64,000 nt of DNA from Klebsormidium nitens (lineage: Eukaryota; Plantae; Klebsormidiophyceae): positions 83,939 through 147,938 of the forward strand of contig DF237149.1 in assembly GCA_000708835.1 (NCBI GenBank), given 5' to 3'. Of the stretch, positions 1 through 64,000 are shown piece after piece; the stretch's first letter is position 1; each line of letters begins with the position of its first letter. The position numbers and the translations under genes are program-made. The notes below the pieces were generated by a model. It had not been told where the DNA came from and ran no database searches. It worked only from the letters and a program-made list of their open reading frames with translations.

Positions 1-153
1 AACAGAACGCAGGAAATCCGAACTAGACAGAAAACTCAAGGGTAAAGCGCACGGAGACGACGATTGCTGGCGAGTAAGAAGTTCAGAAAAGAAGACATGA
101 AACAAGGGGAAGAATCTAACATCCCAGAACGATGTAAAAGTGCACGCGCTCAC

Positions 154-1356
154 ATTTCCCGCATGTCTTTACAGAGCACGACGATTTTGGGCTGTCCGCA
201 GGCCTCCCACTTGCTGAGAAGCGCCCGGTTCTGCCGCTGGAGGTCGTGGTACGTACCGACGGCCGCGTCTGCGGTGGCATCACGCAACGAGTAAGCGGTG
301 AAATGTCTAGACTTGACCTGAGACCGAATCAAGCTGCGCCACCTGGCAGGTTATGACCTGCACATGCAAGCTTAAAGTAGAAACTCCTTCAGCTTGTGCA
401 GATCCGTTTCGGAATGAATTTGAAAAGAGGCATCGCTGACGCCCTTGCTCTTCTTGGCTGTCCTCACTTGCGCCACTCTTTGTAGACTGGCGCACCTAGT
501 TTGGAAGGGGTTTGAATGGGCAAACCCGAAATTCATTTTGGGCCCTATCTGATTCAGTCTGCGGCCGCATGCCTGCGTGTGTGACATGCGTCGCGCGCGG
601 CTCGCCTCCTGATGGTACTCTGAACATGGAAGCTGAGGCGCTTGCGCGGCCTGCAGACTGGCTTCACAGAGATGCAAGTAGAACTCGAAGTTTGCCCGTC
701 CGACAAAACGGACGCGCGAGTCTTGATACTTGAAAAAGAAGAAAGGGAAGCTCTCACGTGAGCACTGCGCTGCGATCTTGCCACCACCCATCTTCAGATC
801 TTGTCGAACAACCAACACCTGCAAGAAGGTGACATCATGCAGGCATCAGCTATCTGGCAAGAACGGATGAAAGCTTGTCTTTGAGTAGCGTGAATTCACG
901 CAGAGCACGCAAAAATCTAAGGATGAGCGGTTCTTACTTTGCAAACGTGAGAGTGAGTGATTGATATAACCTGGAAATACTTTTTGGGTTTTGAGGGAAC
1001 ATGGAATAGAAAAAAAGGACGAGCTTGTCAACGAAGTGACTGCAAACACAGGCAACAACAGTAAGCTCGGATTCGTTTCGGATTCTCAATCAGCTGCGCG
1101 ACGGAAGGCCCACCATTTTCATCTCTTGCCCATCGCTTGCGAACGTTGCTGGCAGAGCTGCGTTCGACGGCCCCGACTTTTGCACCACGCCCTTCGGAAG
1201 GTCCGCTCTTCGAGGCAACGGCTTTCTGCCCTTTCTCTTCCCCCCGTTTTCCGATGCGGAATCTTCCGGCCCTTCGTCAGACGCCCGACTTTGGTGGGCG
1301 TGGAGCCGAGATAGCAGCCAGCCAATCATGAGGCCAGGGAGAAAGTGGGTGATCAT
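154..1356 (-). CDS. PTH2: Peptidyl-tRNA hydrolase 2 (PTH2/Bit1 family), 3' partial; continues off the left edge
   Basis: Exons 1356-1114, 818-758 and 268-154 join in phase as ...EMKM|VLVVRQDLKMGGGKIAAQCS H|AAVGTYHDLQRQNRALLSKWEACGQPKIVVLC, which contains the PTH2 signature motifs. The N-terminus is hydrophobic (FLPGLMIGWLL). The start could be further upstream because the ORF is open to 1530. Confidence 0.9.
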
Positions 1357-1775
1357 TGGAGGGGGCTTCTCCTTTTGTGGCTGCAAGGAATGGATGTTGA
1401 GTTGAGTTGAGTTGGATGAACAGATTTTGTTCGCAGGAGTTGAGGACATTGGGTAGGGGTTTGGCAGCCGTGGGCCAAGGTAACCAGTGCGTAACCATTG
1501 GAGGGGGTTTTCTTCCATGGCCATCAGCATTTTGAGAATCAGATTGCTTAGAGCATGAAGTTACAGTAGCGCAAGGTCACAAAAGACTGAAAGAGGCCGG
1601 GCAACAATGACAAGGCCTGGTTTTAAAAGCGTGAATCAGAATTGCATGGATATGGCAAGGCACTTTCAGAAGCAGTCCCTTAGTGATTTCGGCGAAGTTT
1701 GAATCGTGTCTTTAGTAAAGTGCGGTGTGAGCAGCATTGTAATGGCAGAATCAAATGGGTGGTTTTTCCAGGACG

Positions 1776-4700
1776 ATGGAGCGTTCAAGGTAAGAACCAA
1801 CCCCCTGACCAATAAGCAGTCCTAGCAGGAAGCTGCTTGAGAAGCGGATGTTTCACGGCAAAAGGTCAAATGCTGTCATGCTGTTTAACTAGAAAATATC
1901 TAGAAGCCAGTTTCACCAGGAGTTGTTGGTAAATTAGTCACAAGAACAAAGTATTCCTGGTCTTGCCTGAACGACTGCCTTCTCTGGTGGCCTGTAGTTG
2001 CCCCCATAGCCATACACTGAACTCATCGAACTTCCGCTCAATGTCTGCTGCGCCAAGCTTTTAGAAACCGAGGCTGGACCTTGAGGCAACCAATGCAAGT
2101 GCAAACTTTGGACTCCTTGGTTTCCAGTGCAGACTGATTGACATCAATAGGCGGACATGTCTGCTGTCGTGTCAATGTTACGCATGTACGGTTGATCAAG
2201 CATATGCAATATCACTCGGTATTGCAAACAGGGCTACATGCCCTCTTAGCAAAAGTATCGCTAGTGCAGCGCCAAATGCTGTTGATAGAGAGGTAAAAGG
2301 GCTACCGACAGTGCCGCCTTCAGCAGCAATATTGCACAGAGAAGCTGCTTTTTGGAATCCCTCTACAAGCGTGGCGGCTTGACCATAAAAGGAGCTGAAT
2401 GATGCTTTGGCACGGCCCTTGTGTAATTACAACCCTGGGACATTGTGACAATGGCAATGGCGGGCCAGCTGATTCCAGCTGCATCTCATGGCGCATAACT
2501 AGACGAGAGCTCTGAGTCTCATTTCAAGAGCTCTATCCTTGATTTAATGCATATATATATTCTGATAAAGTTTCTAACCCTGCCAGGCCGGGACTTGGAC
2601 CGGCGCAGCTGCTGTCCGGTGAGTGCCCATGGCACCAGTGACAGGCAGGCGGGATAAATGTTCACCGGTGGGTACCCGGCCATGACGGCGGCCGAGCTGG
2701 AGAAACGGCAAGCTAGCTGGAATGAGACCGCACACACATGTTGAGATTTAACTTTTAAGTTTTAAGCACAATTTCAGATCCGGAAGATGGAAAGGATGGA
2801 TTTTGTCACGGTTCATTGCCATTGGCATTGGTGTTCGCCCTGTTGAAACACACTCTTGACGGCATTGGAATGGGAAGAGCTTTGGAGTTTGAAGCAATTC
2901 CGCAGTTCTCTCACTTTCTCACGTTCCTCTCGAAGATTTCTTAGCACGAGTAACCATATTGTCCTCGCCCTCTGAGATTGCAATCGTCTTCTGAGCTCCT
3001 GCTGGCGGTTGGCTGGGCAAAGCAGTTAGCAATACAAGCAGCAAGCTGGCAATGCACATGGCATTGCTGCCAGAACCGGATCTTCCAGACAGATCCGTCA
3101 AGACTGCTGGTGGGGCCTTACAGCAGAGATCTCTGCATTTCCTTTCGTTCTGTCAACTTCCTGGGTGAATGTTCTAGTTGCTGGAGTGGCTTCGCTGCTG
3201 TGGTTGCTTGCATGTTGTTAGGGCTGCAGCAGTCAACTGCTTCATTTCAGCTCATGCACAGTACCTCGGTCATACATTGCTTTTACCAGTTGGGATCTCT
3301 GTAAATACACTACTTCCTCCCTTGATTCCTCTCTGATTCGCTGACGCCTCAAAAGAATAGGAGCCTTCTCTCCCAAATTCTCAGGACTTGCAATGCAGGT
3401 CTACCAGCACCTGCGCATCTAAGTAAGTATCCATACGCATCTAAATGAAAAGGCCCAGCACTCAAATACTAGTGCTGAGAGAAGAACGAAACACTAGCCT
3501 CTTCTGGCAGGTCCCTTGCATCACTACCCACACACCGATCTCGAATCAATCAAGGAGGCAGCCCCGACCGTGCCCCCCGTCTCTCGATGGGGCCTCGCGC
3601 CCTCGTTTTGGGCCCACATTCCGCTCCTGGCCGCTGATGTCGAGGCGCTGCAAGAGGTGCCGGGAGTGCCAGGTAGGGGGCTCAGCTGCAACTGGTTCGT
3701 AAGGAATCGCTCGGGCTGTGTAGCATCTTTGCGTCCGCTCAAGCGATCTAATCGTCCGCTCGAGAGATCTCAATGGTTTGTGAGCACCGCAGAAGGGCTT
3801 TGCGCTTTTTGGTCAACGTGGACAGCGATTTCAACGTCGCCGGTTAGTTCACTCGCGCCATGGGCCCGTGAAAGGTGGACATGAGCCCTTCTCAGACCCT
3901 CTTTTGCTCCGTTTTCGTCGTGCACTGTCTTAGCCTGTTGCAGCCCACGCTGTTGGCCTGCAGCGTCCCGTTGCGGTCCTCCCCGTACCAGTGAGGAACT
4001 GTCAGGGACTCGCAACCAGGGTTTTGGCATCTGTATCCCACTAGGAATCTTTAGAGCCCAAGAAGCATAGTGGGCTGACCCGCTCGTGCAGGGCAGCAAA
4101 CCGGTTGGGCACAAAAGCTGTTTTCGGAACGGTCTGGTGGCAGCACTTGACTGTCCTTTACGAGGTTCGATTGCCTGTTTGCTGTTAAGTTCGATGTGCT
4201 ATTGGACCAAGGAGTTATGCTGAATCTTCTTGCCAATGCCGTCTTTGTCGCGCGCAGGCAGCTTTGCGCTGCGCGGGCAGCCCGTGCGGCGAGTGGAGGT
4301 GCTCGGGGTGGCGGTAGAAGTGGAGTGCCGCGACAAGTCTGCGCGCTGCATAGGTGAGTCTCACAGAGCTAAAAGTATCGATGCCTCCGAATGGGAAAAC
4401 GGCTCTCTTTTGAGAGGGTGCTGACAGAGGGTTGAGGTGTTGGCGGTTGCGTCGAAGTCGAGTGCCGCGACAAGTCAAGGCGCTGCGTAGGTGAGTTCCA
4501 ACTTTTGAACATGACAGGGAAAGTGACCCTCTCTCGAACGATTCTGGCAGACCGTAAAGCTTTACTAGGAGTAGTATGGGTGCAAAGTGTAGCGGTTGAA
4601 GTGGAGCGCCGCGGCAAGGCCGCCGTACAGGTCAGTTCTATCAAGCCAAGAGCCGATGACTCTGGCCGGGAGGAAGGCCCTCTTTTGGATAGGCTACTGC

Positions 4701-6939
4701 AGAGGCTGGAGCCCCACTTAGATACGTTTAAGTTGAAGAGCCTCGTTTGAAGCCACGGAAGAATGGCTACCGGGTGTCGGGGCCTGACTTATTTTGATAG
4801 AAAGAAAGGTCGCCAAAGGAAACACACGGGTATGAGTCTGGGTCAGAAGAACCGTGGAAAGTCAAGGTAACAGATCAGAGGGACGTTCGAAACGGGATGC
4901 GATACACACTCGCTGTAAGAGTTGCCTGACGGTGCCTGCATCTACACGTACCACTCTTACATTTTTGAGGAAACTTGTTGAAACACTCGATTAACCGAAG
5001 GGGATTCTCTCAGTCCAGATCTGAAATTTAAAAACGAAGTCGTCACAGCATCGTTCCTGTATTAAATGATGGCTGCGGACTGGTCCTGGCGATGCTGTGG
5101 CTAATCTCTTTTGTTAAAAAGGCCTACAAAGAAAGATGACAAGACAGAAGATCCTGGTCTCCTGGTTAGTGTCAGGCAGCCGCAGCCTCCGATTGCAGTG
5201 GATGACGGCTCCGGGTAGGTCCTGACGACTTGTTAACGGACAATTCTTGTCGCAAAGTCATACCAGAAAATCCGACAAAAACAAAGTCAGCTGATATGTC
5301 AGATTCGTCACCGCATCCGCGACTGCAGTGGACGACGCACTGGGTCGATTCCGGCCAGTCTTTTGCCGATCTCTTGTTTTCCAATGATAGCAACTAATCG
5401 GTTGAACACAAGAGTTGCTCAGAAAATCAAGCAGATTCAGTGCAGTTGCGGTCCTCGATTGCAGCGCGCGACAGCACTGGGTTGCTCCCGCCGATACTGT
5501 GGCTGATGAGCTTTGTCACACTTCAGAACCAAAAATCCAACAAGGAAAAATCTAGATTCCTGAACAGAACTATCACCCTGTCCCCACGTTTGCAGTGGAT
5601 GACGGCACAGGGTTGGTCCCGGCAATTCTGTGGCTACAGCCGAACGGCGCCAGCAGTGACGCCCCGGAAGACAGCCGGCATGCCGTAGCGGCAGGCGTTG
5701 AAACGGCGTTCGCAATTAAGGCTGCACACGAGGTGAGACGATTTCGGACGCCCGAAATAGGGCGGTCTTGGACATATCAACTATGTCTAGATCTTAAGTG
5801 GACGATCTTTTGAAAGTTTACTAACTCAGTAAGGCTATTTGTACCTACACTCGAGAAGAACAGCCACCGTCTGACGAGCACTTGAGATAAGGCAGTGGGA
5901 CGGCGTGCTTGAAAATCCTGAGCTGTTGCACTCTTCAGCTTTAGCGACTCATGGGCACGGGTGTTCATTTTCCGTCTTTGCCTCTCTCATCACTTGGGTT
6001 TGTGATCGGCCATTGTCGACCATTGTTACGTCGACGGAACGATTTGCAACGTAGATCTCAAGCAAAGCAATCACGACGGAATCTGACACTTCAAAGGGCT
6101 GTGCAGACCATAGTCATCCACAAGCATAGGGCTATACCATCTTCGTCCTTGAAGATCGCCTAACCCCGCTCTATGTGTACCTTGTTGCTTTTGTGCTGGG
6201 CCGGTAGTGGGTTCTGAAACATGAAGGCCTCGGAAGTTTGGCTCGGGTTTGACGTTTTCAGCTTTGTGTCTTCGCAGTTGCAGCTGGGGCGGCTAGTGCG
6301 GGTGCAAGGCCGAGTGACGCAATACCGGGGAGTGCGGCAAGTTACGGTCGACGCCTTGCGTAAGCCCGCTGAACCCTTGAATAAAATAACTCCAAAACCG
6401 CGTGTGCTGCAGCTTGGCAGCCTCCTCTTCTCATAATCCTCGAGTAGGCGCAAGAAGGGTGATAGCAACAGTGACAAAAGAAAGAACTCCCAAATGTTTA
6501 CGCTCCACAACGTAATTCACCCGAACCCCCTAGTAACGTCCTTGTGCTCCGATGTTACTCAACCTAGCACAAGTTGAACCGATGGATGGTAGGGTGTTTT
6601 TACCTACTTGAGGCCGGAGGCTCTCGGAAAATGAGATTTTCGCTTGCACAAATCAGAAACAGCAGGCAAGTATCATGGGTCGTTGCTTGCACAAAGTAGA
6701 AACAGCAGGCAAGTATTTTCAGTCAAATTCTGAGCATCTTTTTGATTTTGCTGGACATTTGGTGAATGTTATAGCGGAACCGTCTGGCCGATTTCGGAAC
6801 ATAATACTGGTCAAGCAAAGAACTTACTAACCCCGTAACTCTTGCGTTTGCAGAAGTTGAGAATAACCCGAACGCCGAAGTACTGCACTGGCTGGATTGC
6901 ATTCGGATGAAGAAGCAATTGCGACAGCAACAGCTTTAG
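1776..6939 (+). CDS. STN1: CST-complex telomere protein STN1 (OB-fold), about 202 aa
   Basis: Exons 3511-3672, 4258-4353, 5596-5732, 6278-6359 and 6854-6939 join in phase: RWGLAP...VPGVPG|SFALRGQPVRRVEVLG...|VDDGTGLVPAILWL...|LQLGRLVRVQGRVTQYRG|...NPNAEVLHWLDCIRM*. These match STN1 motifs (WGLDP, VDDGTG, DPNAEILHWLEC). The first two small exons (1776-1789, 2587-2618) fit the phase but are less certain. Confidence 0.88.
4425..5505 (+). repeat. Degenerate copies of the flanking STN1 exon ends inside the 4354-5595 intron
   Basis: Copies of ...GAGTGCCGCGACAAGTC..GTAG|GTGAG near 4440-4497 and 4585-4636. Copies of cag|TGGATGACGGC..GGG..CTGTGGCT near 5065, 5190, 5325 and 5465. Confidence 0.8.
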
Positions 6940-9413
6940 TAGCGCGGATTGAGATCTCTTTCCGAGCAGAAATGCTTGATCAATAAATGCGTCCAAGCCG
7001 GGCGCCCAGAAGCGAGCGGAGTGCACTTTACGTGCTCCGCTCACAACTGACGGCTGCTTGAATCAATACAAAAGTGTTAGGTACGTTGAGGGTATCTGAT
7101 TTGCTTGACGAGTTGTTTGTGAAGCAGGAAATGAAGAGTAAGGTTTAAAACAGCGTGAAAGACGCTTGAGACAGCAGGTTAGACTGACCAAGGTGATCGT
7201 TTAATCTTTTTCATCAACTGGCTTTCCATACTTTTTAGCGCAACTAGGTTAGGCGTTTGGTCACTTTGAACAGCATCGCCGTTAGGTTGAGCTGATACAA
7301 TCCTGGCTAAGTAGGCGGGCACAAATTCAACGACGCAACTCGATCAGAGACAAGATATATGCGCACTTTAATGACGATGGCGGACCCAGCGCAAGTTTGG
7401 TGGTGAATAGAGGCAATGCAGTACGGCCGGACAAAATCCAGAATAGGTAGTGATGCAGCATGACCCCCGATCGACCCGACCTCGCTAGGGTGACGGTGCA
7501 CAACATGCAGGCAGGCTTGTTGCACCAGGTCAAGTTAGTGCTCGATTGTCGAGATTAAGGCTTGCAACTAATTGACTGATCAGTTAAATCAATTGGAATC
7601 AAATGCACGATGCGCTAATGGAATTGAAGACAAATCCGTAATAGTACTCGATGTTACTATTGCGTGATCGCTGCAAGCTACTCTCATGGTCTCCTTTTTA
7701 TAGTGCACAGCTTAGTAGCCCCCTGGCGCATGGCGTGCCCATGAGGCCCCAGGCCGCATCCGTCATGTATTGACGATTGATACAACGTCGATAGTCGTTT
7801 ATTAAACATGCATGTTTGTTTCTCGCGTGGCGGCTTCTAAGATTGAATGCACTATACGTCATCATCATGGCATCAAACACAGCTGCATGTGACATGCACT
7901 CGAGATCGATTTGTGCTGCACGCGCCACTGTGCGCGGCTGGCATCAGATCTGATGCTCGCACGTGCTAATGATGATGTGTACATGTTCAATCGATAGGTT
8001 CCTCAAGCTGATTGCCTGGCTTGCTGTCATCAATAGACCTGCAAGACATCGATCATGCACCACGGTTGTAGATCAAAGGACTCGGTGCACCGCAAGTGCA
8101 ACTTACTAATTAAGCACTAATTACTTTGCAGCTTAGAGTCCCTACAACTGCAAACTTACATACTGTTTACAAAGGCAACCCTTCGTTGGCAAAGTAGCGT
8201 CTCAAATATCCAGTCGCCAATGTCTAGCTCGTTGCTGACCTTGCCATCTTAAGTGACGTCAAACCGCGATTCTTGATTGCCAGCAAGGATCGGCAACGCG
8301 TGTTCTCTCCTGTGATCAAACCAGGCTTTCAAACAACGTGTTCGATGGTCCTTTTGCCCTCTTCTAGGCTGATAATTTAGGTGCCCTGTGCCAAGCAAAA
8401 GTGGCCTACCGCTGACTCTGTGCCAAAAAAGTGGCCTACCGCTTAGTCTACGCTAAATGACGTCCACGTGACACCATATTTATGCGCAAAACCACAATAA
8501 ACCTGCTTTAAGACCGAACTATGACTCATCCTCTAGATATTAGCATACTCTCCTAATAACTAAAGACTGTCGCTCGTCTTCTCTACATACGACGTGCTAG
8601 CTTAGCGCTTTGCACCGCTGCCCCACCTGCACCACACTTAGAAAGTTCGTGGTCAGAGGCCACGCACAAGATGCACGCAATAAGCACAACAAAGTGGCAA
8701 TCAGCATGCACCGTCGCAAAAGGCATTCTCTCAAAGCATCTCATACTCCATTGCTAAAGAAGAAGCGAATCAGGTACGACGGTAACGGTCCCATCTAGCT
8801 TCTACAAGAACATCTTCACAATATGAGTATCACCTTTACAGGATTGAGTTACCCATGTTCTTATTCAGTAAAGGTATGCCTAGTTTCAAAGACCGGGCTC
8901 CCCCGTGATGCTGCAAGTTTGCCTAGAAATGGCACGAGCTGACACATTGCCAATCGGACGGCTATTACGTTCTTGGATGGAACCTTTCTTTCCAGACTCG
9001 GCATCGGAAGTTAGTCACAACGAAAGTAGAACCGTTAGGAAAAGCGAAGGGAAGAAGGGCACGTTACGAAGCGAAGAAGGTACAAGATATAAGAAGCAAG
9101 GGAACGGCGTGAAACAGGCCTGAAGAGTCGTCTGGGAAAGCTGGCTAAGCAGCAAGAGAGAAAGCGGGAAGAGAGGACGGAGGACGCAAAACGCAGACAC
9201 CAAGCTGCTGATAGAATCCCCGCATCGCAAGGAAAGAGGACGAGCGGACTGAAGGCGAACGAATGAGACTCCAAAGGAGAGCACAGACCTGAAACGAGCA
9301 AACCACGTAAGAGGAGCTACTTTGGGTTGTCGCTGTCTGAAGTCATCTGTTGTGACTCCCAACAAAATAAGCAGCCTGAGACTAGGTCCAGGAACGCTCT
9401 TACCTCCAGCGGG

Positions 9414-12400
9414 CTAGGAGATGGCGACCGCGTCTGCGTCCATCTGTACCATCGCGTCGCCCTCCGCCTTCTCCTTCTCAATCTCGTCGGCCTCGGGCAG
9501 CTTGCGGCTCTCGTCGTCTTCCTCCCACAGCACGAAGCACGCGAGCGTGCGCGGGTCTTGCTTCTCGACAGCCAGCACGTAGGGGCGCGGGCAGCCTGGG
9601 GGCGGAACGGCGGAACGGTCAGCGAACTCAGCGGAATAACAATCGGACCCGTTATTTCCAGAGCACAAAGCACGGGAGCATGCGCGGGTCTTGTTTTTCG
9701 ACAGCCAGCACGTAGGGGCGCGGGCAACCTGGGGGCGGAACAACGGAACAGGTGAGCGGAATGTCAATGGAAGATCAGCGGAACGAGGTTGGACGCATTT
9801 ATCGGACAGCAAGAAGCATGCGAGCGTGCGCGGGTCTCGTCTTCCACAGCCAGCACGTAGGGGCGCGGGCACCTTGGGGGCGGAACAGCGGAATAGAAGA
9901 GTGGAACACAGCGGAACAACAAACTGATCCGTGTTGTGAGCATGCGCAGGATTGAGATTCTTCGCAGGCAGCACGTAGGAGAAGTAATCATGCGAGCCAG
10001 AAACGACAAAGTGCGTCAGCGGAATATCAGCGGAAGGTCAGCGGAAGGAACGGTTCGGGTTCTTGCTGCAGCAATACGGGCGAAGGCAGAATTTCAATGG
10101 CCAGCGCGAGATCGCAAATAAGGTTTGACGGAAGGAGCGGAAAAGATAGACAGGTCCACGTAATTGCCCGCATCCAGCAAATAGTGGCCGCAACCCAATT
10201 CCGCTCTCACCTTGGATGGTCCGGATGAGCGGATCGGCGCCGGACTTGAGCAGAACGCGCACAATCCCCGACAGCTTGTTGCTGATTGCCACGTGGAGCG
10301 GCGTGAAGCCATACTGGTTGACCGCATTTACGTCGGCGCCCTTCTCGATCAGCAGCTTCACAGCATCCACGTTGCCGTTGCCCTGTGAAAGAGGCGACGT
10401 AAGCGCTTTAAAATTCAAATTGGACGGTTTAAGTTGGAAAGAAACACCTACGTCAGCGCCATTCTTACTGACATGCCTCACGGCATCCCCTTCTGGAGGA
10501 AATGCTAAAGTTTCAACACTTCCAACATCACTCGTCAGACCCTACCCTTCCACAGCGAAGTGCAACACGAATGCCAAAAAAAATGTGGACCCCCAATCCA
10601 TATGCAGACCAAATGCAGGTAACAGATTCTGAACACCTATCGCTCAGAGCAATCTCAAGACCCTAACCTACCTAGATGTGCTCTCCGGCGCCGCTCGTTC
10701 GACCATGCCTCCCGTGACAAAGCGCGACACGATTGCCACCCCATACACAGACCCTAAGCGTGATAAAAAAGCTCAAAGAAATCCAACCCAAACTCAAAAG
10801 CGAATACAAACGCAAGACCATACCCAAAACTAAATCTCAAACCCGGATTCGAACGCAAACCCAAACCCAAAGCCAGACCCATACCCAAACCCGGATCCGA
10901 ATGTAAACCCAGACCCAAACTCTGGGAACCAATTCAGATTCAACCCAAACTCTAGATTAACCCACTTGGATGTACTCTCCGGCGCTGCTCGTGAGACCCT
11001 CCCCTCCCGCAGCAAAGTGCAGCGCAGTGTCGCCCGTCTCGCTGCGGAAGTTGATGCGGGGCATCGACCGGATAGACGCCAGGACTGGCTTCCAGGCTTC
11101 GGCGCCCTTGTCTGAGTTCGCCGCATTTCGGAAGGCACTGCAACGAAAGCCGAATGAGAGGCAGTATTTAGAGTTTGCCGGACCTTTGCGGGATTCTGGG
11201 GTTCTGGAAACCTGAATTTTCTTGTTGGGGAACGAACCAGCTGGAAAGCAGGACCGATTTCAACGCCTCGGCGCCCTTGTCCGAATTGGCCGCATGGCGG
11301 AATGCGCTGCAAGAATGATGAACAAGAATGTGAGAACGTAAAAGTCAAGAGGTTATCAAACTTTCGCGAATTCTAGGGTATTGGGCGTTCTAGGGTTTTG
11401 GGGGCATAGCCTAATTGAGGCCGTCACAGGCTTCCGAGCCTCTCCGCCATCCCCAAATCCCCCGCGTTTTGCAAAAGGCGCTGCAAAGAGGAAAGGGCTG
11501 GGTCGGAGTCTGCCAAACTAGGGCGCAGCATGTAGACAATCTGTTTACTTTGTTATATTGAGTTTGGATGCGGGAACTATTTGAGTTGGGGGGCTCTAAC
11601 TTTTTGAGGGCACAGACCAAGCGGAACCCAACACACGCTTCCAATGCTCGGGGCCGTTTCCCGACTTGGCTGCATTGCAGAAAGCGCGTACAGCCGAAGA
11701 TCCGTCATCGCGGACCACCCCAGCTTCGGTGCTCGCGTCCAACTGCCGCGGCCGAGGGTTCACACTAAAGGCTTAGCGTCTCTTCAAAACCAAGGATGCC
11801 CTCCAATACAGTAGAATCCGACTTAGGGTTCACGGATAGAGAAACCGTTGGAATTCGTGCTTGCGGATAGTGTTCACGGATAGAGAAACCGGTGGAATTC
11901 GTGCTTGCGGATAGTGTTGACAAATTTCATGAATTTTGATAAGACTGAGACCGGAAGGCCAAAACAAAGAACTTTAATCTACAAGTTGGCCCACCTGAGC
12001 AGCGCCGAGTGCAAGAGCCAGCCGGCTACGACCTTATCATAAACCTGAGTCGGTTTGCCTAAAACTTCGGCCAGTATCAACATCGCCCACCTGAGCAGTA
12101 CAGATTGACACAAGCAAAAGTTCAAGCCCGTAGAACCACAAGTGTGTCAGGATGACCGCCCACCTGAGCAGCGCTGAGTGCGAGAGCCACCCAGAGATGG
12201 CCCATGGCGTTGACACGAAACTGCTTCGTTCTTAAGGATTGTAAAACCCCAAAAACGATGGTCCCAAAAATGCCCACCAGATTGACACAGTTAGAAGTTC
12301 TGCCCCTGAAAGGAGTATAGTGTCAGGATGACCGCCCACCTGAGCAGCGCTGAGGGCGAGAGCCAGCCGGAGATGGCCATAGTGTTGACACAAAACAAGA

Positions 12401-15400
12401 TTAAATCGGTTATCAAAACCTCGCTGTCAACAATGAGTGATACCGGCAGACTTCCGTGTCCTTCGAAAGATTTATAATTGAAGTAGTGTGATATCGACAG
12501 CCCACCTGAGCAGCGCTGAGGGCGAGAGCCAGCCGGAGATGGCCATGGCGTTGACAGAGAACCCGGTTTTCAAAACCTGGCTGTCAATAATGAGTGATAC
12601 CGGCAGACTTCCGTGTCCTTGAAAAGATTTATCTCTAACTAAAGTAGTGTCATCTTGACAGCCCACCTGAGCAGCGCCGAGTGCGAGAGCCAGCCGGAGA
12701 TGGCCATGGCGTGCGCGAGCGCCTTGACCTTGACACTAATTTGGACTTTGCTTTACCCCCGGTGTCAAAACCGGCCACCAGATTGGCACTGGCAGACGTT
12801 TGTGCCCTGAAAATGGATGTGGTGTCAAGATAACCGCCCACCTGAGCAGCGCCGAATGCGAGAGCCAGCCGGAGATGGCCATGGCGTGCGCGAGCGCCTT
12901 GACCTTGAGGCGCCAGCGTTCTTTCCCGGTGACGCTAGACTTGACCTCCGCGAGAGTTGGGGCGGAAGGAAGCTTGGTGGCTTCCGTAGTCGCTTCGTCC
13001 GCAAAGCGCACGATGTCCTCGATGAGCGTCATGGCACCTACGCCGATCTTGCCTGAACAACGAGAAGTTTGCCTTCCGTAAGATTGGCTGGAAAAGAGGT
13101 AGTGAAACCAAGAATGGTGGGAGTGAAATGGAGAAAACGGTACTCAATTTCGTCGCTTCGGTGGTCGCCTCGTCGGCAAAGCGCACAAATTCATCCACGT
13201 CCTGGATTCATTTCACGGCACCCACGCCACTCTTGCTAAACGCGAAAAACGTTGCGTTCTGTAAGATCTTCACAAGCTCGTAAGAAGGGATCGTCATAAA
13301 TCGGATGGAGGATAACTAACAATTGCTGTTCTAGCTTTCAAATGATTAAGGGCCGCCAAAGCAGGCTACCGAAAATAGGTGCGCTCTGCGTGGGCCCATA
13401 ATCGTGGCGCCGAGCTCCGGGACGCATTTGAGATCCGCTAGTAACCCCAACACCACCTTTCAAAGAAACGCACGGTGCTGTCATGAAGGTCGCCAATCGA
13501 GTACGACCGCAGACTAGACTCCTCATCAGTCTTGTGTCAAAAGAAGGTTGAAAGCACTTACCGTTGGAGAGGCGCGCTTTGCGCGGGCCCATGACTGTGG
13601 CGCCCAATTCCGTGAGCGTTTTGAGGTTCCGCTGGCAGACGGGGCTGTCGAACATGATGGAGTTCATGGCGGGCGCGGCGATGAACGGCTTCCTGCAGCG
13701 GAAAACGGAACAGCGGAACGCTTGTGAGCAGTGGTAAAATGGACAGTGCATGTTCGAAAAGGGCGCTCCCGTGCCCTTCTTTTGGAGGAAGCTTTCGAAA
13801 GCAGGTGAAGGATTCTGGTTCCGGTGGCAGCATTGATGACCAGACAGACGCTTGGCTAAGGAATGCGCTGACGACCTGGATTCAGCACCGCATCACCACT
13901 CGTCACTCTTGCCAAGGCCGGAACGAAGGAAGAAAGTGAAACGAGAGAGGGCCTCCACGATTGTCCAGACCGCATGCATTTGAAGCTGGCGCGAAGTATC
14001 CGTCATGCACAAATCCAGAGCAGTGAAAAGCGTACTGGAGAAGGAACCAGGAGCGGCATCTGTATTCTGACGGCCGTAAGGTTAATCTAGAAACGTTGAA
14101 GGCAAAATTATAGCCATGTTGGAGAAGCAACGAAAATGAGATCGGGACGTGTGGTTCCCGAGGCGCTCACTTCTTCCACTCCCACGCGGACACGACTGAC
14201 GTCAGCAGGTTGTCCCCGACGCCGTGGCAGATCTTGCCGAGCGTGTTACACGTCATCGGCGCAATGATGAGGATGTCGGCCCAGTCGCGCAGCCACAGAT
14301 GCCGAGCAATCACCTGCGGAGGAAGCGGTCCTTGGGTTTGGATTTGTAAGTTTCGAAATATTCTGAGTCTTAGGGTATCAGGCTATTCAGGGCCTACTTT
14401 GCGGGCTCAGTGACGCTCTGAGGGCCATGCTATGATAAAGTGGATCCGGGCTGTGGCTTACGGAAAGCTGTTCTTGAGAGAGTGTTCCGGACTGTCCGAA
14501 AGTTTCTCGAAAAGGATGAAGAAGTATCCAGGCAATCGTAAGGGGGAATAGCGTAGCTCGATTCAGAACAGACCTAAGACAAAGAAGGGAAGAAGAGAAT
14601 CTGGTATCTATGGACAGAAGATGTTAAGTCGATGATGCACAGCTTGAGAGGAAGCTTTTTGAGCAAGTGAATCACTGTGCTTCGAGGCTTTCACATGGAG
14701 CAAGATAACTGCAACCTACGGCAGCGATAACGAGAAGAGGAAGCAAGGTGCTTGGTAGGAACAGGGAGGAGATCGACCGAGCTACGTAAGGTAAAGGGTC
14801 CCGGGAACCACTTACCGGCATACCGAACGTGTACTCGAAGTTCCATTCATGGTGGTCTGCAAAAGAGAGATGATACTTCAGTTGTCGCACTCAATTTGAG
14901 CATCTTATTGATTGTTGGCCAGGTTTGAGGAATAAGCGTCCTCAGCGGCATTTTTAAAAAACCTTACGCGACCTACAAATGCAGTCAGTACGACCGAGAG
15001 ACTTAAAATTACTGCTGTCAAGTGACCGGGGCGATACGCACGTTGACAGTCTTCTGAGCTTCGACCATTCCTGCTCTCTCCTAATTTGGCCACGGTAGAT
15101 GTCCGAAAAGATAGGCAACTCCGAGCACTCCATTCAAATCTCAAGACACATCACTGGAATGACAGACCCCAGCGCAAAGCCGGGAAAGAGCAAAGCAAGC
15201 AAAGACGGCGAGGCCGAGCGTATTCTCACCGTAATAGATGTCGTCCTCTTTCAGTACCGATGTGAGGACCCGCATGCCATCCTGCAGAGAGGATTGTAGC
15301 CGATGTGAATATGCTGAAGCGAAGACGAACGCAATCAAGACGTGCTCAATCAGCAGGTCAACGTCGAAATAGGTTTAACGCCGATTGCACCAAAAGCCAG

Positions 15401-18400
15401 CAGTTACTTCCACCCATCACGCAATAGCCCAATGCGGGAAAGCAGAATTTGAGAGGTGAAAGATGAAAGGTGGCAACGAAGGCTTTCCCCGAACTCAAAC
15501 GTATAAAACGGTAACCAACCCTGGAACTGTATCCAAAAGATCGAAGATGTGGCCAGCTGATCTCTCACGGTTCAGGTATCTACCGAGAGCCCAATCCGAG
15601 GAAAGAAGTCAATAGGAAAAAGAAACGCAGAGTCCCTGTCCTCAAATGAGATCCCCTCAGAGCACTCACCCGGAAGAAGTGCCGCGAGTTCTCGGACGGC
15701 TCCAATTTCAAATCGAATTTGCCGGTAGCAGCAACTCATCCTTACCGACCAGATAACTAAAGCCCAGTATAATTGGATGAAAAGACAAAGACAACACCAC
15801 TCATACCAGAGAGATTCCCTCAGAGCACTCACCCGGAAGAAGTGCCGCGAATTCTCGGACGGCACCACTTTGACGTTGAACTTGCCGGTGGCCAGCAGTT
15901 CCTCCACGAGTGCCGGCAGCTTGTCGGCGGCCGATGACGCGGCGCTGCCGACTAGCACGTTCGCCTTGGGGCCGTCCCATGCGACGACATTCTTCGGCGG
16001 GGGGGGGCCGTCCCAGTGCCAGTGGGGCCCTTCGTGGTCGTAGTTCATCTGTTTGGGGGGGGAGCAAAAACGAAATTTCATTTAATAATAGGGTTTGAAG
16101 GACCCGCTGATGGCGTCGAACGTCGTCCATGAGTTTGATACGAAACACGCGTTCAAAAACTTTTCCGCGTTCAAAAACTCGTGACCTATTTTGAGGTAGA
16201 ACACCTTTCCAGGGGTATGCTTCTGGAAACCAGACGAGAAAGAGGGCCGTCCCATGTGACATTATTCATCGGCGGGGGGGGAGCCGTCCCAGTGCCCATC
16301 GTGGTCGTACTTCATCTGTGGGGGGTTGGCAAATGGGTTTAATGAAAAAACTTCATGGAAGGGAAAAGGAGGGGCGTCCCACGCGACGACAGTTCGGGGG
16401 GGGGGGGGGGCGTGCCAGTGCCAGTGGGGCCCCTCGTTATCGTGTTTTTGAAAACGTATAGCAAATGACTTCGGATATCTGCATTTCGGATATTGTTCGA
16501 CAGAAACGATGTCCTATCTGACGATATTACTCAGGGTAGGGGGGGCCCGCGTCCCAGTGCCAGTGGGGGCCCTCGTGGTCGTGGTTCATCTGTTATCAGA
16601 GGAAAGATCTGATTCAGTACCTGCATTGGACTGTGGGGAGGGGCAATATGCTTTCTAAAACAATGTGTCGTCCTCTTTCAGAACAAGCTTGGTGGGCGAT
16701 GGTCGTCCAAATGAGTGTGGTCCTCGCAGTCGCCTCTGTTGTTCTTACAGCAGAACAAGAGTCTTCCGAGTCGGAAGAATGTAAAGAGGAAACGTGCAAC
16801 TCGAAAACAAATGTAGAAGAAGAAAGCGCCGCTTTAGTGTTAAATCGGGGCCCTCTTAGTCGTCTGAGACGCTTTTCTTTGGGGGCAATTTTCCGGCGAA
16901 CTCGTTTGTGAATCAAGGAGAGGGCATACCAGTCGAGGGGCCCATTTTCGCGCGAGAAGGTCAAAGGCAGCGTTAGAGGGGGCCCTTCTTGAGTACCTCA
17001 AGAGATTGGGACGCATAACCGAGCTCACTAAAAAGCACCCAGTTCATTTCAACGCCCCCATGTGAGCTTTTCGCCCCAGCTGTTTAAGACTTTAAATAAC
17101 TACAACCCCTAAAAGTGCAATGACTTCGAAACCAGAGCACCTCCGCTTACCAAGCAACACCGCTTGTAGCCTTGGGAGGCCGCCATGTCGAGCGTGTACT
17201 CCGTAACGCAGCTGGCAATGCCCTTGTCGACCTCCTCTAGTTTCTGCGAAGTCTGTGCGCTGTAGTACATTAGGCACTTGGCCTCTGCTGACCCGTCCGG
17301 TTTGCAGATTGCCGTCGGCTTGCGAATGTACCTGTAGGCACAGTGAAAGGCATCAAGCTTTGGAATTCGGTTCGACTTGCCGATGCTCTTAAGGTGAAGG
17401 CAAGAGTTAGAACAGATTTAAAGATGGAAAGTGCGAAAGCGTTTGTGATAGCTGGTCGAAGAAGTTTGAAAGGCAATCACTTCAACTTGGTGGGACCTAA
17501 GGATAAGTAGAATCTACACACTTGTGGAGAAATCTACACTTCTGAAAGAGTATGGTGTGAGGCATTCTCCAAGGTGTCAAGCCTGGCCTGCACACGCTTT
17601 CTATTTGCAAACGTAGCGGCAGGAAGAATGCAGTTCGTGTACGAAAGCTTGAAGCTTTGTAGACCTTCCTAAACAAACCCCACTTGTGGAGGGAACCGCC
17701 TATGAGGTGGGGGATAACTTACGAGCTGTTTGCGAGGTCGTCCGGTATGAAGTTCTCCAGGATGTCGAAGGCGTCCAGCGTTACCTTGTCGATAGCGTAT
17801 AGCTCGCCCATAACCTGGCCACTGCCCTGGCCGGGTCTGCATAAGCAGAGAGACGATGACAAAGTCAGCACAGGAGAAGAGGGATCGAGAGACTTTGGTT
17901 GCCACAGTGCATTGCTGTTCGGCTGCAAAAAGGTGTTGCTGAATTGAGGTGAAGACGCTCTGCACGAAAGGGCAAAGAATCTGCTTTTTGATGACCTAAT
18001 GGCCCGTTCGTGCTGGTCAAACGGACAAGAGAACGACAACCGTTGAAGGAACCTCAGCTAGACCATTGAAAGGTCCAAAGACCCTTGGAAAAACCTTCAA
18101 AGAAAGACAGCTGTCACAAATGCCGCAACGGGATAAGATCAAAAGGTCTTCCTTTCACGAAAAAGCAGACCGAAATAGTGTAGCACAATGACCAAGTCTG
18201 AACACCAGCACTTCCGGGGAATTCGCCTAGCGCAGGTGTCGATTCTGCCCAAAAGGAACCAACAAAGGCAACAATTAGGGAGGGAAACCTACGCGTCCAG
18301 CAGCGTGCACGCACGGTGCAGCAGCCGGCACCCCGCGTTGGTGCAGCTGGGCAGCGTCGGCACGACAAGTGGCAGGCTCTCCTTGGTGACACGTGGCCCC

Positions 18401-21400
18401 ACGAAGTCGTGAAGCGCCTCCTCGAACTGTCCCCGGTTCGCGAACCCCTGCTTCAGCGTCCCGTATGTGAAAAACAAAAACGGCCGGTCGGGCTTCCCCG
18501 AGTAAACCCCGAGAGCCTCCGCCACAGCAACCGGGTCGCTCCCCTGTTCCCCGACCATATTTTCTTCGTCTTCTTCTTCCTCTTCATCGCTTGCGAGCCC
18601 GTCCACCGGCTGCACGTTAGCACCCGCCGCGGCTTTCTCGTCGTCGTCTTCCTCCTCGGGAATGTTTACGGGAACGTCGTACCGGCCCGGGCGCTCCATG
18701 ATGCTCGGCATCGGCTCCGGCGGCCGCGCGCGGACGGACTGCACCCGGGGGACTCCCCCGGGGCCTGCTCCGGAGGGATCCCCCTCGAGCCCGAGGATGG
18801 ACATCACTTTGGGCGACATGCTGTCGGTCTGGGTGAGGTTCCGGGATTGGGCCCGGGAAGGAGCCCGCGGAATTCCGAGATTCCGGCGGAGGGTGGATTG
18901 CCGGCGCTCGTAAGTGGATGCGCGGCGCTCGGCGCTGTTGGCCATCTTGGCCATGTTGTACGCGGTGAGGGCGGACTCCGCGGCCTCGCACACGAAGGCG
19001 CTGCAGGGGGCGGAACGGCGGAATCAGGGGGGACCGAAGGGCGGGAAGGGCGGACATAGACCGGCAGTGACACAACAGAACGGACACGCGAACATTGCTC
19101 GCATCTCAAAGGCCATGGGGTACGTGACAGGGAAAGCTTAAAAAGGACACGAGACCATGATGAAACTCTGTTCTGGGGGGGAAGTGGATATACAGAGACA
19201 CACACCGCCCGCTCGAAACCGAGTGTCCGAACTGGTCAAGCACAGGCAGCTCTTGCAAGCCACGGCTATCCAATTGAAAACACTGATAAGATCGTAAGAC
19301 GCGCGGAATAATCCGACAATGCAGAGACCAGACGTCAATTTCAGAAAGTCGTCCCATTCGCTTCTTTTCCAATCAAGCCCCAATCCAAACCGATCGAAGC
19401 TCCGGAGCTGAAGTTACATGACGAACACTTGCATCGACTACTCAAAGCTCATTCCCAACTTGGTACAGTACTCATTTGCAGCTTCCTAGCCCCGCTGAAC
19501 AAAACTAGTCAAACCAGAACCGGTTGTTACTAACCTGTTCAGTCGGCTGGGCGCGGGCGCTTGGTTGGCGTTGGAAGTTTTGCTCACGACGCGGATCATG
19601 CCCCGGCCACGTCCGATGGACAAGTCGCGCTTCTTGCACGCGGCAAACAGGCGGCCAACCGCGCATCGCCAGTAGCGCGCATAGGAGCGGGGCTGGACAC
19701 TTGCCAGGATAACCTCCTCCCTGGTTAGGGTTAAAAAACGGGTTTTGAATTAAATGATTTGTGATGAAGCTGAATGAGGTGGAGGATTGGGTTGGGGTGA
19801 GAAGTGGTGTGACCGAGGCTGGACATTCGCCAGGATCACTTTCTCCCCGGACCAAGTTCAAGTTTCCAATCGGGAAGAAAACTGTAGGAAAAGAGCCACT
19901 CAGCGTTGAGTGAAGCTACAGAGACTTGACAACCTACCGTGATCACTGACGGTTTTCCCGTTCATTTGAACTCCCTGTTTCTTGTTTGAGCCCTTGAACA
20001 TAGGGCGAGCATTGGTGAGAAAGTTCCGAAGAAAGAAAGAAGGTTCACAATAAAGACTGAACTCCCCGATCCTTCTTGTGGTTAGCTTAAGTTAGCGCAT
20101 TGAGAAGGTCTCATCACTACGTAATCTTGCAAGCTCTGCAATCCTGTAAAGAGTGCATGCAGCTCGGCGGCTTACAAGAAAAGCAACATCGAAATTGTAA
20201 ACACAAGCTCGCAAAGTCCAAGGTTATGAGGCCAAGAAGCGGGAAAGGAAGCTCACTTCTCCTTATCGACAGCTGCTACTAGCGCGTACTCTCCTCCCGA
20301 CGCGTGGCTTGTAATGTTGACCTTTGCGCCCAGAGCAGTGTCGATGTCGAAGTTGAGAATCACCGCTGTGTCTTGGTTCGCTACGGCGTCCTGCAGAAGC
20401 GGAGTGCGTCAGGATAACGTCAGCATTCTCCTACAAGTCAGTGAAGCCTTCCTCACAACGTTCTAGGTTGGAGTTCATCATCAACGTGGAGAACCTGAAG
20501 GGGCTTGAGTCAAAACGCCGTCCTTCAAGTGGTCCAGAAAAAGCTTGTGAGAGGACTCGCTCTGCAAGGTTCAATCAAAGCTTTCGCAAGCATTGACAGA
20601 GAAAATCAGATTTGCAATTGCGAGTACGTTGGCGTGGCAGGCTTTAGTCTCTGATCTATTTCTATCGTGATGGGGGCGCATTGTGAAACTTACCATCATA
20701 CAGCGCCAGAATGTCTCAGGCAGAATCTTGTTGTCGTCCATGTGGTAAATCTCCACCTGCAAGATTGTCAAAGAACGAAAAGTTTGTTCCAGTCTCACAG
20801 TGCAGTCTTCAGGCGGGTCAGAAGGGTTTGAGTCGTCCACAACCGTTTTCAGCAAGCGCAGCCACAAAGCCAGAAAGTCCAGTGTACATGTCGGATGGTG
20901 AAAAACGTTGTCTCCGATATGTGGTCATCAGAGGACCGGTTGCAAGCACTCTCGACGCTTGGTTCAGTGACTTCGGAGAAGAACTGCTTCAAAGAATTGA
21001 AACATAGAGTACGACCCAGTGGAGCCCAAAAGGCGCACAAGAGGTGATGTTGGCATGAACTGTGTCAAATGATAGTATTGATCCACACTGACGCGGATTT
21101 CAATGATCCGCTCCGCCTCGACTAGATTTCGAAACCACAGCGCATGTGTCTAAAGCGCAAGAACAACGACACGAGCTTGATAGCGCCAGCTTTGAAGCGG
21201 GGCGCATTCACCTTGACTGGCAGCTGCCTGGTCTGCACCACCTCGACCATGGTGTGAAAAGTGTCGGCGAGCGTCATGTTCCCGTCGGTCACGGCGCGCA
21301 GCGGCAGCTGGGCCGTGTGGAAGATATCGTCCACGCTCGTCTTCTTGCCGATCGCCGAAAGAGCATACGCTATGGCCGTCACGTTGCCGCACGCGATGGG

Positions 21401-24400
21401 GGCGTGCAGGGAGCGCTCGTCGACCTGGCACGTTGGAAGCAGAAAGCTTTTAAAGTCATCTCGTCACAATTCGAACTTAGCCCTGAACAAAGGCCTCTAG
21501 CATGAAACACCTTTACCATTTCAAGTTCAAGCTTTAATCACTCCTACACAAGACTCTCTTGTACTTGAATTTAATCCCAAACGAGCTCAACGCTTCTGGC
21601 CTCTGTCGCCTCAACCTCCCACTGACTGCCAAGCAAATGACGCATGAGCTGATTAGCATGATTCCTTTGCGAAAGGGCTTACATCTTGGGATCGTCATTC
21701 GTCTTGGCTGACAAGAAAAGCTCAAGACAAGTGTTAAGGCCACTACCTAAACGACCGTCTGCACAGCCTTCGGACCACAGGTAACGATGTCCAGCGACGA
21801 CCTTTCGGTGCAGGCAAAAACAAGCAGACCTGCAGAGCAACCATGAGCAGAAGCGAAAGCTCACCCCAGCGATCCCCTTGTGAATGCCTGGCGGGTTCCA
21901 AACCGCCTCCTGGGGCCACGGGTTAGTGTACGGGTTATCCTTGTGGGTTATCCGGATGCACCCCCGCGACCGCTTAGAGGTAGAGTCCTTGTCCTGCGGC
22001 AGCGAGGGATATGACGTCAGCGAGGGATATGACGTCAGGCCTTGGGGTGCGCGTCGACCGGGAATCTACTTAACACCTGTGTTGCCTTTGTCGTACCGCC
22101 AAGTAGGAGGTACGGTACGGTTCAGGCCGAAATACGGCTTTAGAATGTACCTCTCTGACCACGTGGATCTACTGGACCATTCAGTTGGCTCAAAGCTCGG
22201 GGATTCTCTGCAGCGCTTCTTTATCTGCGAATTGTTGGCAATCTGACTCATCACTTTCTATGGTCCCTGCAGTTTGCCAGGTTTGTGAATTTCCGGCCTT
22301 TGGTTCAGAAATCTGTGTTCAATGGACCTAGAAGAGGTAGAACTGGAGCCAGAGTCGAAAGCGTTAGGAGAAAGAACCATTGCCAGCGTCCAAGAAAGCG
22401 CAGTTTGTATGAGGTCTTTGAACGCGAATCGCGGACCCGGCTTCACGAACAGCCTTGGTCGAGACTCCGTACATCGCTTCGCTTCCGTGTATCACAACAG
22501 GAACGATGAGGCGCGAGAAAGACAAGTCTTATACGAGAAAAATGAGACTGAAACCAGGGATAAAGAGGGTGAAGAAAGTGACTACACCTGCATCGCTCGG
22601 AACATGCGGTTCGGCGTGCACCGCCAGTATCGCAGGTACTTCTTGGGGTTGACGTCAGCAATGACGAGGTGGCCGTCCGTGTCCCATCCTCCCAGGAGCG
22701 CGAAGTGCCCACCGCCGATCGCGACTCCCTCCTGGATTCCGTGCGCGATGTTGACGTTGAAGTTGAGGAGGTACATTTCGACGTCCTTGGAGGACGCCGC
22801 CCGGCGCAGGCTGACCTCAGCAACCTGTCAGCACGAGAAAGGTCTGACGTCAGANNNNNNNNNNNNNNNNNNNNNNNNNNNNNNNNNNNNNNNNNNNNNN
22901 NNNNNNNNNNNNNNNNNNNNNNNNNNNNNNNNNNNNNNNNNNNNNNNNNNNNNNNNNNNNNNNNNNNNNNNNNNNNNNNNNNNNNNNNNNNNNNNNNNNN
23001 NNNNNNNNNNNNNNNNNNNNNNNNNNNNNNNNNNNNNNNNNNNNNNNNNNNNNNNNNNNNNNNNNNNNTGAGGAGGGAATGACGTCAGCTTCATGCAGTG
23101 ATAAGAAGTCGTCATCAAAGCCGAGGTCGAAAGCAGAAGTGTTGGTTAAGCATAGAAGGAATGAAGTAGGATTGGAGGGAAGGGGGACGAACAAGGAAAG
23201 CAAAGAAGAAACACCTGAGCCCACCTGTTCTGCGAAGTCCTGTTCGCTCAGGCGTCCCTCGTCGAAGAAGAAGAGCTCCACTCGGAAGGGTAGGTTCCGC
23301 CCCTCGACGTATCTACAGGCCACTTGGAACGTGTCTGCCAACGTCAGCCCCGCGTCGATGATCATCTGGGCGGGAAGGTCCGCATAGTGGAACACGTCCT
23401 CTACAGTTGTTGGGACGCTCAGAGCGGCAATTGCAAACGCGATAGCTGCATAACAGGTAGAGGATTCGAATGGGTCAGACTAATTCAGCAGAAAAAAGCA
23501 GGATTGTTGCGATGTCACGGCAGCAGCCTGATTGAGCTTTCCTAAACAGTCGTGGAAATGGCGTACCCTGGCAGGATTTGTTTTTTTTGGGAAAGAGACG
23601 AGCCTAGAGTTATTCGACCAAAAGCACGCCTCTCCGGTAAGTGGCACGCTCACGTAAGCCGTCAGAACGAGAGGACGGGCAAGTCACCCCAGATCTTGAA
23701 GGGCGTCTGCGAATCTAGACGGAAAGTCTTCCCGCTTTCTTGCTGCGTCATTCCATTTGCTTGGCGAGCCTGACCGGCCACAACGGCACCAAACATCAAT
23801 CAGGACCCACGCCCACGTTCGTTTCACCGGTCACTTTTGGTTGGTAAAGCCTTGTCGGCACTCGGGAATGGAGAAAATGACTTCCTCTTTCTGGAACCTT
23901 TCTCCGGCTATCACCCCTTCCCTCGATGGTTATTGCCATGAGCAGCTTCCAGCCGTCGGTCGACGGGGCGATAGCCAAGGCGGGGTCGAATTTTGGCGAC
24001 GGAAGGCCATGCTTCTGAGCCTCGGGCTCTGTCAGTTTGGGACACTTGAAGGAAGCTGTGACCCAAAGCGGCGGAAGCGTCTCACCTGTGATGTTACAGC
24101 AATTGAGCGGCTGCTGGAACTCGTACAAGTGGACCATGTCGAGCGCTTGCCGCCGCCCGCTGTGCTCGAACGCCTGCCCCGACAACGTGGTTCCGCCACG
24201 TGTGATGAACGACGCCTGCGGAAGGTAGGTTTGTACCATCTGATATCTATGAGCAGTCGACGGCTCCTAGGAATTGATTGGTGCAAGGAGGGTGTGTACC
24301 AGATGGCAGTCAACGAGCAAATCGACGGCTCCTAGGAGACGAGTGGTAACAGTAGGATTGCGACAGCGGCAGTCACTGTGCAGTCGTTGCGACAGACGGC

Positions 24401-27400
24401 AGTCACTGTGCAATCCACGGCATTTAAGAGATGGTGAAACGGTCAAACCTGAACTCGACTCCAAAGCCTGCTACCATTCGCCAAGCCCCTCTTGAGAATG
24501 ATCCTTGCTCAAAGACCGCTTACCAACACAGGCACAACTGACGTGTTACATTACGTCAATCTGCTAACGAAAGATGGACTTCACAGACCTTTCTGAAAGG
24601 GGCTTGGCCATCCAGCGCAACCGAACAATCTGCAGAAGTATTCCTTCAAAGCTGTCAGAGATGTCCAGTCCTCAAGTAAGGCATGGACTACGGTTCCTCA
24701 AACCTTTGCCTGAATGGTTTTGCGAACTTGCCTGCGACTTGCCCTCCGCCCAACTGGCCTGTCCCCCGCTTGGCAACGCCACCGGCAGAGGCCCAGGGAC
24801 GTCGGCTCCCTCCGTGCTTCGACGGGAGGACTGGGTGATGAGCTGGCTGAAGGGGTCTCCATCGGAAGATTGAGGGGGGGTGAGGGGGCCGCTGTCCAAA
24901 GGTCGGAGTGAGGGGGAGACGGTGGGGACGGGAGAGCCGTCGAGGGAGCGACGGGAGGAAAGCGAAGAGGGGGTCTGCAAGTAAGGAGGGGTTGAGTCTT
25001 CAGCCGTCCAATCAATGACAGGAGAAACTTCAGAGGGTCCTGAATCACACAAATTCTGCTTTTGCTTTCTTGCATTCAACGCAACGCCTGGCGGAGTCTT
25101 TGAGAAACCGACGAATCGTGCGATAAGGCTCCGTGCTCGTCACTAACAAGGTCCAAACGCGGTCTGCTGCAAGCAATGGCACCACGGCTGATGTGGGGAC
25201 TGTCTCAGGCACTGAACACCCCAGGAGCTTCAGAAAAGTGCAAACTATTAATTGCACGCTGCGGTGCTTGCCAAACCAGCACGTGGCAACCGCACGGTTG
25301 ACGCCCACTATTCGCACGCCTAAACATTTTGGACAGACTCCTGTCAGGCAGCCACGTGGCATTCTCAGGAGGAGAGAGTGGCACACCGCATTGTAGGTCA
25401 TGTACTTGTCGGCGTTGGGGGTGAAGCGGTACAGCGAGTCCGTGTTTTTGAACGACTGGTTCTTGTTCACGTGCTGGATAAGCTGCAACAGGACTCAGAA
25501 ACTTAGAACAGCGTTCGCTGAACCACTTGTACAAACCATCATTTGAAACATTATCTGTAATCTGTAAGCCCCATAAGGTTGAGATTATGGGGCGCAGTCT
25601 CTTTGCGCTGCTGCGACACCAAGCAAAGAAAAGCAAGCCAAAACAGAAAGTCTGGCTCATCATTTATCAACACGGGAGGACTTCAGGGGCTTCTCGGAGT
25701 AACAAAGTGTGCCAACTTCTCTCCCATGATCAACATTTCCGAAAATGGATCAAACCCAAATATCCTTGAAAAACAAACTTCAACATGGAGTTGCCACCAG
25801 TGTAGGTGCAGCCCCAACCTGCGCCCTCCTGGACGTTCCCAGCTCATGAAAAACCAAACACTCTTCTTTGTCAGGTCTGAAATTACCAGCCTGTTCTCCG
25901 ATTACTTCCTCTGGCAAGAATTCGCCCCCAGTCACAAAGCCGCCAGCCACATGGTATCAGCACTGTCAGCGATTGAAAGGAACCCTTAACATACATGGAA
26001 AAACCCTAGATACCCATAGGTCTTTATGAGCCAAATGCGCCATCTCAAGCTCGCTAGCTCTTGTTGTCCCGACAACATATTCTTTCGCCTTGATCTAAGA
26101 ACCATGCCCAAACCTTGATTCTATCCTGGAAGGCGTTAAGCTAAGCAGATCCCCCAGCTTTGAAGAGCCCCTTTCAAACCTGACCGCCACCTCTGTCAAC
26201 ACCGCCAGTATGGCGAACTAATGCCTTTTCCCTACAGCACACGACCTCAACGACCTAAGACTTGCAACGCCGCTTCTTCAACAAGGTTAAGCTAAACTCT
26301 CACCTCCTCCTGCATTAGCGCGTTCCCAATCGCAACTGCCCACTCCTCCGACGTTGCCAGCCCCGTTGTAAGAAGCACCTTGACTGCAGCCACCCCCTCA
26401 AAGCAGTCCTTGTACTTGCGCAGGTTCACCGTGCGATCCTTGATCACAAGGCCCTGTCTTAGGGCGCTAACCACGTTCGTAAGGTCTTCTTCTTCAAGCA
26501 CCATCTCCCTGGGTGACGACTCGTTTATTGAGGCTTGGGGCCTGGAAAACGATAGAACCTGGGGCTTTCATTCTGAGGCTTTCATTTTGGGGCCTTGGTG
26601 GAAAACACGACTTTGGTGTGGGGCTTGAATTAGATTAGTAAGAGGTTGGCATGAGCAAGAGTTATGCAGATCCCACGTTGGTCCCATAGGTTTGAGGACA
26701 CCGCAGCTGCAAAGTGCAATCCAAATTTTGGCCCCTCATAGAGCTGAAGCTTTGACTGATGATGTAGAACGTTGTCAAAGACTTGCAGAGTTTGAATCAA
26801 CTTCTGAGCATCCCAATCGGGCTCTCAGAGGTACAGCTAAGCACCACCACCACGAATGGATGAACAAGCTGCACTCCCCACAAAGCATGGCTGTTACTGT
26901 TGTCCGCTGGTCTGCGCTAAAAGAAGGAACCTACGAGCAAAAGTGCCTGGAAAGGGGTCGCAACCAGTCAGTTAGGAAAGGGACTGATACTATAAGGATG
27001 CCTTGTCGCACATGTTCGAACTGGAGAGTCTGGGGGCACTACTTGGATCACACAAGCGGCCAAAATTTTATGGAATTTGGCAACGACTTAAACCTGAAGA
27101 GTGGAGGAGACAAACGCTTGCAGAAATAGAATGTGACTCAGTTGTGCGGACGCAAGCGAAAGTATGATTCCTTACAGCAAAGAGGAGGAGAACGTGTACA
27201 GCGCACTCGTAGAGTTCTTAAAGCCGGGGGAGCCTGGGGAGCTGTCAACCGCCTGTTTGATGACTCCTGCCTGCAGGGGGCACAAGACAAAGTGGTTGGT
27301 TCCGAGAGTCTCCTGCAAGCTAGCGAGCTTTGCGCTTGCAGCCGGCATTGGGTGCAAATGACTCTATTGACCGGATCCCTGGAGCTCTTTCGCTGACTGA

Positions 27401-29019
27401 GGTGCAAGCCAAGCCCAGGATTGGGCAACACTGTCAGAAGTAAAGCGTTAGAGACCCGACACAAAGATCAAGACTTGAGGTTCTGTGACACAATCCTTGT
27501 GCTGGCCAAAGGTGTGCGAACAAACTTAAGGTTTTATCATGCATTTGCCTTGGCTGGTACAATGCTTCTGCCTTGAAAAATGACATAGGAGTGCCCCGGA
27601 ACTCCCTCAGACCTTGTCATGCATTAGCGGTGGCGCCTGGTTTATGTCTCAGCTTTGCAGAGTTGCGGATGAAAGTTGTCCACTTCGAAAACTGATATGA
27701 AGCTCATAAAGCTTCGTGCATTTGAGCAACAACACAACACTTTTGCAAGTCTTGCTGCAAACCAGCAAATATTCTGAAGCAATCATTGGGAGAGGGGAAC
27801 AATTGCTTACAAGAAGCAGCGAGGATTCTGTAACTCCAACAGATTTGTATGTATACACGAGAGTAAGGGGTACATATGGAGCAATGCTGTCAGTGATATC
27901 ACAAGTTCCTTGCCCAGTTTGCTGATGCTGCGCTACGAAAGATTGATCAAGCTGAGTGTACTCAGTCGAACTCATTTTGAGCTCAACAACTGTCCTCAGC
28001 ACTGACTGGCTCCTCTGCCAGGACGCTGACAGCTTGAACACTCTCAAGGGGGAGGCTCAGAAAGAAAGATGCACAAAGTTCGAGCTTGCTCCAGAGAAAC
28101 GTTCAGCTGAGTGGTCTCATCATGGTGCGGCATTGCGTCGGGCTCCCAAAAAGTCCGCGAGTTGCATTTCAAACGAATGTTTGTTGAAATAAGGGCCAAA
28201 CTTTCATTGGCTTAACTTTCACATAGGCCCAGAGTCGTTGATTGTAAGTTTTGTGTAAAGCAAAGCCATCTTGCCATATAGCTGCAGTATATATGACATT
28301 TGAGTGGGCAAAACGGAAGCGCCAGGTGCCTCACTCTGGAAGCAGTTTTTTCACCTTGGCTCCATGCTTCCTTGCGCTTTCACTTTATCCGCCCAAACTT
28401 CAGCCATAAATTCAGGCAAGTTAGGGATTTGCCCCTCCCCTCCATCAAAGAGCTGTGCTGTGAATGTTCAAGCAGCCACTTGCTGGTCATCTGACTAACA
28501 GTCGGACAAATAGACGTTGGCACAATCATCGGCACAATAAGCACCACCTCTTGTTGAAGAAGATGCAGCGCTTACACAAAGCACGGTGCAATCTAAAAGC
28601 AGAGTGGATTCAAACCAAAGGTTTCAAAACAACACCGAGACACCCTATAGCCACGATACACGATCTTCAAGGCAAATGTCAAGGAAATATGAGAAGGTAC
28701 TCACATCAAGCATCTTGCCACCCCAGCTCACCACATAAACCAGAACGTTTTTGCATCAACTCTTGGTAAACAGAGGCTTTTGGAAAAACCATAGAACAAG
28801 CGGAGTGACGAAACTCACCGCAAGCAACTGCTGCCCCAATTCCACCGCGGACACATCATGTGGCGCCAGCCCCTCATCTAAAAAGAACTCCACCGCCTCT
28901 GTTCCCTGAAATGTCTGCTTATACATCCGGAACCCCACCCGGCGATCCTTCTTTGGCACGCCCTGAAAGAGCTTCTCGGCAATTGCCGAGAGCTCGCCGG
29001 AGCCCAAACGGCGATGCAT
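9414..29019 (-). CDS. Multidomain fusion: DEP-DEP-PCS-like-pseudoPCS-GGACT-like-HFCD flavoprotein-ankyrin (about 1,410 aa; about 1,491 aa with the cassette exon)
   Basis: Exons: 29019-28819, 27270-27176, 26508-26304, 25482-25387, (24974-24732), 24215-24086, 23445-23225, 22824-22588, 21993-21865, 21424-21212, 20756-20694, 20390-20257, 19720-19535, 19000-18293, 17836-17723, 17331-17151, 16048-15833, 15281-15230, 14856-14816, 14313-14171, 13692-13562, 13052-12842, 11137-10966, 10382-10211, 9595-9414. The 24 core exons have GT-AG junctions with matching phases and total 4,233 nt (divisible by 3), with no internal stop found. Confidence 0.85.
9600..9990 (-). repeat. Tandem degenerate copies of the acceptor and 5' end of the last fusion-gene exon
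   Basis: cagccagcacgtaggggcgcgggca recurs near 9570 (true exon), 9703 and 9848, with a decayed copy near 9965. Period is about 130-145 bp. Confidence 0.85.
10780..10962 (+). repeat. Degenerate hexamer (AACCCR-like) microsatellite in an intron of the fusion gene
   Basis: aacccaaactc, aaacccggattc, aaacccaaacccaaag, atacccaaacccgg and similar units; source of the GFGF artefact ORF. Confidence 0.75.
11985..12845 (-). repeat. Tandem array (about 165-180 bp period) of the 3' end and donor site of exon 13052-12842
   Basis: gcccacctgagcagcgc.gag.gcgagagccagccggagatggcca recurs near 12836 (true donor), 12662, 12500, 12335 and 12159, with partial copies near 12086 and 11988. Confidence 0.9.
12842..16048 (-). 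other. HFCD flavoprotein domain (PPC decarboxylase/HAL3/EpiD family)
   Basis: NVLVGSAASSAADKL; PVIARHLWLRDWADILIIAPMTCNTLGKICHGVGDNLLTSVVSAW; KPFIAAPAMNSIMF; LGATVMGPRKARLSNGKIGVGAM. Confidence 0.9.
17151..18490 (-). other. Gamma-glutamylamine cyclotransferase / AIG2-like domain
   Basis: FLFFTYGTLKQGFANR...LPLVVP...LLDA|PGQGSGQVMGELYAIDKVTLDAFDILE...|YIRK matches the GGACT/AIG2 pattern (YGTLK.G..N, V.GE.Y.VD...L..LD..E, Y.R). Confidence 0.85.
19535..21424 (-). other. Phytochelatin-synthase-like domain 2, catalytically degenerate
   Basis: Collinear with domain 1: LHAPIACGNVTAIAYALSAIG, ILNFDID, SGGEYALVAA (His to Glu), VILASVQPRSYARYWRC (Asp to Ser), RGRGMIRV. Confidence 0.8.
21865..24215 (-). 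other. Phytochelatin-synthase-like (papain-fold) domain 1 with intact catalytic triad
   Basis: EFQQPLNCCNITAIAFAIAAL (oxyanion Gln and Cys), GGGHFALLGG (His), LVIADVNPKKY..YW (Asp) and the C-terminal DKDSTSKRSRG motif. Confidence 0.85.
25387..29019 (-). other. Two tandem DEP domains (N-terminus of the fusion gene)
   Basis: KKDRRVGFRMYKQTFQGTEAVEFFL...AVELGQQLLA|AGVIKQAV...LYTF and IKDRTVNLRKYKDCFEGVAAVKVLL...AVAIGNALMQEE|LIQHVNKNQSFKNTDSLYRF both fit the DEP pattern (IKDR..Y..CF.G.EAV.WL...AV.IG..L...G.I.HV....F......YRF). Confidence 0.85.
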
Positions 29020-30017
29020 TGTTCCTGTTCAGAATTAATTCCTGACGTCCAGTCACTGAATGTTGTAAAAGTCCGTTGCAGAAAATGTACGGCAAGTTCT
29101 GGGACTGGGGACTGGTGACTCTTTCCAAGGTAGGAGCTTGGCAAAGCAACTGGTGCTAGTGGTGGGCGATGAATTTCTCACAAAGGCTCTCTAGCAGCTG
29201 TTGAGTTTTGAGATATTTGGAGGTATCACAGCGGCTCATGGAGCGTAGACACCAATCAAAGAACTTTGCGTGGAGAATTTAAGGAAGTCAGGCACTATCC
29301 TCTGCCTCTCAATGGCAATCCAGATGTTTGCAGATCACTGAAAGCAGTTGCAATTGATTGCCTTCCTTTACTTCTGCTTTTTGCTACCACCGGACAACGG
29401 TCTCTCTCTATGAAAGTTTATGAAGACACCGTAGCTTCGAAAGGTGTCACAGAGATCTAGCACACAATGAAGACGAAAGTAACCTTGAATCCGAGAGCTC
29501 TGCGGCTCAGCACAAAATTCAACGAAGGAACCAGCTTATGGGGTCCTTGCCCCGAGCTCGCACTTTGGTGTTCAGTCATTAGGGGGCGCAGAGCCGTACA
29601 GGGGGGAAGATTCAAACTCAAGAATCCGACGGAGCCTGAGGTGAAGACTCGAGAGTTGTTTCTGAAAGTTTTCCTTCGAGTTCAATCAATGGTGTCCTTG
29701 CATCACCGATTTACCGGGTCCCGGTATACCTAGGTATACGGGAGGTATACCGTATCTTCGCAGCGTGCCTCGGAAGGAAAACCCTAGAGGCTAGGCCGGT
29801 ATTCGGTAAAAGGCTGTAAGGATTTCAGCAACTGAGCAGTTTATGGTGTCACACAGTGTCACAGCGCCGGGCGCCGGGCACGCAGAGCGCACACTTGCAT
29901 TGAGGGAAGGCTGCACAGTTACTTACCGGTAGGTATTGCACTAGTGCAGCAGGCAGGAGTCTCCGGCGCCCGCGCGGCGCGGAGCTTATGCGCACCACTG
30001 CACTGGCCAGTCAAGCG

Positions 30018-31534
30018 GTACCCCGGTACCATTGCGTGCCCTGAAAAGCAGTGCGCATTGAAAACGTGCACCAGACGCACCTGCACGCAGCGTGGATAGC
30101 GCTGACTTCGATCAACCAATAATATACGGTACCTGTTTGGAATTCAATTTGTATATTCTTCCCCTTGACGTGGTTGTGGTTACCGGACGTAACCGGAGAT
30201 TACAAAAGCGAAGTGTGATGGGTGCCTCCCGTAACGGAGTGTTCAGGACCGAGCTTGGAACTTCACAGCTACGCTGCGGCCTGCCAATCAAATAGGTTAA
30301 ACAGGTAGTCGTTTGTTAGTGGGCGTTACAACTATTACAGCGACAAATTTGACACACATTCTTCAAAACAATGTCTACGGCAATGCTACGGCATTCAATG
30401 ATCAGCCGCACTTACTCCAGGGCTGGTTCTCTCTAATCATCAGCGTCAAGTTCTCCCAAGGAAGATTGGACTCCGATAACTCTCGTGTGACCTAAGAGCC
30501 GTGTGACCTAAGATACGCACCCGGGGGACGGGTGGGGTTGGTACGGTGGTTAGGGTGGGTTGGGGTGCGGAGCGGCTGATTAATTGGGTTAGGTTTTTTA
30601 GTTTGAGGTGCCCTGGTTACTCGTATCTTGGGTCACACGCCCGTTAGGTCACACGAGAGTTACCGGTATGTTTCTAACTTCGTATTCCTATGTACTCGAA
30701 TTTCATGTACCTACCGGTATAAGGACGGTACTGTAGATTGCACGTACGACCTCAAACTTCTCTCCGACCATTTTAAGCTACCCGGGCTATTCTATTCAAA
30801 AGCCCTAACCTGAGAGTTTAAGTGCTTTTAGGCCCTATTGTAGCCTAACTCAAATTAACCACAACTATCTCCCGGGTGCTGTCAGGGCACGACATACCTA
30901 CTGGTAATTCTTGTCACCAGCCGCCAGCGGTCACACACGGTACCAAAGACGAACTCATCACATTCGTGTTTGACACGTAGGACCTACGATACGTACCTAC
31001 CGACCATACCATACCTTCGTACCCAGGGCAGTGAAATCACCGTATGCACGGTTAATGTCACGACGGCAAAGATCACATTAACGTGTCGAAGGGATCATCC
31101 CCAACTCGCCATGGGCGGCACTAGGCGCACACGTGCTTTTGAAGTTTGGGTACTACCGTAACGGTACCGTGTGCGCTGGCGGCAGGCCGCCTAGCCTACA
31201 GCAAAGAGTGACGACAGCCCGGTATGCACCGGCTCCGTACAAGCCTTCAGCTCTGAAGATTCAATCGGGGAATCTCTTACGAGTGTCCACATCACGATAT
31301 GAAACTAGGTACCTAGGTACCTAGGTCCTATCCTCCGGTACCTAATCACCGGAAAGCCGTATTTCTAGCAGTGTGCTCACGCGACTCGGATTCGTGGACC
31401 GTGGTTTACCAGGCACCTGAACGCCGGTACCGCGGGGCCCACTAAAAATAGGTAGCCAATGCAGCAGGTACCGGTACCTAGGCACCGGTACCTAGTCCAT
31501 GCGCGGTACACTCTGGCATGCCAAGGGTGTGTAC
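30018..31534. promoter_or_regulatory. GTAC-dense divergent spacer between the fusion gene and the SBP56-like gene
   Basis: About 23 GTAC tetramers counted by eye in about 1.5 kb, versus about 6 expected at uniform base composition. Function is not shown. Confidence 0.35.
30477..30662. mobile_element. Candidate MITE (about 185 bp) with about 41-bp terminal inverted repeats
   Basis: Left arm taactctcgtgtgacctaagagccgtgtgacctaagatacg; reverse complement of the right arm taactctcgtgtgacctaacgggcgtgtgacccaagatacg. Outer TA at both ends (possible target-site duplication). G/T-rich interior. Confidence 0.6.
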
Positions 31535-32400
31535 ATCTTTCTTACCGCGCTCCCTTCAAGTTCAGCCTCTTCCAAGTTGTGCCTGAGCCTGGCCCTGAGC
31601 CCTTGGCAGTGCTGCGGCTTGTAGCGGCTGGCATTGCAGATAAAAGGCTTCGAAAGCTGTCATTTCGACAGGCGCCGCTTTCAGGGTGCAGCACTAGCTG
31701 AAGTTCTCCTTTCAGATAAGGAGCAACCAGTGAGATTCAGCAGGCATTCCGTAGGCCGTTCTATTGAAAGGTGAGCTTGCAGTTGCTCAAAGTGGCACGC
31801 CTTCGTTTGCCAATGGAGTAAGGTAGAGCCAGAAGGAACAGGACCTCAGGGCCTGGAAGTCCGCGTCGTCCAGTGGTCTTGCAGTGGAAAAGTCCTTGGG
31901 TAGTGGAAAAGTCTTCTGTAGGTCTTCTGTGGCACTGTTCGCGTGCCAGTGTTTCTGTGTGCCAAGCACTACCTGTTGCCGCAATGTTGCTAGACATTGC
32001 GGCAACAGCCCTTCTGTGTGGTCTTTGTGGTGCTGGCTTCTAAGATGTGTACATGGAAGGGGGTGGGAATACTGTTCCCAATTTCATTCTTCTCTGCTCT
32101 TCCATGATCAGCTGAGGGGGAAAGGAGTCGTTGTGTTCAGAGGAGATGTTACAAGCTAGAGCTACTCACTATTGTGAATGCCATCGCTTCAGCACCTGTT
32201 CCTGTGTCATTTTCTTGACACTTTGCCTTACTTCAAAGTTCTTTTCTGTCTGTCTGTCCTGCGCCTTCCTTACTTTCCTTCTTTCATCTGCAATCATTGC
32301 ACCCCAAGAAATGGTTTGTTGAAACCACCCTGAAGAGCTGGCCTCCTTCAGTTCTTAAATAAGCTTCCTGTGTTTGCTGCAGACCATCCCCCTGAGCACA

Positions 32401-35400
32401 ATGGTGCCTCTCAAAGTGGTGTCAGTGGCAACGCTGTGTCTTGCAGCGACTCTCTTGCTCCAGGTAAGCGTCGCACACCTCTCCCAAAGCTGTGGTTTTG
32501 AGACAAGTTTCTTCCAAGTCATACGTCTTTGAGAGGGGTTTGGAGGATCTGTTGCAGTCAAACATGGTGCCTCGCAGCGTCTTGTTCGCTTCAAGTAAGC
32601 GTTACAACCGCTGCAAACTTGGGTATGTAAAGTGACAACTCTTCTTTAAGGTTGAACAAATTTCGAAGGTTTGGAGTGGGCGAGAGTTGTATAGTTGGTC
32701 CTCTGAGCTAGCGTACTGTGTTTTCTCGAAGTCACCGCATTGTCAGGGCAGCTGTGCTTTGTTAAACAGAGACTTGACCTGGTGACAGCAATGTTGCCTT
32801 TCTGGGAAACGTTTATTCAGATGCTCGTCATCTGCAAGAAGTTTTCCAATCATAGGATTCCTCTTCTGGCTGCAAGTCCTGCAGATTTTCTTTAGATTTA
32901 AGAATCACTCTTGCGTGCTCGGTTTCTGGCTGAGATGTGCAGGCCAATGTAGGGCAGGTCTGGCACAATGGTGTTGTGTTTTCAGCATTGTGAAAGCATT
33001 GTGACAGCATCTCCTTCCTTCTGCCAGGTTGATGCTCGTGTTTTGACCAGTCCAACCAGGGACCTCCTTGCTTCACTCAGTGAGTGTCCAGAGCTTGGGC
33101 CGGCTACTTCTACAGCAGCGGCAATTGAGGGTTGTTGACATAGGCCGTTTTGGTGCTCCCTGAGCTGTGTCGTAGATTGACTCCAACTTCCAAAAGTGGA
33201 CGTTTGAACATGTTGCTTGAAATCATCATCCTCATTGGATTGGAAAGAGACAATTCGGTTCGTTGATATCTGACAGGCCGTTGAAAATCTGGTGTTCATC
33301 AAAATTTGCTGGAAGAAGGAAGTCCCCTAAGATTGGTCTCAGAAGCTTGGTGTCCCCCACTGCTGAGGCCCAACATCAGATAAGCTATTGTGGTCCCTCA
33401 AGAATCAGACTAGGTGACCAGCATTGATCAGTGTGCGCGAAGGTTGCGTTACTCTAGAGTTTTCTCTTAGGACTTTCTACATTCCAGTAGTCAGCAATCA
33501 AGGTCCAAGGCATTCCAGTAGAGAAGCTTGTTTGATCCTCAAAGCAAAGCTCAGTCACACCGCTTGTCTTTCTTACCTTTTGCCTTTCTTCTGCTCTGCT
33601 CAGACAACGGCTGCGACGGCGGGAGCCCCACCTGCTACACAAACAATGGTGCGGACGGCTACTGCTGTCCCGAGGGTTACAACTGCTTTGCCAGTGACAA
33701 GTTCTCGTGCTATGAGGCGAGCGGCTCGTACCCCAGCGAGCCAGACCTCATTGTTGGCGAGAATGTTGCGGGTAAGTGGGATACACATGCTCAAAACCCT
33801 GGGTCAATGTAGAAATAGAAGAGACAGAATTCTGTATGCTCAGAGGCCTTGCTGGCATGTCGCCCTTGCCGGACTCGTGGCCTTGATAGGGAAGTCTGTT
33901 GCAGCTGAATCAAGAGCTCAACCCTCCGCCGAGTGAAACTAATGTATCTGCTGCTCTTGTATGCAACAAATATAAGGTGTGGTAAATCAACTATTGTAGG
34001 CCAACTGTGGGCAAGACTGAAGCTGTGGGCAAGCTTGAAGCAGAAATGAGCACGTTCAGAAGTCTGGAGGAAGTGTCATGGGGTTGTGAACCTTCTCTCA
34101 GACGTTCGTCTCAGATTTTGGAAATCGAGCAGCATATGGTCTCCAGCTGGATGTTTCGATTCTGGACTCAGGGCATTCACTGCGAGGCAACTAAGCTGTT
34201 TCCGCAGAATGAGCTCGAAAGCTGTACTGAAGAGAGCCGGAATGCGGAAAAGTACAAGAGAGCAAATTGCATCGGGAAAGAGACAGGTACTCACCAGTCC
34301 ACCAAGGGTGTCTCTAAGCCAAGCGTTCCCATTACAGGCGGCGGCGTTTCCTCTGGCAACTCGGAATTTCCCAGCAGCAGCGACCCAGAGTGCAAGAACA
34401 CCCCTGGACGCAGCAACCCCTGCTACTCCACTGACGGCAGTGTGAACGTGTGCTGCTCCAATGCTTGCGGGCCCACAACCAAGCAGGGCTACCCCACCTG
34501 CTCAGGTAAAGGAGCTTTTTCACACGCCCTTGAGTCTGCAATGCATGTCGGTGGTTAAATATGGAACCTTTCATACAACTTTGCGCTGAGTTGGCTTCTA
34601 AGTGGAAAGAGGAACCCGGCCCATGCAGCGTCAATTTTGCATGCTGCTCACGACATTCTAGAAGTTCGCTCGTCTTGTGAGCTCAGTCCGGCTTTTGATC
34701 AAAGCTAATCCAGGGGCCTGAATAGTCGACAGTCCCGCTGCTAAGTCCTTCGTCTACCCATCTTCAAAGTTCGATCACACATACCTTCTTATGCACTCAG
34801 CACCTTCTTATGCACTCAACATCCTATCTCCGATAAACCTCTGACGCACTACTTCTCGGGTTAACTCATTCTCGGGTTAGCACTCGGGTTAACTCATTCT
34901 CGGGTCAGCACTCAACATCTTATCTCCAATAAACTTCTGATGCACTCATTATCGGGTTAACTTATTCTCGGATTAACTTTTGAGCACAACATCTCGTCTC
35001 TTCTCATGCACCAAGTCCACAAACTCTCTGCTGACTGCAGGCCAGTGCTCTGGCCCCTCCCAGCTGCTGTACGTCTGGGCCGGTGTCAGTTCCGATGGCG
35101 CAAACTCCAGCGCCCGTGACTACGTTGGAGTCGTCTCCATTGACCGCAACAATCAGTACGGCAAGGTAGGACAGCTGTATAGTTCATTTATTGCGGACGC
35201 ACTCAGGGGTTGGATTGGCTGGTAGAGTCTACCTTTTTCTGGTTGACGTCGAATTACAATGGAGTCAAATGGAGTCAAAGGCGTTCGTGGAGTCATAGGC
35301 GTTCGAACTGGTGCAAAGTCGGTAGATTTTGCCGAGGATCCGCCGCTTTTTATGCATCTGATGCAGTCCTGCTGGTTATCAGCGTCCCTCGAATCTTGGT

Positions 35401-38400
35401 TACATTCGTTCTCTGGTTGCCTCTCTTCTCAACAGCCTCACCGTTTAAACGCTCTCCTGCCTCACAAAAGCAACACAACTCTTCCTTCCTCAAAAGTGCT
35501 TCGAAAGCTGGTCCTGTTGTCTGAGTACGAAAGCCCCCCTCAGTTTCTTTGCTCCTCTCACCCTTTCTCCTTTCTCATCGTTTCTGCCCCTTCCCCTGCA
35601 GCTGCTGTACCGCGCCGAGATCCCCTACGCCGGCACCGAGGCGCACCACATGGGTCAGTCCCCCGACAACAAGTTCCTCGTCGCCGGGGGGGTGTTTTCC
35701 AGCGTCCAGGGACTCCCCCAGGTGTTCTTCTACGACATCGCTGACGACCCGTACCACCCGCTGTACACCGGTGACATCGACCCCAAGAATAGCGGCATCA
35801 CCGACCAAGTCGTGTTTGACAGCCAGGGCCGCGCCATCATCACTCAGGTGCGTTCTGAAGATCGGTTCAGAAAGGAGTATTAAGTTCTGAAGATCGGTTC
35901 AGAAAGGATTGTAAAGTTCTGGAGATCGTTTCAGAAAGGAGTGTTAAGTTCTGGAGATCGGCTCAGCAAGGAAGTGTCAACAGAAGATCGGCTCAGAAAG
36001 AAAGTGTCAACAGAAGAAGTTTGTGGATCGGCTTAGAGGGGAAGAGATGTGTCAACAGAGATTCCCCAAACTTAGAGCATCGAGATTTGTCAACAGAAAT
36101 TTCACAGATGCTCTAAATCTGTGAAATTTCTGTTGACAAATCTCGATGCTCTCAGTAGTGCTATAGATACTCTTGAGCTCCTCAGGGATTCTGATAAGAG
36201 TCGGCTGAGAGTGTTGCATCTTCCGTGACGACCTCAGAAGCTGAAGTTCCCCTGCTTCGACGGTTCTGTGCCCCGCAAAGAAATCGAGTGATTGACGCGT
36301 CGAGTCTGCGCGATTTAATTGGATATGAGCGCATTGATGACCCCAATTCCACCCTATCACCGGACTCAGAGATGGTCAAGAAAGTGAGATGGTAAAGAAA
36401 TCGATGGTTAGGAACCTGAGATGGTGAAACAATCTCTCAAGCTTCAAAGAGTATCCCATCACTCGCAAAACCCACAGCCTCCGCTCCCACTCCCAAAACC
36501 CACAGCCTCCGCTCCCACTCCCAAAACCCACAGCCTCCGCTCCCACTCCCAAAACCCACAGCCTCCGCTCCCACTCCCAAAACCCACAGCCAAGGGAAAG
36601 CGCTGGCCGTTCGATCTGCAAAACCCACAGCCGAAGACAAACGTTGGCCGTTCGATTTGCAGATGGGCTCCTACACTGGCGGCACCCCCGGTCGCCTCCT
36701 CGAGGTCTATCCCCCCTTCCCGACCGACCTCGCCTCCGGCCTCAAGCCCGCCTTCGCTGAATACGGCACGGGGGGTCCCGGCGAGGACACAATGAACCCC
36801 CACGGACTGGACGTGAACGCCGACTCGACCATCGCAATTACCGGAGACTTCATCGAGCCCGTTTCGCTCTTCGCGGGATCCCCTGACCAGATCAAGTTCC
36901 GCGACACCATCCGCATCTGGCGCCGGAACGTGAACGGAAGCACCGGGTGGACCAACACCAAGACGTTCACCGTGCCCGGGGCTGGGGGCGTGCAGGACGT
37001 GCAGGTGCGGTGTTCCGTTTCCGGTCGTACACTGTGTTCCGGTCATACACGCGTCAGTCTCCGGCGGCAGGATTGATCACGACAGAGTCAAGTCTTGCTC
37101 ATGTGTTCTGGTAATGACCGCGTCTTTCTCTGGTGGCGAGATAGGATCTTGTTCAGGGTCCATTCGTTTTCATTTGTTCATCTATTTCATCGTTCTCGCG
37201 TCTTTCCCTGGCGGCAGAATGGAATCTTGTCAATCCAGACGAAATTTGCCATTTCATCGTTCTCGCGTCTTTCCCTGGCGGCAGAATGGAATCTTGCCGA
37301 TTGATAGACTAGACGCTGGAGGCTTGAGACGGCAACTTACACGAAATCTGCCTTTCTNNNNNNNNNNNNNNNNNNNNNNNNNNNNNNNNNNNNNNNNNNN
37401 NNNNNNNNNNNNNNNNNNNNNNNNNNNNNNNNNNNNNNNNNNNNNNNNNNNNNNNNNNNNNNNNNNNNNNNNNNNNNNNNNNNNNNNNNNNNNNNNNNNN
37501 NNNNNNNNNNNNNNNNNNNNNNNNNNNNNNNNNNNNNNNNNNNNNNNNNNNNNNNNNNNNNNNNNNNNNNNNNNNNNNNNNNNNNNNNNNNNNNNNNNNN
37601 NNNNNNNNNNNNNNNNNNNNNNNNNNNNNNNNNNNNNNNNNNNNNNNNNNNNNNNNNNNNNNNNNNNNNNNNNNNNNNNNNNNNNNNNNNNNNNNNNNNN
37701 NNNNNNNNNNNNNNNNNNNNNNNNNNNNNNNNNNNNNNNNNNNNNNNNNNNNNNNNGCCTCCAGCGTCTATTGTATCAGTCGGCAATCTGCCTTTCACAA
37801 GCCTCCAGCGGCCAGATTCTCAAGCCTCCAGCGTCTATTGTATCAGTCGGCAGACTTATATTTGGTCCATCTTAAGCCTTGAGACTTCAGCTTCTTGAGT
37901 TTCTCGAGTCTAACATTCAACCTCTCTTCTCTTCCCTTGGACAGTTCATCCCCGGCGATGCCCAGCAGCGCGCGCTCGCGACGCTCGTCAACGGCAACGG
38001 CCTGGCGCTGGTCAACCCGACGACCGAGACCGTGTCCGTCGTCTACAACTTCGCCAACGAGACGTGCGTGCCCCACGTGTCCGACATTTCCAACGACGGC
38101 AAGAAGTACTTTGTTTCGTGCATCGGCCTCGGCCAGGTGTGGATGATCGACATCTCCAACCCCGAGGCGCCCTTCAAGCTCGACGCCAAGGACACCGGCG
38201 GTCCCAGCTCCAACCCCCACTTCGTGCGCCTCACCCCCAACGACGACCGGTTGTTCGTCTCAAACTACTTCGTCACGGCCGGGCTCGCGTCGTCCCCCGG
38301 CGCGCGGAATGTGCTGTCGTTCAACGTGGGGGCGACCAGCCTTGAGGCCGACACTGCCTTCGGGTCGCTGTCGTTTGCTAACGTTGTGGACGACAACGGT

Positions 38401-38454
38401 GTGCAGACCAACTCCCGCCCCCACGGGATGACGGTCAACTATCTGAGCTGCTAG
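32401..38454 (+). CDS. Secreted SBP56/methanethiol-oxidase-like beta-propeller protein with two N-terminal Cys-rich modules (about 557 aa)
   Basis: Exons 32401-32463, 33028-33079, 33604-33771, 34338-34505, 35041-35165, 35602-35847, 36663-37004 and 37945-38454 join in phase (1,674 nt). Signal peptide MVPLKVVSVATLCLAATLLLQVDA. Family-like motifs: LYVWAG...DYVGVVSID...YGK, EAHHMG, NPHGLD, PHFVRL...RLFVSNYF, RPHGM. Confidence 0.8.
35850..36055 (+). repeat. Degenerate tandem repeat (about 30 bp) starting at an intron donor
   Basis: gttctg(a/g)agatcgg(t/c)tcagaaagga... repeated, grading into gtgtcaacaga units. Confidence 0.8.
36074..36152. repeat. Perfect 36-bp inverted repeat with 7-nt spacer (intronic hairpin)
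   Basis: agagcatcgagatttgtcaacagaaatttcacagat / gctctaa / atctgtgaaatttctgttgacaaatctcgatgctct. Confidence 0.95.
36467..36592 (+). repeat. 28-bp minisatellite, about 4 copies, intronic
   Basis: Unit cccacagcctccgctcccactcccaaaa repeated in tandem. Confidence 0.95.
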
Positions 38455-40887
38455 AGGAGAGTTTTGTCGAACTTCATGAGGCTTAATGAGAGGTTGACCT
38501 TTTTTCTTGGTTAGTCAGGATAGCGGTTAGTGAGAACGTCGACTTTTTGAGGTGCTGGAGTGTAAGAATCCGGACATACCCCTTCTTGACTTTGTGGCTC
38601 AATTACCTAGTAACTTATGCCATAGACATACTTATGCCATAGACATAGCGCAGTTTGTACCTCCAAGTCAAGTTGGTGTGGGCGCAGTTTGTACCTCCAA
38701 GTCAAGTTGGTGTGGGCGTAAGTCGTCAGTACTTAGTCAGTTGAGTTTTAGTTGAGTTTTAGTTGAGTTCATTGAGTGCATTGAGTGAAAAACCGAGGCT
38801 TCGGTTGGTGTAGGTGTGAGTGGGTAGTCACTTTTTAAGTCATCATAATGCGGCTGATAATGACATGCATCGAGGCTCCATGCAAATGCGGAAACGACAG
38901 CTGCAAAAATTGAGGCTTCGGTTGGACGTTGTCGGAAAGAGTCCCGCTAAGAGAGCGCTTAGTATTTGCTTGATGCTTAATGTGTGACCGACTGCCTTTT
39001 TCCCATTGAAGGTCCGCAAACGCGGTATAAGGGCGAAATGAAGGCTGCACTTATACCCAAGCCGCAATTGTTTTCATTACTAACGAGAGCTGCGAAAAGT
39101 TTGCGTGCCAAACTTGCATGCACATGCAAGCTTTGCTGGAGTCATTTTTGTTTGAACGATTCAGTAAACGAGGCGATCCTGGATGTTCACAACTGCAAGT
39201 TAAAGGCCATGCCTATATCCAAGCTAAATTGTCAGCTTAGGAACGAGAACCAGTGCGGAAAATCAGCCGCCAAACTTGGTTTTGAGAGCTGGATGTTCTC
39301 GACGTTCAGTGCATGTTAATAAAAGCTCTTAGGATGCTACATATCTATACTGTAGTCGCCCAACATCCTTGTAAGTACTGAGCATGTACGTGCGTGCAAA
39401 CTGATTGTCCGGACATGGGCCCTAGGTCACACATGCAAGCAGGGGCGATCAGTGCAGGAGGCTTGTCAATGGTGAGCATCACGTCTTGATCGAACCCGGT
39501 TCTAGTGTGACGCAACGCCCCATCCGGCCGCATCAACATTTTCCGCTTTGGTGTAGTAGCTGCCGGAGTCGCGGCCGGCAACTGTCGGACGCGGCCGCAG
39601 GGTTTATGTACGAAGTTCTGTAGGCACCGGCCAATCTTGGCCGTTCAGATAAAGCATGATGGTCGATCATCAACGGTCCAAAGCTATGGGCTGCTTCGTG
39701 TTGATCCGGTTCGTCTGAAACGGCCTGCCGGCCCGGACATGGGAGAGACTCAATTTAATGAGATACGACAAAGGTATGAGATAATATAGGAGAATAGGTA
39801 GCTCCAATAGGTAGCTCAGTTCGAGGGAGACTGTGGGGAGAGTCCGCAAGGAAGAAGTAGAGACTTTGCTTCTAGAGGCGCTCATCTCTGATGCAGTGAA
39901 AAGACACTCATGAGCAGCTCGACCTCCTCATCATTCATGTGCATCCGGACAGTGACTGCAGTGGCGCCGATCTTCATTTGTAAGTGAACATGAATGTTAT
40001 GCAATTTGATTCGGAACGTAACTTCTATTGCAATGGTGACTGTTCATACATGCAGCTGAAGTGAATAAGATCCGGGCGGCTGCGGGAAGAATCCTCGAAG
40101 AAGGGGTGTTCGTCACACTAGCTGGGCAACTACACCGCGGACGTGCCAGGTTAACCGGTGCAGTGTCATAAGACCACGTGCGCGATGTGCATGCATCTGA
40201 AGTGCATCAAGACAAATATTTGCAGGCAAAAATGACATGGTGACGTTCAACTACTTGCAGACGCACGGCTGGTCTGGACATCACCGGGTTTTGCATGGGG
40301 TGACCCCTGGCAAAGTAAAGCTGGATACCGGACTCGGCAGCTAGGCCGGACGATTGATCTGATCATGATCGTTCGCGCTCAAGCTCAATCATATAGCTAC
40401 ACAGTGACCACCCTTCTCACCCCTTCCGTACAAAGACAGCGGCCCTCTATTTGAGTTCCAAACTATCAAATTGCTAGCAAGATCACACCCTCAAGCACGC
40501 AGCGTATTGCACCACTAGAACTCATGTTTAGAAAGCCTCTTATGTCCACGTTACCTCCCTTGAGCTGCCTAACCAGATAATTACACTTACCCCGATCCTA
40601 GGCTGGCCTAAGTCATGATACAGTCTGTCTTCTCCGGTAACTTTTTGAGCATCCCTAACCACACGAGCTTCCCCGAGAAAAATGTGTACACTGTCCTGAT
40701 CAGCCTTATACCGCGGGCGTCGTCATTCCTACCCGTTTCCTTTTCAGGCAGCGAGTTTATCGTTCTATTTTCTGTACATGATCCGCTATGAGCTTGACCC
40801 TAGCGACCTGATCCTGGCTCAAGTCTATGTCATCGAGCCCGAGGTTTTAATCATGAAGGCGCGAAGCCCCGCGCTCCGGTACGGGCT

Positions 40888-43800
40888 TTATAACCTAAAG
40901 TATGCATGTATGCCCGGCCCCAGAAGGAGCGCCATCAGCGAAACGACAATGAACTCCACGAAATCCAAACCTTTGGCAGTGTGTGCAATGTACAGTCCGA
41001 CGAGAACGGACAGTGTCGCCAGGACTGATAGCGCCACTGAGCGCGTCTCGTCGATGGGGGGCAAGCTCCGGTCCGCCAGTTTGAGCGCTTGTTGGAGCAT
41101 CGAAAGGAGCGCCGCGTCGGTGATCGGATCCAGTTCGTCATCCTCCTGCGATGAAGGGAGCAAAACTTGGTTATCAGGTATGTGAGATTCAGGCCCCAAG
41201 AGCCTTAACCCCGAGGGCCTTGAACGAAAAGAGTAGCCGGTTTGAACGCGCGGGGCAAAACTTCTGTACGCAGATCATGTGGAACTCAGGCGCAGAGACC
41301 CTTAAACAAAGAGAGAGATCAGGCGCTGGAGCATTTAACAAAATGCCCGATCGAATCCAGTTCAACATGCTCTTGCAAGGACGGAGGCAAGCCTTTTCCG
41401 CAAACCACAGGGAGACGAGAACACAATAGTGCAGCCAGTTCTCCGCCCTTGTGAGAAGACGGAGAGACGAAACGAGCAGATCCCAAGGCCTCAGAGCTGC
41501 TTGTCCTCCCTATTGCCCTATCCGTTTCGTTTCAAGCAAGGACGGAACGGAAAAGCAGAACAAGGAGCTGAAAACGAATCAGATTTCTAGCAGACAAGGG
41601 AACGGTAGTGCAGTCAGTATTTCGTCCTGGTAAGAGGACGGAGACACGGAATGGGCTGATCTGAAGGCCTCAGGGCTGCTTACCCTCTCTTTCATTCCAA
41701 GCAAGGCCGGTCGGGAAAGCAGAACGTAGTAACTGACACCAGAGCAGCCCTCAAACCAAACGGAAGCGGAAGCGGAAAGACTAGTTCTGCGAGTGAAACC
41801 TTGCTAGTGAAGCTGGCACGATCAGGAGGGAGTCGCCGACGTTCACTCCCAGAGTCTCCGCAATCCAACGTACTGCGGCAACGGAAGCACCAGATCCGCG
41901 AGCTGACTGACCTGCTCGCGGCTGATAAAGCTAGCAATTCCAAAGGCCGAGTCCCAGTCTCCCCAATTCCAAAGGAAAGCGGAACGAGAGGAACTAGACT
42001 CACGAGGAAACTGACCTGTTCGCGGCCGGTGAAGCTGGCAATGTCGAAAACAGAGTCTCCGGCGTCCACTCCGAGGGTCTCCGCGATTAAGAGCCGCGCC
42101 CGGTCCCTGTCACCGGGGGACAGCTGGTCGCCGTGGGTCATCACTACGATTGGACTGTAGTCTGCGAAAAAAAAGGCGACCATCTTAGGCGACGCGAGCA
42201 CTGTCCTCCAGCGACAGCTGGTCGCCGCGGGGGTCATCAATAACAATGGAGCTGTGGTCTCCGAAAGGAAAGCGACAGGTTTTAGCAACCCATATGCTGT
42301 CACCGAGTGGCAGCTGGTCGCCGAGGGTCCATACCACAATGGGGCTGTCGTCTGCGAAACGAAAGACGACACTCAGCAACCCGGTCCCTGTTCCCCGGCG
42401 ACAGGTGGTCGCCGGGGATCATCACTGACAATGGGGCTTTAGTCTCTGGAAACGAAAGGCGACAATCTGAGGCGACCCGAGCACTGTCCTCCAGCGACAG
42501 CTGATCGCCGTGGGTCAGTACTACGATTGGGCTGTACTCTGCGGAAGGAAAGGCGACATTTCTCAGCAAACCTAACACCGGTCCCTGGTGACAGCTGGTC
42601 ACTGTGGGTCATTACTACGATGGGTCTGTGATCTGCAAGAAGGAAAGCGACATTTTAGCGACCCCGGTCGTTGTCCCTGGGTGACAACTGGTCGCCGTAG
42701 GGTCGGAGTCAGAGTAGTGGAGCGTTTCGGGGCCGTTCGGAGCATACGGGAACACCGATTCAAACATGAGTGCAACTGTTCGAACAGCTGACCTCTTTAA
42801 TAATTGAAAGTGCCGAATGAGACTAGTACTTTGCCGCAAGAACAAGGTTAGGGTGCTGCATCATCTGAACATTTGCACTCACCCTTAAACTGGTGCAGTG
42901 CGCTGTAGATGCCGCGCATGCATTGCGCCTCGACGCCCGCCCTACACCGTATTCCAGAAGAGAGCAAGGCTTGACTATCTGGATGGCTTCGAAAGTTTTG
43001 AACTTCGGCAAGCCAGCTAATGCAATCTGTGGAAAACCCTCCACGGAACCGTCAATCTTAGCATTCGACTCACCCTTGAACTGGTGCAGAGCGCTGTAGA
43101 TGCTGCGCATGCGTTGCGCCTCGACGCGCCGCTCCTCCCCCACGCGCTGCGCCGCGCTGTGCACCGCGGCCGCGTTCACGACGTAGATCGCGAAGTTGAC
43201 GCGGCGCCGGCGGAACGCCCGCTGGTGGCGCCGGACGCGGTCCTGCAGATTCGGACGCATTTAGTTGACTATTTTGTGCTATTTTTATGTTGTTTCTGTC
43301 TCCTTTTTTCCAATATAAAAGATTCTTTATTCGCTTACATACCAAAGAAAACTCCTTACTGCACAAAAACTCGGACGATACGAGACATAAACATAACATA
43401 ATAAAAAACGATCAACATCACGGTTCAGACGCTATTTGGACGTATTATTGCGAGATGCTTATCAGGTAGTGCTCGGATGCTGCTAGAACACGTTCGACCT
43501 GGTCGATGCTTCTCTGGAAGCGTTCGCAACGTCGGTTCGGACATGTTTGGCCAGACGCTGATATAGACGGGTTCGACGCTGGTCTGGACCATGTGTGGTC
43601 ATGTGGTCATGTTTGTACATGTGTGGTCAGACGCTAATATGGACGCTTTCGGACAGTTGTCCAGAATGCTTTTCTGGACGTTATCAAACCTCGAATCAGA
43701 CATGTTCGGCCAGATACTGAACTGCAAGTCTTTGAACGATTATCCGGGCGTATTTGGAGGCTTCTTCAACTGTGTCCGAATATACTTTCCGGCGTATTCG

Positions 43801-46646
43801 AGCCCTTTTGGACGCATTTCGACCAAAGGCCTTCTTGGGCGATCTGGTGTAAGCCAGTTTCAAGCATAAGTGAGATGAGATGTAGCTGACGAACTTCCTA
43901 GTCCGGCTGAAAATGGAGACACCTAGCAGCCAGAAGGCTTATTCGGTCTGTTAAGCTCTGAGTCAGGCTGAGCATGTGGCCAAGCATGTGGCCAAGAAAC
44001 AAAAGCAAGCGGAGCGGTCCTTACAGGCTACTCTCCACGTTTTCTCAAGCGTTTAGGATTCAAATCTCAGGAGTTTCGAGTAGTTAGGCAGGCAAATAAC
44101 GAACAAACAGTGCCTCACTTGGATCGCCTCGCGGCTTTCCTGTCCGTCTGAAGAACGGATCACCGCCTGCGAGTCGGCCACCCCGTGCTGGACCCACTCC
44201 TTGAGCAGGCCCACGTTCTCCCCGGTGTTGCCAACCGAGAGTCCCCGGGTGTCGAAGACGAGCAACCGGGGCGTGATGGAGTACTCTTGCAGGAGCAGGC
44301 TGTGGCTCCCGGTGGAAGAGCCTGCGTGACCGGTAGGAAGAATGTTAGCGTTGCAGGCTTCGGAGTTTGGTTTGCCGTTTGTGTCTTGGTAAACTAAAAA
44401 CAATCCAAAGCTCTTAAAAGCAAAGCTTATTGCAAGTTTGGATTTGACCGTTCTGGATTTGCTGTGTCAAAGATGGCGCAATTTTGCAGATGCAGGCGCT
44501 GGCTCCCGGTGGAAGAGCCTGCGTGAACCGTATAGAGAAGGTTGGCGTCGGGTCGTTGGAGTTTCCGTGTTTTGGAAACCTCTGGGGCAATAAGAAGCTA
44601 AAGAGTAGGGTCTCGTTGTTAAACCGCGTATGTGGGTTAGAGTCTGTGGGTTTTCATGTGACGGACTTGCCGTTCGTAATGGAAAAAGGGGGCCTTGAGC
44701 GCTTTCTGGTGGATAAACCTGTTGTGCAGTACTGTTACTGCTGCCAAGCTCCAGACTGCGGTGAAATATTCCGGAAGTACCGCTTTGGACGCAGATTTGC
44801 GGAGCTCAAGCAAAGACGAGATATCTGCAAATATGCGGCCGTCCCCAGAGGCAGGACGGAGGACTTGCAAAGGAAGAGAGCTTTAGCCTCAGATACTTAA
44901 CAGGGAACAACGCAAAACACATGCGAGCTACAGGAAACAACTTGGGACCTCTTGGGTCCGACTAATTCCAAGACTTTTCTTCAGAAGAGGTCAGACTCGC
45001 AGACCAAGACCAGGAAGACGAAAAAAGGTCGCGCAAGCGACTGCCCAGCGGAATTGACACCGCGCAAGCTCACTGGCAGTGGCGGCAATGTCGAGGTCCG
45101 TCCTGGTGTCATGCACCGCACGGTGGATGTTGTTGACCAGCGTCGACTTGCCGGCGCCCATGTCGCCCACTAGAAGGAGCACCGTCTTTTGCGGGATGAC
45201 GTAATCCTCTTTGGTCTTGTCGCCAGCTGGCAGCAGCTTGGCCCCTGGGGCATATGCCTGGATCTCGGCGCGCAGGGAGGCGAGGTCGGCCGCCTTCTTG
45301 GCAAGTCGCGCCTGGAAAGACAAGAGCATTAAGCTTCTGCTTGCTTCCAAAACTTCCAAAAATGAGGGAAACATTAACATATGGGGAAGAATTGATTACT
45401 ATTAGAGCTCCGCAACCTTGCTTAGTCTCCTGGCACTCTTGCGATTCCGCAAAATGCTTTGTTCAAAACGGCGAAACTGTGAAGATGTCTCAGGATTCCT
45501 TGTTTGCTTCGTGGAGTATACAATGCCTTCTGCTAACTGGCGGAATGGTGCTCAACCTTAGAACTGCTCCTGATGGACTTCCAATATCTAATGCAGCCTG
45601 TTTCTGGTGATTGGCACACGGCGGTTCTGGAGGCTTAAGGGAACAGCATGCCAGAAATGACTAAAGTAAAGCTTCATATTGCCGACCGGGCTGACGTGCA
45701 AAGATGGACTTCCTTTCGCAATCCAGCAGTAAGCTGTAACGTATTGCGCTGGGCAGACCTCGCGCGCCTTCCAATTCATCAAACACCGGGTCTGGACGCT
45801 GGGAGCAAGACAGGTGAGCAACAGAATACTGACCGAAAATATTAGGAAGTTTGATCAAGCACGTTTTAACCCGAACAGTTCAAGAGGGGATCCTTAAACC
45901 AGTGAAAGCAAACGTGTCGATAAAGACAGCGAGCATTGAAAGATCAAACGAGGAACCGAAAGAAGGTCACATCTCAACCAGACAAGACGTCCCGCTCACC
46001 TTACTCTTCTCCAGAGCCAGGATTGCAGCAGCATTGTGCGACGCTGCTTCGGCGCCTGCTGACTCGACACAAGCAGCCAGAGCCTCTCGGATCGCCTCTG
46101 CGTCCTCCTCCGCCTCAAAATCCCTCATTGCCTTCTGACGCAATGCCTGAGTGGGAACCGAGGCGTCCTCCTCCGGAAACGGGTCCGTCTTTCTGACACC
46201 TTCCACTGCATTCTCAGAGCGGTCCCCAGATTCTTTAGACAGGTCCCAAAATTCTCTAGACGTTACGACTTCGACGTCGGGAGTCAGTGGTGCGGCCACT
46301 GGTTCAGGCTGAGTTTTTGGCTGCTTTTTGTTCCGCTTTGCCTGTGTTTGCTCAAATGCCCACAGACGAAATTTCTCCCGTCTAGCCCTGGCCGTTTCCG
46401 CTGCACCGTTGTTCGTCTCCGCCCGTGCCTTTTTCTCTTCTTTGGTGCGCTTCTGATTCTCGGGCGTGTTTGGGGGGACGACTTCAGCGTCGGGTGACGT
46501 CAGTGGTGACGTCATCCGATCGGGCTGCGTTTCAGCGTCGCCTTTGCCTGCTGTGGTGACGTCACTTTCTTGCGGTTGTGCTTCGGACTGGGTGTCGTCC
46601 TCCACGTGATGCCAGCTGGACGCCAGTTGGGACTCATCAGCTGCGC
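40888..46646 (-). CDS. P-loop NTPase (plant P-loop/IFI44-like type) with C-terminal transmembrane anchor; 5' end not resolved
   Basis: Exons 46646-46000, 45311-45074, 44321-44119, 43242-43074, 42161-42016 and 41145-40888 join in phase. Motifs: Walker A LLVGDMGAGKSTLVN, LLQEY, LVFDTRGL, RRVNFAIYVVNA, PIVVMTHGD, VFDIA, and hydrophobic C-terminal helices. The first identified exon starts in phase 1, so upstream exon(s) exist. Confidence 0.85.
42165..42720 (-). repeat. Tandem degenerate copies of the 5' end of P-loop exon 42161-42016
   Basis: The gacagctggtcgcc..gggtcat.act...at.gg.ctgt.gtct.cg.aa motif recurs about 7 times between 42210 and 42700. Confidence 0.85.
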
Positions 46647-49600
46647 CTGCAAAAAAGAAGCACAATTTTCAGAGAAAACATCGAACCCAGCGTTGTTCCC
46701 TGTTAGCGCTGACACAGTCGCCCTGTATCTGGTTGAAAGGGCACTTGAGAAGCTACAGGAAAGTCGTATCCCTGCTTTATGGTCCGCACAAGCATCGACC
46801 AAACTGTGGAAAAGTAAAACGCTGTTAAACAATACCTGTTCAGATAGGACCAGTCCTCCTTTCTGCAAGTGGAACAAGCTGGCCTCCAGCCTTGAAACTG
46901 GCGACTGGATGTGAAACTGTTCAGAAAGGCCCCCATTAGAAAGAAAGAGGTTCAGATTCGAGCGCCCTTTAGAGAGAGAATTGCGAATCCAACAGAGAGA
47001 GGGGCAAGTACATTTCATCGCTTGGTGACGATCTTCCGGTGGCTCTTCAAACTTAAGCAAACCCCCAGACGACTCTGGAAATAGTCAACGCTGGCCTAAG
47101 CCTGTCAGGGCAGCACTCTGACCCTCCAGCGTCCCCTTGGCAACGCTAATTCTGCAAGAGATGAGGCTCGAACACCGGAAACAAGTGCTGAAAGATGCAA
47201 TGCATGTAAACGAGCCCTACATGAAGCAAGGGAGGCTACGCGCTCTTTCTTTCCCGGGCCGACACTTTCGATACTTTGGATTGTGCCGTTCTTTTTGGAG
47301 GCACAGGAACAAGGACGCATGAACAAACCCCGAGAGCGTCACCTATCCTCGACCATCACAGCAACGAATTGGAGACCTTAACCGGAGAAATTCCTCAAAA
47401 TGTTGAAATATATGTCTCCCGTCTGTGAAGTGCAACATATCATCCTCGAACAGTGTGTAAATGATATTCCCATAAACTAAAAAACCTTGAAGAAAACCAG
47501 ATAGGCAACAAGCAGATAAATGACATCCATGGCAGCTCAAGCCTTACCTTTAAGAACAATGCTCTCTTCCCCTCCGCCCATGGCTTGAAGCTGTTGAGGC
47601 CTCTTCACTGAGTTCCACGAAAGTACCTGAACTCAGCGAAGATTATGTCAGTAGCATGCATCTTGCTTTCCTCTGGCGATGAAGGCTCCGGCACTCTGTG
47701 CATGTGGGTTGAAAGCCAAGGCTGCAAGAGAGCAAGGTTACTCTCATGCAAAAACATCTTGCAACTTCTGGGTTGAAGCAAGATCGAGTAACTGAGCCTC
47801 CTTGCATTTCACTGTCTATGGGGCTGCCCTTTTAAGGCGTTTGCTCTTTGACCAAGTGGACACACAAGAACCAAAAAGGGCAACTGATTACACCCCAGTG
47901 CCTCTCCAAGCTTGTAAGTGATTTGCAGGTGTAAATAGCAGTCTTAATCGCAATATCTGTCAAGAGTCACCTTTGTCTTCCAGGTAAGATCACAGTAGAA
48001 GAATCTCTGAAGATACTGAGATAAGGATTTCAATGTGAATGCCATGGATCACAAGCTTCGCAAAAATGCACAGAGCTCAAGACATTTGCCAGCCTGCTAG
48101 TACACCCCCACTTCAGGCCTGCAAGATTTGTGCAATGAACCACCATTGGTGTCATCAAAGGTCAGGGGTCTGCTCGGCACCTTTCCTTTCCTTTTCCTGT
48201 TGTGTTCCTCTTTTGTTTTTGTGGCCGCAGCCAAGCATTCTTCCAGAAATTGAGCAAGAAAGTATAGCAAGAAAACAAGCATGTTGTTTGCATGAAGTGT
48301 CCTGCTTTTGCCACTCAGCTTGTGTAAGAGACAATTGAAGCTCAAAGGAAGATACCCTTGGGAGTAACAACCAACAATGTCTACACAAGGATTGCTTACA
48401 AGCCAGGATTATCACAGCATTGTATGGACAATGCAAGAGATATTCGTGAGCTAGAGAGTGTTTGTGAGGGAACCCTTGCTGCTTCTGAGGGTGTTCTGGA
48501 AAACAGGTTTTTACTTGTGATTGTTGGACTGTGAAGGGTGCAGCTAGTCATGTCATACAGTACCCCACCAAAAAGAGTACCCCTAAAAGAGACGACTGAA
48601 CAACAATCGCACTTTATGCACTTGAAGAGAAGCAGCAACACTGGTCAAGCTACGCAAAAGAATGCTGGCTGTTTGCAGCACACCGCAGCGTGCGAAAGAG
48701 TGTCACCTCCACAGCACATTTTTGTCAGAAACCTCAAACATAATAAAGAGTTCCTTACCTTCCAAAGGAAACAAATCCTGCCAGCAACAAATGCACCGCC
48801 CTCCGCACCCTTCACAATATTGCGGTCCTTGCTTTTGTTCTTAGGAGCTACGGCAAGCTCTGGCAAGCTTTCGCAAGCTGAACTTTTGAAGCGGGGCTTG
48901 AAGCTGAACAGCCCTGAAGCCAGCCAGAATGTTGAAGGTGAACAAAGACAAGACTGTTCAAACTTGAAAGGAGGGAGCGCGCTAAGAGCAAGCTCAAGAA
49001 GGAAGAGGGTTCGTCACCTTCGCCCCTATCCGGCAGCCGCCGGCGCCGAAGGGACTGCCCTCTGAGACTTCCAAAAGTAGTAACGCCTTCCATATAGAAC
49101 TGAGCAAACGTTACATGAGGGATACCGAGATTCCGATGAACCGGCAAGTTGCGCGTCAGCTCTGACGAACGGGTGCTGGTGGGTGGAGGCAGGTGCATGA
49201 CTTGATATCACTGCAAGCTAAGTAGCTTGAAGTGCCATCAAATTGGAAGAGGGTGAACTGCAAACAACGCAGATAGGCGCACTTAGCGTGGCTTTTCTAG
49301 CTCCCAATTTCGTGACGGTGCATTGTGGTGGCCTTTACGAGGCTGCCTTCGTCTTCCGTGGCGTTGTGCTTTGAAAGACATCAGCTGAGTCGAAGTTTGT
49401 CAAGATCGACAACGTCTGAAAGCACCGCATCTGGCAGGGAAGGGGCGCTAACTTGAGAGCAAGAGTTCGACCAAACTCGTGCATTCTGCCCTTCTTGACT
49501 GCTAGCGTTGAGTCTTGACGTCAAGTTCTGGAGGAAAGCAATAGCCCTTGGGATGTTAATTGCTGATTGCTGATTATTTCATCACCAGCGCATGCTCTGT

Positions 49601-49698
49601 GGAGAGCTCTTTGGACACCATGCGCGGAGAAGGTCAGACACTGTGATCAACTTAGACTTCACCGCTTGATAGGATCAGTAAGCTCAGCAGAGGGCGTC

Positions 49699-51986
49699 AT
49701 GGCTTACTCAAATGTGGCGCTGATGGTTGCAATAGCAGTAGCCTTCTTCCCAGCGCTGGGGAGCGGACAAGCTGACGCGCAGAGTCTTCCTGGACTGAGG
49801 AGCTTCCGAAGTGGATTGGGGACAGGATATCATCAGAATGAAGCTGCATTTGCAGCTGAGAGAGAAGGCGGTGCAGCGAGAACTAGGGACTCACTTCATT
49901 CGGCGAGATATAGCATAACTGGAGTCTTTCAGAGAAAGGCAATCCTTTTGGATGAACTGCTGGATTATAGCAGCTGGACAATTTGTCCAGACAGCGAGTT
50001 CCTGTCCGCTGACATCATGCACACGTCAAGAATTGAAAGCACCCTCCTTCTGACCAATGGAACATATAAAAGCCAGATTGCTGAGCTCAGGCGGGATGTC
50101 ATCCACGGGCGTCACTGCTTGCGCTCCACGCTCAACGCTTACAGCCAATCTGAAAAGAAGTACGCCAATCTGATGGAGAAGTACGAATCGCTCCGGAGCG
50201 AGAAGGAGAAGGTCGAGAAACAGTTGCGCGAGAATCAGAGTAGGCGTGTGGAGAGGGTCCTTCTCTGGACAGTGATCATCTGTGGAGTAGCCTACTTTCT
50301 TGCGCGGACCAAGCTTGGAGCTGTGCTCACTTTTTTGAGCAAAGCGACAGGTAGGTAACCTGTTCTCAGGAGTTGCTCGTCCTCAAACTGGTCATAGAGT
50401 TTCTGCTTCTAGAGTGTCTTCCTCTGTTTTGCAGCAACGACAAAGGGTATTTCTTTCTGGACACACCCAGGAGAAGTCACCGTCTGAGCATGGAAGTTTT
50501 GTGCCTGTTCAGGACCATCTCTTCTTGAATGTTTCTTTCACTCTTGAGCGCGACGAGCCGAGAGGGCAACAACCTCCAATCAAGCCAAACTTTGACAGAG
50601 TCCCTTGATTGCGTTGTGGTCCTTCTGGTCCATTTGAATGCTTTCTGAGTGGTCTGCTGTGAGTCCATTTTGCCTGCTTTTCTCATCAACACCAATTCAT
50701 GATGGACAGAACCGAAACGTAATAAGTGTATGATTCGCCAGGTCTGTGCATCCCTTTCCATGGACAATACTTATATGTTGAGCTTGGTTACGCTGCGTTC
50801 AACAGTTGCAACATCAGAATTGCTTTCTGACTCAATCACAGGCAGCGGTATACAGATTGATTTGCAGCGCACGAAATCTTTTCCCTGGCGTTTTTCATGT
50901 ACCCACTCTTATGTACCCACTCTTACAAACCTTTCAGATGTTCTTGAATCCCCACTCTGCAGGACATAGCCAGCCTCAGCATCGGCCACTAACTTCAGAA
51001 CAAGCGAGTCGCCACTTGGACCTACTCTGGGGAGAGAACAACGACAAGTACCCTGGCTCCGGGGCCCTGTTCGTGGAGAGCCAATCAGACCCAAGCCAGT
51101 TCTACCTGCTGGTCCCCGTCAACCTCAGCGCAGGGAGGCCTTTCGCGCTCTTCGGAACGGGAGGCGACTACGAATCGGACTTGGAAAAAGCGAAGGCTTA
51201 TGGTGAGTTCGTTCTGGGCACTGAGTTGCCCTTGGCTGTCTAAGAGGATGGCATACGAAATGGTGACTGCATTGATCAGTAGAGTCAGGCCGTGGTTTTC
51301 TTTCCCATTTGTAAACGCAGTCCCGTACAAGACTTGAGGGTGTGTGGAAAACGGCAGCTTCTCGTTGCTCATGTTTCGGGTTAATGAGAAGGTTGTTGAG
51401 AAGGTTAATGAGAAGGTTAATGAGAAGGTTAATGAGAAGGTTAATGAGAAGGTAGCACCTTCCGGGCTGCCATCTTGGAGGTCGGACGGTCGCTACGGAC
51501 GACCTTCGTATCTCTGTTCGGCATCGTGCTCAATCAATCGAAACAATTCGTCAACCCCGTGAGAACTCTCCGGTATACCTACTTTTCCCCAGGCTAGACC
51601 TTTTTCTGAAACAAAGTTGCTCAAACCAAGTAATGCATTTGCTTACCGACACGGCTCACGTGTGCGGATGCATCGAATCCTGAACGTCCTTCCGCTCTTC
51701 CCATGCAGTGGCCGGACGGAGTAGGGGCCGGCTCTCCATCATTCTCTATAAGCACGGGGGCAGCCTGTTCGAGGCCCAAGAACTGAAGCGGGTCGAGTGG
51801 GTGCACGGAAGCATCTTCTCCGTGGTCGGGAGGACCACCGGGGTCAAGTTGCTACTATTAGTAGCGCACGAAAGGCTCTCGGGTTATTGTCCGGCAGTTT
51901 GGGATAGCGCGGGCGACTCGGAATGGGTGACTGACCTTCTTACGCGAGAAGCATGGGGCATGACCTTCTTGCGTGACCACCAATGA
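49699..51986 (+). CDS. Hypothetical membrane protein (signal peptide, coiled coil, TM helix, C-terminal globular region), about 389 aa
   Basis: Exons 49699-50350, 50963-51202 and 51709-51986 join in phase (1,170 nt). MAYSNVALMVAIAVAFFPALG signal-like segment; KKYANLMEKYESLRSEKEKVEKQLRE coiled coil; VLLWTVIICGVAYFLA TM segment. Confidence 0.7.
51379..51453 (+). repeat. 12-bp tandem repeat (ggttaatgagaa), about 6 copies, intronic
   Basis: Directly visible; it produces the VNEK-repeat artefact in ORF 51344-51562. Confidence 0.95.
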
Positions 51987-53403
51987 TCGAGGTGACTTCC
52001 TATAGGACAGACAGGTTTAAAGCGGCCCGGCGGTCCATCGCGCTAGTGCTGTATGATAAGCCATGGATGAGTTCAGCCGATGTCGAGGGCTTGACTCAGA
52101 TTGTTTCCGGCTTGGCTTCCCTGGACGTTATTGAGCCTTAAACCGGCGAATCCTGGTGAAAGCCAATGGAAGTACATTCGATCTGCAACTCAGGATGTAG
52201 ACCGTGTCCGAGCGTGCAGAGTTCAGGCAAGTGAGATAGACCAATCTCTTGGCATGAAGGCGCCGTGACATGGCGCCACCCGGGCGGGATGACTTAAACC
52301 GCATGCATGATGCACATGGGGTTTGCAGATTGCGGATGACAATGAACGGCTTATACAAGCTCAGGGTACATGTGACATTTTGGATTCGCCATCCGATGTC
52401 CAGTGTCCGCGGTCCATTGTTGCGGTGGGCAGCACAATTTGGAGCTAATTATATAAGCAATTGCCACGTGACAAGTTTGCAGTGCAAGACCTACATTGAA
52501 AGACGGTCGACAGCTATGCATTTTTGATTGCTCTGACTGAATACTGCGAATGATGATTATTGAAATGGTAATTTCAACATTGGGATATCTACGGTGCTTT
52601 ATTTGATATCATATGCCGGACCGCAGAAGATTCATGAAGCTGCCGCACGCAATGGTTTAATCCCGTATCAACGTCTTGTCGCTGTCTTTCTTCCGGCTAC
52701 CATCCACTTGCACTTCTGATTCGTCACTTGTCTTTTTGAAAATGTCGTGCTGAGTACATGCAGCCCGCCTATGACTGCATGAGTAAGCGAGCAACGAGAA
52801 CGGTTCGAGGGCATGGCGCCGACCAATGACGCCCTTGAGCATCGCCCAGACATCTGAAAGGTTCACTAAACCAGTCAATACTGATTTGCTGTACGTTGGC
52901 GACGACGGCAATGTGCAGACACTCGGAAAGGCTCTTGTTATTGGAGACAGCTTGCCTTGCTCTAAGTAGCTCAATCATTCGAAGGGCGTCCAATCACGAC
53001 GGTCTGCGGGCATATTGGCGCGAGCGGGCGGCCGCTATCCGAGTCTGCCGCGTTTGACGGTCACTTCTGACGGGCGCTTTATGTTTAACGCTGCCTATCC
53101 GAAATTGCACATACGACCGAGAACTTCGGACACACACCCAGCATATGTGGACACTTGAGATAAGATTTGTCTTCTTGTTGTGGAACACTCCAATCAGCAC
53201 TTCGACACTTACCTATAAGCAGGCCCCCACGTGCAGTCACGGCGCCGGCGCTGTTAGCTCTTATCGACGTACGTATTTAGCTTGACAAGCGTCTTCAACT
53301 CAGTGGACTCTGAGTTCTTGGTGGCTTGTGCAACTTTGCACTGTTGAGTTTAGCGCACGACAGTGAAAGCGGCTCCTTTTAGAGTCCAAAACATACGTCA
53401 ACT

Positions 53404-55593
53404 ATGTTGGGAATGGAGTCTTCCCAAGCTCCCACGGTTCTGAGAACAAACTCCGGCGGTGAAGCGCTCGACTTTAACGAGGTGCGTATAACTGTAGCGT
53501 TATATTCCAGTGTGCGGCGTGATCTTCTGGACAAATGCTTTTGTTCACAAACTTCCTGCTGCCTGCTTGCGCACTCGTCTTGCAATTTCCCCAGATCTTT
53601 TGGTTGTCGAGCAGACCAGCCTAGCGCTGGATCAGTGGTCGAAGACCTGGCTGACGCCTTTGAAACCCTGATACCAACTGGAACAAACTGTTGCTCAATC
53701 TGCAAAACAGCTTGACACCGTCTTGGGCAGGCTAGACAGTTTCAAGAGGTCTATTGTGTATCAGCACTCCTCACAATGGGTCGATGACTCAAAGAGCTGG
53801 CTAACCTGTGCTCCCACTGCCTCTGTTGTACCGATGTGTAAGTCATTATTTTGTGTGCCCGGCCCACTCTTGCAGGCCGCATCACTAACTCCGGAGCAGG
53901 AAGCCCGCCTACAGGAGCTGTCCCAGAGCCAGGATCCGGATAACTTTGATGTGAGTCATCCGTCAGCCCCAACCATCTGCAGCAAGGGGGCATCAGCCTA
54001 TATATGCGTTGTTCAGATCACTTACCAGAAGCAGATTGTCTGTTTGGTTTATCAGTTGCGTGTGTTTATGCAGAGGAGTTTGTGGCCTTGGCGGAGGTAT
54101 CGGAGACGATAGACTCGTAGCCTAAATCGCTCGTCAACATCATCTGTTTGGCTTGATTATTTCAGAGAAGCGAAGCCTCTCTTTGGTGTTTCTAGTCGTG
54201 ACTTTAGCGCTTTTCTTCTTTTTACCCAATCTTCTTCTTTTTTAGCATTGACTGCTGTAACATTGCTTTTTTCTTTGTTTTGCTTATTCGTAAGCTACGC
54301 TTGCTCGGACTTTTCAGTAATAAATGTTTCTATACATTCAAAATCTTGTGCCGAAGTCTGTGGCCCTGGTGAAGGGATTGGAAAGGCGGACCCAGGGCCT
54401 GATACTCTTGTGAAAGGCACAGCGTCTGTTCGGTTTGTTCAGTCGTGTGAGTTTCGTACAGGACTTTGCAGCCTTAGGTGAAGGGTTCGGGAAGACAAAC
54501 GCCTGACCCACTTGCCAGAAGCACGTGCACAGCGTTTCCTTGACTCGATTTGTTCACTTGCCATGTCGTTGTGCAGTCTGTTTGTTTTAAGTTGTACAGT
54601 CGTGTATTCTATCTGCAGGAGTTTGGGTCCTTGGTGGAGAATTTGGGGTGGACGGACCCAGATCGGGCGTTCCGCACCTATGTGCAGTGGTATCGTCGCC
54701 AGGACTACATGAACCAGAGAGATCTGGTAAGTGCAACACTGGCTCGTCGATAAGGCGCTCACATGTGGATATTCAAAGCCCCTTCAGGACTGGATGACAG
54801 GTTTTTCATCCGCCAGAATATTCTTTGGCGATATTCTCAGAGACGGCTGATAGGACCATCGGCCGCTCACGGTGTGATGAGACTGGCAAGGTTTTTCTTT
54901 TCCGCGGGATGCATTTCTGAAGGAGATGAGATTAAGCCGAGTTTGGGGAGCGCTCTACTCGGGAAGGCTCGCCCAAAAACCCAGACGAGGACCCCGCTAT
55001 GAGTGCCCTTTCTCTTGCTCTGGCTGCACTTGCTTGCATGTAACAGCCTCATGCCTTAGAGACAAATTGTCAACGTAACAAAGCGCCCCCGACGCAGAAG
55101 GATTGCCCATGCACTGGAGTACTTGACTCGCTTCGTCTGGGCCAGCTCATGTTGCCTCGAAAACTTTCGAACTTTCGAATAGTCTTCTAGTTGCAGCTGG
55201 AGGGGGAGGCGCTTCGCTCTTCGTTCATGAAAGCGCTGGCTGCTTGTCATCACCACAACGCGGGAAAGCATCTGAGAGACAGGAACGTGAGTTTGCGCAA
55301 GCCCTTATTTCCTCCCTCTGCATCCAGGACCTGACGTAAGACATGTATCGGCTGAAAACGCGGCGTAAGAAGTGTTTTTTTGCGGTCATTCCATTCACTC
55401 AACACGTCACCCCACGTTGTTGCAGATAGCCCTCACTCCTCGGGCCGTCTTCTACCCCCCGACTTCTCATCCTGGATTTGGGACCCCTTCGGCAGATGAG
55501 TACGGAAGAAAATTCCCAACCGACCTCATCTTGTCCCGGAACCAGATCTTGAAATCAAACGATTGTCTATCGACGGAAAAGGATAGTCCGTAA
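53404..55593 (+). CDS. Small hypothetical protein (about 140 aa, 4 exons)
   Basis: Phase-0 exons 53404/53413-53481, 53876-53950, 54619-54726 and 55426-55593 have consensus GT/AG sites and read ...FGSLVENLGWTDPDRAFRTYVQWYRRQDYMNQRDL|IALTPRAVFYPPTSHPGFG... No family recognised. Confidence 0.6.
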
Positions 55594-56473
55594 GCTCCGC
55601 CTTGAAGTCCAAGGGCCTGACTCTGAAACAGGTGACAATGGTTTATGCGGAATGAAGCGGGTACATTCAAGACCGAATTCTCAGATCACGGATTATCTCG
55701 AGATGCGTTATGAAACGATCTCTTTAAGCATGTCTTCTTTGTCATACGGATCTGGAAATGCTGTTTGAACTGCACATACTATGTGTCGCCCAGTTTACTC
55801 CAAGACTGTTGTCCGGAGCGTGGCACAGTTCAAGCAGTGGTTCGAACCGTGCATCATGCAGGTGATTGCTTCAAGATCGGTGCGCGCTATCGCAAGCAAT
55901 AGAAACGTCGCAGTGCCGCTCCCGCGTCTGTATATGCTCTTCATCATACAGTAGCCTCGACGACGGGTCCTGTGAGATCAGTACTGTAGCTGCGTTTCCA
56001 TCAATGCGTCCTGCTCTATATCTCGCGAGCAATGAGTATATAAGCTCACAGCATTTCTCAACTGGAATCCTAGACAGTTGGGCCGCAATCTTATGCGGAG
56101 GGACGGTTGCACACGGAGCTCCAATTGATGCTCCTACATTCGCGTGTCGATAAAACCTCTGGGCATCTGGGTTTGTGCATCACGGGTCATCAAACTCTTT
56201 TTGGTCTTCCGATTTTATGAACTATTCTAGCTTTCAAAAAATTCATGTGCCCATGACGACATTCACGATATTGTCAGCTTCAAGCTGCAAAGGTTGCTTG
56301 AAAGTCTGAGCCGTCGATGAGGGAGCGTCGTATGACCCAAACGCCTCGGCGACCAGATTGGCCGTATACGTATGCCTGGGACTAACGGGTCGCTAAATCC
56401 AGTGCAATTTGTGAAGTCCTCGGCGGCACGAGGACGGGAATTTCGCCGAAGGGGCCGCCGCGGAACCACGTGG

Positions 56474-59400
56474 CTAGACGCCCTCGTTGAGAACAAGGCC
56501 CGTGTCCTGCTGCAGACCCAACTCGGACAGCGTGGCTGTTTTGTCCGAAAGGGCCGCTGTGGGAAACGTGGTAGCCAGTGTGAACGCGCCCGTTTGGGTT
56601 CATTCCTTGCCGACTGCGTTGCTCTTGCGCCTGCGAGGAAACGGATGGTAGTTTGAATTCCTGGTTTGCAAAATTGTTTCGATTATGGTAACGCATTCGG
56701 GTACTCTGTTGGGCTTCTTGACAAGACTCTGAGATTTGTAGGACGAAAGGCCGTCAGATAGACCTTTGCTGACGCTATTCGGTCGCAAGATTGTCCACGG
56801 ACGTCACAAGTGACGATCGAAAGAATATCCCAAGCATATTTTCGAGGCGCTTGCCCAACTCCACAACTGCCGACAAATGCCCTGCAAGCGCACAGGACAG
56901 GACTTCCCCCTCATATTCCACGTTCTAGATTCCGTCAGCTGCAAACTGCAGACAAAGTTGAAAGCTGACAGCCACCAGAAATGTCTGCTTCCAGTCCTTG
57001 CGGCTCCCCGAAACCGTCGGAACAAGGAAATCCGGAAAGGAGTTTTGATCTCAGTTTTGCTTTCGCTATCGAGTCCCGGTGCGTACCTCAGCTTCTCAAC
57101 GGTCTCGTACAGCTGTCCGACCGTCGCGCCCACCGGGAGCTCCACCACCCAGGCCAAACCCTCCAAACCCCGCACCTTCAACCGCACCGCGGCCCGCGAC
57201 GCCTCCTTGTCGCTGCCACGTTGCAAATCTAAACTTTCCTTCCCCGTTCCTCCTTTTTCGCTGTGCGCTTTCTGGTTCCTCTCCGTGGCGCTGACGTCAC
57301 CTGACGTCGACGCAGGGCCGCTGTCGGCCGATGCTCTGGGGGTGCTCTTCTCGTCCGGAGCGCGCTTGCCCGGCGCGCTCTCGCGGCCGCGCGCGCGCGC
57401 GCGCGCTCTTTCAGAGGGGCGCAGAAGATGCGCGATCTCGCCGCGGACGTCGATCAGCTTTCCACCGCGGATCACTCTCTTGGGCAGTCGGTCCAAGAAC
57501 TCTTCCCGCGTGAGGGGTGCAGATTCGCAGAGACTTTGGCCCCCCCCAGTGAGTGCATCGGCTCTGAACAGGCCGTCTGACGTCGGTGCGAGGATCGGAT
57601 GTGGTTCCACGCAACTCGAACTATTTGCTTCTTGTGACGTCAGCTCGTCAGCAACGCTGGGCGGCTCGTCGACCGACGGCTTCATTGAGACGCTGCTAGT
57701 AGAAAGTGAGGTTATCACCTTTCCGCTTCCCTCTTCCGCCGCCGAAGCGGAAAGTCCGTTTCCAAATCCGCTTGCCAGACTTATCCGGCCCCCTTCAATC
57801 CCGCCCTTCCTTCCGCCCTCCGTTCCCTTTGGTTCGTTCCGCTCCATCCCGTTCTCCCTGCTGACGAGCACCCGCTTCTCCCCCCGGAACGGCTGGAAAG
57901 GAAGCGTGAAGCGTTCCGCGCTCCGGTCGACGAGGCGCAGCGGAACGCCGTCCGGGTGGGTCCCCTTCAGTTCGTACGGAAAGAAGCCGTCCAAAATGTC
58001 CGCGAGCAGGGAGCGCGCCGCGGGCGAGCCTGCGGGCCGGAACTCCGTTCCGTTGCCGAGCTGGATTCCGTTGGCGTAGATGGTGAGCGGGATGCTGGCC
58101 GGCTCCTGTCAGCAAGGACATCAGAACTTGAAAAGTTTGAAACAAGAAGGGAGGGAAGACGAAGTCTGTAATAATGGTCTTGGAGCTCGTGTGGACAGGC
58201 AGCTTGCGACAGTCAGTACCTAGACTTTTCAAGTCGCTACTGCAGAAAAACCTTCGTCTTTCTGTGAAATCTCTGCAAAGGCTGATTACCAGCTTTTGAT
58301 ATTGTAAACCCCTCGATTATGTCGAAAAAGATAAGCAAACGCTGTCCTCGACAAATTACCTATACTGTGGCAGGCTAAATAAAAGAGAGAACGAAAAGCA
58401 GGCAGGAGGGCGGGACTGAAAACCAGACACCAGATCATTTTACCACTCCCTATAGGAACAAAGAGGCTGTTTTTTTTAGCTTGTGTCACGCTGCAAGCTT
58501 GTCCCTTTCTCTTAGCTTTCCGTTAGTGACCCTTTGCGACAGGCCGATCCTGGTGCATAGCTTATTCCCTGACCTGTAAGCGATGCTCCCGGCCGCCTGG
58601 GCTGGTCACAACGGTCGCGCCGCCTTCGTTCGCGAGCGCGTTCAGGCCGTCGATCGCTTCCTCAACGCACGGATATCGATACTCTCATCGCGCTTTTCCA
58701 GGGGGTTTGACGACTTTCGGACGATGTCGGACGAGCTTTTCTCCGCTGGGTTCAGCGTCCGCTGCCTCTGGCAAGGCACGTCCAACTTTGCCGGTTTCAT
58801 GGTCCCGTGTCTTGCGGAGATGGGGCTCGACAGGTTTTCGGTTGGTTGTCTTGACACAGCGTCAGGGCTCGAGAACTTTGGGCTCGAAGCGTTTTGCAAC
58901 TTAGCCTCCGTCGAGGAAACCTTTCCGTTCTGCTCTTCGAGGTGCGCTGCTAACCAGGACGGAACAGAAACGGAAGGCGTTTTGGTAGACAGAGTTCTGT
59001 GGGCAATTTCATTCGTACGCGCCGGTCTGTCGTTTCCCGGGCCCATAACCGGAGCCCAGGACATAGAGGGTCCCCACTGCTCTTCTCCAATTGCACTCCC
59101 CGGGCGCTTTTCTAGTGACTCAGACCCTGGGCAAGCCTGCCCGGAAGAGGAAACCGCTTACTGGGGTGGGTGTTCCCAACCCACGTTAAGCCGTAGTCCG
59201 CCAGAAAGGCCTTCATCTCGCCCACTTTTTCCATCAATCGGTTCACTTTCCGTCGCAGTCTTTCCGCTTCCTTGCTGTCACCCACTCCTCCCGACTCGGC
59301 ACTCGTCTGGCCTGCGGATACGCCTGTCCCTTCGGCTCAGCCGCGACTTCACTGCTGACCCCTGTCTCGAACCCGCTTCCGTTCTTGGCTGTAAGTTCAG

Positions 59401-60753
59401 TCTTACAGTCGCTCTTAAATCCACCTTCGCTACCGGAAGAAAACCCGGTCTCGACGTTGACCCCGTTCTCCGTAAAGGCACTCTCATTCGCCACCTCCCG
59501 AACCAGACCCTCCGTCCCTTCCCCTTTCTCCACCTTTGCGCTTCCGCTCCCCTCTCTGCGCAGCGCTGCATTTTCGTGCTCCAAGTTCTTAACCCGCTCC
59601 TGTAACTTCCGCACAGACCTGGCCATCTCGACCAACTCCTTTTCCCTCCTCCGAATTTTCTCTAGCAGCCCCTCCTCTCGGTTAGCGTTCTCCGATTAGC
59701 TCTGCCAGCTGTCGTGTCTGTTCAGCCAATAAACGCCGCACCTCCGCTTCACGAGCTCTGCTTCCAGCCCGATCAGACTCAGTTTTGAACAGTTCTGCTT
59801 TGCCTCTGAACAGTTCCGCCTCCACTTTTGCAGTTTGCGGGTTAACTCGGTAACGAGACTCTCCGTTGGCCCGCCCGCCCACTTGAGCCCCTCGCCTTGA
59901 CAGCTGGCAATCGAGACGGCGTCGCTAACTTCTGCTACATTTTCTACATTCGCAACTCCGAGGGTCGGATTTCCTTTCTCTCCACTCTTCTCTGCAGATC
60001 TCTCTTTCGTTCTGACCGTTGAACTAAGAGCGGCTGATATTTTTGAAAGCTCGTTTCGGGGCCAGTGCTCCCACTTGATGACCGCCGCCGCACCTCCGAA
60101 CCTGCCCTAACCTTCCTTGAACCCTTGCCTCTTAACCCATTGGTTTGGGTCTCTTCTTTCAACTCCATCTCAGTCTCGCCCCTGAAGCCCTTACTGTTCA
60201 ACCCACCCTGACCCGCTTCTAACTTTGTGACAGCTGTACCAATCTGGCGCGCATTGCCAAATGCGCTCGCAGGCTCCTTTCTCGCCAGAGGTGACGTCAC
60301 GCTCTCCCCGTCCGAAGAAGACCGTCCGGACACGCGCCCGCAATCCGGGAGGGCGATCAAAGTAGTCAGCGTCGGGGCATACGAGTCGCCAAAGACGTCG
60401 GGCGCAGCGCCGAAGCGCGCGTCCGATATTGCTGACGACGAATTGGGCTCCCAACTGCTCGAGAATAGTGGCCGTTGGCTCTTGGCTGACGCCACGCTCA
60501 ATTTTGACGTCATGCTCTTTGCTGACGTCATGCTGACAGCAGGCTTCCCAAGCTGGGCCTTTCCGGACTTCTTGCTTGCGGTACTGCTCGACTCTAGGGG
60601 CGCTACTAACGTGCTGGTCGGCGCCATCCTATCTTCCACTGCACGCCTCTCCTTTGACACCGGCATTACGACCGGTGCCAGCATTGGCCCTCGGTTTGGA
60701 CACAACAGAACGGTCCTGACTGGTGGGATTGCAAACGTCGGCGGCGGTGTCAA
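56474..60753 (-). pseudogene. UBXN11: UBXN11-like (coiled coil, SEP, UBX) gene disrupted by several frameshifts and one in-frame TGA; pseudogene or local consensus errors
   Basis: EMKAFLADYGLTWVG; EEAIDGLNALANEGG; IPLTIYANGIQL...LLADILDGFFPYELKGTHPDGVP (SEP); VRLKVRG...VGQLYETVEKL and FTLATTFP..LSDKTATLSELGL (UBX). The conserved blocks lie in different reading frames with no room for introns. Confidence 0.7.
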
Positions 60754-62161
60754 AGACCGCAGCCTCTGGGGGTGGCGGCGGGTCTGCTAGAAGGTCCTTG
60801 AGAAGCCGTTGTGTTAGATACTGGTCTCCCAGATCTCTCTGCCGTGTTCGTGTTGGTTGACAAACGGCTTGTGCGAATGGGGTTGCATGCTGAAGTGTAC
60901 ACACACTGTGGCACAGAGTAGCAAGCTTCTCGTCTCGTACCCCGCCTTCTTAAAAGATATCTTTCCTTCATATTGACCGGCCTTTCGTCCGCCTTTCGTC
61001 GGTGTTGCAGCAGTGGCCTGGGAGGAAGCAGAGGAAGCCGCGAAACTGAGCTCAGTGTTAAGAAGTGCCTCGTCCCCGTACTCTGGACTGAACCATTTGG
61101 ATCGTCAAAGCTTTGGGGTACTGCTTACTCAGAATGGTCCTAGACTCCTAAGCTCTCTTGCAAGCAGGCTGTGTACATTGAAATCCCACTTCTGATGGGG
61201 TTTTCACTCGAGTTGTAGCCTCGTTGCCTAATTCAATATGCAATCAGGGCCCACTGCCGGGAGCCGCATGCTTCAACAGGTTTTTTTGAAGCTGCGATCA
61301 GGGCATTATCGAATTGAGGAGACTGCACAACTCTCCTGACAATCACATCATCATGTGGGCCGCCAGTATACACATTCATCACTACAATACTTCTGGTACT
61401 CAAATATTACTCGCAGGGCCAGCAATGTCAACCGACTGATGACTTGCCGTCTATGGCCCGTGCCTCGGAGGCCTGAGCCTGAGGCCCACCCCGTGTTACC
61501 CGGATATGCGTTTATAACGCCCTTCTAGCCGAAGAAATTCCACCGAGATATTGCTTCATTGCTTCATTGCTGCATATATAACGAAATACCAAGTTGGATC
61601 GACATGGGCCGAGAATTTCCCTGGAGATTATAAAAAGCCACTAGCTTGCAATGATGGGCTCCTTAACTGGGCAGCCCGCATCAAGGCTATCATTTTCGCA
61701 TCACATGAATCATGCATGCGAGTCAGTCGTTGCTGGACGGTGCCATGGCGCGCTTATATAGCTAAGCTCGAAACACATCGAATAAATATAGCACCGGCTC
61801 TAGAGCCGACGTACCGTCCTAGTACGAGGTAATCTGCGACCTCCGTACATGCCTTACAGCACTCTCGAGACGTATCAATCCGATCCGCCGGCCAAGCAGA
61901 ACTGGCACAACTGTCGCGGAACATGCTCGAATGCTCATAAGTTCAAGAACGTAAGTCATAGTGTCAAATTACATATGCTAAATCGGTCTTCGTGGTTCCA
62001 AGATATAAATACAGTATGGTTTCTTCGATGGCTTGTTCGACGTATTGGCCCGCCTAGCTTGCATGCTGAGCTTTTTGTGTCGGTCTGTCATTGCCTTCGG
62101 TTATCTTCTTATACTTTAATTTGAATATTCCAAGCCGACACATATCTCAAGCGACGATAAC

Positions 62162-63855
62162 TTAACAACTCTCTATCACATCATACCAACGAAGATTCTC
62201 CAGCACCACCGCCGCCTCCCTCCGCACTGCCTCATTCTCACTGGACTTTAGCCTACGGAGCATCTGCATGCTCCCCGGCATTGCAGCTATGGCCCTCGCG
62301 TTTGCTGCTGTGGCCCTCTCGTTTGCTGCACCCCTTGTCAGTGTCCGGAGCACCGATGCTGCTTTCTCTTGCACGCCCTCACTTCCGCTCTCCAACAGGG
62401 TTACCAGTCTCTCCAAGCTCCCCGGCACCTCCGCAATGGCCCCATGAAACCGATCGTCAATTGCCAGTTTCTGGAGCGCCCCTGCCGCAGACGCTTGCAC
62501 GCCCTCGCTCCTGCTCTCCAGTAGGGCCACCAACCTCTGCAAGCTCCCCGGCACTGAAACTATGGCCCTCTTGTTTGTAAAATCGGTCGCCAGGTTTTGG
62601 AGCGTCCACGCTGCTTGCTTTTGCACGGCCTCGCTCCCGCTCTCCAGCAAGGCGACCAACCTCTCCAGGCTCCCCGGCACTGCAGCAATGGCCCTTTGGT
62701 TTGCCACGTCAAGCGCCAGATTGCAGAGCGCCCCGGCTGCAGATGCTTGCACGCCCTCACTTCCGCTCTCCAACAGGGTTACCAGTCTCTCCAAGCTCCC
62801 CGGCACTACAGCTATGGCCCTTTGGTTCGCGGCATCGACCGCCAGATTGCAGAGCGCCCCTGCTGCAGACGCTTGCACGCCCTCACTTCCGCTCTTCAAT
62901 AGTATTACCAGTCTCTCCAAGCCCCCCGGCACTAGAGGTATGGCTCTTTTGATCGCATCGTCCCCATCTGCCAGGTTCCGGAGCGCCCCCGCTGCAATCT
63001 TTTGCACGCCCTCACTCCGGTTCACCAGCAGGCCCACTAACTTATGCAGGCTCCTTGACACTTCCGCTATGGCTTGTTCGTCACGTCAACCGCCAGATTC
63101 TGAAGCGTCCCCGCTGCCTTCATTTGCACGCCCTCGCTCTCATTGTCCAGCAGGCCCACTAGCTTTTGCAGGCTCCCCGGCACCGCGGCAATGGCCTTCT
63201 TGTTAGCCGCGTCGACCGCCAGGTTTTCAAGCTGTTGTAGGGTTTCCAACAAGAGAAAGGAATCATCGGTGTCTAAATCACAGACAAGCCTTATGATTGT
63301 GCTAGATGCCGTATCCTCCTCAGTGCTTCTCCCACCTGTACTTGAAGGGAAGTGTAGAGGGCTGGAAGGTGTGACAGGGGTTCTTGCTGACTGGTTGGAT
63401 GATTGCCACTCGGCAATCTCTACCCTCAGGTCTAACACTCTGATGAGAATTTTGGGGTCAATGGGGACACGATTGACAGGGCACGTGTCATGATTCTTGA
63501 GCCAGCGCTCGATTGCACTCCTCTCATAGACGCGTCCAGAGGTCACAATGACCGGGTCTAACATAATGTCCTTTGTCAGGGGGCACAAGAATCTATCCGG
63601 CGCTGCCGGGGGTTCCAAAGTCATATGCGTCGTTGTGGAAATCAGATCTGCAATCTGCCTCAAATACTCCTCCTCCGACGCCAACTTATGTGCTGCCAGC
63701 ATTTGCTGTTCCTCCCCCATGATGCCCAGTAGCCTAAGCATCTGATCCCTCTCAGCATTGTTTGCTGACACTTCCTCTCGAAAAGCTGCCAGCTCTCTTT
63801 CCGTGAAAACTCCCTGCCTGCTGAGCTCTTGGATTGTAACGGCACGACTGCGCAC
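62162..63855 (-). CDS. U-box E3 ligase with about 8 armadillo repeats, intronless, with one apparent frameshift near 63073
   Basis: U-box PDRFLCPLTKDIMLDPVIVTSGRVYERSAIERWLKNHDTCPV. ARM units of 42 aa (AIAAVPGSLERLV.LLESGSEGVQASAAGALCNLA). The two ORFs (63855-63067 and 63061-62162) abut in different frames. The start codon is uncertain; the first in-frame ATG is at 63741. Confidence 0.85.
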
Positions 63856-64000
63856 CGACTCCCGGCTGCGCGCTGAACTCGCGGCCGCGCATCGTCCGTT
63901 ATTATACGCTATCGACTTATTGAATCACTACACGCCACGTGTCCAGGTTACTGCTTCACCGCGTGACCGTCCGATAACGACCCACGTGCCACCGCGCGCC

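Follow-up and report, generated by a model that had tools for sequence, protein, structure and literature searches.

A cysteine-less HFCD domain in a multi-domain gene of Klebsormidium nitens: a candidate flavin-dependent cysteine decarboxylase outside coenzyme A synthesis

To our knowledge, HFCD enzymes have so far been encountered either in coenzyme A synthesis or in the maturation of lanthipeptide-type antibiotics. The HFCD mechanism yields a thioenol; in LanD-type enzymes a C-terminal or N-acyl cysteine is oxidatively decarboxylated to an enethiol (PMC11350588), an outcome which we would likewise expect of the domain described here. In the PPCDC AtHAL3a, His90, Asn142 and Met145 act in the oxidation step and Cys175 acts in the reduction step (PMC9604783). 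CoaBC provides a precedent for the fusion of an HFCD domain to the enzyme which makes its substrate (PMC7794376).

The window analyzed here is a stretch of 64,000 nucleotides from Klebsormidium nitens (contig DF237149.1, assembly GCA_000708835.1). It encodes an HFCD/PPCDC-type flavoprotein on the minus strand, with exons 14313-14171, 13692-13562 and 13052-12842, and the gene is interrupted by GT..AG introns. A preliminary description had placed the domain at 13040-14313. This span covers the C-terminal two thirds; the N-terminal flavin-binding part was missed and lies in three further exons (16048-15833, 15281-15230, 14856-14816). The features of the locus, in the direction of transcription, are:

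26295-29028, minus strand: two DEP domains, presumed N-terminus (Pfam DEP, E 5e-9 and 4e-9, exon pieces)
19489-24266, minus strand: two PCS-like (phytochelatin-synthase-family) modules (tblastn to the PCS parts of L007, P0010, P0012 and P0018)
17151-18500, minus strand: GGACT/AIG2-like domain (RNA joints; one open frame into HFCD exon 1)
15833-16048, minus strand: HFCD exon 1 (RNA joints 17151 to 16048 and 15833 to 15281; splice sites)
15230-15281, minus strand: HFCD exon 2, DGMRVLTSVLKEDDIYY (RNA joints; unbroken frame)
14816-14856, minus strand: HFCD exon 3, DHHEWNFEYTFGMP (RNA joints; hmmalign against relatives)
14171-14313, minus strand: HFCD exon 4 (phmmer against PDB; RNA joints)
13562-13692, minus strand: HFCD exon 5 (phmmer against PDB 1e20/1mvl residues 133-176; RNA joints)
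12842-13052, minus strand: HFCD exon 6 (RNA joint 13562 to 13052; contigs continue from 12842)
11989-12908, no strand assigned: intronic tandem array (repeat search, families D1/D2; RNA contigs)
10211-11137, minus strand: ankyrin repeats after HFCD (RNA loose end at 11137; Pfam Ank E 4e-14)

RNA contigs from four runs of four studies yield one spliced open frame which leads from the GGACT domain through the HFCD domain to the start of the ankyrin repeats. The GGACT exons are 18500-18293, with the start lying further upstream, 17836-17723 and 17331-17151. The domain carries a YGTL motif and the Glu of GEL, and matches the GGACT parts of L007, P0012 and P0018 by tblastn. A 5.7-kb contig of run X7 reaches 3.3 kb further upstream of 18500. 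From 12842 the contigs go into the exon which ends at 11137. The ankyrin exons, approximately 11137-10966 and 10382-10211, are homologous to the ankyrin part of the relatives; their lower boundaries are set by splice-site logic only, the upper boundary 11137 by the loose end of the RNA. In the PCS-like region one exon piece gives a weak Pfam Phytochelatin match, and an assembly gap (Ns) is located at about 22853-23070. By homology on the same strand the PCS-like modules are probably part of the same transcript as the HFCD domain, and the two DEP domains presumably form the N-terminus of the same protein. The intronic array repeats the 3' end of HFCD exon 6, together with its donor site, in seven decayed copies at a period of 161-176 nt. 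In the RNA contigs splicing uses only the copy at 12842.

The domain has the Rossmann-like HFCD fold of the Flavoprotein family (PF02441), as judged by exon-wise phmmer matches to 1e20, 1mvl and 1qzu. A local HMM built from canonical PPCDCs scores 178 bits over residues 2-183/193, and the relatives match PF02441 at E 1e-15 to 1e-29. Exon 1 starts with a short linker (MNYDHEGPHWHWDGPPPP...), followed by the N-terminal flavin-binding strand-loop-helix (VLVGSAASSAADKLP), and aligns with residues 19-62 of human PPCDC (1qzu). In its GS loop an Ala replaces the usually conserved Gly; K. nitens alone among its relatives has this exchange at a near-invariant position. Exon 4 contains the catalytic His; its FMN-phosphate loop has the sequence APMTCNTLGK in place of APLSANTLxK. 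Exon 5 comprises PAMNSIMF with the equivalent of Asn142 and the first half of the substrate clamp, ending ...RKARLSN-G. Exon 6 supplies the remaining half of the clamp (KIGVGAM) together with the C-terminal helix and a linker leading to the ankyrin repeats.

The preliminary description had claimed that the catalytic His and Asn are kept and that the cysteine of the ACG motif is absent. All three points are borne out, and the strings on which they were based are all present: ARHLWLRDWAD in exon 14313-14171, PAMNSIMF in exon 13692-13562, and RLSNGKIGVGAM, the latter only after 13562 has been spliced to 13052, a joint seen in four RNA-type runs. The first two align with AtHAL3a residues 89-98 and 139-146, the terminal Trp of PXMNXXMW being replaced by Phe. 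The His of ARH aligns with His90 (phmmer, PDB 1e20/1mvl, E 3e-13) and the Asn of PAMN with Asn142 (phmmer against PDB chains). The clamp reads LSNG and KIGVGAM, with an intron between the halves, and in phmmer its Asn falls on Cys175 in 1e20 (E 2e-7) and on Ser175 in 1mvl, the C175S mutant (E 5e-7). Additional cysteines of the domain are located in TCN, PVCQ and KIC.

A pseudogene or decaying copy was first suspected because of degenerate exon fragments in the introns. It was rejected because spliced transcripts occur in four studies and purifying selection on the exons is strong. Comparison with a contig from a related Klebsormidium shows 77 codon differences which are synonymous only and 13 which are non-synonymous; in the two catalytic exons the numbers are 28 and 2. 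Also rejected was an alternative exon which might supply the cysteine. The intronic copy at about 13350-13450 (...MGPRRAHLFSVACFGG*) is a decayed duplicate of exon 5 and its donor, terminates in a stop and is absent from all RNA contigs, which can miss rare isoforms.

Twenty-four domains with L[ST][NS]G in place of LACGD form a single clade (support 99/99; 98 by SH-aLRT in the other tree). At the position of Cys175 all 24 have Asn or Ser, and the 54 canonical proteins from the motif search have Cys. The Asn is conserved, with Ser in P0010, and the clamp as a whole has changed from LACGD.G.GAM to L[ST][NS]G..G[IV]G.M. Invariant across the bacterial and eukaryotic members are His90, the Asn and Met of PXMNXXM, the clamp glycines and the flavin-binding motifs. 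The invariant columns of an hmmalign alignment provide a signature of the clade: SSA[AS]DK, DEW.F.Y (in exon 3 of K. nitens), H-L-x-L-x-x-WAD, AP.[TS]CN, PA[MC]N..M, L[ST][NS]G..G.G.M, and then ankyrin repeats; G[IV]GD is a further clade-specific motif. The K. nitens domain fits this signature, with AA versus the CG of the others before SSAADK as the sole deviation. The replacement of the cysteine is neither chance nor decay, because it is fixed across the whole clade and purifying selection preserves it in a related Klebsormidium.

Every clade member is joined to ankyrin repeats. The usual further partners are GGACT, PCS-like and a cysteine-free glutaredoxin-like domain, in permuted order. 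In K. nitens GGACT is joined according to the RNA contigs and PCS according to homology on the same strand; by tblastn all modules are homologous to bacterial ones, again in permuted order. The clade includes single proteins of about 1200 aa from marine Alphaproteobacteria, Ruegeria among them: in 14 alphaproteobacterial single ORFs (1190-1295 aa) the order is read as cNMP_binding-PCS-Grx-like-HFCD-Ank-GGACT, with LSNG in 14 of 14. In a bacterial operon form the GGACT gene overlaps the stop of the Grx-HFCD-Ank gene. A second intron-bearing eukaryote is also among the members. The preliminary description, which regarded the case as unusual for a eukaryote, needs correction here: fungal Hal3/Vhs3 are an earlier eukaryotic example of an HFCD protein without the cysteine, and the clade comprises bacteria and at least one other eukaryote. 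The K. nitens domain groups with the alphaproteobacterial proteins, apart from the plant-type canonical PPCDCs P0066, P0055 and P0076; the Atlas cluster nearest to this plant-type kind is mostly Streptophyta.

A word-index protein search with residues 1-560 of P0010 returned the self-match only. In the ESM Atlas the feature search led to generic ankyrin clusters only, the shape search to generic PPCDC/CoaBC clusters only, with no clade taxa. PADLOC gave weak matches at the ankyrin level only, and hence no connection to a known defence system. Literature searches on a PCS, GGACT and flavoprotein fusion, on natural gamma-glutamyl-cysteamine, on a gamma-glutamylcysteine decarboxylase and on algal cysteamine synthesis retrieved nothing on the cysteine-less HFCD-ankyrin family; gamma-glutamyl-cysteamine is mentioned only in papers on cystinosis and cystic fibrosis.

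The preliminary description had suggested EpiD-like oxidative decarboxylation. The likeness to EpiD would lie in the chemistry and not in descent, since sequence and fold place the domain in the PPCDC branch and not with LanD. The predicted fold of a relative which is 50% identical to the K. nitens domain is confident and has an ordered clamp hairpin (pLDDT 94). Its best PDB match is 1MVN, i.e., AtHAL3a C175S with bound enethiol; against 1MVN/1E20 the TM-score is up to 0.88 at 34% identity. LanD-type structures show 19-30% identity, and EpiD/MrsD rank 11th or lower by fold. With a single 48-aa exon phmmer yields 52 bits for AtHAL3a versus 21-24 bits for EpiD/MrsD. The loss of the cysteine in LanD and in the K. 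nitens clade is convergent.

We read the K. nitens domain as the FMN cysteine-decarboxylase module of a multi-enzyme protein, not as a housekeeping PPCDC, with a proposed glutathione cascade; taken as a whole, we hold this reading to be evenly balanced. Its parts differ in strength. The domain is very probably not a CoA-pathway PPCDC because of the cysteine-less clade, the fusion partners, the purifying selection and the C175S-like model, and here the preliminary description is well supported: the clade is separate (99/99), the domain is internal to a GGACT-HFCD-ankyrin protein, and the relative P0164 stays far below the NCBIfam equivalog cut-offs for CoaBC/CoaC (122.4 versus 219.7 for TIGR00521, 89.1 versus 261.4 for TIGR02113, both models being bacterial). 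The first half-reaction is probably active. The domain composition suggests a substrate of the gamma-Glu-Cys type, for which we see about even chances, and a product which is left unreduced, which we propose tentatively. By analogy, the best reading appears to be an EpiD-like oxidative decarboxylation, most plausibly of gamma-Glu-Cys. Where an HFCD domain combines the His and PXMN with the loss of the Cys, oxidative decarboxylation is the chemistry to be expected (PMC9604783; PDB 1MVN title). The recurrence of the fusion in an alga and in marine bacteria points to an undescribed route of glutathione breakdown.

The proposed cascade would start with the PCS-like papain-type domain, which would remove Gly from glutathione or a related gamma-Glu-Cys-X thiol to give gamma-Glu-Cys. 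Being an N-acyl-cysteine whose carboxylate is free, gamma-Glu-Cys is formally analogous to phosphopantothenoylcysteine. The HFCD trimer would then oxidize the thiol with FMN, the His contributed by one protomer and PAMN by its neighbor, and the thioaldehyde would lose CO2 to give an enethiol. The product would most likely remain an enethiol or thioaldehyde (loss of 46 Da), as in EpiD and AtHAL3a C175S, because the Cys which protonates and reduces the enethiol in PPCDC is missing, with an amide (Asn) in its place; the reduced flavin would be re-oxidized by another acceptor. The decarboxylated product would be a gamma-glutamyl-amine, the type of substrate used by GGACT, which would release 5-oxoproline and a fragment at the level of a C2 aminothiol. 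The GGACT-family specificity assumed here is that of human GGACT.

The bacterial fusions have an N-terminal cNMP-binding domain and an adjoining STAND-type nucleotide cyclase. One may speculate, with considerable doubt, that the cysteine-less HFCD is the core of an undescribed, signal-gated glutathione-destroying enzyme common to marine Alphaproteobacteria and some algae or protists. Activation would depend on a cyclic nucleotide in bacteria and on the DEP domains in the alga, and would be followed by PCS-like cleavage of glutathione, oxidative decarboxylation of gamma-Glu-Cys to a reactive enethiol or thioaldehyde and cleavage by GGACT. Glutathione would thus be irreversibly converted into glycine, CO2, 5-oxoproline and a reactive C2 sulfur fragment. 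If true, this could be an effector of stress, defence or cell death, or a new source of cysteamine/taurine-type compounds.

Oxidative decarboxylation with an unreduced product has a competitor, which we consider unlikely: a redox-neutral, PPCDC-type reaction (loss of 44 Da) completed by another proton donor. Candidates are the cysteines of TCN, of PVCQ and KIC in K. nitens or of PACN in bacteria; glutathione or another external thiol could also serve. The product would be gamma-Glu-cysteamine, to be split by GGACT into 5-oxoproline and cysteamine. Such a stable amine suits GGACT, and an external electron acceptor would be unnecessary. The Cys of AP.TCN is invariant in the clade, PVCQ places a Cys at an otherwise nearly invariant Thr in K. 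nitens and its sister P0010, KIC is found in K. nitens, P0006 and P0044, and PACN, beside the catalytic Asn, is confined to the bacterial-type subclade. However, TCN is the only extra Cys common to all three subclades, and it is present in 2 of the 54 canonical enzymes with a clamp Cys (P0032 and P0067), therefore it is not a specific replacement. Moreover, TCN sits in the FMN-phosphate-binding loop, the role of which is established for HFCD proteins, and the conserved Asn at the position of Cys175 (Ser in P0010) is unable to donate a proton.

Decidedly improbable is a non-catalytic role as flavin-binding, trimerizing scaffold or redox sensor which brings the PCS-like and GGACT domains together or regulates them. 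HFCD proteins obligately form trimers or dodecamers (PMC7794376), Hal3 demonstrates that regulatory roles are possible for such domains (PMC9604783), and the Gly-to-Ala exchange in the flavin loop of K. nitens would be compatible with it. Yet a scaffold would not need the catalytic dyad, and neither the invariance of catalytic and flavin-binding residues from bacteria to eukaryotes nor the 28 to 2 ratio of codon changes in the catalytic exons fits such a role.

Even less probable, indeed very much so, is a Hal3/Vhs3-like partner which forms mixed trimers with the alga's canonical Cys-bearing PPCDC, donating its His to a composite site, or which is a moonlighting regulator. Yeast PPCDC operates in this manner, Cab3 supplying the Cys across the protomer interface (PMC9604783). 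But Hal3/Vhs3 are devoid of both the Cys and PXMNXXMW, and PAMNSIMF is present in K. nitens; the domain resides in a large fusion with other parts unrelated to CoA; and the clade is also bacterial, where CoaBC is a separate canonical protein (the canonical CoaBC-type matches, of at most 37% identity, are in genomes other than those with clade members). Further, Ppz phosphatases are confined to fungi according to PMC6695811. Least probable of all is that the domain is the alga's own PPCDC for CoA synthesis with a different reduction step, since, although its top PDB matches by sequence and fold are PPCDCs, it belongs to a separate clade on a long stem far from plant-type PPCDCs, has glutathione-type enzymes as fusion partners, and has a clade relative far below the equivalog cut-offs.

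The cysteine-less clade constitutes a third, natural HFCD branch in which the reducing cysteine was given up and the oxidizing machinery was kept. In bacteria and eukaryotes this branch is physically coupled to a peptidase domain which presumably cleaves glutathione, and to a presumed gamma-glutamylamine cyclotransferase. If the cascade is true, it would be a new route of glutathione catabolism and possibly a new source of C2 sulfur compounds at the cysteamine or thioaldehyde level in algae and roseobacter-group bacteria. The natural exchange of Asn for Cys also is a ready-made probe of the coupling of oxidation and reduction in PPCDC.

Among the known systems, PPCDC/CoaC (AtHAL3a, human PPCDC, the N-domain of Dfp/CoaBC) has the same fold and is closest by sequence and structure. 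The K. nitens domain shares with it His90, the Asn and Met of PAMNxxM, the flavin motifs and the clamp hairpin, and differs by the Asn for Cys175 in the clamp, its separate clade and its own signature. As in CoaBC, its fusion partners include enzymes of what is presumably one pathway; unlike in CoaBC, these partners are PCS-like, GGACT and ankyrin domains and not CoaB. The LanD-type enzymes (EpiD, MrsD, CypD, TvaF, SpaF) likewise combine the HFCD fold, His and the Asn of PXMN with the absence of the reducing Cys, yet they are more distant in sequence and structure. In contrast to LanD, the K. nitens context is a multi-domain enzyme gene with no RiPP precursor or biosynthetic cluster, and the enzyme presumably acts on a small thiol rather than a peptide.

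Fungal Hal3/Vhs3 are likewise eukaryotic members of the HFCD family in which the His is kept and the catalytic Cys is absent (PMC9604783). Unlike the K. nitens domain they lack PXMNXXMW; they function together with Cab3 in a mixed trimer, have acidic tails and are inhibitors of fungal Ppz1. In the algal domain PAMN is kept, therefore complete sites for the first step are possible as a homotrimer. Finally, AtHAL3a C175S (1MVN) is a PPCDC without a thiol at position 175, crystallized, according to the entry title, with pantothenoylaminoethenethiol bound. Whereas this laboratory mutant retains its intermediate, in the natural clade the Asn is conserved and the product could be removed by downstream enzymes.

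The HFCD (flavin (FMN) cysteine decarboxylase) domain sits inside a large fusion protein, because RNA joints, Pfam and tblastn place GGACT (gamma-glutamylamine cyclotransferase), ankyrin, DEP and PCS-like (phytochelatin-synthase-family) domains around it. The gene is on the minus strand and split by introns. The preliminary description had read three strings here, and all exist: ARHLWLRDWAD in exon 14313-14171, PAMNSIMF in exon 13692-13562, and the clamp string RLSNG/KIGVGAM, read across intron 13561-13053. Its span, 13040-14313, contains them but covers just the C-terminal two thirds of the HFCD domain. The remaining features are as follows.

24134-19516, minus strand: two PCS-like modules (tblastn with relatives)
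18500-18293, 17836-17723, 17331-17151, minus strand: GGACT/AIG2-like exons, joined in RNA directly to HFCD exon 1
16048-15833, 15281-15230, 14856-14816, minus strand: N-terminal flavin-binding part of HFCD, aligning with human PPCDC residues 19-62
11989-12908; 13149-13195; about 13350-13450; 15648-15729; 16244-16600: exon copies in introns

RNA runs holding 18-26% of the window's words, about the share made up by exons, were found in seven studies, and RNA contigs from one run in each of four of the studies were placed on 12600-18500. All four runs yielded an identical set of nine splice joints, every one GT..AG when read on the minus strand, which pass through all six HFCD exons and then from 12842 to an exon with an end at 11137. 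The spliced product is a single open frame in which GGACT is followed by a roughly 30-residue linker, HFCD and then ankyrin; the longest RNA contig extends 3.3 kb past 18500. Pfam finds ankyrin repeats downstream of HFCD and two DEP domains far upstream. An assembly gap (run of N, about 22853-23070) makes the protein unreadable from the window within the first PCS-like module. In the second (20256-20408 and 19489-19749, minus strand), examined by eye, Glu seemingly stands at the catalytic His of the first (GGEYALV versus GGGHFALL), and the motif after GGEYALV seemingly lacks its Asp.

The introns flanking the HFCD exons carry decayed tandem copies of exon ends plus splice sites: seven of the exon 6 3' end and donor, with a period of 161-176 nt, and three to four of the exon 1 5' end and acceptor. 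Single intronic copies also exist of parts of HFCD exons 1, 5 and 6. The RNA contigs use one copy alone of each duplicated exon end.

Residue equivalences were established by searching all PDB chains with individual exons (phmmer). The catalytic His and Asn are kept, as had been proposed, aligning with AtHAL3a His90 (E 3e-13) and Asn142, and the ACG-motif Cys is indeed lost: the Asn of LSNG stands opposite Cys175 in 1e20 and opposite Ser175 in 1mvl, the C175S mutant. Relatives were collected with phmmer, using the 48-residue exon that encodes the His as query and 1.84 billion cluster representatives as target. The majority of matches show the L[AVMI]CG(D/E).G.GAM of ordinary PPCDCs; a separate group of multi-domain proteins, the Cys-less clade, has L[ST][NS]G..G[IV]G.M at the clamp instead. 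Its Pfam architectures are Grx-like, HFCD, Ank; HFCD, Ank, GGACT; GGACT, HFCD, Ank, PCS-like; HFCD, Ank, GGACT, PCS; and PCS, then HFCD, Ank, GGACT. Public names are generic ('glutaredoxin-related protein/3-polyprenyl-4-hydroxybenzoate decarboxylase'). In the contig of one relative, P0012, a GT..AG intron separates the Grx-like and HFCD parts, so its source is, by this mark, a second eukaryote.

Within the clade the His, the Asn, the next Met and the flavin-binding residues are invariant. Alignment by hmmalign to the canonical profile gave the clade-specific changes SSA[AS]DK for SVAAxK, DEW.F.Y, AP.TCN for APLSANT, G[IV]GD and PA[MC]N. In K. nitens only, a near-invariant flavin-loop Gly is Ala (exon 1, 15960-16010, minus strand); the loop reads GSAASSAADK versus xCGSSA[AS]DK in all other members and TGSVAA in canonical PPCDCs.

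In many relatives the Grx-like (glutaredoxin-like) domain ahead of HFCD lacks the CxxC or CGFS cysteine (e.g., DPNSY, DPMSY; P0164 1-130, P0018 540-680, L007 protein 580-720, L087 3-464); a conserved (I/L)(F/Y)GYPKG linker comes after it. The domain may serve to bind glutathione instead of carrying out redox chemistry. The K. nitens protein has no Grx-like domain.

In trees a long branch separates all Cys-less domains from the rest (SH-aLRT 98 with 90 rows, 99/99 with 54 rows), and they lie far from plant-type PPCDCs; the K. nitens domain adjoins P0010. Genomic contig L088, from a related Klebsormidium, is alignable in exons only, at 78-90% nucleotide identity. Across 205 codons, 77 have synonymous-only and 13 non-synonymous differences; for the two catalytic exons the figures are 28 and 2, with no change in LSN. 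An AlphaFold model was made from a 50-row alignment for residues 183-395 of P0006, the closest full-length relative (50% identical to the K. nitens domain). It is confident (pLDDT 94.1) and has LSNG in the turn of a beta-hairpin that resembles the PPCDC substrate clamp. Among PDB entries it best matches 1MVN (TM 0.76/0.88, 34% identity), 'PPC decarboxylase mutant C175S complexed with pantothenoylaminoethenethiol'; LanD enzymes rank lower (19-30% identity).

HFCD enzymes convert a cysteine thiol to a thioaldehyde by FMN, for which His90 and Asn142/Met145 are required, and loss of CO2 gives an enethiol; only PPCDCs reduce the latter, which requires Cys175 (PMC9604783; PMC11350588). In the yeast heterotrimer the His comes from the Hal3/Vhs3 protomer, Cys and PXMN from neighbouring Cab3 (PMC9604783). 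As a homotrimer the algal domain can, judging from its motifs, build complete first-step sites, because it has both His and PAMN. Since a conserved amide replaces the proton-donating thiol, the simplest reading, offered tentatively, is that the algal reaction ends at the enethiol, by analogy with EpiD and the C175S mutant. A redox-neutral reaction in which another cysteine stands in for Cys175 is the less probable alternative. The TCN cysteine, one of two candidates named beforehand, is invariant in the clade; 2 of 54 canonical enzymes with Cys175 retained have it too, and it sits in the FMN-phosphate loop. The other, in PVCQ, is common to K. nitens and its sister P0010 only, at a Thr that hardly varies across the family; members of the bacterial subclade show PACN instead.

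A search of one genome per prokaryotic species returned 14 loci at 54-63% identity, all from marine Alphaproteobacteria (Ruegeria, Roseovarius, Roseicyclus, Nisaea, Rhodospirillaceae MAGs) and all with LSNG and PACN; the next matches, at 37% identity at most, mark the start of ordinary CoaBC. The marine alphaproteobacterial form is a single ORF of 1190-1295 residues comprising cNMP-binding, PCS, Grx-like, HFCD, Ank and GGACT domains. In another bacterial-looking context GGACT is a gene of its own, overlapping the stop codon of a Grx-HFCD-Ank gene. The PCS-like, HFCD and GGACT types co-occur in bacteria and eukaryotes alike, with their order permuted, which argues for functional coupling far more strongly than a single fusion does. 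PCS-type peptidases convert glutathione to gamma-Glu-Cys, and GGACT substrates are gamma-glutamyl-amines. The fusion partners suggest an HFCD substrate of the gamma-Glu-Cys type: the PCS-type domain would produce gamma-Glu-Cys from glutathione, HFCD would accept it as an N-acyl-cysteine with a free carboxylate, like phosphopantothenoylcysteine, and the decarboxylated product, a gamma-glutamyl-amine, would pass to GGACT.

Ten of the 14 bacterial loci have as neighbour a roughly 1100-residue protein carrying SAM, nucleotide (adenylate/guanylate) cyclase, AAA/STAND (AAA_16) and TPR domains (L007 8831-12160, minus strand; L018 594-3914, plus strand; eight more loci), and a GAF-cyclase gene precedes the P0164 operon (L002-L004 841-2259). 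An N-terminal cNMP-binding domain is present in 8/14 bacterial fusions (best E 1.4e-7); the alga has its DEP domains at the corresponding end. These features suggest a fusion enzyme switched on by a signal, the bacterial form looking cyclic-nucleotide-switched.

Full-text literature searches turned up no paper describing the Cys-less clade, PCS/GGACT/HFCD as a combination, or gamma-Glu-Cys decarboxylation in nature, and the HFCD variant may lie inside a new pathway. By descent the domain is a PPCDC offshoot; its likeness to LanD enzymes is in the expected chemistry. Hal3/Vhs3 are a partial precedent for a Cys-less eukaryotic HFCD protein, yet they also lack PXMN, unlike the algal domain (PMC9604783). 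Among the phmmer matches to the His exon, P0001 (739 aa) and P0003 (385 aa) carry four and two tandem plant-like HAL3 domains per chain, respectively, which individually miss different catalytic elements (His, PXMN Asn or clamp Cys), which is reminiscent of the way yeast Hal3/Cab3 divide the labour, yet within one polypeptide. CoaBC is a precedent for an HFCD domain fused to the enzyme making its substrate (PMC7794376).
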